From Macrostomum lignano (Eukaryota): 64,000 bases of DNA. The stretch lies in contig NIVC01002916.1 in assembly GCA_002269645.1 (NCBI GenBank), forward strand, positions 66,281-130,280. Direction: 5' to 3'. Under the pieces are notes generated by a model, which made no database searches, was not told the origin of the DNA, and saw nothing but the letters and a program-made list of their open reading frames with translations. The position numbers were made by a program, and so were the translations under genes. Below, in pieces: positions 1 to 64,000 of the stretch. Numbering within the stretch: position 1 is the stretch's first letter; each line of letters begins with the position of its first letter.

Positions 1-900
1 ACATTTTCTACCCGCCCCCACCATAAAGACACATTTTCTACCGCCCCCACCAAAAAGACACATTTTCTATCCGCCCCCATAAAGACACGTTTTCTATCCG
101 CCCCCCCCCATAAAGACACATTTTCTATCCGCCCCCACCATAAAGACACATTTTCTACCCGCCCCCACCAAAAAGACACATTTTCTACCCGCCCCCACCA
201 TAAAGACACATTTTCTACCGCCCCCACCAAAAAGACACATTTTCTATCCGCCCCCATAAAGACACGTTTTCTATCCGCCCCCCCCCCCCATAAAGACACA
301 TTTTCTATCCGCCCCCACCATAAAGACACATTTTCTACCCGCCCCACCATAAAGACACATTTTCTACCCGCCCCCACCAAAAAGACACGTTTTCTATCCG
401 CCCCCCCCATAAAGACACATTTTCTACCCGCCCCACCAAAAAGACACGTTTTCTATCCGCCCCCCCATAAAGACACATTTTCTACACGCCCCCAAAAAAA
501 ACACATTTTCTATCCGACCCCCATAAAGACACATTTTCTATACGCCCCCATAAAGACACATTTTCTATCCGCCCCTTTAAAGACACATTTTCTATCCGCC
601 CCTTTAAAGACACATTTTCTATCCGCCCTATAGAGACACATTTTATATCAGCCCCATAAAGACACATTTTCTATCTGCTTCTGTAAAGACATATTTTCTA
701 TCCGCCCCTTTGAGGACACATTTTCTATCCGCCCTATAGAGACACATTTTATATCAGCCCCATAAAGACACATTTTCTATCTGCTTCTGTAAAGACATAT
801 TTTCTATCCGCCCCTTTGAGGACACATTTTCTATCCGCCCTATAGAGACACATTTTCTATCCGCCCCCATAAAGACACATTTCCAACCGCCCCCAGACAC
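1..900. repeat. Intronic minisatellite, about 26-30 bp unit (AAAGACACATTTTCTAYCCGCCCCCAYCAT)
   Basis: Direct tandem repetition visible in sequence. Confidence 0.95.
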
Positions 901-958
901 ATTCATCCGATCTATTCGCCCATATCGCCCACACACTGCACCTGTTCAAGCCCTTCAG

Positions 959-1956
959 GCACTGTTAATTCTACTATCAAGTGCACGCCCAGACCAGATC
1001 AATTGTCGTTCCCGTCCCGCCGCAGACGCCGCAAAGGTCGCAGCTCGAGCGAAAGCGAGGACGTCCTGACCCGGATGCTGGTGCTGCCGGACGCCAGGCG
1101 GACCTGGACCGGCACCTCGGCCGCCAGCCTGCTCAGCCGGGTGCGCCAGCTCGGCGCCAACGTCACCGTCACCTCCGCCTCCCTGGCCGCCATCAGCCAG
1201 CAGCCGGTCTTCGCTGAGGAAGCCGCCGCGGCTGCCGCTGGCGCATCATCGATTCCGCCGCGCCGAGCGCCGCCACCAACGCCGGCCGGCCTGGCGCTGC
1301 CGCGCGACCCGCACGCGCTCACCTTGCACCGGCACTGCGGCTCCGCGTTTGCCGCTGCGACCAGCGCCGCCGCCTCAGCATCTGCCGCGTCCGCCTCGAC
1401 ATCCGCGTCCTCCCAGAAGCAGCAGCGGCAGCAGCGGATTTCGTCTTCGCAGGCGCCACCGCCGCCGGACGATTCGGCGCCGACCAGCGGCTACGCCAGC
1501 TGCGTTGGCTCCCGCGCCCAGCTGGCCGGCCCGGAGCCCGGCGAGCTCCTCCTGCTGGCCGCCGCTAGCGACGCCGGCGGATCTCCGCCTGGCGAGGCCG
1601 CCCACGCCGAGGAGGCCTGCGTCGGCTGCCGGCTTCGACAGCACCGATCCGCCCGCCGGTGGACCGCGCAGACGCCGCCGCCCGATGCCGACGATTCTAC
1701 GGCGGCTGCTGCCGCGTCGCCGGCGGGCACCGCTAGACGCGACGTGCTCAGGCTGGTCGGCCTGCTCACCTGCCAGGTGAATCTGGCAAAAAATGAAGAC
1801 GCCCTGGTGCAGCTGCGCGCCCGCTGGCCCCGCCTGTTCGACCTGTGCCTGTACTCGGATGTCTCCCTGCTGCTGGCCAGGTTCCCCTACACCCGGCGCA
1901 ACCGGGCCTTCGTGCAGGACCTCTTCAGCGACCCCTGCTGCCGCCTGTTTTCCTGA
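959..1956 (+). CDS. RICTOR: Terminal coding exon of a RICTOR-like (mTORC2 subunit) gene; 5' exons lie left of the window
   Basis: C-terminus DVLRLVGLLTCQVNLAKNEDALVQLRARWPRLFDLCLYSDVSLLLARFPYTRRNRAFVQDLFSD matches the remembered Rictor C-terminal motif (EVLRLVINL...DDICLYSEVSHLL...RRFIQELF). An HxxxxCxxC motif (HAEEACVGC) lies upstream. Candidate acceptor ttcag|gc at 958/959; the exact acceptor is uncertain. Confidence 0.8.
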
Positions 1957-2054
1957 GGCTCGGGCTTTGCACTTTTGAAATCGCCTCGAAGTAGTATTAC
2001 TGAAATAAATTAACTTTAAGCAACCCAGAAAATCGTCCCAAAAGAATCTTCATA

Positions 2055-2785
2055 AACACCCCCCAGAGAATCGCCCTAAACAGCCCAAGGAATCGCCCTA
2101 AACACCCCCAGAGAATCGCCCTAAACAGGCCCAGAGAATCGCCCTAAACAGCCCAGGGAATTGCCCTAAACAGCCCACAGAATTGCCCTAAACAGCCCAG
2201 AGAATTGCCCTAAACAGCCCACTGAATTGCCCTAAACAGCCCACAGAATTGCCCTAAACAGCCCAGGGAATTGCCCTAAACAGCCCACAGAATTGCCCTA
2301 AACAGCCCAGAGAATTGCCCTAAACAGCCCACAGAATTGCCCTAAACAGCTCCAGAGAATCGCCCTAAACAGCCCACAGAATCGCCCTAAACAGCCCAGA
2401 GAATCGCCCTAAACTGCCGCAGAGAATCGCCCTAAACAGCCCCCAGAGAATCGCCCTAAACAGCCCAGGGAATTGCCCTAAACAGCCCAGAGAATTGCCC
2501 TAAACAGCCCACTGAATTGCCCTAAACAGCCCACTGAATTGCCCTAAACAGCTCCAGAGAATCGCCCTAAACAGCCCCACAGAATCGCCCTAAACAGCCC
2601 AGAGAATCGCCCTAAACTGCCGCAGAGAATCGCCCTAAACAGCCCCCAGAGAATCGCCCTAAACAGCCCAGGGAATTGCCCTAAACAGCCCAGAGAATTG
2701 CCCTAAACAGCCCACTGAATTGCCCTAAACAGCCCCAGAGAATCGCGCTAAACAGCCCCACAGAATCGCACTAAACAGCCGCAGT
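2055..2785. repeat. Minisatellite, about 21-23 bp unit (GAGAATYGCCCTAAACAGCCC) downstream of the RICTOR stop
   Basis: Direct tandem repetition. Confidence 0.95.
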
Positions 2786-3717
2786 CGCAGTGCAATCGAT
2801 AAAATCAGAACAGCTGCAATTGTGGTGCTCCACCCATTTGTTTTTATCTTATTCTTTTGGATATTTTATCCCGGATACAGGCGGACACAGGAGTCTGTCT
2901 GCACCTGTGCATGCTGCAATGCCGTGTAGTTTATGCAATTTATTTTTATCACGTTGGCCCACCGTGTGAATCGCAATCTCTAAGCCTGGATTTTTTCTAC
3001 ACCTCCAGTCTTGCAACTCGCAGATTTTGTTAGGAAGTTGCAATTGTGTTTTCTCTGCTCCCGGCTTCGCTTCCCTCTCTCTAGTCAGGCACAGCTTGCT
3101 GCTCCAAAAATCTCCCAGCCTCCTTCAAGGTCCACCGCGCATCGCATTCTCACGCCTCTCGAGGTTTGCTGGCACACGCAGTGCTTTTTTAATTGCTGCT
3201 TTTATTACTGTGCATCTTCTTTTGCTCGCCAGCTGCTGGCCCGGGCTTTCAGATTTGCTGACCAACAAAGCAGCTGGATTCTGTTAGCATTGTTTTAATG
3301 CTGTGTGTCTCCGTGCTACCTCATCACTGCCCTCGCAATGCAAGCTCGGACTCCCAACTGCTCTGCTTCCGCTTCTAGCGCTAGTAGCCTCAGTGCCTCC
3401 GCTTGCAGCCACCCCCCCCCCTGCCCGCCAGCTGTGTGCTGGCGCTATTCACATGAATGAATATTTATATTTATGTTTTCGTTGTTTTCTGTGTTACCCC
3501 TGTCGCCTGACTGGCTATATTTATATATAGATACTCACTGTTAACCAACAGGGCTTGTCTGACTGATTAAATATTTCATATATATAAATTATTATGTAGC
3601 CTAATTATTGAATACTATCCATATAGTATTGGCCGGCTTTGAGCACCTTTACTGAATAACTGAAAGCGACTTCAGCCTGCTGGAGTTTTGTGAGTGATTT
3701 TGGTGACTTTTGTTCAG

Positions 3718-4720
3718 CCGTCAGGGAGGGTGTTTGTAGGACACTGCAGCTCATTCTGACCGTCAGGGAGGGTGTTTGTAGGACACTGCAGCTCATTCTG
3801 ACCCCGTCAGGGAGGGTGTTTGTAGGACACTGCAGCTCATTCTGACCCTGTCAGGGAGGGTGTTTGTAGGACACTGCAGCTCATTCTGACCCCGTCAGGG
3901 AGGGTGTTTGTAGGACACTGCAGCTCATTCTGACCGTCAGGGAGGGTGTTTGTAGGACACTGCAGCTCATTCTGACCCCGTTAGGGAGGGTGTTTGTAGG
4001 ACACTGCAGCTCATTCTGACCGTCAGGGAGGGTGTTTGTAGGACACTGCAGCTCATTCTGACCGTCAGGGAGGGTGTTTGTAGGACACTGCAGCTCATTC
4101 TGACCGTCAGGGAGGGTGTTTGTAGGACACTGCAGCTCATTCTGACCCCGTTAGGGAGGGTGTTTGTAGGACACTGCAGCTCATTCTGACCCTGTCAGGG
4201 AGGGTGTTTGTAGGACACTGCAGCTCATTCTGACCCCGTCAGGGAGGGTGTTTGTAGGACACTGCAGCTCATTCTGACCCCGTCAGGGACGGTGTTTGTA
4301 GGACACTGCAGCTCATTCTGACCGTCAGGGAGGGTGTTTGTAGGACACTGCAGCTCATCTGACCCTGTCAGGGAGGGTGTTTGTAGGACACTGCAGCTCA
4401 TTCTGACCGTCAGGGAGGGTATTTGTAGGACACTGCAGCTCATTCTGACCCCGTCAGGGAGGGTGTTTGTAGGACACTGCAGCTCATTCTGACCCCGTCA
4501 GGGAGGGTGTTTGTAGGACACTGCAGCTCATTCTGACCGTCAGGGAGGGTATTTGTAGGACACTGCAGCTCATTCTGACCGTCAGGGAGGGTATTTGTAG
4601 GACACTGCAGCTCATTCTGACCGTCAGGGAGGGTATTTGTAGGACACTGCAGCTCATTCTGACCGTCAGGGAGGGTATTTGTAGGAAACTGCAGCTCATC
4701 TGACCCTGTCAGGGAGGGTA
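3718..4720. repeat. Minisatellite, 39-42 bp unit (GTCAGGGAGGGTGTTTGTAGGACACTGCAGCTCATTCTGACC)
   Basis: Direct tandem repetition, roughly 25 copies. Confidence 0.95.
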
Positions 4721-4735
4721 TTGGAGCCGCGCACT

Positions 4736-4864
4736 TTAGCAGCGCATGACCTGAAGAAAACGTGTGGCAAGTTGAGCTCCAAGGCGTTCATCGGGAATTT
4801 CCACTGCCAGGCTGCACTGTGTGGCCGCGGGGACCGTGCCGCCAGGGTCCATGGAAATTTCCTT
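4736..4864 (-). CDS. Probable terminal RhoGEF exon (KEISMDPGG...RFLQVMRC*)
   Basis: aattag| acceptor, open frame to TAA at 4736-4738, unique sequence between repeats. Confidence 0.5.
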   Translation of the reverse strand, partial: KEISMDPGGTVPAATQCSLAVEIPDERLGAQLATRFLQVMRC

Positions 4865-7800
4865 CTAATTGGGTTTGAGAATCTCGGATTGGTCCCCGAA
4901 TGCTAATGAGGGCAATTCGAATGGGCCGAACTCGGCTGCGATTCCTGCCTACCGTCTGTCCTGCCCTTCTCTGAGAAAGAATACAAAAATTATGATTGAA
5001 AGTTGGACTACTACGGCAGTGCAGCGATTCCAGATAATTAATAATTCATGAGATCGCTAAAATCTTTCCTCAGGTTGTAAAAACTGCCTGAGCCGCTTTG
5101 CGAGTCTGACGTTTAACTTTAGCTGTGCTCCGTGTTCCAAGCTTGTCCAAGCTCAATGTGCCTTGGTGCTGGCGCCCCTTGGTGCTGGCGCCCCTTGGTG
5201 CTGGCGCCCCTTGGTGCTGGCGCCCCTTGGTGCTGGCGCCCCTTGGTGCTGGCGCCCCTTGGTGCTGGCGCCCCTTGGTGCTGGCGCCTCTTGGTGCTGG
5301 TGCCCCTTGGCGTGGCTATGAGGGACCCTCAAGTCCGTGAGACCTTGGCGTGGCCTTGGGATTGCTCCAGCGTGTTCATCTCACGCTCCTTCAGCTCACA
5401 TTTCTAAAAATATCCTTAATCAACTCCAGTTTTTTCATTAATTAGTATCATTGAAGAAGGGTGTCCATGTTTTGATTAATTTTCCTCAAAGTGCTTGACT
5501 GAGTAGCGAATGAATTCAGTGAAATCCCGTACATTGCGTACTTTTTATTATTTTCGATCACTTGGTTATGATTAAATGTTACGAGTATGTACAGTTTAGT
5601 TACCTGTACTGTTACCGAACCACACTGATAGATTTGAAACAGAGCAAAAATTTACAGTTTTCAAAGCATTCACTGTGCGCGTCTGTGTGAATGAGAGGAA
5701 CAAAAATAATGACGATTATGACACATTATGACACAGCTCTGGCATAAAATTTCACGAATTTACGAGCTCAGTTAATCTGCTTATTTCTCATTGGCTGAAA
5801 AGCTCTCCTGCTTTCTGATTGGCCAGATCAAGCTCATGTGCTCATCTCTCATTGGCTGAAAAGCTCTCCTGCTCTGATTGGCCAGATCAAGTCCACGTGC
5901 TCATCTCTCATTGGCTGAAAAAACTAGTGCTCTCTAATTGGCCAGATCAATCTAAACGTTTCTCCAAGGGCACCTGGCCCTGATCGTCAAGCCGGCCGCA
6001 GCCGCTGGTGCAGCGTCATTGGCGGAGTCGAGGATCGGGCCGTGTACACATCATGATCCGTCTGGTGCCGGCTCATGCTCAGCGAAGCCGGGTGTCGGCC
6101 GCTTCCGACTACCGCGCCGGCGCCGGCATCGACACCCGACCCGCCGGCGCCGAGACCGCTGACTCCGTGTCCCAGCGCGTCGATGTCACTGCTGCTGTGC
6201 GTGTACTGCAGCACTCGCTGGAGCTGCTGGTGCTGCTGCGGGGGCTCAGCTGGCAGATGCTGTCGCGGCGCGTCGGCTTGGGGTGGCAGCGAGTGCCGAC
6301 TGTAGGCCGCCGCCGCCGGCTGGAGCGACTGAGCCTGCACGGCGGCTCTGGCGGAGAGCAGCCGCTCCAGCCAGTCGTCGCTGGCGCGCTGGTCCGGAGC
6401 CACCAGGTAGAGCAGACAGTCCACGCTTGAGAAGTCAGTGAGCGACACCAGCAGGAATGCGGAGGCTGCGGGTTGGTGTTGGTGTGCCGGGTGTGGGATG
6501 CTGAGTGTGGGATGCTGAGTGTGGGATGCTGAGTGTGGGATGCTGAGTGTGGGATGCCGGGTGTGGGATGCTGAGTGTGGGATGCTGAGTGTGGGATGCT
6601 GAGTGTGGGATGCCGGGTGTGGGATGCCGGGTGTGGGATGCTGAGTGTGGGATGCCGGGTGTGTGGGATGCCGGGTGTGTGGGATGCTGAGTGTGGGATG
6701 CCGGGTGTGTGGGATGCCGGGTGTGTGGGATGCTGAGTGTGGGATGCCGGGTGTGTGGGATGCTGAGTGTGGGATGCCGGGTGTGTGGGATGCTGAGTGT
6801 GGGATGCCGAGTGTGTGGGATGCCGTGGGTGGGATGCCGGGGTGGGATGCCCGGTGTGAGGTGCCGGGGGTGGGTTACTATGTATGGGATGACAAGGTGA
6901 GGAGCTGACATTCCCAGCCGTTTCCGATTTTACGAGCATGACGCCTCTCTCTATGAAAAAAGCGGCAATTCGCATCATTGACTACTACTACTCAGCAGTA
7001 GTAAGTTGCGAGTTGATTGTCAGAATTCGGCACCCCAGCGCGTCAATTTCACTCACAGCTGTCCGTCAGCCGGTGGATGAGCAGCCGCTCCAGCGGGATC
7101 GGCGGCCGCAGCAGTCGCAGGTTGCTGCGCTTGCCGCACTTGGTGAGCAGCAGCAGGTCGGTGAACAGGAGGCACCGGGCGTCGCTGCACTGGAATTGAG
7201 AAAACTTTTTGAGTGCATTTATGCAGCCTCTGATGCACCGTGTGCGTGACAAGTTTGCTTATTCAGCTTAATTTTCAGCATGAATTTTGAGGGGCGCTTG
7301 AATTGGAGGCCGATGCGATGCAAACAACCGAAAACACACGAATCCTTGAAGGACAGTCGAGACATATAGTTGAAAGCTGTCCTTCTCCCAGATCCCCATT
7401 CTCTCATTCCCATTTCTCTCCTACCGCCTAAGGCGCAGCAGCTCCTTCCAGCCGCATCTCACAGGCCTCTAAACCTAATTTACTGCTTTTCCCGTCCCCA
7501 GCATCCGGCTTGTTGGATTAATTCAGCTAGCGGCATCTCCTGTGATTATTTTTTGCTAACTATTTTTATTCTGGGATATTTCCAGTTAAGGTTTAAGGTT
7601 AGAGTTTGGGTAGAAAGAGAAAGTTGACAGAATTTTGACAAACTATTGAAGTACAATGTTAAAAGAAATAATACTGAAACTCAGCATTCAAACCCGTAAG
7701 CTTCTTTTTTAAATGCGAACAGCATTCTCGTCCCTTGGCTGCACCCACCTCTCCACTCTCGTCCCTCGGCTGCATCCACCCCTCCACTCTCGTCCCTCGG

Positions 7801-10800
7801 CTGCACCCACCTCTCCACTCTCGTCCCTCGGCTGCACCCACCTCTCCACTCTTGTCCCTCGGCTGCACCCACCTCTCCACTCTCGTCCCTCGGCTGCACC
7901 CACCTCTCCACTCTCGTCCCTCGGCTGCACCCACCTCTCCACTCTCGTCCCTCGGCTGCACCCTCCTCTCCACTCTCGTCCCTCGGCTGCACCCACCTCT
8001 CCACTCTCGTCCCTCGGCTGCACCAAACTCCCTCTTTTTCCATTCCCTTGAGTCCTGGACGCACCGCCCCGCCGTTCCCCCTCTTACTTTTCCTTTTTCG
8101 TCCCTGAGTCGCAGTTCGCCCTCGCAAATTTTCCGCCGCTGCTGTCCATTGTGCGGCATCGGTCGTGTCAGGTCCAGCCGGTAGCGGTCAAGAAGGCTGG
8201 CCGCCTCATCGCCAAGCGCTTCGCGCCACTCCTGCATTTTAGCGTCCTCCAACCGATCTGCGACGCCGCGGACCTCCTCCTGGTCGGACTTGAGCTGGTA
8301 GGATGAGTTTAACCGGCTGCAGAAATCTGTGGTGTGGGCGATCTGGAACGGGGGAAATGATAGTACCTTCGTCAGCGGGCCAACCGACTACTGAAATTCG
8401 CCAAAATTCGAATACTTTCTTTTTTGGGAAAGTACATTTGGTCACCCTAAATCTACGCTCGTAATCTACGTAAGTTTTCTATCCCTTCGTCTTTGTACAT
8501 TCTCTAGACCCGGACTTCGGTGATTTGCATTCACCAGCCCTAAGCTACGGTAATGTACATTCGCCAGCCCTAAGCTACGGTAATGTACATTCTCCAGCCC
8601 TAAGCTACGGTAATGTACATTCGCCAGCCCTAAGCTACGGTAATGTACATTCTCTAGCCCTAAGCTACGGTAATGTACATTCTCTAGCCCTAAGCTACGG
8701 TAATGTACATTCTCTAGCCCTAAGCTACGGTAATGTACATTCTCTAGCCCTAAGCTACGGTAATGTACATTCTCTAGCCCTAAGCTACGGTAATGTACAT
8801 TCTCTAGCCCTAAGCTACGGTAATGTACATTCTCCAGCCCTAAGCTACGGTAATGTACATTCTCCAGCCCTAAGCTACGGTAATGTACATTCTCCAGCCC
8901 TAAGCTACGGTAATGTACATTCTCCAGCCCTAAGCTACGGTAATGTACATTCTCCAGCCCAACACTTCGGCCTTCTAATCTGTAGATAAACCGTTCCGCC
9001 GGCCTCACCATGGTTTCCAGCTGCAGCCGCTCCGCGTTGTCCTCCGTGTGCCGCAGCACCTCCTGCAGCAGCAGGCCGTACTTGGTGATCCTCTGCAGCG
9101 GCATCGTCAGCAGCGACTTCAACTGCAGGTCCACCGTGCCGTCCTCAGCGTTGTAGTTGCGGCAGCTCATGCGGTGCGCCCACTGCAATGCAGGTCGCGG
9201 CTTCCTCTTTAGTGAGAAGAACCGAGGACGGTAAACTCCGTTTCTTAGTAAATCTCTGTAGGCTGGCTTTACCCGAAGCACACAGACACACAGCCGAGAT
9301 GGTACTTCCCATTTTCGCCAATTTTTTTATGACTTTACTATCCGTTTTATTGATTTTTTCAAAGCTTTCTCGTAGTGAAAAGTTATTCTAAATATCACAT
9401 TCTAAGGCTGATTGTATTTGAACTTAGGGTAGGAATTTCATCATTTTATAAAGAAAGGTCTGCAGAAATTAATAGAAGCAGTAAATGCTTGTGTTTTTAG
9501 CGCAAAGCCGGCCTTCAAATATTTTCTAAGAAACGAAGTTTACCGTATATTTAATCACGCCGTCCTTGACACGGACTAAAAGGGACGTCACCCCGAAGAC
9601 CCGTACCTTGACGAACTCGCCAAAGGACTCGCCCTTCTCCAAGCTACGCAGGTAGTCCTTGGCGTTACCGATCTGCAGGCAGTAGTCGGCGCAGGGCTGA
9701 AAGATTTCGCCGAATCGGACAAAGCCGGACGCCAGCTGGCCCGGCCGGATGCGCTGGCCGGTGCGCCTGGCGGTCAGCAGGGCCGGGCGCAGGTGCTCGA
9801 TCCACAGGCTCCGGTGAGCCAGGTAAACCAGGCTCAGACCGGGGAACAGCCTGTCCGTGTTCACCTCCGTCAGCAGGCCGCAGCTGCTCTGCAGATGCTG
9901 GATCACGGCGATGTACACCTTGGGGGAGGGCGGGGACGCTGATAAAGCACCGGTGATGTACACCTTGGGGGAGGGCGGGGACGCTGATAAAGCACCGGTG
10001 ATGTACACCTTGGGGGCAGGCGGGGACGCTGATAAAGCACCGGTGATGTACACCTTGGGGGCAGGCGGGGACGCTGATAAAGCACCGGTGATGTACACCT
10101 TGGGGGCAGGCGGGGACGCTGATAAAGCACCAGGTGTAGGGCAGAGAAGCTGCTCCTGCTAATGTTTTCCTGGGAAGGCATGAATATTCATGCGAGATCC
10201 TCAGTTTCCCCATCTGATCCCCCACTGCTCAGACCGGCTGCTTTGCAGTCAGCCTCTGAGAGTTGGGAATATTGCCTTCTCAGGTAGCAGTTCACTGTTT
10301 CTGCAGCTGCAAGTGGCGACCCGGGGATTAATGAATCTGGTAATGCCCTCTGATGCGGCTTACAGCTTGCAATAATCCTTCATCTGCCAGCTCCCTCTTG
10401 ACTTGCAGCAGAGCAGTTCCTTTGCCCCCGTTTGCCCTGGGGGATCGAACTCCGTCTCTCCCCTCCGTTCTCTCCAGCCGAAAGCTCAAGAACGGCTCCG
10501 AAGCTCCATCTGCCTCTGCTCTCCGTTTGAGCAGCTCGAGCGGCTTGCCTTCCCATCCCGCTTTTCTCCATCGTTTCTCAACTCCCGATGAGAACTCCGG
10601 ATTCGCTCCAGTGACTTTCAATGAATCCAATTCAATGAAGATATGAATAATTCAGCACTATTAATTAGCCTTTTTTCCACTGCCGGCTCACCTCAATGAT
10701 GGTCTTCAGGTGCCTGAGTATGTTGATCTCAGTCTGGAACAGCTCCCAGATGGCCGCCTGCTGCTTCAGCATCTTGGCGGATGTGATGCTCTGGAAATCG

Positions 10801-13800
10801 GGAGGCGCTGCTTCTGACATCTGCGTCACAGGCTGGTACCTAATCAGAAATTCACTCATGAACATTCCTATGAGCTCGCTCACTCATAATAAACACAGCT
10901 ACGAACTCACTCACGAACAATCTCACAATCTCACTCATGAACTCACTCATTAATTCACTCACAAACTCACTCATGAAATCATGAACTCACTCATGAACTC
11001 ATGAACTCACTCACAATCTCACTCATGAACTAACTCACTCATGAACTCACTCACAAACTCACCCATGAACTTATAAACTCACTCATGAACTCACTCACTT
11101 ATGAACTCACTCATGAAGTCTCTCACTCATGAACTCACTCACTTATGAACTCACTCATGAAGTCTCTCACTCATGAACTCACTCACTTATGAACTCACTC
11201 ATGAAGTCTCTCACTCATGAACTCACTCACTCATGAACTCACTCTTGAACTCACTCATGAACTCACTCATGAACTCTATCATTCATGAACTCACTTATGA
11301 AGTCTCTCACTCATGAACTCTCTCACTCATGAACTCACTTATGAAGTCTCTCACTCATGAACTCACTCTTGAACTCACTCATGAAGTCACTCAGTCATGA
11401 AGTCACTCACTCACTCACTAACCAGCGGCTCACAGCACAGACTCACCCCCTGCGCCACCACCCTGTCCCAGGACGGCTCCAGGTCGAGGCTCATGGAGTT
11501 CAACTGCAAGTTCTGGTCCTGAACCGGCCTTGGCAAGCCGTTGGCCTCGAGCTGCCTCAGCTGCTCCGCCAGCTTGTCGCGGCTGTCCTGAAGGTGAAAT
11601 AAAATTCAACAGATTTTAGCACCTGGTGGTTTGTATTTAGAATGATAATCGTTTCCATCGCTGTCAGTGCATTGAGGTTGCAACATAATGGGTTTGGTGG
11701 CAGAATGCCTCGACTGATTGACAGGTGAAAAAAGGTAACGCACGCGCGCACACAGTCAATAAAATATACGAGCTTTGTTGACAATGACCACGGGCAGCAG
11801 AAGAGGGAAGCTCTTCAAATTTATTGCAATTTTAGACTTCAATTTCAGAGCAATAGGACTTGTAGTTCTTTTGTCTTATCCGAAAAATTTCTATGGTAAA
11901 ATCCTTTAGACTTCAATTTCAGAGCAATAGGACTTGTAGTTCTTTTGTCTTATCCGAAAAATTTCTATGGTAAAATCCTTTAGACTTCAATTTCAGAGCA
12001 ATAGGACTTGTAGTTCTTTTGTCTTATCCGAAAAATTTCTATGGTAAAATCCTTTAGACTTCAATTTCAGAGCAATAGGACTTGTAGTTCTTTTGTCTTA
12101 TCCGAAAAGTTTCTATGGTAAAATCCTTTAGACTTCAATTTCAGAGCAATAGGACTTGAAGTTCTTTTGTCTTATCCGAAAAATTTCTATGGTAAAATCC
12201 TTTAGACTTCAATTTCAGAGCAATAGGACTTGTAGTTCTTTTGTCTTATCCGAAAAATTTCTATGGTAAAATCCTTTGGACTTCAATTTCAGAGCAATAG
12301 GACTTGTAGTTCTTTTGTCTTATCCGAAAAGTTTCTATGGTAAAATCCTTTAGACTTCAATTTCAGAGCAATAGGACTTGAAGTTCTTTTGTCTTATCCG
12401 AAAAATTTCTATGGTAAAATCCTTTAGACTTCAATTTCAGAGCAATAGGACTTGTAGTTCTTTTGTCTTATCCGAAAAATTTCTATGGTAAAATCCTTTA
12501 GACTTCAATTTCAGAGCAATAGGACTTGTAGTTCTTTTGTCTTATCCGAAAAGTTTCTATGGTAAAACCCTTTACGGTGCGAATCGAACCTCGGATCGAA
12601 CAAGATGCCAACTGTCATGCTTACACCTGGGAAGTTAAGAAGGTGATTAAAAAACTGAAATGAGTCCTTCAAATTCCAGAGATTTGAAGTATTGTTTGTG
12701 CCATGCCAAGTTAGAAAACGGATGTACCCTAAGCTGAAATCCCATAGAATAAAAATTGTGTTTAGCAAAGGCTGATATTGGATTGCTCCGTGAACGCCGT
12801 TTAAAATTTCTGTGAAGCTTCGAGCCTGCGAAGCTTCGAGCTTGTGAAGCTTCGAGCTTGTGAATCTCCGAGTTTGTGAAGCTTCGAGCTTGTGAAGCTT
12901 CGAGCTTGTGAAGCTTCGAGCCTGTGAAGCTTCGAGCCTGCGAAGCTTCGAGCTTGTGAAGCTTCGAGCTTGTGAAGCTTCGAGCTTGAAGTTTCGAGCT
13001 TGTGAAGCTTCGAGCTTGTGAAGCTTCGAGCTTGTGAAGCTTCGAGCTTGTGAAGTTTCGAGCTTGTGAAGCTTCGAGCCTGTGAAGCTTCGAGCCTGTG
13101 AAGCTTCGAGCCTGTGAAGCTTCGAGCCTGTGAAGCTTCGAGCTTGTGAAGGCGAATCATCTCTCGTCAGAAAGTTGCGTATTGTCTATGGCCCAGCCCA
13201 TTTTTCTTCTGCAGTATTTCAACTCTGGATGCCCGTCTTCTAACTTAGCATGACAAAAGCAACATCAAACCCTTTGCCACCAGTAGGTTCCGTGTTTCGC
13301 TCGCAATTAAGCATGGGTGATTCGCTCACAATATTGACAATGTTGGCACAACAACAGAGAGCCTTTGCTGCGTTTGCTCTGATCGGGGCCGCACTGTGCT
13401 GCACAAGCGCGAGCGTGTGCGGAAATCATGCTGAGTAGCAGGTGCAGGAATTAACTGAGAGATTAACTTCACTTGGCTACAGGCTCAGCAGATTCGAACT
13501 CGGCTTGCTACAACTAATAATATACACCCACAGATCATGGTACAGTGTCTCGGGATGCAAAATTACATTATGCAAAGTGACATGATGATGCAAAGTGACA
13601 TGATGATGCAAAGTGACATGATGATGCAAAGTGACATGATGATGCAAAGTGATATGATGATGCACAGTGACATGATGACGCAAAGTGATATGATGATGCA
13701 CAGTGACATGATGACGCAAAGTGATATGATGATGCACAGTGACATGATGATGCACAGTGACATGATGATGCAAAGTGATATGATGATGCACAGTGACATG

Positions 13801-16800
13801 ATGACGCAAAGTGATATGATGATGCACAGTGACATGATGACGCAAAGTGACATGATGATGCAAAGTGACATGATGATGCACAGTGACATGATGATGCACA
13901 GTGACATGATGATGCAAAGTGACATGATGACGCAAAGTGACATGATGATGCACAGTGACATGATGATGCACAGTGACATGATGATGCAAAGTGACATGAT
14001 GACGCAAAGTGATATGATGATGCACGGTGGCATTATGCAGTGACATGATGATGCACAGTGACATGATGATGCAAAGTGACATGATGATGCAAAGTGACAT
14101 GATGATGCAAAGTGACATGATGATGCAGTGACATGATGATGCAAAGTGACATGATGATGCAAAGTGACATGATGATGCAGTGACATGATGACGCAAAGTG
14201 ACATGAAGATGCAAAGTGACATGATGACGCAAAGTGACATGAAGATGCAAAGTGACATGATGACGCAAAGTGATATGATGATGCACGGTGGCATTATGCA
14301 GTGACATGATGATGCAAAGGGACTTGATGATGCAAAGGGACTTGATGATGCAAAGTGACATGATGCACAGTGGCATGATGCAAAGTGACATTATGCAAAG
14401 TGGATTATGCAAAGTGACATGATGCAAAGTGGATTATGCAAAGTGACATGATGCACAGTGGCATGATGCAAAGTGACATGATGCAAAGTGACATGATGAT
14501 GCACAGTGACATGATGATGCAAAGTGACATGATGATGCAAAGTGACATTATGCAAAGTGGATTATGCAAAGTGACATGATGCACAGTGGCATGATGCAAA
14601 GTGACATGATGCAAAGTGACATGATGCAAAGTGACATGATGCAAAGTGACATGATGCAAAGTGACATGATGCACAGTGGCATGATGCAAAGTGACATGAT
14701 GCAAAGTGACATGATGCAAAGTGACATGATGCACAGTGGCATGATGCAAAGTGACATGATGCAAAGTGACATGATGCAAAGTGACATGATGCACAGTGGC
14801 ATGATGCAAAGTGACATGACGCAAAGTGGCATTATGCAGTGACATGATGATGTTAAAGTGACGGAGTTGTATAAGTCCATTTTTCCCTCCACAATGGGGG
14901 AGCAGCGCTGTTTCTAAGAAATTGTTTGCTTTTATCAGGGGGATGGTCGGTGTCCCTCGGGGAGGACGCGGGACCTCCATGGACGTCAGCGCGAACCTCC
15001 GAGTCGCAGTCGGCGTCCCGCATTCCGGGAAACATCAGACTGAAGGAGTTTCGCCTGCCAGAGTTTGGCGGCCGGAGACTGGCGATCACCTGGAGCGAAA
15101 ATTGGCGAGTTGGGGAAATCGTTTGCGTTGCCATGCGGATGCTCAGGCCTGGGGACGCTCTGCCGATCGATGCTTCGGAGTGGATGAGGTCTTGAGCAAC
15201 AGGGGGAAGCAGACGATGAGGGGTCAGGCAGAGCAGCCCAGTGATTGTAATTGATTTCTCGTCAACAGCAGAGCCGGTCGCGGGCAACTCACGCCTGCCG
15301 ACATCCGCTTCTCGTTGCGCCTCTCCCGGCTCCGGTCTGAAAGATGGGGCGAGGCGTCAGAGCGGGGGTTGGAAGATGGGGAATGCTTCACTTCAGTTGC
15401 CAAGCTATTTTGTGCAGCCGGAGGGGGGCTGCGACATGAGGAAAGAGAGTCGGCGGGAACAAAGGAGAGCCATGAGATTTTTATCATGATTTGACTTGAC
15501 AGCATCCGAGACACTTGTGCCCATTAAATCATTCATTGACCCTTAAAGCAGAAGGACGCCGCTGTACTCGCGAAATTGCAATTGGAGCTAAGTGTGTTTG
15601 ACTCTCAGTTAAGTCAGAAAGTTGCGTGTTGTCCATGGCCCAACCCCGTTTTTATTCTGTCGGCTCTCAACTTGGGGTGTCTGTTTTTTCTCGTTTGACG
15701 TTTGGGTTTCGCAATGATTCGAATGGGTCCTACCATAAACGAAACTCTGTTGTAAAGATTCCATTTAGAAACAGATACTAAAGACATTGGAACACTTTAT
15801 AGAGTAGTCAGATAAAGTTGTGGGTGAACCTCGGTCAAAGTATAAACAAGCTGGCAAGGTGGAAGGGTGTCCCGCCAAAAATGTTACTAAAAATAGCAAC
15901 TCGTCAAACCAATTGGATTTGCGTGTACAATAAAAATCTTAGGGGGGGGGTCGAGATCCGTACATTTTAAGTGTACATTCCTTTGGCGCGTCAGTATCGA
16001 TCGCTAGTGCGTACATTAAGCCACTCGACCAGGCCTATTTGAACTTAGCAATGCCCCTAAAGTCCAGTTTGCCCAGCCCAGACAGCCGAACTTTAAACTC
16101 GCGCACAGACAGGGGTGCACGAGTAAGCAAAGAAAAGGTTCCCCGTTTCGGCGCAGCCTATTCAAATGAGAAAAATAGGAAATTTCCACAAGTCTCTCCT
16201 CTGGGACCTGACAGCCCCGGCCAAGCATTGACAGGCTAAGAAGAGAGTGTAGTGCCAGCCCGCGGTGAAATAAATGACCACCGACCGCACTTCTTTTTCT
16301 TTCCGTCTCTCTTCTCGTTTTTCTTCTTCTATTCCAGCCAGCAAGAAGTTCTCGATGTCGCTTTTCTATGCGATCCCGCCAAATCCGCGCTGGATTTATT
16401 TCTTAGAAAGCTGGAGAGTCAACGAACTCGCGCCTTGAATTTCTGGACTGCGCCTTGGATTTGGACTTTGGAGGCACTTGGAGTGACATTGGGTGCGAAC
16501 TGGGGAACTCAATGGAGTGACATTGACATAGTGACATAGTGAGACTAAAGAGAACTCTAATGAGAAACTCTAAAGAGGACTCTAATGAGAGCGACCTGAG
16601 ACCACAAAGGACAGTGACCTGGGGACACTAAGGGGATTGACCTGGAGACACTAAGGGGAGTGACCTGGAGACACTAAGGGGAGTGACCTGGAGACACTAA
16701 GGGGATTGACCTGGAGACACTAAGGGGAGTGACCTGGAGACACTAAGGGGAGTGACCTGGAGACACTAAGGGGATTGACCTGGAGACACTAAGGGGAGTG

Positions 16801-19800
16801 ACCTGGAGACACTAAGGGGAGTGACCTGGAGACACTAAGGGGAGTGACCTGGAGGCACTAAGGGGAGTGACCTGGAGACACTAAGGGGAGTGACCTGGAG
16901 ACACTTAGGAGAGTGACCTGGAGGCACTAAGGGGAGTGACCTGGAGACACTAAGGGGAGTGACCTGGAGACACTTAGGAGAGTGACCTGGAGACACTTAG
17001 GAGAGTGACCTGGAGACACTAAGAAGGGAGGTGACCTGGAGACACTAAGAAGGGAGGTGACCTGGAGACACTTAGGAGAGTGAGTGGTCCCCAGCACCCC
17101 AGAGACGCACCAGAGATGAGCTCGGTGTCCAGCTGTTTGTGGAAGAACTGCTGCGCGAAGATGCCAGCCAGGTTGCCGGTCAGCACTCCGGGCCCGACCA
17201 CTCCGGCCGCTGCCGCCCGACCGCCGATTGACGATGACCCCGTAGACAGCGAGGAAGAAACCGACGGCGACTCGGCGACGGAGACATCGGCGCCGCCGTC
17301 GCTGGAGGCGGACGCCAGGGTGGCGAGGCGCCTGGAGCCAGTTGGAGTGTTCATGGGCTTCTGGGCGCTGCTTGCGGGCTGAGGCGCGGAGTCAGTGCGC
17401 TCGGCTGGGCCATTCGGTACAAGTAAGGGGGACCGGCCGGCAGCCACCCCAACCTCCGCAAGCGCTGATTGGCTGTCGGTCGAGAGTGGCTGAATTCCAA
17501 TGCATCTTCGTCTTGTTGTTGGGGGGGGCAAAATAGGGAATTTTTCCCAACCAGCTGGGGAGCTGGCTGCGTAGAAATCCGGAAAGTATTGCGGACTGCT
17601 TATTCCGAAAGTTGTGTAATTAGGGGTCCTTTGTTTTTGGACCAAGCATGGCTTCACATCAGAAGTCTTTGACCTCGTAATGAGGCAACCTGAAGCCCAT
17701 TGGGTTTTCTACTCTATTCTATTGTATTCTACTCTATTCTATTCTATTCTATTCTATTCTACTCTACTCTATTCTATTCTATTCTATTCTATTCTATTCT
17801 ATTCTATTGTATTCTATTCTATTCTACTCTATTCTATTCTACTCTATTCTATTCTATTCTATTCTATTCTATTCTATTCTATTCTATTCTATTCTATTCT
17901 ATTCTATTCTATTCTATTCTATTCTATTCTATTCTATTCTATTCTATTCTATTCTACTCTATTCTATTCTATTCTATTCTATTCTATTCTATTCTATTCT
18001 ATTCTATTCTATTCTATTCTATTCTATTCTATTCTATTCTACTCTATTCTATTCTATTCTATTCTATTCTATTCTATTCTATTCTATTCTATTCTATTCT
18101 ATTCTATTCTATTCTATTCTATTCTATTCTATTCTATTCTATTCTATTCTATTCTATTCTATTCTATTCTATTCTATTCTATTCTATTCTATTCTATTCT
18201 ATTCTATTCTATTCTATTCTATTCTATTCTATTCTATTCTATTCTGTTCTATTCTATTCTATTCTACTCTATTCTATTCTATTCTATTCTACTCTACTCT
18301 ATTCTATTCTATTCTATTTTATTCTATTCTATTCTATTCTATTCTATTCTATTCTATTCTATTCTATTCTATTCTATTCTATTCTACTCTATTCTATTCT
18401 ATTCTATTCTATTCTATTCTATTCTATTCTATTCTATTCTATTCTATTCTATTCTATTCTATTCTATTCTATTCTATTCTATTCTATTCTATTCTATTCT
18501 ATTCTATTCTATTCTATTCTATTCTATTCTATTCTATTCTATTCTATTCTATTCTATTCTATTCTATTCTATTCTATTCTATTCTATTCTATTCTATTCT
18601 ATTCTATTCTATTCTATTCTATTCTATTCTATTCTATTCATAGTATTGGAAAATTGTGAGTATAATTTTTACAATTATCAGTCATCAGATTGGTTTTGCT
18701 GTGAAAACACATGAAAATACAGCGTTTAAAATGAGTGCATTGCTACTACAAGTAGGAGCACACGTGACAGCGATGGAAAGCTTGCGGATTTGCAAAAACG
18801 GAATTAAAAAATTCATTATTCAAACCTGCCTTCATTTTCCGCCGACTGCGCGAGCCCTTGCCGAAGATGGCGGCGGCCGCGGCGGATGCCGTCTCCCCGG
18901 ACGGCAGGCTCTCCTGACTGCCGGCGATGCGACTCGTCAGGCTCGTCAGGCTGTCGTGCAGAACTCGGAGATGCGGCGACTCCGTCACCGACTGCCGTTT
19001 GTGCGCCGCGGCGCAGCTGTCATGGCTGCTGCCAGTCGAGGTGGCGGAAGAGACGACGGTTGCGGCGGCGACGGTGGAGAGCGGCGCGGCGGCGGCGTGG
19101 CCCGTCAGACCGGTGTCCGAGCCCGAGTGGGCGTGCAGCGGCAGGGCGGGCATCGTGCCCCACACGTGGCACTGGTCCATGGACATCTGGGGGAGAGTGC
19201 AGGCCGACTGACTGTAGGGTCCGCGACTGTGGGATCTGTGACTGTGGGATCTGTAAGACTGTGGGATCTGTGACTGTGAGATCTGTAAGACTGTGGGATC
19301 TGTGACTGTGAGATCTGTGACTGTGGAATCTGTGACTGTGTGGGATCTGTGACTGTGTGGGATCTGTGAGACTGTGGGATCTGCGACTGTGGGATCTGTG
19401 ACTGTGGGATCTGTGACTGTGAGATCTGTAAGACTGTGGGATCTGTGACTGTGAGATCTGTGACTGTGGAATCTGTGACTGTGTGGGATCTGTGACTGTG
19501 TGGGATCTGTGAGACTGTGGGATCTGCGACTGTGGGATCTGTGACTGTGTGGGATCTGTGACTGTGAAATCTGTGACTGTGGGATCTGTGACTGTGGGAT
19601 CTGTGACTGTGGGATCTGTGACTGTGGGATCTGTGACTGTGGATCTGTGACTGTGGGATCTGTGACTGTGGGATCTGTGACTGTGGGATCTGTGACTGTG
19701 AGATCTGTAAGACTGTGGGATCTGTGACTGTGAGATCTGTGACTGTGGAATCTGTGACTGTGTGGGATCTGTGACTGTGTGGGATCTGTGAGACTGTGGG

Positions 19801-21210
19801 ATCTGCGACTGTGGGATCTGTGACTGTGGGATCTGTGACTGTGAAATCTGTGACTGTGGGATCTGTGACTGTGGGATCTGTGACTGTGGGATCTGTGACT
19901 GTGGGATCTGTGACTGTGGATCTGTGACTGTGGGATCTGTGACTGTGGGATCTGTGACTGTGGGATCTGTGACTGTGGCATCTGTGACTGTGGGATCTGT
20001 GACTGTGGGATCTGTGACTGTGGCATCTGTGACTGTGTGGGATCTGCGACTGTGGGATCTGTGACTGTGGGATCTGTGACTGTGGGATCTGTGACTGTGG
20101 GATCTGCGACTGTGGGATCTGTGACTGTGGGATCTGTGACTGCTGTGTGGGATGCCTTTCTTTTACACATTTACACATTCAGGGCTGAGTGAACCGCTCA
20201 TCGACAACTCACCGCCGTTTTCCTTGACAGCCGGAACTGATTGCGCCGCTGAAATCGAAGACGAACCTCTTCGCCGATTGACTGGCTGAGCTGAGGGCTT
20301 CTGAAGAAGGTTGGGTTGCGTGCGATGAATGGTTCAGAAGGGGATCGGGTTTGTGGGTTAATCAGTGGGTCAGGGGATCAGTGGGTCAGCGGATCAGTGG
20401 GTCAGGGGATCAGTGGGTCAGGGGATCAGTGGGTCAGGGGATCAGTGGGTCAGGGGATCAGTGGGTCAGGGGATCAGTGGGTCAGGGGATCAGTGGGTCA
20501 GGGGATCAGTGGGTCAGGGGATCAGTGGGTCAGGGGATCAGTGGGTCAGGGGATCAGTGGGTCAGGGGATCAGTGGGTCAGGGGATCAGTGGGTCAGGGG
20601 ATCAGTGGGTCAGGGGATCAGTGGGTCAGGGGATCAGTGGGTCAGGGGATCAGTGGGTCAGGGGATCAGTGGGTCAGGGGATCAGTGGGTCAGGGGATCA
20701 GTGGGTCAGGGGATCAGTGGGTCAGGGGATCAGTGGGTCAGGGGATCAGTGGGTCAGGGGATCAGTGGGTCAGGGGATCAGTGGGTCAGGGGATCAGTGG
20801 GTCAGGGGATCAGTGGGTCAGGGGATCAGTGGGTCAGGGGATCAGTGGGTCAGGGGATCAGTGGGTCAGGGGATCAGTGGGTCAGGGGATCAGTGGGTCA
20901 GGGGATCAGTGGGTCAGGGGATCAGGATTCAAACTCCCACTCGCCTTTCCGGCGAGCCTCCGACGGCGCCCAAGCCGCTTTCCTCATCGCCGAGCTCGAT
21001 GCCGCGGCTGACTCGATTGGTTGCCATGAAAACCATTGGCTGCGTCTGCGAGCCCGGCGCCGCTGCTGCCGCCGCTGCTGCCGCCGCTGCGGCCACCACT
21101 GCTTCCCGTCGAGTCAGGGTGGAGCTGGGCGAGATGCTGAACTGGGCGAAGCGAACATCCTCGGTCTCGGTGAGCGGCTGCCCGCTGCCTGACGACATTT
21201 GCGCTGATGA
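4736..21210 (-). CDS. Multi-exon DH-PH RhoGEF, PLEKHG5/6/7-like (gene span; 5' end unresolved)
   Basis: Spliced core reads KQQAAIWELFQTE...LKSLLTMPLQRITKYGLLLQEVLRHT...RLDLTRPMP...CLLFTDLLLLTK...LLRPPIPLERL, collinear with remembered PLEKHG5 motifs (HQQEAVWELLHTE, KPHQRLTKYPLLL, HLDLTAPIP, FLFTDLLLVTK, VIRPP). Core exons 11587 to 7057 join in phase via GT-AG. Confidence 0.85.
5160..5310. repeat. Intronic 16-bp repeat (CCTTGGTGCTGGCGCC)
   Basis: Direct repetition. Confidence 0.9.
5344..5403 (-). CDS. Probable penultimate RhoGEF exon (KCELKEREMNTLEQSQGHAK)
   Basis: tttttag| acceptor, AAG|GT donor, 60 nt, phase 0/0 compatible with both neighbours. Confidence 0.5.
5787..5950. repeat. Three degenerate copies of a ~58-bp unit containing ATTGG motifs
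   Basis: CTCATTGGCTGAAAA...GATTGGCCAGATCAA repeated three times. Confidence 0.8.
5974..6425 (-). CDS. RhoGEF exon, end of PH domain (VDCLLYLVAPDQRASDDWLERL) plus low-complexity tail; apparent 1-nt frameshift near 5990
   Basis: PH C-terminal Trp helix. ORF 5987-6448 stops at 5987, while the donor CAG|GTGCCC at 5974 is in the +1 frame. Confidence 0.7.
6490..6860. repeat. Intronic 14/16-bp repeat (GTGTGGGATGCTGA / GTGTGGGATGCCGGGT)
   Basis: Direct repetition. Confidence 0.95.
6910..6944 (-). CDS. Probable short RhoGEF PH-domain exon (VMLVKSETAGN); boundaries uncertain
   Basis: Fits the expected PH strand between the flanking exons, but the splice phases do not join cleanly (see findings). Confidence 0.4.
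7057..7189 (-). CDS. RhoGEF exon, PH domain (CSDARCLLFTDLLLLTK...IHRLTDS)
   Basis: ttccag| acceptor, |GTGAGT donor, LFTDLLL PH motif. Confidence 0.85.
7730..8022. repeat. Intronic 31-bp repeat (TCGTCCCTCGGCTGCACCCACCTCTCCACTC)
   Basis: Direct repetition. Confidence 0.95.
8088..8342 (-). CDS. RhoGEF exon, DH-PH linker (IAHTTDFCSRLN...EGELRLRDEKGK)
   Basis: ttccag| acceptor, |GTAAGA donor, 255 nt, phase 0/0. Confidence 0.85.
8540..8960. repeat. Intronic 30-bp repeat (TAAGCTACGGTAATGTACATTCTCYAGCCC)
   Basis: Direct repetition, about 14 copies. Confidence 0.95.
9009..9182 (-). CDS. RhoGEF exon, DH C-terminal half (WAHRMSC...PLQRITKYGLLLQEVL...ETM)
   Basis: ttgcag| acceptor, |GTGAGG donor, 174 nt, DH PxQRxxxYxLLL motif. 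Confidence 0.9.
9607..9918 (-). CDS. RhoGEF exon, DH domain (VYIAVIQHLQ...FGEFVK)
   Basis: cccccaag| acceptor, |GTACGG donor, 312 nt, phase 0/0. Confidence 0.85.
9910..10132. repeat. 45-bp repeat (5 copies) that includes the splice acceptor and first bases of the 9607-9918 exon
   Basis: GATGTACACCTTGGGGGMRGGCGGGGACGCTGATAAAGCACCGGT repeated. Confidence 0.95.
10692..10790 (-). CDS. RhoGEF exon, DH helix 1 (SITSAKMLKQQAAIWELFQTEINILRHLKTIIE)
   Basis: tttccag| acceptor, |GTGAGC donor, 99 nt, DH signature WELFQTE. Confidence 0.85.
10880..11420. repeat. Degenerate ACTCACTCATGA-type repeat (GTGAGT-rich on the gene strand)
   Basis: Direct repetition. Confidence 0.9.
11447..11587 (-). CDS. RhoGEF exon, pre-DH region (DSRDKLAEQL...LEPSWDRVVAQG)
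   Basis: ttcag| acceptor, |GTGAGT donor, 141 nt, phase 0/0. Confidence 0.8.
11831..12570. repeat. 74-bp AT-rich tandem repeat, about 10 copies
   Basis: TTTAGACTTCAATTTCAGAGCAATAGG... recurs at 11831, 11905 and onward. Confidence 0.95.
12825..13150. repeat. 16-bp self-complementary repeat (GAAGCTTCGAGCTTGT)
   Basis: Direct repetition with internal palindromes GAAGCTTC and TCGA. Confidence 0.95.
13166..13235. repeat. Dispersed ~70-bp degenerate repeat, second copy at about 15613-15680
   Basis: GTCAGAAAGTTGCGTRTTGTCYATGGCCCARCCC shared. Confidence 0.7.
13570..14835. repeat. 18-bp then 15-bp repeat (GTGACATGATGATGCAAA / GTGACATGATGCAAA)
   Basis: Direct repetition. Confidence 0.95.
14970..15428 (-). 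CDS. Probable N-terminal RhoGEF exons (about 15293-15428 and 15089 to an unresolved donor)
   Basis: GC-rich open frames, |GTGAGT donor at 15292 and ttcgctccag| acceptor at 15090 are phase 0 compatible; no recognisable domain. Confidence 0.4.
16610..17085. repeat. 22-23 bp repeat (GACCTGGAGACACTAAGGGGAGT)
   Basis: Direct repetition. Confidence 0.95.
17111..17566 (-). CDS. Probable N-terminal low-complexity exon of the RhoGEF gene
   Basis: Inside ORF 17019-17657, tacgcag| acceptor, |GTGCGT donor, phase 1/1 matching the upstream exon. Confidence 0.55.
17709..18640. repeat. (ATTCT)n pentanucleotide microsatellite, about 930 bp
   Basis: Direct repetition with occasional ACTCT interruptions. Confidence 0.98.
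18826..19186 (-). CDS. Probable N-terminal exon (MSMDQCHVW...RRKMKA)
   Basis: ctcccccag| acceptor, |GTTTGA donor, GC-rich open frame. Confidence 0.55.
19215..20145. repeat. 15-bp repeat (CTGTGGGATCTGTGA) with internal higher-order duplication
   Basis: Direct repetition. Confidence 0.95.
20213..20300 (-). CDS. Probable short exon (SPQLSQSIGEEVRLRFQRRNQFRLSRKTA)
   Basis: ttcttcag| acceptor, |GTGAGT donor, ends in phase 0 matching the next exon. Confidence 0.45.
20362..20925. repeat. Near-perfect 16-bp G-rich repeat (GTGGGTCAGGGGATCA)
   Basis: Direct repetition, about 35 copies. Confidence 0.98.
20935..21210 (-). CDS. Probable GC-rich exon with poly-Ala run; frame and boundaries unresolved
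   Basis: Exon-like composition between two tandem arrays. Confidence 0.35.
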
Positions 21211-21227
21211 GGGCGATCGGTTGATAA

Positions 21228-22430
21228 TTGACAGACAGCATTGACAGCATTGACAGCATTGACAGCACTGACTGCCAGTTGACAGCATTGGCAGCATTGA
21301 CAGCATTGACAGCATTGACAGCATTGACAGCATTGACAGCATTGACAGCATTGACAGCATTGACAGCATTGACTGGCAGTTGACAGCATTGACAGCATTG
21401 ACAGCATTGACAGCATTGACAGCATTGACTGGCAGTTGACAGCATTGACAGCATTGACAGCATTGACAGCATTGACAGCATTGACAGCACTGACTGCCAG
21501 TTGACAGACAGCATTGACAGCACTGACTGCCAGTTGACAGACAGCATTGACAGCATTGACAGCACTGACTGCCAGTTGACAGACAGCATTGACAGCATTG
21601 ACAGCACTGACTGCCAGTTGACAGACAGCATTGACAGCATTGACAGCACTGACTGCCAGTTGACAGACAGCATTGACAGCACTGACTGCCAGTTGACAGC
21701 ATTGGCAGCATTGACAGCACTGACTGCCAGTTGACAGACAGCATTGACAGCATTGACAGCACTGACTGCCAGTCAACAGACAGTATTGACAGCACTGACG
21801 GATAGTCAACAGACAGCATTGACAGCATTGACAGCACTGACTGGCAGTTGACAGACAGCGTTGACAGCACTGACTGGCAGTTGACAGACAGCATTGACTG
21901 CCAGTCAACAGACAGCATTGACAGCACTGACTGGCAGTTGACAGACAGCGTTGACAGCACTGACTGGCAGTTGACAGACAGCATTGACTGCCAGTCAACA
22001 GACAGCATTGACAGCACTGACTGGCAGTTGACAGACAGCATTGACTGCCAGTCAACAGACAGCATTGACAGCACTGACTGGCAGTTGACAGACAGCGTTG
22101 ACAGCACTGACTGGCAGTTGACAGACAGCATTGACTGCCAGTCAACAGACAGCATTGACAGCACTGACTGGCAGTTGACAGACAGCGTTGACAGCACTGA
22201 CTGGCAGTTGACAGACAGCATTGACTGCCAGTCAACAGACAGCATTGACAGCACTGACTGGCAGTTGACAGACAGCGTTGACAGCACTGACTGGCAGTTG
22301 ACAGACAGCATTGACTGCCAGTCAACAGACAGCATTGACAGCACTGACTGGCAGTTGACAGACAGCGTTGACAGCACTGACTGGCAGTTGACAGACAGCA
22401 TTGACTGCCAGTCAACAGACAGCATTGACA
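21228..22430. repeat. GACAGCATT 9-mer-derived array with higher-order units
   Basis: Direct repetition. Confidence 0.95.
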
Positions 22431-23589
22431 GCGAAACAGAATTAACAGACGGAAAATGACAGACAGAAAGCATTGACAGACTGGCTGACAGCATCTAAAA
22501 CAGGCTGTACCGCCCGAACAAGTGCACGGCGGGGATTCCGGAAGCGGTGGCATGGGTTCAAGAGGATTAAAACTTGAAAAAGCTACCCGAAAAGTACGCA
22601 GGAAATAATGCTCTGTTCTCCGGGGGGGGGGGGGGGGGGGCTAATGAGCCGGTGCCGGGACTTCTCGCTGTCCATCCCCGTTCGTGAGATCTGAGCAGCC
22701 GAGTAACTGGGCTGATCAAAGCGACTCTCGAGGCTTGAAGGCAAACTTGAGAATGGGCGAGCCTTCGGACTCACCCTCGTTAACGCCGAGGCCACTGCTG
22801 GATGCTAAAAGTCCAGCCAAAGGGATATTTCCCCATGCCCTCCTTTGTTTCCTCTCTTCCCAATGGCGTTCATTTGGGTTGAAACAAAACTCACCCCAGC
22901 TGGAGGCGTCAAGTGAGGACAAGAGGGGGGGGGCGTGCCGACCCTCAGCTTCCCTGATGAAGACGCGCGCGCACTTCATTTGCGTCCCCAACTCCGCATG
23001 TCCCCCCTTCCCACTTCCCCAATTCAGAAAGCATTTTCTTGGGCCTGCTGTTGGTCCTTTCCCGCCTTATTTTCCTGGCCAGATATTTCAGATAAATTTA
23101 TGACCCATCCAGGCGGAATTGCTCCATCAATGGGCCAACTAATACGCAGACGGAGGAGCGTCAGTTGGTGCGCATCGCAACAAGTTCGGCTCATTGGTAT
23201 AGTTCGAACAGGAGGGGGTGGGGCCTGTCGGCCTGGCCAGGGCGAATCTGAATGACAGGCAGTTAACAGGGAATTCCAATGTCACCGGGTGCTGCTGCCC
23301 AGGCCGAGACTGAGGACCGCAGGCCCAACAGAGAGGAATTTCGAGGACTACCGGAGAGAGGCCGTCGGTTCTGGGACTTGCGTGCCTCTCAACCCAAGGA
23401 GTGCCTTGCAAGCCGGAAGCTGAATACGCCTTGCAGAGCATTGGCAGCGTTTGACTGAAGCGTGGCTTTTAAAAAAAAAGAATTTCCCGGTCATCGTTTC
23501 AGTACTTTCTGTCTATGATTAAGGATACGTAATCTTTAATCAGCATGTGTGATCATTTATATGTGATTCTGTGTGATTCTGTGGGACAA

Positions 23590-24032
23590 TCTGAGTGAGT
23601 CTGAGTGAGTCTGAGGGAGTCTGAGTGAGTCTGAGTGAGTCTGAGTGAGTCTGAGGGAGTCTGAGTGAGTCTGAGTGAGTCTGAGTGAGTCTGAGTGAGT
23701 CTGAGTGAGTCTGAGTGAGTCTGAGTGAGTCTGAGTGAGTCTGAGTGAGTCTGAGTGAGTCTGAGTGAGTCTGAGTGAGTTTGAGTGAGTCTGAGGGAGT
23801 CTGAGTGAGTCTGGGTGAGTCTGAGTGAGTCTGAGTGAGTCTGAGTGAGTCTGAGTGAGTCTGAGTGAGTCTGAGTGAGTCTGAGTGAGTCTGAGTGAGT
23901 CTGAGTGAGTCTGAGTGAGTCTGAGTGAGTCTGAGTGAGTCTGAGTGAGTCTGAGTGAGTCTGAGTGAGTCTGAGTGAGTCTGAGTGAGTCTGAGTGAGT
24001 CTGAGTGAGTCTGAGTGAGTCTGAGTGAGTCT
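23590..24032. repeat. (CTGAGTGAGT)n decamer array
   Basis: Direct repetition. Confidence 0.98.
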
Positions 24033-24769
24033 GTGAGGTGTGTCTTAATCTGATTGTGCCGATTTGCGATATGTGAATTTATTGTAATGTGCATGGTGTA
24101 TGACATGTAAGCGACATGAAGACAAAAGTGCATGAAAGATTCTCTAAAGTGGCGAAACATTCGATTTCAATTCCAGCCTCCCCACATTCAGGTTCATCCA
24201 GCAAAGTGCACACTGCTAATATGAACTCACTCCATCAAGCAGCACAGGTCCGGGGGCTCCCAGACCTGTCAGAAAAGTCTGAAAAGCCCCGCAGAGCGCC
24301 CGACCTAAAATCTGGACGGCAGCTGAAATCCAACGATTTTAATTGAAAAAATAACTGAAAAAGTGCATGCTTGGCTGGGACTGCTCCCTCTCCAGATACC
24401 TAGCCTAGAGCTCCATGGCCAGAACCATGTGGCCCAGCTGCGGGGTGTCGCTCCATCACCGCCCAGGCTTGACTAGCCGAGTGCAGTGGTCGCTGGCCCA
24501 GGATGCATTGCTTACGGTGCCCGAAATGGAAGTTTTGTGTCGCCCGCCCCGGTTGGCCGCAGCTTTATAATTTAAATTACAGCATATAGCATTCCACAGT
24601 GTCATCCCAAGCTAAGATAGAAGGGCTTGAGGCGCACTGAAATTCGGTGGAGTGCGAAATCAGCTTGCAAGAGCAGTGCACGAGTGCACCATTGATTGGT
24701 TGAAGCTGCCAAGGGTTTCAGTGTGTCTAAAATGCCTATTCAGAGGCGGAAGACCGAGAAGACCGGAAA

Positions 24770-25225
24770 AAAGGAGAGAGGAAAGGGGAGAAAGGGGAAA
24801 GGGCAGAGAAGAGAGGGGAGAGGGGAGAGGAGAGAGGAGAGGACAGAGGGGAGAGGAGAGAGGGAGAGAGGTTGAGAGAGGGGACTAGAAGAAAGGAGAG
24901 ATGGGAGAGGGGAGAGGAGAGGAGAGAGAGGAGAGGAGAGAGGGGAGAGGAGAGGAGAGAGAGGAGAGGAGAGAGGGGAGAGGAGAGAGGGAGAGGAGAG
25001 AGGAGAGAGGAGAGAGGAGAGAGGGGAGAGGAGAGAGGGGAGAGGAGAGAGGGGAGATGGGAGAGGAGAGGAGAGAGAGGAGAGGAGAGAGGGGAGAGGA
25101 GAGAGGGGAGAGGAGAGAGGGGAGAGGAGAGAGGGGAGAGGAGAGAGGGAGAGGAGAGAGGGGAGAGGAGAGAGGGGAGAGGAGAGAGGGGAGAGGAGAG
25201 AGGGGAGAGGAGAGGGAGAGGTGAA
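24770..25225. repeat. Polypurine (GGAGA/GAGGG) low-complexity tract
   Basis: Almost exclusively A/G on the + strand. Confidence 0.95.
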
Positions 25226-26149
25226 GAGAGAGGCGGGCATAGGGAGGCGAGAAGAGGCAGGGAGCGGAGGAGGAGAGCAGGCAGGAGGGACAGCTGCGGA
25301 GATGTCCAGCTGGAGGCGCACAGAAACTGAGAGTGGCGCACTGGCTGCCAGCCCGGCACACTTGGCATTGATCCGCCCAGGCCCTGCATTCTGTCTGCCT
25401 ATCTGAGTTCAGCGATGCTTCCACAGGAAGAAGATTCAGAAAAGAGACGGGGGCTCAGCGCTGTGCACCTTAAGTGGCGCAGCCGCCCCCGCCGCCCTAT
25501 CCTGGATATCGACCCCCCCCTCTCTCGGTCGGTCTGAAGTTTTCGCAGCACCTTCACAGGACGCTTCGACAGAAGAAAGAAAGTCGCGATTTCCAGGTCG
25601 CGGTTCTTTGGAGTATTCGATTGGAAAAGGAAAGTGGAGAGAAAGTGGGGGAGAAGGGCAGAAGTGGTATCGGGGCGGGGACTGGCGGTGTGGGTGAGCA
25701 GGGCCATATTGCAGAGCTGGGAACTGAGCTGATTGCCTCAGACCTTCACTGGCGCGGATGCGGGCAGCTCAGGATGGGAGAGGTTATTGAAATTACGGAG
25801 CTGCTTCATCCCAGAGAGCGGCTTTGGCGAAAACTTGCCAACACAGGGGGGGGGGCAGGGGGGGGCTGCGACCCCGCCACCAGCCAGCGAGCTGATTTGC
25901 GTCGGCTGAGAAAAGCCCAGCGCCGAGATCGGCTATCATTCCAGCCGCCTGCTTCTGCTCGTCAGCGGCGATGAAGTGCGAGGGGGAGAGGCTGGGATCG
26001 GTGGGCACGGGTGCACTATTCCGAAGCGATAATTTCAGCCTGGCTTATTTCTGCCAGCTATCTAGTGTGGTAGGGCGTGGGCGGAGCAGCAAGCCATTGC
26101 CGGCTGCGGCTTCGGGGAGAGACGGAGATGAGGAAGAGAGAGGAGAGTT

Positions 26150-26680
26150 GGAAGATGAAGGCGAGAGGGAGAAACACTGAAGAGAGGGAGAGCAGAGAGA
26201 GGAATAGAGCGGAGGTGAAGAGTAGGAGGAGAAGGAGAAGAGTAGAGGGGAGATGGAGAGGGAGACAGAGGGAGAGGGAGACAGAGGGAGAGGGAGACAG
26301 GGGGAGAGGGAGACAGGGGGGAGGGAGACAGAGGGAGAGGGAGACAGGGGGAGAGGGAGACAGGGGGAGGGAGACAGAGGGAGAGGGAGACAGGGGGAGA
26401 GGGAGACAGGGCGAGAGGGAGACAGGGCGAGAGGGAGACAGGGGGAGAGGGAGACAGGGGGAGAGGGAGACAGGGGAGGGAGACAGAGGGAGACAGAGGG
26501 AGAGGGAGACAGGGGAGAGGGAGACAGGGCGAGAGGGAGACAGGGGGAGAGGGAGACAGGGGGAGAGGGAGACAGGCGGGAGGGAGGCAGTGGGAGAGGG
26601 AGACAGGGGGAGAGGGAGACAGGTGAAAAGGATCGAGGAGTCGAGGGGGTGGAGAGGGAGAGGGGAAGACAGCAACCAAC
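26150..26680. repeat. Polypurine GAGGGAGACAGGGG-type array
   Basis: Direct repetition. Confidence 0.95.
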
Positions 26681-27714
26681 AGAGAGAGACAATGCGCAGT
26701 GCAGGAGGCGCCAGTGCGGGCTGAACTCCCCAGCTTCATTTTCACTTTCAATTGGAATTTGTCAAGCCTGAAAACCGGACCAGCTGGCCTTCGAAGGACA
26801 GGCAGATGGCCTTTGAGTGACGGGTTTTTTCCAGTTCCCGCGAAACTCGCCAGCAGCTGGCGCCCATCGGGACAACAGTCGCACTTTTAGATTAATTAAT
26901 AATTAATTGATTTGTTTGAATTGCGCAAACTGCTTTCCGTTTTAAGGTCCGTTGCCACTTAATTTTGTGACTAATGCAATCTTCGCATTGCAAATTCATG
27001 TAAATCACTGCGATAGTCTTCAAGCAGAGGGACAGATATTTGCTTTAATGATTTTTCTGCTTGTAGAAATTGCTTCTAGAAGTAGGCTAACAAAGATGGG
27101 ATGTTGGCACGAGTGAATGGGAGAATCTCTGGAGCAGAGAGGAGCGATAGAGGGAGCGCGGAGCAGGCAAGACATGAAATTTGACACCCCGGTGCTCCCA
27201 GGGTGTCTCGGGATGAGGCTGGCTGGGCGAGCTGTTCGGGGATTCCTTCATCTCTGCGCTGCATGCTTGGCAATCAGGCTGTCAAATGTCGGAATGTACT
27301 TTAACTGGCCAAGGATAAGCTGAAGGTGCAACGCACTTATTTTTGAGCACGAGCCCAGAATTACTCATAATGCGGCCCGGCACGGCAGCGAACCCGTGTA
27401 ATGAAAAGCGCCTTAGCTGGCGGGAGATGGCGGGACGGAGAGTGAGGCTGAGGCTAAAGAAATAAGCGGCAGGTGCGCTGCAAAACACTTCTTCTACCTT
27501 CTTCTTGAGGAACCCCGACTCTCAGAACTGCATATGAGGCGTGTTTTTGCACTGCCGCTGTCATATTTCAAAGAATCAATAGGACAGGATGGGGAGATGC
27601 GCACGGCTGTCTGAATACCTGTTGAATGCAGGTAGTATTGGGGCAGCAGTGAGTGGATGGGAACAGTTGGATTGTAGGAAGGGGGAGAGAGAGCGATAGA
27701 CAAGGAGTTATGAA

Positions 27715-29005
27715 GGAAGATCGGAGAGGCTGGGAGGGAAGATAGGGGGGATAAGGGAGATCGGGGAGGCTGGGAGGGAAGATAGGGGGGATAAGGGAGA
27801 TCGGGGAGGCTGGGAGGGAAGATAGGGGAGATAAGGGAGATCGGGGAGGCTGGGAGGGAAGATAGGGGAGATAAGGGAGATCGGGGAGGCTGGGAGGGAA
27901 GATAGGGGGAGATAAGGGAGATCGGGGAGGCTGGGAGGGAAGATAGGGGAGATAAGGGAGATCGGGGAGGCTGGGAGGGAAGATAGGGGGAGATAAGGGA
28001 GATCGGAGGGCTGATAAGGAAGATAGGGGAGATAAGGGAGATAGGGGAGATAAGGGAGATCGGGAGGCTGGGAGGGAAGATAGGGGAGATAAGGGAATCG
28101 GGGAGGCTGGGAGGCTGGGAGGGAAGATAGGGGGAGATAAGGGAGATCGGAGGGCTGATAAGGAAGATAGGGGAGATAAGGGAGATCGGGGAGGCTGGTA
28201 GGGAAGATAGGGGAGATAAGGGAGATCGGAGGGCTGATAAGGAAGATAGGGGAGATAAGGGAGATCGGGGAGGCTGGGAAGGAAGATAGGAGAGATAAGG
28301 GAGATCGGGGAGGCTGGGAGGAAAGATAGGAGAGATAAGGGAAATCGGGGAGGCTGGTAGGGAAGATAGGGAAGATAAGGGAGATCGGAGAGGCTGGGAG
28401 GGAAGATAGGGGAGATAAGGGAGATCGGGGAGGCTGGGAGGGAAGATAGGGGGAGATAAGGGAGATCGGGGAGGCTGGGAGGGAAGATAGGGGGAGATAA
28501 GGGAGATCGGGAAGGCTGGGAGGGAAGATAGGGGAGATAAGGGAGATCGGGGAGGCTGGGAGGGAAGATAGGGGAGATAAGGGAGATCGGAGGGCTGATA
28601 AGGAAGATAGGGGAGATAAGGGAGATCGGGGAGGCTGGTAGGGAAGATAGGGGAGATAAGGGAGATCGGAGGGCTGATAAGGAAGATAGGGGAGATAAGG
28701 GAGATCGGAGGGCTGATAAGGAAGATAGGGGAGATAAGGGAGATCGGGGAGGCTGGGAGGGAAGATAGGGAAGATAAGGGAGATCGGGGAGGCTGGGAGG
28801 GAAGATAGGGGGAGATAAGGGAGATCGGGGAGGCTGGGAGGGAAGATAGGGGGAGATAAGGGAGATCGGGGAGGCTGGGAGGGAAGATAGGAGAGATAAG
28901 GGAGATCGGGGAGGCTGGGAGGGCAGATAGGGGGAGATAAGGGAGATCGGGGAGGCTGGGAGGGAAGATAGGGGGAGATAAGGGAGATCGGAGGGCTGAT
29001 AAGGA
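27715..29005. repeat. 39-40 bp purine-rich minisatellite (GGGAGATCGGGGAGGCTGGGAGGGAAGATAGGGGAGATAA)
   Basis: Direct repetition. Confidence 0.95.
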
Positions 29006-30084
29006 ATATAGTGGGTCTGGAAGGAGATCGAAAACAAAATCGGCGGGCAGAAGACTTTGAACTATGAAGAAAATCAAGATTATCGCAAAAAAGCAGAGGT
29101 CCATACTGGCTTGCGTGGATGTGCTCCCAACACATGGGACGGGGGAGCATGAATCCATGGAGGCGGACAGGTAGGCCGCTGACGGAATTAATGGATGGAC
29201 AGGTTTGTCTTGAAACACACATGTCGGAGGAAATGAAATAAACTAATGAAAAAACTGGGACCTGACGGTCTTGGGGATTTTAGTGGCGTGATGGAGCAGG
29301 CCAGTAGCCGGCAGCGCAGCCGCCTTACCCTGTACTGGTTGGTGGCCTCGATGCGATGCCCGCGCTCTCCTAGCAGTCGATTGCCTGCAGCTCAGACAGA
29401 AGAGACGCTGGCGTGAGAGCGGCAGATTTCCAGCTTCCCAGGGGGAATCGCGCAGCAGCAGACGGGCAGCTTTCCCACAAGGCCTTTTATTCACTCCCTG
29501 CCTTATCTCGCCCTTGCACGCCAGTTTTCTAGCCCCAGCCAATCACAGGGCCGCGACCTTCAGTCCGCTGAGCTATTTTTAGCTACAGATGGTTGCCCCG
29601 CCCTCTTCAGCCAATCGTCCGTCTCGGCCCAGTATTCAGCAGAATGCCTGCTCCACCAAGGCATCCTTTTTAACTCATGCGCGTGGGCGGCTGCAAGCTT
29701 TGCAACAATGATATTATCGCTCATTAATTGATCGCCCATTAAGGCCGACCAGTGAAACTGATGCCTAATCTTCTAATTGGAGTAGATCCGAGCCAAAGAG
29801 CCAAAGAGATTTAACTAAGGCTTGCTTGAGACAGAATTCTGGCGCTTATTCTTCATCACAAACCAGTGCCTGACTCAGGTGAGCTGGGACCATTGCTATC
29901 TTTCACAATGGACCACGCGATCTCCACCGGGCACAGGTTCAAGAGCTAGTTAATGAGCTGAAAATTTATTGGCGGGTTGCTCGTTTAGCAAACTGATAAC
30001 GAATAAAGCCCTTTTTACTTGTATGGCAACTTTGAGCTGACTCGCGTCTTCAACTCTTCTCCATTCACCCATTGATCGCCTTAA

Positions 30085-31000
30085 CTCCCTCATTCACGCT
30101 CCCTCATTCACTCTTCCTCATTCACTCTCCCTCATTCACTCTCCCTCATTCACGCTCCCTCATTCTCTCCCTCATTCACTCTCCCTCATTCACGCTCCCT
30201 CATTCACTTTACCTCATTCACGCTCCCTCATTCACGCTCCCTCATTCACGCTCCCTCATTCACGCTCCCTCATTCACGCTCCCTCATTCACTTTACCTCA
30301 TTCACTCTCCCTCATTCACTCTCCCTCATTCACGCTCCCTCATTCACTCTCCCTCATTCACGCTCCCTCATTCTCTCCCTCATTCACTCTGCCTCATTCA
30401 CGCTCCCTCATTCACTTTACCTCATTCACGCTCCCTCATTCACGCTCCCTCATCACGCTCCCTCATTCTCTCCCTCATTCACGCTCCCTTATTCACTCTC
30501 CCTCATTCACGCTCCCTCATTCACTCTCCCTCATTGACCATATCTCTCACTCCCTCATTGACCATATCTCACTCACTCCCTCATTGACCATATCTCACTC
30601 ACTCCCTCATTGACCACATCTCACTCACTCCCTCATTGACCACATCTCATTCACTCCCTCATTGACCACATCTCACTCACTCCCTCATTGACCACATCTC
30701 ATTCACTCCCTCATTGACCACATCTCATTCACTCCCTCATTGACCACATCTCATTCACTCCCTCATTGACCACATCTCATTCACTCCCTCATTGACCATA
30801 TCTCATTCACTCCCTCATTGACCACATCTCATTCACTCCCTCATTGACCACATCTCATTCACTCCCTCATTGACCACATCTCATTCACTCCCTCATTGAC
30901 CACATCTCATTCACTCCCTCATTGACCATATCTCACTCACTCCCTCATTGACCACATCTCATTCACTCCCTCATTGACCATATCTCATTCACTCCACCTC
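30085..31000. repeat. 14-bp (CTCATTCACGCTCC) array grading into a ~26-bp array (CTCATTGACCACATCTCATTCACTCC)
   Basis: Direct repetition. Confidence 0.95.
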
Positions 31001-31696
31001 ACTCCCCTTGATTAAATCTCACTCGGCTTACATGTACTCTCAGGTTGTTTACAAGAAACTCTTCACTAAAATTTTATGTTGTGATAATGTTATTGGCGCA
31101 ACATATCGGGAGGTGAGAACAGTCTCAGAAATATACCTCATCAAGAGTCGGCATGAGCAGTGACTTTAGTGTTCATTAAAGACGGCGGTGATGAATTTGG
31201 AGCAGCACTTTGCCCCAGTCTGACGCAAGTTAAGCAAAGCAGGACAAGTGCTCGTTCTAAAAATTGAACTCGTAAATATTTTTGAAGCCGAACAAAAATA
31301 GTTCTGTCGATCTGGCGCGAACTTCCCAAGCCCTGAAAAGTAGCAGAAGAAGCCATTGGGGAGCTCTGGGCTATGAATAGCCAGCAGGCTCTCTCGGCCT
31401 TTGCGCCAACTCCGCTCCACTCTGCCTGCTGAATTGTTTCTGGCGCATGCAGCCCTTGTAGTAACCTGCTGACTGACAGGACTAGCAAGCGCACGCATCT
31501 TATTGTAGGAGGGTAGATAGGTGGGTGGGCTGAGAGGGACTCAGAGATTGAAATGGAGACAGAGAGCTCGAAAGGGATCAGACTGAGAGAATAAGAGGGA
31601 GATAGAGAGACTGAGAGACCAAGGGAGATTCAAGAAAGAGGGTCAGAGGGGAGGGAGATAGAAGCAGAGGCAACAGAACAACAGAAGCAAAAATGT

Positions 31697-32264
31697 TAGG
31701 TAGGTAGGTAGGTAGGTAGGTAGGTAGGTAGGTAGGTAGGTAGGTAGGTAGGTAGGTAGGTAGGTAGGTAGTGTGGCGGCTGGTGCTGCCGATCGCGTAG
31801 TCTGGCCGCCACAGTAGGTTGGTTGGTTGGTAGGTAGATAGGTAGGCAGGCAGGCAGGTAGGCAGGTAGGCAGGCAGGTAGTAAGGCAGGTAGGTATAGG
31901 TAGGTAGGTAGGCAGGTAGGTAGGCAGGTAGGTAGGTAGGTAGGCAGACAGGCAGGTAGGTAGGTAGATAGATAGGTAGGTAGGTAGGTAGGTAGGTTAG
32001 GTAGGTTGGTTGGTTGGTAGGTAGGTAGGTAGGTAGGTAGGTAGGTAGGTAGGTAGGTAGGCAGGTAGGCAGGTAGGCTGGTAGGCAGGCAGGCAGGCAG
32101 GCAGGCAGGTAGGCAGGCAGGCAGGTAGGCAGGCAGGTAGGCAGGCAGGCAGGCAGGCAGGCAGGTAGGCAGGCAGGCAGGTAGGTAGGCAGGCAGGCAG
32201 GCAGGCAGGCAGGCAAGCAGGCAGGCAGGCAGGCAAGCAGGCAGGCAGGTAGGCAGGTAGGTAC
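31697..32264. repeat. (GGTA)n/(GGCA)n compound microsatellite
   Basis: Direct repetition. Confidence 0.95.
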
Positions 32265-33134
32265 TCAAATAAAGTTAAGCTGCTAGGTTCGCTAAGATGA
32301 GATGCAGGTATCAGGCTTGCAAGAATATTTCTAACGTGCCCCAATGCAAATTAACAATGCAATTGTGATGACTAAGCCACATTTTATTTAGCAGAGATAC
32401 GCTAGTATTTACCCGCAGCTACTCACGGGAACTGTTACTCGAGTAGTGCATAAAGCATTGGTATATTTATCGGCATGGCTGAATTTTGCGATTGCGCGAT
32501 GAGCAGAAGCGCGAGACTAGCAGCTAATGCAAGCAGACGGGATCACAATAAAGCACTGCTGTGGCTCTCTAAACAAGACGGCGGCATAGAGTGCAGCAAG
32601 AAGCCGCTGTAAGAAATACTGGAATATTGAGCCAAATCGGAGGCTCCGACCAGCTTGTAGGGGCAATTTGCTCAGCAAAAACTGCGTTCTGGGAATTTCA
32701 ATTAGACAAAATTGGGAAAACGAAATCAGAAATATTTTAAATATAAAAAATCGATGGGCGCTGGTAAAAACATAAACACATTTGCTAAAGTACAAAGTGC
32801 ACTGCCTATTGCTGGAAGCTGTATCGCATTCCCTGGGGAAAAATACGCAGGGCAATCGGAGAGAAGCAGACCAAGCAAAATTATACTGCTTTGTAAACAG
32901 GAAATAATTATTGCACAAAATAGCTAGAAACACTCAACTGTGGAGACTTTAAGTAGAGACCAGTGCCGATGCACAGATAGTGATGCAGGAGATGCAGGGA
33001 GGCTGAGCTATTGGAATGAAAGAGGAGCTAACGTGAGATAAGGGGAGTGATAGGAAGGCGAAATAACTGACGGACTGCCAGGAGGGACACAGAAACTAAA
33101 GAGGGAGACAGAGTCGAAGAGAGAGACAAAAGAA

Positions 33135-33455
33135 GCGGAACAGCAGAAAAACAGCAGAAGCAGAATAAAAGCAGAGCAGCAGAAAAACAGAAGCAGAACA
33201 ACAGAAGAACAGCAGAACAGCAGCAGCAGAACAACAGAAGAACAGCAGAACAGCAGAAGCAGAACAACAGAAGCAGAACAGCAGAAGAACAGCAGAAGAA
33301 CAGCAGAAGCAGAACAGCAGAACAGCAGAAGCAGAATAGCAGAAGCAAAACAGCAGAAGAACAGCAGAACAGCAGAAGCAGAAGAACAGCAGAACAGCAG
33401 AAGCAGAACAGCAGAACAGCAGAAGCAGAACAGAAGCAGAGCAGCAGAAGCAAAA
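33135..33455. repeat. CAGAA/CAGCAGAA low-complexity repeat
   Basis: Direct repetition. Confidence 0.9.
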
Positions 33456-34044
33456 CAGGGATTTGTCTCACAGATAACAAGCCGTTCACGCAGACGGGCA
33501 GACTCCAACAGTGGGTTGGGTGATTCGGAGTTACCAGAATCAAAGCGCGCACAGAAAATCGCAAAATGATCACAAAATGCGCTTTACCATGGGAGAAAAT
33601 GGATACGGGGTATTGCGCACATAATATCACAACTTAACACTGACTAAATTGCTTTAGACGTACTATGGAATCTAACAGTGCATGTAAGAAAACAAATAAT
33701 AACGGCACATACAATGCGATTAGCACTACTGAAGACAAGTAGTCAGACTAGTATCAGGCGGTACAAAACAAAACCAAATATAGATAATTACTTAGAGATT
33801 TAGTATATTTAGATTAGCAAGCTTATTAAAATATACACATTGAACGGGGGTTGGATAGATCTGTGGAAGAGCAACGGAAATTGAACAAGCTTTGCTGCAA
33901 TAACAGCTGCGTCTGCTAGGGGCAGAAATCCTTAAATAATACATTGAAGTCATCTAGCATAAGCAAAGCGAAGCAAACAGCTGAAATTTTTTTTGCAAAA
34001 ATTATAATTTTGAGTTTGATCCTGAAAACAGGATAGGGATCGGA

Positions 34045-34770
34045 GCGGAATGGTACAGGGGGCGGAATGGTACAGGGGCGGAATGGTACAGGGGGCGGAA
34101 TGGTACAGGGGGAGGAATGGTACGGGGGGTGGAATGGTACAGGTGCGGAATGGTACAGGGGGGCGGCGGAATGATACAGGGGGCGGAATGGTACAGGGGC
34201 GGAATGGTACAGGGGGTGGAATGGTACAGGTGCGGAATGGTACAGGGGGGCGGCGGAATGGTACAGGGGGGCGGCGGAATGGTACAGGGGGCGGAATGGT
34301 ACAGGGGCGGAATGGTACAGGGGGCGGAATGGTACAGGGGGCGGAATGGTACAGGGGGCGTAATGGTACAGGGGGCGGAATGGTACAGGGGGCGGAATGG
34401 TACAGGGGGCGGAATGGTACAGGGGGCGGAATGGTACAGGGGCGGAATGGTACAGGGGGCGGAATGGTACAGGGGGCGGAATGGTACAGGGGGCTGAATG
34501 GTACAGGGGCTGAATGGTACAGGGGGCGGAATGGTACAGGGGGCGGAATGGTACAGGGTGCGGAATGGTACATGGGGCGGAATGGTACAGGCAGCGGAAT
34601 GGTACAGGGGGGCGGAATTGTACAGGGGGTGGAATGGTACAGGGGGCGGAATGGTACAGGGGGCGGAATGGTACAGGGGGCGGAATGGTACAGGGGGCGG
34701 AATGGTACAGGGGGCGGAATGGTACAGGGGGCGGAATGGTACAGGGGGCGGAATGGTACAGGGGGCGGAA
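34045..34770. repeat. 16-18 bp G-rich repeat (GGAATGGTACAGGGGGC)
   Basis: Direct repetition. Confidence 0.95.
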
Positions 34771-34799
34771 TCAAGGGAATAGGGAGCGAGTTATGATAG

Positions 34800-35239
34800 G
34801 GGTATCAGATTGGTAAATAGGCATCAGATTGGTGAGTGGGTATCAGATTGGTGAATGGGCATCAGATTGGTGAATGGGCATCAGATTGGTGAATGGGCAT
34901 CAGATTGGTGAATGGGCATCAGATTGGTGAATGGGCATCAGATTGGTGAATGGGCATCAGATTGGTGAATGGGCATCAGATTGGTGAATGGGCATCAGAT
35001 TGGTGAATGGGCATCAGATTGGTGAATGGGCATCAGATTGGTGAATGGGCATCAGATTGGTGAATGGGCATCAGATTGGTGAATGGGCATCAGATTGGTG
35101 AATGGGCATCAGATTGGTGAATGGGCATCAGATTGGTGAATGGGCATCAGATTGGTGAATGGGCATCAGATTGGTGAATGGGCATCAGATTGGTGAATGG
35201 GCATCAGATTGGTGAATGGGCATCAGATTGGTGAATGGG
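34800..35239. repeat. Near-perfect 19-bp repeat (GGGCATCAGATTGGTGAAT) abutting the DYRK stop codon
   Basis: Direct repetition. Confidence 0.98.
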
Positions 35240-35243
35240 AAAC

Positions 35244-43573
<8,330 letters not shown>

Positions 43574-45825
43574 GCGATGTCAGATTTGTTGTGCTGGCCT
43601 GAAAATTTCCAGTCGTGGCCATGGTCAGTGGTCCATAAACCATTTGGCTGTTGCATAAAAATTTTCAGAAAGAAATCGGAGATACAAAAAGTTCAATTCA
43701 AAATGATATTTGAAGGCTTATTAACAGACTTTGATATAAAACTATATAGAATTTAGGAATTGCACCAAGGGTATTAATAATGCTTAAATGCGAAAACTAA
43801 CCATAGTCCAGATTATGCTGATTGGTAGAAGTTTTAGCACTCCTGAACTTTATGCCACATATGCCAACTTAAAATTTATGCCTACTATTCATACAAACAA
43901 AGAAATCAGAGAACTTATAAAAGAAATAATTCTTAAAGACAAGTGTATATATACACTTGCTATAATTCATAGATAAGAATTTTCTCTATACTAGCCTATA
44001 AAAACATGTCAATATGAACTTTTAATTTAAAATACAATTAACATAATTTTGCTAATATAAACAGTATATAGCTAAATTTTTATATACACAAAGTATGCCA
44101 ATTTCTTTGCCAACCTCTGACATAAAAACATTTGTCTAATTATACAAAACTTTTCTAGACAATTCAAATCTTAAATCTAAAATAAATGAGTACATTACAC
44201 TTGCATAGGCAATCAATAAAAATTTTATAAATAGGTATATATTTCCAAAATTTTAATTTACTTGAGCAGCATTAAGCCTTCAAAAGTACTAGCAATAAAA
44301 AATGCATGTCTAAAGTGGCCACACACTAAAGGTGGCCATAGCTCTAATTGGCTTGTGCAATGAGAAATAGATTTGAACTTCTTTTAATTGCTATTAGCTA
44401 TTTCTAGCTACTAGGATATAGAGAAGACCATTGTGTATATCTCTTTGGTCTCAACTATAATTTTGACTATAATTAATTATAATTGCCAGTTATATATATA
44501 TAGCTAAATAGCCAGTTATATATATATAACTAATATATATATATATATTAGTTACCATTCAAAAGCTATCTGATACTAGATATTTTGGCAAATAAGGTAG
44601 GGAGATTGAGGTAGAGGGGATTAATAAGAGAGCTTCCATTCCTATATCCTATCCTTCTCATCTTTCTAAACCAAAAAAGAAATGGGTTTGCTTTGTAGCC
44701 ATTGTAGCCACGTTGGTCTGTGGCCACCTTGGTCTATCATCATATAAAATAATAAAAAAGTAAAAAATGACTATAATAATATACTATTATTAATTCTAGA
44801 AAATTCTCAATTAAACTTTTGGGAAACACTATGTATACTTTTGGTACTTTAATATTAATTATATATATTTAATATTATATATTATATAATTTATTATACC
44901 TGACCTAATTAGGGAGATGTGCAACCAACAGCTTAGCTACAGCTATTTGTGTGGCATATCTAAAGGCTGTTCAGTCCAAAGACTGGGGAGTCGCCACAAA
45001 CACCCTCAAATACCCCAGCTGATGCTGGCACCCATTTTACATCTGGGTGAACTAAAACAATGCAGAGTTAAGCTTTCTTAATCTTAATATTTGGCATTTG
45101 TATGGCATTTAGTATTAAAGTACAAATATGAATGTAAAAAACTGTTTAAAATGTATTCTATAATACAAAATTTTCTGACTATATATGCATTAAAGTATTT
45201 TTATCATTTATAATTTTAAGATGTACTTATTGCTATATTATTAGTATTGCAAATAGGATCGAGTCAAAAATGCATTTAATGTACTTTAATAATTATATTA
45301 AGTTAGCTGATCAGCTAGATTTTAAATATCTAGTCAATTGGCACAATGTTCTATAGGCCTACATAAAAATCTATAGTTTATATTGGAGTTAGCAGATCTT
45401 TAAAAAAATATAAATTATTTTTTTGAATTCTATTGAAATAAAACAAGCTTGGACAAAGGAACCTTTCAAAAAAGTGGTAATGCTTGAAAGAATACGTCAA
45501 AGGCAAATATCAAAGCTATGTTTTCAGTATAGCCTACAGTAAAAATATTGTATCTTCTTAGCGATTGGGGGGAGGGGCATTGTCTAGTATTCGGCCATAC
45601 TGACTCCAATTCCTACACCTATGTAAAAAAGCTCAAAGGTTGAATACTCCTAACAGAATATGCACAAATGCCCACATTCCACATATACTAAGCATCACAA
45701 AAAATCTCTTTAGATACTAAACGCCTAAGTTTTTGTTCCATCAGTACACAGTTGACAGTTCGAGGGAGGGACGAGGGAGGAGGACGAATCTCTAGGTACA
45801 GACTCGATAAAGCAAAAATTTAAAC

Positions 45826-46217
45826 GGGTCTCCCTAAAACACGCACCGCCCCGCCCCGAACCGCTACACATTATAACATTTTTTGTCAACGCAGTATTTG
45901 ATTGCAAAGAAAACTATTTGTTGTACAAGTAATGGAATAAATATCTTTAAACAATATTATAAATATTGTTATTATTTTTTATATTCTTGTTTTCATTATT
46001 AAATTATATTATTATTTTTATTATTATTATTATTACAATTATTATTAATAATATCACTTATTATTCACCGAATTTTATATTTCATAGTAAAAAACTTAAT
46101 TTAATAAAAACTTTGAAGCTTAACAGAAAACGCATTTTGAAGTGTCTTCAGTTATAGTCCAATTTGTTTTAATGTGTAGCGCTGCAGGGCGGTGCGGGGC
46201 GTGTTTTAGGGAGACCC
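45826..46217. mobile_element. MITE-like element: ~48-bp imperfect terminal inverted repeats around an AT-rich core
   Basis: GGGTCTCCCTAAAACACGC…CGCTACACATTA (45826-45873) is the reverse complement of 46170-46217 with few mismatches. Confidence 0.7.
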
Positions 46218-46530
46218 AATTTAAACCTAACCACGATAATATTGAAAGCGATAAAACAATTTAGTTGTCTTTAACAAGCACTTGGCGCAAAAGTGCAGAC
46301 CTGTCCAATTGATTGCATAATTATATTTAATTTTACCCACACAGTCAATATAAAGAATCAATTCAACAATAACATTAAAAACTTAGTTAACTGGAAAATT
46401 ACAAGTGTTTGAGTTTAACTTGATAATGGCCAAAGCACGAGCGTGCGTAGGCATTATCAACGACGCTACCCACTTAAGAGGTATATGGGACATATAGGAA
46501 CATTATTTCGGCTTTCTTCTTATATTTGCA

Positions 46531-47029
46531 CAAGCTGTTGAAACCCGCGGATTTTGAACCCGGGGAATTCCAATCCCCGGAACTACTTTTGCATGTTTTC
46601 TGAAATCTAAGGCCATACACAAACAAATTAATGTTAGTGGGATAGAGGTAGACATAAAATGGAGCACATTCGTGTAAAATTAGGGTTTGAGGCAAACGTT
46701 GATATTGTTTGCTGGGGTACTCCACAGAATGTCTCTTCCTTGTCCTCTCTATTCTTTTCTCTCTTCTCTTAACTCTCTCCTCTACTCTCTCATCTCTCCT
46801 CTCTACTCTTTCCTCTCTCTCTCCTCTCTCCCCTCTTCTCTCGTCTCTTCCCTCACCTCTTTCCTCTCTCTCTTTCCTCTCATCTCTTTTCTTGTTTTAT
46901 CTCTTCTCTCTCCCCTCGTCGCTCGTCTCTTCCCTCACCTCTCTCTCTCACCTCTCGTCCGCTCTTTCATCTCTCCTTTCTCTTCCTTTATCTTTTCTCT
47001 CTTATCTCTTCTCGTTTCTCTCTGCTCTG

Positions 47030-47108
<79 letters not shown>

Positions 47109-49074
47109 CTCTCCCATCTCTCTTCTCCTCTCTACTCTCTCCCCTCTTCATTCTCCTACTTCCTCTTCTCTCTCCCTGTCTCTCCTCTCTCCTCTAGTCT
47201 CTGTAATCTCTTCTCTCTTATCTCTCCTCTGTTCTCTCTACTCTCCCATCTCTCGTCTGTTCATCTGCTCTCTCATCTGTCATCTTTACTCTCTTATACG
47301 TTCTCTCACTTATCTCCTCTGTACTCTTCTCTTTCACCTCTTCTGACTCCTCTCTTTCCTTACTCCTTTCTTCTTTTCTCTTCCCTCTTCTATACTCTCT
47401 CTCTCATCTATTATCTTCTCTCGTCTCTCTGCACTCTCCTCTCACCTTTTTCATCTCTCATCTCTTCTTTCATCTGTCTCATCTCTACAATCTCATCTCT
47501 TTCCTCTCTCCTCCTCTTCCCTTTACTCTCTCATCTCTCCTTTCTCCCCTCTTCTTTCACCACTCTCTTATCTCTATCTCTTCTCTTCTCACTCCTCTAT
47601 CCCCTCTTATCTCCTCTCTTCTCTATCCTTTCTCCTCTCTCCTCTCTAATCTCTCCACTCCTCTTGACCCTCTGTCATCTTCTTTCTGCTCTCTCATCTC
47701 TACTCTCTTCTCGATCTTCTCTACTCTCCTCTCTCATCGATCCTCTGTCTCATCTCTCCCCTCCTCTCGCTTCTTCCTCCCTTCTTCTCTGCTCTCTCCT
47801 CAACCACTTTTTCTTTTCACTCTCATCTGGCCCGCAGCCATGAGCTGGATTCTTTATCTGGCCTTTGAGATAAAAATCTGCCAATCCCTGCTTCGAAAGT
47901 ACTATCATGGGACGTTAGTACTATCACGGTTATTATCATTTCTCATGCTTTAATCACGTCATCTTTCTGGCCAATTAGCAGCCCTGAGAGGAATTTGTGT
48001 ATCTCCATTCTCCAGCTCCACCACCACAGTCTGCAGCAGTCTAACAACCAAGGAAATACGCATTTCTTAGGAGGCCATTTAAATTTTAAAGTTACCTTAT
48101 GCGAATCTTAATGTTAAAATTTTCATGGTGTAACTAATTTAGTAGGATTGCATTGTAATCAGTTCATTGTAATCATTAATTTTTCGCTATTTTTACAAAC
48201 CATCCCACATCGCCTTGATTTGCCATTCTTGTTTAACTCCTGCAGACTTGTCTTATACAGGAGTGAGGACAGTGGTTGAATCTCTCGCTAAACTCTCTCC
48301 TGCTCCACGCCTCTCCACTCGCGGGGGTACAGAGAAGGCTATTCCAAAACACTGTACATTCGCTATGTACATTGAGCCCTATCGCCTGACCCTTCGTCTA
48401 GCTCTGGGGGAATGAGTGAGTCAGTGGCACAAACAACAGAAAAAGCAGACAAACTTCACATGCTTACAGTTTCTTTTTCGGTTGAGTTACAGAGTTGAAA
48501 CTTTACATTTAGATAGAGAATGGGTCAATGAAGAATTGTGTCAAGTTTGAAGTCAATCGCTTTACGTACGTGGAGCAAACTTATGGCAGCTGAAAGTTAG
48601 TCAATTTTGAAACCCTTTTACACATCTGGGCCCAGATTGGGATCAGGAAAGAGAGGCAGGCGGGCGGAGATTGGGGTGGTTGCTACGCTGAAAAAACAGC
48701 CTAACTTTAAAAGTGCACAGCACCGCTCAGGATTAACTTTGAGACTCGAAATTTTACATGATTGTGCCAAAATAGTTAAAGATTATCTGTGTCAAATTTG
48801 AAGAGAATCGGTAGAAGTGGAGCGGCGCTATGGAGGATTAAGTGAAAAAATCGCGCATTTTGAGCAGTTTTTTGTACTTTTAGGTAGGAAGACTCAAATT
48901 TAGGAAATTAAAAGGTAGCCTAAGACATTCTCCGTAGTAAGTTTAGGGTGGGTGTAAAGTTTGGTGTCATTTGGTTGAGCGGTTTGGGAGTCCATAGCGA
49001 TCAAAATTGTCCACACACAGACAGACACACACACACACACAGACACACAGAGTTTTGATTTTTATAGGTAGAGA
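46531..49074 (-). mobile_element. Non-autonomous Helitron-like element, copy A (2544 bp)
   Basis: On the - strand starts TCTCTACCTATAAAAATCAAAACTC(TG)n, ends with GC-rich palindromes then CAACAGCTTG, followed by host T. Confidence 0.75.
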
Positions 49075-49970
49075 CAAGCTGTTGAAACCCGCGGATTTTG
49101 AACCCGGGGAATTCCAATCCCCGGAACTACTTTTGCATGTATTCTGAAATCTAAGGCCATACACAAACAAAAACTTGTTAATAGTTAGTAGGATAGAGGT
49201 AGACATAAAATGGAGCACATTCGTGTAAAATTAGGATTTGAGGCAAACATTGATATTGTTGTCTGGGGTACTGCGCAGAATGTCAGGCAATGTCTGTCTG
49301 ACTCTAAAACATGTATGGGCAAACTCTGGCCTCTCCCTGCCTCTCCCTACGTCCCTTGGATCCTTTAAAATTTCTATCGTCTCTTCTGTTTCCTCTCTTC
49401 TCTCTCGTCCCTCGTCTCTCCTCTCTCATCTCTCCTCTCTTCTCTCGTATCTTTCCTCATCTCTCTTCTCTTTCATCTCTCTTCTCTTTCATCTCTCTTA
49501 TCTCATCTCATGTCTCTTCTTTTCTCTCTCCTCTCCTCTCTCCTCTCTACTTTTTCGTTTTCTCTCTCCTCTCCTCTCTCCTCTCTACTCTTTCGTTTTC
49601 TCTCTCCTCTCCTCTCTCCTCTCCCATCTTTTCTCGTATCTTCCCTCATCTCTCTTTTCTTTCATTTCTCTTATCTCATCTCTTCCCTCTTCTTTTCTCT
49701 CTCCTCTCCTCTCTCCTCTCCCCCTCTTCTCTCGTCTCTTCCTTCTCCTCTCTATTCTTTTCTCTCTTCTCTTAACTGTCTCCTCTACTCTCTCATCTCT
49801 CCTCTCTACTCGTTCCTCTCTCTCTCTCCTCTCATCTCTTCTTTCCTCTCTCCTCTCTCCCCTCTTCTCTCGTCTCTTCCCTCACCTCTTTTTCTCTCTC
49901 GCCTTTGGTCTTTCATCTTTCCTTTCTTTTCTTTTATCTTTTCTCTCTTATCTCTTCTCATTTCTCTCTG

Positions 49971-50040
<70 letters not shown>

Positions 50041-51990
50041 GTCTTTCTCTCTTATCTCTCCTCCTCTCTCTACTCTCTCCCCTCTCCATTCTCCTCTTTC
50101 CTCTCCTCTCTCCTCACTCACTTCTCTACATTTGTCTCTCTTCTCTCCTCTCGTCTTCGTAATCTCTTATCTCTTCTCTGTTCTCTCTACTCTCCCATCT
50201 TTCATCTGTTCACTCTCGTCTCTGCTCTCTCATCCCCCTCTTTAATCTGGCATCTCAGTCTTATATGTTCTCTCACCTCTCTCCTCTGTACTCTTTTCTT
50301 TCCCCTCTTTTGACTCCTCACTTTCCTTTCTCCTTACTTTTTTCTCTTCTCTTCCCTTTTCTATACTCTCTCTCCCTTTCTTCTCTCTCTCGAGTCTCCT
50401 CTCTCCTTTATCTCTCATCTCTCATTTCTCATCTCTCCTTCCACCTCTCTCATCTCTACAACCTTGGAGATGTAGAGATGTATCTTTATCTCTTCTCTCT
50501 TCCCCAGTGGTGGGAGTGAGGAGTGCCCATTTTTTTCGCGCCTACGATTTTTTTTCGCGCCGCAAGCTTTTTTGTGTCAATCTTTTGTGTCAACTCTCTG
50601 CTCTCCTCTCTGCTGTCTCCTCTCATCTGAAGCTCTCTGCTCTCATCTCTACTCTCTCCTCTCGCTTTTCCTCTCTCCCCTCTTCTCCCCCTCTCTCTCA
50701 TCGTCCTCACCCCCTCATCTCTCCTATTATCTTTTATATTTTCTTTTATCCCCTCTTTCGCTTCTCCTCTCTTCGAATCGTCTATTCCTTCTTTCCACTC
50801 TCATCTGCCCCTCAGCCATAAGCTGGATTCTTTATCTGGCCACTGACATGGTTGTTCTCATGCTTTGATCACGTCATATTTCTTGCCAATTCGCAGCCCT
50901 GAAAGGAATTTGTGTATCTTCAGCTCTACTGCAGTTTGCATCAGTCTAACAACCAAGGAAATACGCATTTCTTAGGAGGCCATTTAAATTTTAAAGTACT
51001 TTTAAGAGAAACTTAAAATGTCCATGGTGTGCCTAATTTATTAGGGTTGTATTTCATTGCATCGCATCGCCTTTTCATAAATTTTTCGCTTTTACAAACC
51101 ATGCTGGATTCCCTCGATTTGCCAATTGCCATCCACTGTTAAACTGCTGCAGAGTTTGCCAATACAGAGAGGAGGGCAGTGGTTAGAATTTCTCACTAAA
51201 CTGTTATGGCTAAACGTAGCCTCTCCACTCTTGGGGTGCGAGAAGGCTATAAAAAAAGTTATTCCAAAACACTGTACATTTGCTATGTACATTCAGTCCT
51301 ATCGCCTGACCCTTCGTCTGGCTCTGGGGAATGAGTGAGTGAGTGGCACAAACAACAGAAAAAGCAGACAAACTTCACATGCTTACAGTTTCTTTTTCGG
51401 TTGAGTTACAGAGTTGAAACTTTACATTTAGATAGAGAATGAGTCAATGAAGAATTGTGTCAAGTTGGGAGTCAATCGCTTTACGTGGAGCAAACTTATA
51501 GCAGCTGAAAGTTAGTCAATTTTGAAACCCTTTTACACATCTGGGCCCAGATCGGGATCGGGAAAGAGAGGCAGGCGGGCGGAGATTGGGGTGGTTGCTA
51601 CGCTGAAAAAAACAGCCTAACTTTAAAAGTGCACAGCACCGCTCAGGATTAACTTTGAGACTCGAAATTTTACACAATTGTGCCAAAATAGTTAAAGATT
51701 ATCTGTGTCAAATTTGAAGAGAATCGGTAGAAGTGGAGCGGCGCTATGGAGGATTAAGTGAAAAAATCGCGCATTTTGAGCAGTTTTTTGTACTTTTAGG
51801 TAGGAAGACTCAAATTTAGGAAATTAAAAGGTAGCCTAAGACATTCTCCGTAGTAAGTTTAGGGTGGGTGTAAAGTTTGGTGTAATTTGGTTGAGCGGTT
51901 TGGGAGTCCATAGCGATCAAAATTGTCCACACACAGACAGACACACACACACACACACACACACAGAGTTTTGATTTTTATATGTAGAGA
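49075..51990 (-). mobile_element. Non-autonomous Helitron-like element, copy B (2916 bp), joined head-to-tail to copy A
   Basis: Host A|TCTCTACATATAAAAATC… 5' end; the 3' …CAGCTTG abuts the TC of copy A with no spacer. Confidence 0.75.
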
Positions 51991-52269
51991 TGGCAATTAT
52001 TTCCAAAGAATACCACAGAATGCTCATTCAGCCACTGAAGAAAAACAAATCTCAACGCAAAATTATTTCTGTATTTCTGAGTAGAAAGCTACTATTTCTG
52101 TGAAACTGTGGGAAAGCAGTAGGGAGTAGAATAATCACCATAAACTATATCACTCGCATGGGCTTTTGATTTTTACTTTGTGTTTTTGAGTTAATCATAG
52201 ATCAGCAAAGAGCCATGCACATTCTTTTATTCACGGCGAAAAGCAGTGCAAGTAGTAATAATAATATAA

Positions 52270-53292
52270 TTGACAAAATCACAAGCCCAGTACGCAGCTT
52301 ACGGCTGCAATTCCTAAGCCTTACAAGTGACCGCCTTTGGCGTGCTTCTATGCATTTCCTTCTGGAGACAGTACGAGGTATGTAGTTTCAGATCAGAACA
52401 GTACATCGTTAAGTTAATGTCTCGTGGTGTGATTTTTCTTATTCGATTTTGAAATCGTTTCAGTGTTCAATCTCTCTGACATCTTCCAGGTGCGAAGACT
52501 GCAGGGCTTGCCGATTGTTTCGAGCTGACCTTCTGGGAAAATCAAACAAACACTAATGGTAGAGCGGTTGTGGCAGCTTACACACATCAGGGTCTGTACA
52601 CATCAGAGATGTACACCCTGTCAAAATCAACGTCACGAGCCGGGAACGCGCCTTTGAAACAGTGCATATCCTACAATGAACCTTTACAAGGACGTTCCTG
52701 CTGAACGACACCGAAAGCCACTGTTAGTTTGAAGCGTGTCGACTGAGGCACAGCCAGATCCTTGCAGTCCTGCTTCTGATCTTCACGATCCTCAACCAAG
52801 AGGAAGAAAGCTGCAACAAGGCAAGAACTGAATCGGAAGCTGGATGGTGCTTAGAAGTCAAGTGGCGAGGCTGAAACGCCAGATAATTTCTGTCAAGTCT
52901 AAGAATTCAACATTGGAAGCAGCTTTTCGCTGCAGCCGCTTCGCATCAAAATGCTTTTGTAATTTCCTGAAAAAAACTGAATCCAACTGCTCGTGCTGTT
53001 ATTCAAGATCTAATTTTGAATTATTTAAAGAGACTTAGACCTGTCTGCAGGACGTGTAATTTCATTTAATTTGCCACTGAGATAATTCACTACAGTCCTC
53101 GATGCCACTGCTACCTGCGGAGCATGGGATTTTGCTTGCCGTCTAGATCGACAGTACACAGAAGCATCGGAAACTGTATGCGACAGCCGGGTGTTTTCCT
53201 GTGATAGAATCAGCTCAGCATGCTACTTCCATCGCGAGGTCAATGACGCCAGCGGAAAAAACTTGCACACTTAGTATCGATGGCATGGGGTG
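52270..53292 (+). pseudogene. Decayed P-superfamily (THAP9-like) transposase: THAP domain plus N-terminal transposase core, truncated by a foldback element
   Basis: AAYGCN…FYAFPSGDSTR|C…RADLLGK…RL*NSAYPTMNL (THAP motifs, GT-AG intron 52378-52489), then FATEIIHYSPRCHCYLRSMGFCLPSRSTVHR…PGVF and EKTCTLSIDGM, resembling P-transposase SPKAYxYLR…LPS and CxLxxDEM; several stops and frameshifts. Confidence 0.7.
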
Positions 53293-53294
53293 CA

Positions 53295-54680
53295 CGACAA
53301 TTGACTGCCACAATTTGACTGCGGTCAATTTTAACTGCGGACAATTTGACTGCCGAGCAATTTGACTGCCGAGCAATTTGACTGCCGAGCAATTTGACTG
53401 CCGAGCAATTTGACTGCCGAGCAATTTGACTGCCGAGCAATTTGACTGCCGAGCAATTTGACTGCCGAGCAATTTGACTGCCGAGCAATTTGACTGCCGA
53501 GCAATTTGACTGCCGAGCAATTTGACTGCCGAGCAATTTGACTGCTGAGCAATTTGACTGCCGAGCAATTTGACTGCACACAAAATAACTGCGGACAAAA
53601 TGACTGCGGTGAATTTGACTGCCGACAATTTTACTGCCGACAAAATGACTGCGGCAACTTGACTGCCAGCAAAATGACTGCCTAAAAACACTCCAGTCTC
53701 TTTATTAATGATCGTATTTATGCAAGGCTAGCAAGGCTTTTTACATGAGCAAAAATGGAAGCTACATTGGCTTTCAACAATACGTGCATGTTTATCTACT
53801 AGTAAAAGAAGCGTCATATCAAGAGAAGCGAAGTCATGTCAAACATAAAAGCCGTCATGTAAAACAAAAGAAAATTCATCAAACATAAAAGCAGCGTAAG
53901 GTTGCACATATAAGAAACGTAACCTAAAATATAAAGGAAGCGTCATTTAAAAATGTTTACGTCTTGGGATGTTAAGGCTTACGGGGGCGATTGCTGTGAT
54001 TTTGAGGCTTACTGGGGGAATTGCTGAGATCTCAATGCTTACTGGGGAATTGCTAAGATGTCAAGGCTTACAACGGGAAATTGCTGAGATGTCAAGACAA
54101 ATAGGATACACATTTATAATTTTCGTCTCTTGCTTATTGGCCGCCCCGAAGGGGTCGCAAGATTGCTATACTAATGGTCAAACTGATCTTTTACATGTAG
54201 CTGTGTTCAATGAATGCTGTTTATAGGGTTTTCTTTCTCCCATGTCATATTAATCTCATATTTTAATCTTATTGATTCTTTCAAATTTAAAAAAATGCCA
54301 CATACTCCTCCTATCAGAAGAGCTTTATTAGGCCTAATCAAAGCTAAAGTTAGTGATACGCTAGCGCGCGGCTAGCTCTATAAGCAGCATTCATTGAACA
54401 CAGCCACGCTGGTACATGTGGAGGATCCGTTTGAACATTAGTAGATATACATGCAAGTATTGTTGAAAGCCAAATGTAGCTTGCATTTTTGTTCATTGTA
54501 AAAAGTCTTGCTAGCCTTGCATAAATACGATCATGAATAAAGAGACTGGAGAGTTTTTTAGGCAGTCATTTTTGGCAGTCATTTTGCTGGCAGTCATTTT
54601 GCTGGCAGTCAAATTGCCGCAATCATTTTGTCAGCAGTCAAATTGTTGGCAGTCAAATTGTCGGCAGTCATTTTGTCGGC
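53295..54680. mobile_element. Foldback-type element with long modular inverted repeats (subterminal AATTTGACTGC tandem repeats)
   Basis: Left arm 53295-53801 plus 54169-54226 mirrors right arm 54378-54680. Confidence 0.75.
53802..54168. mobile_element. 367-bp insertion nested in the left arm of the foldback element
   Basis: Interrupts the mirror symmetry, flanked by TACTA direct repeats (53797-53801, 54169-54173), carries a GC hairpin GCCGCCCCGAAGGGGTCGC. Confidence 0.55.
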
Positions 54681-55271
54681 AGTGTGGCGGCCAGACTACG
54701 CGACCGGCAGCACCAGTGCAGCCGCACTGGAAACCCCCCAACCTCTGTCTAGCTGATGTGGGGTGGTTGCGCACCAGCTTAGCCGGCTCCCTAAGCCAGG
54801 GGGTTGGCGTAGCCTATCACGCCACGCCACATGTTCGCACCTCCCTTGGCCCCTCATGAACCTCGCGCAGTTTGTTGTACATATAAATTTATACGCAAAG
54901 CAGCACAAAACTCATTCGATCTATTGAAATTAAAAGGCCTTCCGCATTGATTTTGCATTTTGCATTTGAGCCTGACCAAAACTTTTTTGTTGCCCTTTGT
55001 TGCTATACATGCTACCATGTTACCGCATGCAAATGCAAAGTGCGCATACAAAATATGAAACGCGAATCGAATCCCTTGACTTGATAGAGTGGAGTGGAAC
55101 TCGAAAGGAAGGAATCAGCAGACACCTATGCCGTATGCCCGTATGGTAAAAATTCAAGCAGCATCCAATCCAGTTGGCGGGCGCGGGCGGATTAGTGGGC
55201 CTGGGCCTAAGTATTAATGCATGCAGCAGCTGGAGTTAGTTGATGAGCGCGCGGCATGCAGTTAAAGAGGC

Positions 55272-55277
55272 AAAAAA
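55272..55277 (-). terminator. Pol III oligo-dT terminator (T6) of the 5S gene, repeated in each unit
   Basis: TTTTTT immediately at the 5S 3' end. Confidence 0.9.
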
Positions 55278-55395
55278 GACAACAGCATTTGGTATTCCCA
55301 GGCGGTCACCCATCCAAGTACTAACCAAACCCAACGTTGCTTAACTTCGGTGATCAGACGAGAACCGGTGTTTTCAACGTGGTATGGCCGTTGCC
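55277..55395 (-). rRNA. 5S rRNA: 5S rRNA gene, copy 1
   Basis: GGCAACGGCCATACCACGTTGAAAACACCGGTTCTCGTCTGATCACCGAAGTTAAGC…GTTAGTACTTGGATGGGTGACCGCCTGGGAATACC…GCTGTTGTCT, followed by a T-run; box A and box C present, terminal helix pairs. Confidence 0.98.
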
Positions 55396-55418
55396 ACTGG
55401 CTGATAGGAGCTGAGCTC

Positions 55419-55426
55419 ATAATTAA
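55419..55426 (-). promoter_or_regulatory. TATA-like element (TTAATTAT) at -31 to -24 of the 5S gene, repeated in each unit
   Basis: Position typical of upstream AT-rich elements of 5S genes. Confidence 0.5.
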
Positions 55427-55649
55427 CCTGAACCTGCAGCTACATGTATATACGGACCATACGGTACGGATCAATTGTGTGGGCCGCCTCTCGTCTATAC
55501 TCTAATTATTGTAATATATAATTAGTAATGCGGACGGATTTACCGCGCTCGTAGTATATAGTGAACTATAGTGGTGATTTGCAGTCAAGTCAAAGTCAAC
55601 CTAACTAGCTCAACGCAAACAGTAACGCGTACAGTCCAGCTTGACTCTG

Positions 55650-55932
55650 TATACTCAGCAACATTGAAAAGTCGCCACTCTATGCGCCAGTGATCAATTT
55701 GTCTTGGACTATTCTGAAATAAAAGATGCCAGAAAAACTGATCGGGGTAGCTTTGATCCGTCCAAACCTCGCACACCGCTCCCCCACTCCATTCCTCAAC
55801 TCAAGTCTGCCGTGGCGTAGCTGAGTTGCGTCGCTCGCAAATATTGAGAGAGACTTTACCTGCACTCTCTCAAAAGTGGCGACCACAGACGGAATCTTCT
55901 GTGATGGCGACTTTTCAATGTTGCTGAGTATA
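55650..55932. mobile_element. 283-bp MITE-like element (Tc1/mariner-like, TA-flanked) in each array unit; other copies 57297-57579, 58944-59226, 60591-60873, 62234-62516, 63877-window end
   Basis: Perfect 28-bp inverted repeat TATACTCAGCAACATTGAAAAGTCGCCA (55650-55677) / TGGCGACTTTTCAATGTTGCTGAGTATA (55905-55932). Confidence 0.75.
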
Positions 55933-56234
55933 ATTCATTGTTGGCGCCATCAACAAAGTTGTACATGTACATATGCACATCCGCACGCATAGAGCGATCT
56001 AAGAAATTACATTTGATTATTGCAACTCGAAGAGATCTAGTATAGCCTAGTATAGCCTCTGTACACCGCGATGCATATGCGCGCTATATCATGCTATGCT
56101 ATAATGGTGCAACAACTAATTTACAACTTGCGGGTAAATAGAATATTTAGTTTAAAATAATTAGTAGGACACGCTAAATCCAGAATTACAATCAACCAAC
56201 TATAATTAATTGATGTTGTCTTTAGCTTTGTTAG

Positions 56235-56347
56235 GCAGCCGCGGTAGCGCGGCTTGTCAAAAATTGAGTAGATCGCTCAATTGGATCCACGCGGTGTCTT
56301 ACCATGCAAAATTAAGAGTCTTCGCAGTAAGAGACCGTCGATACGGC
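56235..56347 (-). ncRNA. SL RNA: Spliced-leader (SL) RNA gene, copy 1; SL exon 56303-56347
   Basis: GCCGTATCGACGGTCTCTTACTGCGAAGACTCTTAATTTTGCATG|GTAAGA: the exon ends in AUG (flatworm hallmark), the donor GTAAGA can pair with TCTTAC in the exon, stem-loop AATTGAG…CTCAATT, Sm site AATTTTTGA, 3' hairpin AGCCGCG-CTAC-CGCGGCT. Transcript ends are approximate. Confidence 0.92.
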
Positions 56348-56923
56348 AAAGAGACGAGCTGGAACCGGCTCTCACTGAGTGCACAGCTCTCCGTTTGAGC
56401 CTCGAGCCCTAGGGCAAATTATTTTGTTGAACTTTATCTACTCCAAGTAAGTTTTGCCGACTAGTGCAGCATTATTTTGCACTAGAGCTTGAAAAGAGCT
56501 GCGCGAAAAAGTTTCTTTCTTTCTTTTAGCCGACATGTTTAGAAAGTGTGCACACAAACGCGCCTCCTAGTTGATTGATTGATGGCTATAAATCAAGTAA
56601 AATTCCCATGTGAGAAATGGAGATACTCGTAAAACTATTAATACACAGTGCATAAGTGCATTAGCGTTACCGCGTGCAAATGCAAAGTGCGCATACAAAA
56701 TATGAAACGCGAATCGAATCCCTTGACTTGATAGAGTGGAGTGGAACTCGAAAGGAAGGAATCAGCAGACACCTATGCCGTATGCCCGTATGGTAAAAAT
56801 TCAAGCAGCATCCAATCCAGTTGGCGGGCGCGGGCGGATTAGTGGGCCTGGGCCTAAGTATTAATGCATGCAGCAGCTGGAGTTAGTTGATGAGCGCGCG
56901 GCATGCAGTTAAAGAGGCAAAAA

Positions 56924-57042
56924 AGACAACAGCATTTGGTATTCCCAGGCGGTCACCCATCCAAGTACTAACCAAACCCAACGTTGCTTAACTTCGGTGA
57001 TCAGACGAGAACCGGTGTTTTCAACGTGGTATGGCCGTTGCC
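56924..57042 (-). rRNA. 5S rRNA: 5S rRNA gene, copy 2
   Basis: Same sequence as copy 1. Confidence 0.98.
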
Positions 57043-57881
57043 ACTGGCTGATAGGAGCTGAGCTCATAATTAACCTGAACCTGCAGCTACATGTATATAC
57101 GGACCATACGGTACGGATCAATTGTGTGGGCCGCCTCTCGTCTATACTCTAATTATTGTAATATATAATTAGTAATGCGGACGGATTTACCGCGCTCGTA
57201 GTATATAGTGAACTATAGTGGTGATTTGCAGTCAAGTCAAAGTCAACCTAACTAGCTCAACGCAAACAGTAACGCGTACAGTCCAGCTTGACTCTGTATA
57301 CTCAGCAACATTGAAAAGTCGCCACTCTATGCGCCAGTGATCAATTTGTCTTGGACTATTCTGAAATAAAAGATGCCAGAAAAACTGATCGGGGTAGCTT
57401 TGATCCGTCCAAACCTCGCACACCGCTCCCCCACTCCATTCCTCAACTCAAGTCTGCCGTGGCGTAGCTGAGTTGCGTCGCTCGCAAATATTGAGAGAGA
57501 CTTTACCTGCACTCTCTCAAAAGTGGCGACCACAGACGGAATCTTCTGTGATGGCGACTTTTCAATGTTGCTGAGTATAATTCATTGTTGGCGCCATCAA
57601 CAAAGTTGTACATGTACATATGCACATCCGCACGCATAGAGCGATCTAAGAAATTACATTTGATTATTGCAACTCGAAGAGATCTAGTATAGCCTAGTAT
57701 AGCCTCTGTACACCGCGATGCATATGCGCGCTATATCATGCTATGCTATAATGGTGCAACAACTAATTTACAACTTGCGGGTAAATAGAATATTTAGTTT
57801 AAAATAATTAGTAGGACACGCTAAATCCAGAATTACAATCAACCAACTATAATTAATTGATGTTGTCTTTAGCTTTGTTAG

Positions 57882-57994
57882 GCAGCCGCGGTAGCGCGGC
57901 TTGTCAAAAATTGAGTAGATCGCTCAATTGGATCCACGCGGTGTCTTACCATGCAAAATTAAGAGTCTTCGCAGTAAGAGACCGTCGATACGGC
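57882..57994 (-). ncRNA. SL RNA: SL RNA gene, copy 2
   Basis: Same sequence as copy 1. Confidence 0.92.
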
Positions 57995-58570
57995 AAAGAG
58001 ACGAGCTGGAACCGGCTCTCACTGAGTGCACAGCTCTCCGTTTGAGCCTCGAGCCCTAGGGCAAATTATTTTGTTGAACTTTATCTACTCCAAGTAAGTT
58101 TTGCCGACTAGTGCAGCATTATTTTGCACTAGAGCTTGAAAAGAGCTGCGCGAAAAAGTTTCTTTCTTTCTTTTAGCCGACATGTTTAGAAAGTGTGCAC
58201 ACAAACGCGCCTCCTAGTTGATTGATTGATGGCTATAAATCAAGTAAAATTCCCATGTGAGAAATGGAGATACTCGTAAAACTATTAATACACAGTGCAT
58301 AAGTGCATTAGCGTTACCGCGTGCAAATGCAAAGTGCGCATACAAAATATGAAACGCGAATCGAATCCCTTGACTTGATAGAGTGGAGTGGAACTCGAAA
58401 GGAAGGAATCAGCAGACACCTATGCCGTATGCCCGTATGGTAAAAATTCAAGCAGCATCCAATCCAGTTGGCGGGCGCGGGCGGATTAGTGGGCCTGGGC
58501 CTAAGTATTAATGCATGCAGCAGCTGGAGTTAGTTGATGAGCGCGCGGCATGCAGTTAAAGAGGCAAAAA

Positions 58571-58689
58571 AGACAACAGCATTTGGTATTCCCAGGCGGT
58601 CACCCATCCAAGTACTAACCAAACCCAACGTTGCTTAACTTCGGTGATCAGACGAGAACCGGTGTTTTCAACGTGGTATGGCCGTTGCC
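58571..58689 (-). rRNA. 5S rRNA: 5S rRNA gene, copy 3
   Basis: Same sequence as copy 1. Confidence 0.98.
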
Positions 58690-59528
58690 ACTGGCTGATA
58701 GGAGCTGAGCTCATAATTAACCTGAACCTGCAGCTACATGTATATACGGACCATACGGTACGGATCAATTGTGTGGGCCGCCTCTCGTCTATACTCTAAT
58801 TATTGTAATATATAATTAGTAATGCGGACGGATTTACCGCGCTCGTAGTATATAGTGAACTATAGTGGTGATTTGCAGTCAAGTCAAAGTCAACCTAACT
58901 AGCTCAACGCAAACAGTAACGCGTACAGTCCAGCTTGACTCTGTATACTCAGCAACATTGAAAAGTCGCCACTCTATGCGCCAGTGATCAATTTGTCTTG
59001 GACTATTCTGAAATAAAAGATGCCAGAAAAACTGATCGGGGTAGCTTTGATCCGTCCAAACCTCGCACACCGCTCCCCCACTCCATTCCTCAACTCAAGT
59101 CTGCCGTGGCGTAGCTGAGTTGCGTCGCTCGCAAATATTGAGAGAGACTTTACCTGCACTCTCTCAAAAGTGGCGACCACAGACGGAATCTTCTGTGATG
59201 GCGACTTTTCAATGTTGCTGAGTATAATTCATTGTTGGCGCCATCAACAAAGTTGTACATGTACATATGCACATCCGCACGCATAGAGCGATCTAAGAAA
59301 TTACATTTGATTATTGCAACTCGAAGAGATCTAGTATAGCCTAGTATAGCCTCTGTACACCGCGATGCATATGCGCGCTATATCATGCTATGCTATAATG
59401 GTGCAACAACTAATTTACAACTTGCGGGTAAATAGAATATTTAGTTTAAAATAATTAGTAGGACACGCTAAATCCAGAATTACAATCAACCAACTATAAT
59501 TAATTGATGTTGTCTTTAGCTTTGTTAG

Positions 59529-59641
59529 GCAGCCGCGGTAGCGCGGCTTGTCAAAAATTGAGTAGATCGCTCAATTGGATCCACGCGGTGTCTTACCATG
59601 CAAAATTAAGAGTCTTCGCAGTAAGAGACCGTCGATACGGC
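59529..59641 (-). ncRNA. SL RNA: SL RNA gene, copy 3
   Basis: Same sequence as copy 1. Confidence 0.92.
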
Positions 59642-60217
59642 AAAGAGACGAGCTGGAACCGGCTCTCACTGAGTGCACAGCTCTCCGTTTGAGCCTCGAG
59701 CCCTAGGGCAAATTATTTTGTTGAACTTTATCTACTCCAAGTAAGTTTTGCCGACTAGTGCAGCATTATTTTGCACTAGAGCTTGAAAAGAGCTGCGCGA
59801 AAAAGTTTCTTTCTTTCTTTTAGCCGACATGTTTAGAAAGTGTGCACACAAACGCGCCTCCTAGTTGATTGATTGATGGCTATAAATCAAGTAAAATTCC
59901 CATGTGAGAAATGGAGATACTCGTAAAACTATTAATACACAGTGCATAAGTGCATTAGCGTTACCGCGTGCAAATGCAAAGTGCGCATACAAAATATGAA
60001 ACGCGAATCGAATCCCTTGACTTGATAGAGTGGAGTGGAACTCGAAAGGAAGGAATCAGCAGACACCTATGCCGTATGCCCGTATGGTAAAAATTCAAGC
60101 AGCATCCAATCCAGTTGGCGGGCGCGGGCGGATTAGTGGGCCTGGGCCTAAGTATTAATGCATGCAGCAGCTGGAGTTAGTTGATGAGCGCGCGGCATGC
60201 AGTTAAAGAGGCAAAAA

Positions 60218-60336
60218 AGACAACAGCATTTGGTATTCCCAGGCGGTCACCCATCCAAGTACTAACCAAACCCAACGTTGCTTAACTTCGGTGATCAGAC
60301 GAGAACCGGTGTTTTCAACGTGGTATGGCCGTTGCC
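60218..60336 (-). rRNA. 5S rRNA: 5S rRNA gene, copy 4
   Basis: Same sequence as copy 1. Confidence 0.98.
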
Positions 60337-61171
60337 ACTGGCTGATAGGAGCTGAGCTCATAATTAACCTGAACCTGCAGCTACATGTATATACGGACCA
60401 TACGGTACGGATCAATTGTGTGGGCCGCCTCTCGTCTATACTCTAATTATTGTAATATATAATTAGTAATGCGGACGGATTTACCGCGCTCGTAGTATAT
60501 AGTGAACTATAGTGGTGATTTGCAGTCAAGTCAAAGTCAACCTAACTAGCTCAACGCAAACAGTAACGCGTACAGTCCAGCTTGACTCTGTATACTCAGC
60601 AACATTGAAAAGTCGCCACTCTATGCGCCAGTGATCAATTTGTCTTGGACTATTCTGAAATAAAAGATGCCAGAAAAACTGATCGGGGTAGCTTTGATCC
60701 GTCCAAACCTCGCACACCGCTCCCCCACTCCATTCCTCAACTCAAGTCTGCCGTGGCGTAGCTGAGTTGCGTCGCTCGCAAATATTGAGAGAGACTTTAC
60801 CTGCACTCTCTCAAAAGTGGCGACCACAGACGGAATCTTCTGTGATGGCGACTTTTCAATGTTGCTGAGTATAATTCATTGTTGGCGCCATCAACAAAGT
60901 TGTACATGTACATATGCACATCCGCACGCATAGAGCGATCTAAGAAATTACATTTGATTATTGCAACTCGAAGAGATCTAGTATAGCCTAGTATAGCCTC
61001 TGTACACCGCGATGCATATGCGCGCTATATCATGCTATGCTATAATGGTGCAACAACTAATTTACAACTTGCGGGTAAATAGAATATTTAGTTTAAAATA
61101 ATTAGTAGGACACGCTAAATCCAGAATTACAATCAACTATAATTAATTGATGTTGTCTTTAGCTTTGTTAG

Positions 61172-61284
61172 GCAGCCGCGGTAGCGCGGCTTGTCAAAAA
61201 TTGAGTAGATCGCTCAATTGGATCCACGCGGTGTCTTACCATGCAAAATTAAGAGTCTTCGCAGTAAGAGACCGTCGATACGGC
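61172..61284 (-). ncRNA. SL RNA: SL RNA gene, copy 4
   Basis: Same sequence as copy 1. Confidence 0.92.
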
Positions 61285-61860
61285 AAAGAGACGAGCTGGA
61301 ACCGGCTCTCACTGAGTGCACAGCTCTCCGTTTGAGCCTCGAGCCCTAGGGCAAATTATTTTGTTGAACTTTATCTACTCCAAGTAAGTTTTGCCGACTA
61401 GTGCAGCATTATTTTGCACTAGAGCTTGAAAAGAGCTGCGCGAAAAAGTTTCTTTCTTTCTTTTAGCCGACATGTTTAGAAAGTGTGCACACAAACGCGC
61501 CTCCTAGTTGATTGATTGATGGCTATAAATCAAGTAAAATTCCCATGTGAGAAATGGAGATACTCGTAAAACTATTAATACACAGTGCATAAGTGCATTA
61601 GCGTTACCGCGTGCAAATGCAAAGTGCGCATACAAAATATGAAACGCGAATCGAATCCCTTGACTTGATAGAGTGGAGTGGAACTCGAAAGGAAGGAATC
61701 AGCAGACACCTATGCCGTATGCCCGTATGGTAAAAATTCAAGCAGCATCCAATCCAGTTGGCGGGCGCGGGCGGATTAGTGGGCCTGGGCCTAAGTATTA
61801 ATGCATGCAGCAGCTGGAGTTAGTTGATGAGCGCGCGGCATGCAGTTAAAGAGGCAAAAA

Positions 61861-61979
61861 AGACAACAGCATTTGGTATTCCCAGGCGGTCACCCATCCA
61901 AGTACTAACCAAACCCAACGTTGCTTAACTTCGGTGATCAGACGAGAACCGGTGTTTTCAACGTGGTATGGCCGTTGCC
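61861..61979 (-). rRNA. 5S rRNA: 5S rRNA gene, copy 5
   Basis: Same sequence as copy 1. Confidence 0.98.
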
Positions 61980-62818
61980 ACTGGCTGATAGGAGCTGAGC
62001 TCATAATTAACCTGAACCTGCAGCTACATGTATATACGGACCATACGGTACGGATCAATTGTGTGGGCCGCCTCTCGTCTATACTCTAATTATTGTAATA
62101 TATAATTAGTAATGCGGACGGATTTACCGCGCTCGTAGTATATAGTGAACTATAGTGGTGATTTGCAGTCAAGTCAAAGTCAACCTAACTAGCTCAACGC
62201 AAACAGTAACGCGTACAGTCCAGCTTGACTCTGTATACTCAGCAACATTGAAAAGTCGCCACTCTATGCGCCAGTGATCAATTTGTCTTGGACTATTCTG
62301 AAATAAAAGATGCCAGAAAAACTGATCGGGGTAGCTTTGATCCGTCCAAACCTCGCACACCGCTCCCCCACTCCATTCCTCAACTCAAGTCTGCCGTGGC
62401 GTAGCTGAGTTGCGTCGCTCGCAAATATTGAGAGAGACTTTACCTGCACTCTCTCAAAAGTGGCGACCACAGACGGAATCTTCTGTGATGGCGACTTTTC
62501 AATGTTGCTGAGTATAATTCATTGTTGGCGCCATCAACAAAGTTGTACATGTACATATGCACATCCGCACGCATAGAGCGATCTAAGAAATTACATTTGA
62601 TTATTGCAACTCGAAGAGATCTAGTATAGCCTAGTATAGCCTCTGTACACCGCGATGCATATGCGCGCTATATCATGCTATGCTATAATGGTGCAACAAC
62701 TAATTTACAACTTGCGGGTAAATAGAATATTTAGTTTAAAATAATTAGTAGGACACGCTAAATCCAGAATTACAATCAACCAACTATAATTAATTGATGT
62801 TGTCTTTAGCTTTGTTAG

Positions 62819-62930
62819 GCAGCCGCGGTAGCGCGGCTTGTCAAAATTGAGTAGATCGCTCAATTGGATCCACGCGGTGTCTTACCATGCAAAATTAAGA
62901 GTCTTCGCAGTAAGAGACCGTCGATACGGC
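62819..62930 (-). ncRNA. SL RNA: SL RNA gene, copy 5 (Sm site one T shorter, AATTTTGA)
   Basis: Same as copy 1 except a 1-nt deletion in the Sm U-run. Confidence 0.9.
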
Positions 62931-63507
62931 AAAGAGACGAGCTGGAACCGGCTCTCACTGAGTGCACAGCTCTCCGTTTGAGCCTCGAGCCCTAGGGCAA
63001 ATTATTTTGTTGAACTTTATCTACTCCAAGTAAGTTTTGCCGACTAGTGCAGCATTATTTTGCACTAGAGCTTGAAAAGAGCTGCGCGAAAAAGTTTCTT
63101 TCTTTCTTTTAGCCGACATGTTTAGAAAGTGTGCACACAAACGCGCCTCCTAGTTGATTGATTGATGGCTATAAATCAAGTAAAATTCCCATGTGAGAAA
63201 TGGAGATACTCGTAAAACTATTAATACACAGTGCATAAGTGCATTAGCGTTACCGCGTGCTAATGCAAAGTGCGCATACAAAATATGAAACGCGAATCGA
63301 ATCCCTTGACTTGATAGAGTGGAGTGGAACTCGAAAGGAAGGAATCAGCAGACACCTATGCCGTATGCCCGTATGGTAAAAATTCAAGCAGCATCAATCC
63401 AGTTGGCGGGCGCGCGGGCGGATTAGTGGGCCTGGGCCTAAGTATTAATGCATGCAGCAGCTGGAGTTAGTTGATGAGCGCGCGGCATGCAGTTAAAGAG
63501 GCAAAAA

Positions 63508-63626
63508 AGACAACAGCATTTGGTATTCCCAGGCGGTCACCCATCCAAGTACTAACCAAACCCAACGTTGCTTAACTTCGGTGATCAGACGAGAACCGGT
63601 GTTTTCAACGTGGTATGGCCGTTGCC
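63508..63626 (-). rRNA. 5S rRNA: 5S rRNA gene, copy 6
   Basis: Same sequence as copy 1. Confidence 0.98.
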
Positions 63627-64000
63627 ACTGGCTGATAGGAGCTGAGCTCATAATTAACCTGAACTGCAGCTACATGTATATACGGACCATACGGTACGGA
63701 TCAATTGTGTGGGCCTCTCGTCTATACTCTAATTATTGTAATATATAATTAGTAATGCGGACGGATTTACCGCGCTCGTAGTATATATGAACTATAGTGG
63801 TGATTTGCCAGTCAAGTCAAAGTCAACCTAACTAGCTCAACGCAAACAGTAACGCGTACAGTCCAGCTTGACTCTGTATACTCAGCAACATTGAAAAGTC
63901 CGCACTCTATGCGCCAGTGATCAATTTGTCTTGGACTATTCTGAAATAAAAGATGCCAGAAAAACTGATCGGGGTAGCTTTGATCCGTCCAACCTCGCAC

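What the first reader, a model, noticed from the sequence alone, without database searches (positions are those of the whole stretch)
55019..64000. Composite tandem unit linking 5S rRNA and spliced-leader RNA genes in a flatworm-type genome
Seen: each 1647-bp unit carries a 5S gene and, about 580 bp downstream on the same strand, a complete SL RNA gene (AUG-ended 45-nt exon, GTAAG donor, Sm site, three hairpins). Established: 5S-SL linkage occurs in nematodes and some other trans-splicing lineages and is gained and lost repeatedly. Inference: I do not recall it being described for Macrostomum-type flatworms, so this may be an independent linkage that co-amplifies a Pol III and a Pol II small-RNA gene by concerted evolution.
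Basis: partly seen in the sequence, partly recalled or inferred. Interest (0 to 1): 0.8.

Follow-up and report, generated by a model that had tools for sequence, protein, structure and literature searches.

The report
Flatworm 5S rRNA–spliced-leader gene array
The end of this window is a tandem array in which every 1.65-kb repeat carries one 5S ribosomal RNA gene and one intact Macrostomum-type spliced-leader RNA gene; such linkage is common in other trans-splicing animals, I found no report of it in flatworms, and the leader differs at 7 of 45 bases from the published Macrostomum leader.

Summary
From 55020 to the window end, on the minus strand, lie six full-length 5S rRNA genes (Rfam 116.5 bits each). 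There are five complete units of 1647 bp (one is 1643 bp), 99.6-100% identical. In each complete unit a 114-nt spliced-leader (SL) RNA gene starts 576 bp downstream of the 5S gene. It has a 45-nt exon ending in ATG, a GTAAG donor paired back into the exon, three hairpins and an AAUUUUUGA Sm site.

The exon matches the published Macrostomum leader at 38 of 45 positions, with the same length and a 24-nt identical core. An environmental macrostomid contig (L006) also has an SL gene and a 5S gene on one strand, in a unit of about 1 kb. Other contigs show the canonical SL gene next to U1 snRNA (L007) or alone (L003), so the linkage varies.

Published M. lignano 5S primers match exactly and predict a 1643-bp product; the published fragment is 1645 bp and its non-5S part was called "non-transcribed spacer".

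No searchable paper reports 5S-SL linkage in any flatworm. I could not test whether this variant leader is used on mRNAs.

Verdict: a new member of a known kind, of moderate interest.

The parts
55020..64000 (-). Tandem array of the composite 5S-SL unit: one 3'-truncated terminal unit, five complete units, and the tail of a sixth. It runs off the window end.
   Evidence: Units are 1647 bp (one 1643 bp) and 99.6-100% identical. The junction with unique DNA is at 55019/55020.
56924..57042 (-). 5S rRNA gene of unit 1, followed by a T6 terminator run and preceded by TTAATTAT at about -31 to -24. Identical copies lie at 55277-55395, 58571-58689, 60218-60336, 61861-61979 and 63508-63626.
   Evidence: RF00001, 116.5 bits, model positions 1-120, no non-canonical pairs flagged. 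Sequence read.
56234..56347 (-). SL RNA gene of unit 1, about 114 nt. Further copies lie at 57881-57994, 59528-59641, 61171-61284 and 62818-62930 (113 nt, with T4 in the Sm site).
   Evidence: Homology to Macrostomum SL genes.
56303..56347 (-). SL exon, 45 nt: GCCGTATCGACGGTCTCTTACTGCGAAGACTCTTAATTTTGCATG.
   Evidence: 38/45 identical to the published M. cliftonense / M. lignano SL and the same length. The 5' end is inferred from that published sequence.
56298..56302 (-). GTAAG splice donor. GGUAAGA is base-paired with UCUUACU of the exon in hairpin 1.
   Evidence: The same donor is reported for M. lignano.
56257..56265 (-). Sm-binding-site-like AAUUUUUGA, single-stranded between hairpins 2 and 3.
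55650..55932 (.). 283-bp MITE-like element with perfect 28-nt terminal inverted repeats (TATACTCAGCAACATTGAAAAGTCGCCA). It sits at the same place in every unit: 57297-57579, 58944-59226, 60591-60873, 62234-62516, and a partial copy from 63877.
   Evidence: An element of similar size with related termini (TATACTCAGCAA...) is in L003 at 1134-1427.

Best explanation
This is one edge of a 5S rDNA array of a macrostomid flatworm. The 'spacer' of each unit carries a complete SL RNA gene.

Shown:
- Each 1647-bp unit has an intact 5S rRNA gene and, 576 bp downstream on the same strand, a 114-nt gene.
- That gene belongs to the Macrostomum SL RNA family. It has a 45-nt AUG-ended exon, a GUAAG donor paired into the exon, three hairpins and an Sm site.
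- The units are nearly identical, and all share one transposon-like insertion.

Inferred:
- 5S is transcribed by Pol III from its internal promoter and terminates at the T6 run.
- The SL RNA is transcribed separately by Pol II from an snRNA-type promoter. The T5 run inside its Sm site would stop Pol III.
- The SL RNA is capped, binds Sm proteins and donates its 45-nt exon to pre-mRNAs.

Open: whether this 7-nt variant is the main leader of the source species or a second, minor one.
For: - 5S: full-length Rfam hits, six copies.
- SL: the 39-mer occurs five times against 0 expected.
- SL homology: 38/45 identity and equal length to the leader found on Macrostomum mRNAs.
- That exon family sits at the 5' end of two environmental mRNA contigs, L001 and L002.
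- The window gene and three canonical genes (L003, L006, L007) fold into the same three-hairpin plus Sm layout, with z-scores from -3.0 to -4.7.
- Between the window unit and L006 only the 5S gene (97.6%) and the SL gene (85%) align; the spacers do not. This argues for purifying selection on both genes.
- L006 shows the same linkage and strand in a unit of about 1022 bp.
- The motif CTCTTT / CTCCTT / TTCTTT directly upstream of +1 is shared in all four genomic contexts. This argues for DNA-level gene copies rather than retrocopies.
- Concerted evolution: 99.6-100% unit identity, and the same 283-bp insertion in every unit.
- Published M. lignano outward-facing 5S primers predict 1643 bp here against the 1645 bp reported. 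The array is therefore not an assembly artefact.
Against: - There is no RNA evidence for this exact exon. The variant string appears in no paper, and the protein-database probes were empty and uninformative.
- The exon differs at 7 of 45 positions from a leader that is otherwise invariant in three described species and five environmental sequences.
- No Rfam SL model matches, even at E<=10.
- The 4-sequence alignment shows no compensatory base changes, so the structure rests on thermodynamics and family resemblance.
- No shared upstream promoter motif was found.
- One of the five copies has a shortened Sm T-run.
Confidence: 0.7

Rival explanations
1. Second SL class. The window comes from M. 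lignano or a close sibling, whose main leader is the canonical one encoded elsewhere. The 5S-linked array then encodes a distinct, so far unnoticed, minor or specialised leader.
For: - In-silico PCR with the M. lignano primers gives 1643 bp against the published 1645 bp, while another macrostomid has a unit of about 1022 bp. Both primers match exactly, whereas L006 has one mismatch in 5SF.
- The M. lignano SL gene is described as 109 bp with 8 copies found by exact match to the canonical exon. The window gene is 114 nt with a different exon and would have been missed by that search.
- The variant gene keeps every functional element.
Against: [quoted passage not shown]
- The best protein-database hit to the DYRK exon was only 70% identical and none was labelled Macrostomum. 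This does not support the source being an annotated M. lignano assembly.
- There is no RNA evidence.
Confidence: 0.25
2. Silent passenger or pseudogene. An SL gene copy was captured in the 5S spacer, lost expression, and is kept uniform only because it rides along with 5S homogenisation.
For: - Seven exon changes relative to an otherwise invariant leader.
- One copy has a shortened Sm T-run.
- No identifiable conserved promoter.
- The literature treats this region as non-transcribed spacer.
Against: - The differences are not spread like neutral decay. The donor, its pairing partner, the 24-nt core, the Sm site and both 3' hairpins are all kept, and hairpin 3 is even longer and richer in G+C.
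- The flanking spacer is unalignable between lineages while the gene is 85% identical.
- A canonical SL gene is also 5S-linked in L006.
Confidence: 0.15
3. Assembly artefact or chance resemblance. The array, or the SL-like segment, is not real biology.
For: Small 1-nt indels between units, which increase towards the window end, look like long-read noise.
Against: - The published PCR fragment is the same size.
- An independent contig shows the same linkage.
- 0 chance matches are expected for the SL motif.
Confidence: 0.02

Closest known systems
C. elegans 5S rDNA-SL1 cluster (about 110 tandem copies carrying SL1 RNA and 5S rRNA genes)
   Same: One repeat unit carries a Pol III 5S gene and a Pol II SL RNA gene, in a monomorphic tandem array (PMC1657053). 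Pol II and Pol III are reported to occupy SL1 and 5S respectively within that cluster (bioRxiv 10.64898/2026.01.07.698080, abstract seen).
   Different: Different phylum, and an unrelated 22-nt leader. From my own memory, the nematode genes are divergently oriented in a unit of about 1 kb; here both genes are on the same strand in a 1.65-kb unit. Homology of the linkage itself is unlikely.
SL RNA genes clustered with 5S rDNA in other lineages (for example calanoid copepods; stated generally in the SLFinder paper)
   Same: SL genes lie in tandem repeats of a few kb, often close to 5S rRNA genes (PMC7346339; PMC4664967).
   Different: Those are other lineages. None of the papers I could search reports this arrangement for a flatworm.
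Macrostomum lignano SL RNA gene (Ustyantsev and Berezikov 2021)
   Same: Same family: the exon core is identical, the donor is GTAAG, and there are three hairpins with an Sm-like site between hairpins 2 and 3.
   Different: The published gene is 109 bp with the canonical exon ...GACTCAATTTATTGCATG and 8 copies, and no 5S context is mentioned. The window gene is 114 nt, has the exon ...GACTCTTAATTTTGCATG, and has divergent hairpins 2 and 3.
Macrostomum 5S rDNA cluster used as a FISH marker (Zadesenets et al. 2017, 2020)
   Same: Both primers match the window 5S gene exactly, and the amplicon size agrees within 2 bp (1645 bp published, 1643 bp predicted). M. lignano has a single terminal cluster.
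   Different: Those papers describe the non-5S part as non-transcribed spacer and do not mention an SL gene.
Schistosoma mansoni SL RNA tandem repeat (595 nt)
   Same: A flatworm SL RNA gene in a homogeneous tandem array, with an AUG-ended leader (PMC2770079).
   Different: That paper describes the 595-nt SL unit and the 5S genes separately and reports no linkage.

Membership tests
5S rRNA (Rfam RF00001) | Full-length match to the covariance model above the gathering score | tested here: met
   Six hits at 116.5 bits against a gathering score of 38, covering model positions 1-120, with no broken pairs flagged.
5S rRNA (Rfam RF00001) | Pol III gene layout: a T-run terminator directly after the gene | tested here: met
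   TTTTTT follows the 3' end of every copy. Conservation of the internal control region is judged only by eye against the Rfam consensus.
Macrostomum / flatworm SL RNA | The exon sequence is the one found at mRNA 5' ends | tested here: inconclusive
   38/45 identity and the same length as the published leader. The canonical form is seen on environmental mRNAs. This exact variant was not found in any RNA or paper I could reach.
Macrostomum / flatworm SL RNA | The exon ends in AUG and is followed directly by a GU (GTAAG) donor | tested here: met
   ...TTTTGCATG|GTAAG in all 5 copies.
Macrostomum / flatworm SL RNA | Three stem-loops, with the donor paired into the exon in stem-loop 1 | tested here: met
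   The minimum-energy and centroid folds show this, with z about -3.0. Three canonical genes fold into the same architecture. There is no covariation support.
Macrostomum / flatworm SL RNA | A single-stranded Sm-binding site between stem-loops 2 and 3 | tested here: met
   AAUUUUUGA in four copies and AAUUUUGA in one.
Macrostomum / flatworm SL RNA | A TMG-capped small RNA of about 100-110 nt that takes part in trans-splicing | not testable with these tools
   This needs RNA data or wet-lab work.
Rfam SL RNA families (curated models) | A match to any curated SL covariance model | tested here: not met
   No hit even at E<=10. The canonical macrostomid SL genes in L003, L006 and L007 also gave no Rfam hit at gathering score. 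The library therefore appears to lack a model for this family, and the miss says little.
5S-SL linked tandem arrays | Both genes lie inside one head-to-tail repeating unit, intact in each copy | tested here: met
   All five complete units carry both genes.
5S-SL linked tandem arrays | The linkage is reproducible outside this assembly | tested here: met
   L006 has an SL gene at 122-229 and a 5S gene at 498-616 on the same strand, and the next SL-like start is at 1143. The amplicon size also agrees with the literature.

The most novel reading that the evidence does not exclude
The window comes from M. lignano or a close sibling. Its 5S rDNA cluster would then encode a second, previously overlooked spliced-leader class (exon ...GACUCUUAAUUUUGCAUG), distinct from the canonical Macrostomum leader. 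Copy number of this class would be tied to that of 5S rRNA. Macrostomum would then have two SL classes with different genomic homes: one 5S-linked, and one dispersed or U1-linked.
Probability: 0.25. Interest if true: 0.6.

Novelty: new member of a known kind. Interest (0 to 1): 0.4.

Why it matters
- Extends 5S-SL gene linkage to Platyhelminthes. I found no report of it there. Together with the U1-linked and solo SL genes in other macrostomid contigs, it gives a within-genus system for studying how such linkages are gained and lost.
- Practical point for Macrostomum work: the '5S rDNA NTS' FISH probe probably also contains an SL RNA gene.
- Exact-match searches with the canonical leader would miss this gene. 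They would also miss any mRNAs that carry its leader.
- If the variant is used, SL-based annotation of trans-spliced genes and operons would need to be revisited.

Tried and rejected
- **Rfam at E<=10 on the units:** only 5S matched. There was no SL model hit and no other small RNA.
- **Exact-product look-ups** of the 5S-spanning and SL-antisense ORFs: not on record.
- **Protein search with the 5S-spanning ORF**: most hits were unrelated eukaryotes. For example, L004/L005 is a 5S-tRNA cluster. P0007 led to the useful locus L006.
- **Species identification through the DYRK2-like exon:** the best hit was 70% identical and no Macrostomum-labelled protein appeared, so this was uninformative.
- **Search for mRNAs carrying the variant leader through its in-frame peptides.** The 35-aa ORF was too short for the word-indexed search. 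A synthetic 40-aa query found 7 candidates and none scored. The exhaustive HMMER search gave one repetitive 913-aa protein matching in ten stretches, which I did not follow up. These searches say nothing either way, because canonical-leader peptides were also nearly absent from the database.
- **Literature string search** for the variant exon: 0 papers.
- **Covariation:** 0 compensatory pairs in the 4-sequence alignment.
- **Shared upstream promoter k-mers:** none across the four SL genes. Only the window and L003 share a loose block at about -100 to -73.
- **M. lignano unique-fragment primers R1-R5:** absent from the window.
- **Retrocopy of a trans-spliced mRNA:** rejected, because the intron half with the Sm site is present and the -6 to -1 flank is conserved.
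- **Papers not held:** Brehm 2000 (JBC), Vierna 2013 (Heredity) and Wasik 2015 (PNAS). I have an unverified memory that cestode SL repeats might contain 5S. It could not be checked and is not used as evidence.
Full report
**1. Observation**

An Rfam scan of the whole window finds six full-length 5S rRNA genes. Each scores 116.5 bits against a gathering score of 38 and covers model positions 1-120. All are on the minus strand, at 55277-55395, 56924-57042, 58571-58689, 60218-60336, 61861-61979 and 63508-63626.

Cutting the array at the 5S 5' ends gives units of 1647, 1647, 1647, 1643 and 1647 bp. They are 99.6-100% identical to each other.

Reading one unit on the minus strand shows the 5S gene followed by TTTTTT. 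A second gene starts 576 bp further on. Its sequence is GCCGTATCGACGGTCTCTTACTGCGAAGACTCTTAATTTTGCATG|GTAAGACACCGCGTGGATCCAATTGAGCGATCTACTCAATTTTTGACAAGCCGCGCTACCGCGGCTGCC.

The exon-plus-donor 39-mer occurs five times, against 0 expected by chance. The gene coordinates are 56234-56347, 57881-57994, 59528-59641, 61171-61284 and 62818-62930.

The array ends at 55019/55020, inside the spacer between 5S and SL. The last unit therefore has a 5S gene but no SL gene. On the other side the array runs off the window end. The genes are on the minus strand.

**2. Is the second gene an SL RNA gene?**

No Rfam SL model matches, even at E<=10. Canonical macrostomid SL genes found later also gave no Rfam hit at gathering score. 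The library therefore appears to have no model for this family.

The published leader of M. cliftonense is GCCGTAAAGACGGTCTCTTACTGCGAAGACTCAATTTATTGCATG, 45 nt. It is identical to the M. lignano and M. hystrix leaders wherever they overlap (PMC10468722 supplement; PMC8629364). The window exon has the same length, starts with the same GCCGT, ends with the same GCATG and shares a 24-nt core. It differs at 7 positions: AA to TC near the 5' end, and CAATTTATT to CTTAATTTT.

The RNA folds into three hairpins, with a minimum free energy of -37.6 kcal/mol and z about -3.0. In hairpin 1 the donor GGUAAGA pairs with UCUUACU of the exon. AAUUUUUGA lies single-stranded between hairpins 2 and 3. This is the layout reported for the 109-bp M. 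lignano gene.

**3. Related sequences from elsewhere**

I scanned public collections for the invariant core GGTCTCTTACTGCGAAGACTC. The results:

- **L001 and L002.** These two contigs begin with the canonical leader joined to coding sequence. By eye they are an isocitrate-dehydrogenase-like mRNA and a zinc-knuckle (CNBP-like) mRNA. This is direct evidence that the exon family is a spliced leader.
- **L003.** A canonical SL gene at 615-722 with no 5S gene in the 3-kb contig, followed by a protein-coding gene.
- **L007.** A eukaryotic contaminant contig inside a Flavobacteriaceae MAG. A U1 snRNA gene at 1121-1283 is followed by a canonical SL gene at 1589-1694.
- **L006.** Reached through a protein search with the ORF that spans the 5S gene. 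This 1293-bp ENA contig has a canonical SL gene at 122-229 and a 5S gene at 498-616 on the same strand. A further SL-like start lies at 1143, implying a 5S-SL unit of about 1022 bp.

All four genomic SL genes fold into the same three-hairpin plus Sm architecture.

Between the window unit and L006 only the 5S gene (97.6%) and the SL gene (85%) can be aligned. The spacers cannot. That is the pattern expected if both genes are under selection.

All four genes share CTCTTT, CTCCTT or TTCTTT directly upstream of +1. This argues against retrocopies.

The 4-sequence alignment shows no compensatory changes. The structure therefore rests on energy and family resemblance, not on covariation.

**4. Concerted evolution**

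Besides the near-identity of the units, each unit carries the same 283-bp element at the same place. It has perfect 28-nt terminal inverted repeats, and unit 1's copy is at 55650-55932. L003 contains an element of similar size with related termini, TATACTCAGCAA.... It is therefore probably a MITE that inserted once and was then spread through the array by homogenisation.

**5. Which organism, and is this the leader in use?**

Zadesenets et al. amplified a 1645-bp "5S rDNA" fragment from M. lignano with outward-facing primers 5SF and 5SR. They described the non-5S part as non-transcribed spacer (PMC5704211, PMC7013459). Both primers match the window 5S gene exactly. In-silico PCR on the window gives 1643 bp, and 1639 bp for the short unit. 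L006 has one mismatch in 5SF and a unit of about 1 kb. This points to M. lignano or a close relative as the source.

That conflicts with the exon, because the leader reported for M. lignano is the canonical one. The M. lignano SL gene was found by exact match to that leader: 109 bp and 8 copies. On the other hand, the DYRK2-like exon in the window found no hit better than 70% identity and no Macrostomum-labelled protein.

I could not resolve this. Three possibilities remain:

- The source is a species whose leader is this variant.
- The 5S array encodes a second, minor leader class.
- The SL copy is a silent passenger.

[quoted passage not shown] A second leader in those species would therefore have to be rare.

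Attempts to find mRNAs with the variant leader through its in-frame peptides were empty, but uninformative. The variant string occurs in no searchable paper.

**6. Mechanism**

The composite unit, the intact genes, the homogeneity and the conservation of the linkage in a second macrostomid are shown. The rest is inferred from what is established for 5S and SL RNA genes:

- Pol III transcribes 5S from its internal control region and stops at T6.
- Pol II transcribes the SL RNA from an snRNA-type promoter. The T5 run in the Sm site is incompatible with Pol III read-through.
- Sm assembly and trans-splicing donate the 45-nt exon, whose terminal AUG can serve as a start codon.
- Unequal exchange or gene conversion amplifies both genes together.

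I could not define a promoter. No k-mer is shared by all four upstream regions.

**7. Comparison with what is known, and novelty**

5S-SL linkage is well known elsewhere. C. elegans SL1 lies in about 110 tandem copies together with 5S (PMC1657053). Copepods show it too (PMC4664967). [quoted passage not shown]

For flatworms, the S. mansoni SL unit is a 595-nt repeat, and the same paper describes the 5S genes separately without reporting any linkage (PMC2770079). The 2025 survey of SL gene clusters in parasitic flatworms does not mention 5S at all (PMC12582326).

Eight of my nine full-text searches asked about 5S-SL linkage or Macrostomum 5S rDNA; none found a report of the linkage in Macrostomum or any other flatworm, and the ninth, for the variant exon string, found no paper. 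Older subscription papers (Davis 1997; Brehm 2000, 2002; Zayas 2005) could not be read.

I rate this a new member of a known kind. It has two points of added interest. The leader is a divergent variant. And macrostomid SL genes occur in at least three contexts (5S-linked, U1-linked, solo), which fits repeated gain and loss of linkage.

**8. Verdict**

Interest is 0.4.

Noticed in passing
window 55650-55932 (and the same position in each unit); L003 1134-1427: A 283-bp element with perfect 28-nt terminal inverted repeats (TATACTCAGCAAC...) bounded by TA. A similar-sized element with related termini lies in an environmental macrostomid contig. It looks like a MITE family shared among macrostomids. 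Here it is fixed in every 5S-SL unit and absent from the other 55 kb of the window.
   Followed up: partly
L007 1121-1283 and 1589-1694 (JAGQZA010000190.1, 'Flavobacteriaceae bacterium' MAG): A contig binned in a bacterial MAG carries a eukaryotic U1 snRNA gene (151.7 bits) followed about 300 bp later by a canonical Macrostomum-type SL RNA gene, plus TTAGGG-like repeats at about 270-340. This is flatworm contamination of the MAG, and it is an example of U1-SL linkage.
   Followed up: partly
L001 and L002 (JGI Ga0316592 contigs): Environmental contigs that are trans-spliced macrostomid mRNAs. By eye they are isocitrate-dehydrogenase-like and CNBP-like zinc-knuckle mRNAs. Both start with the canonical leader ...GACTCAATTTATTGCATG.
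   Followed up: partly
L006 1268-1293 and 1143-1172: The contig ends in Illumina adapter sequence (AGATCGGAAGAGCGTCGTGTAGGGAA). The second SL-like copy diverges after GACGGTCTCTT, so the contig end may be chimeric or may hold a degenerate copy.
   Followed up: no
window 53301-53682 and 54561-54683: Two arrays of related 15-16-bp tandem repeats, both built on GACTGCC on the minus strand (consensus units TTGACTGCCGAGCAAT and GGCAGTCATTTTGTT as reported), bracket about 900 bp immediately beside the array boundary. Their origin is unknown; a transposon-derived repeat is one possibility.
   Followed up: no
window 35244-35738 and about 36580-36822, minus strand: Exons of a DYRK2/3-like protein kinase (hits carry PF00069 and DYRK2 names; best identity 70%). 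The intervening sequence is filled with a tandem repeat that stays open in several reading frames.
   Followed up: partly
window 1-53000 in general (for example 13477-14980, 17680-18714, 20316-22553, 27494-29222, 37518-38654): The window is packed with long micro- and minisatellite arrays that produce long spurious ORFs on both strands. No tRNA genes were found in the 64 kb. GC content is 48.6% overall and 44.3% in the 5S-SL unit.
   Followed up: no
window 62818-62930 and 63627-64000: The fifth SL copy has AAUUUUGA (T4) instead of T5 in the Sm site. The last partial unit has several 1-3-nt indels and a GC/CG swap in the inverted repeat. These may be real variants or long-read assembly noise that increases towards the contig end.
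   Followed up: partly
L004 / L005 (ENA metagenome scaffolds): An unrelated eukaryotic locus with three to four tandem 5S genes spaced 186 bp apart, embedded in a dense cluster of about 20 tRNA genes. It was pulled in only because one ORF spans two 5S copies.
   Followed up: no
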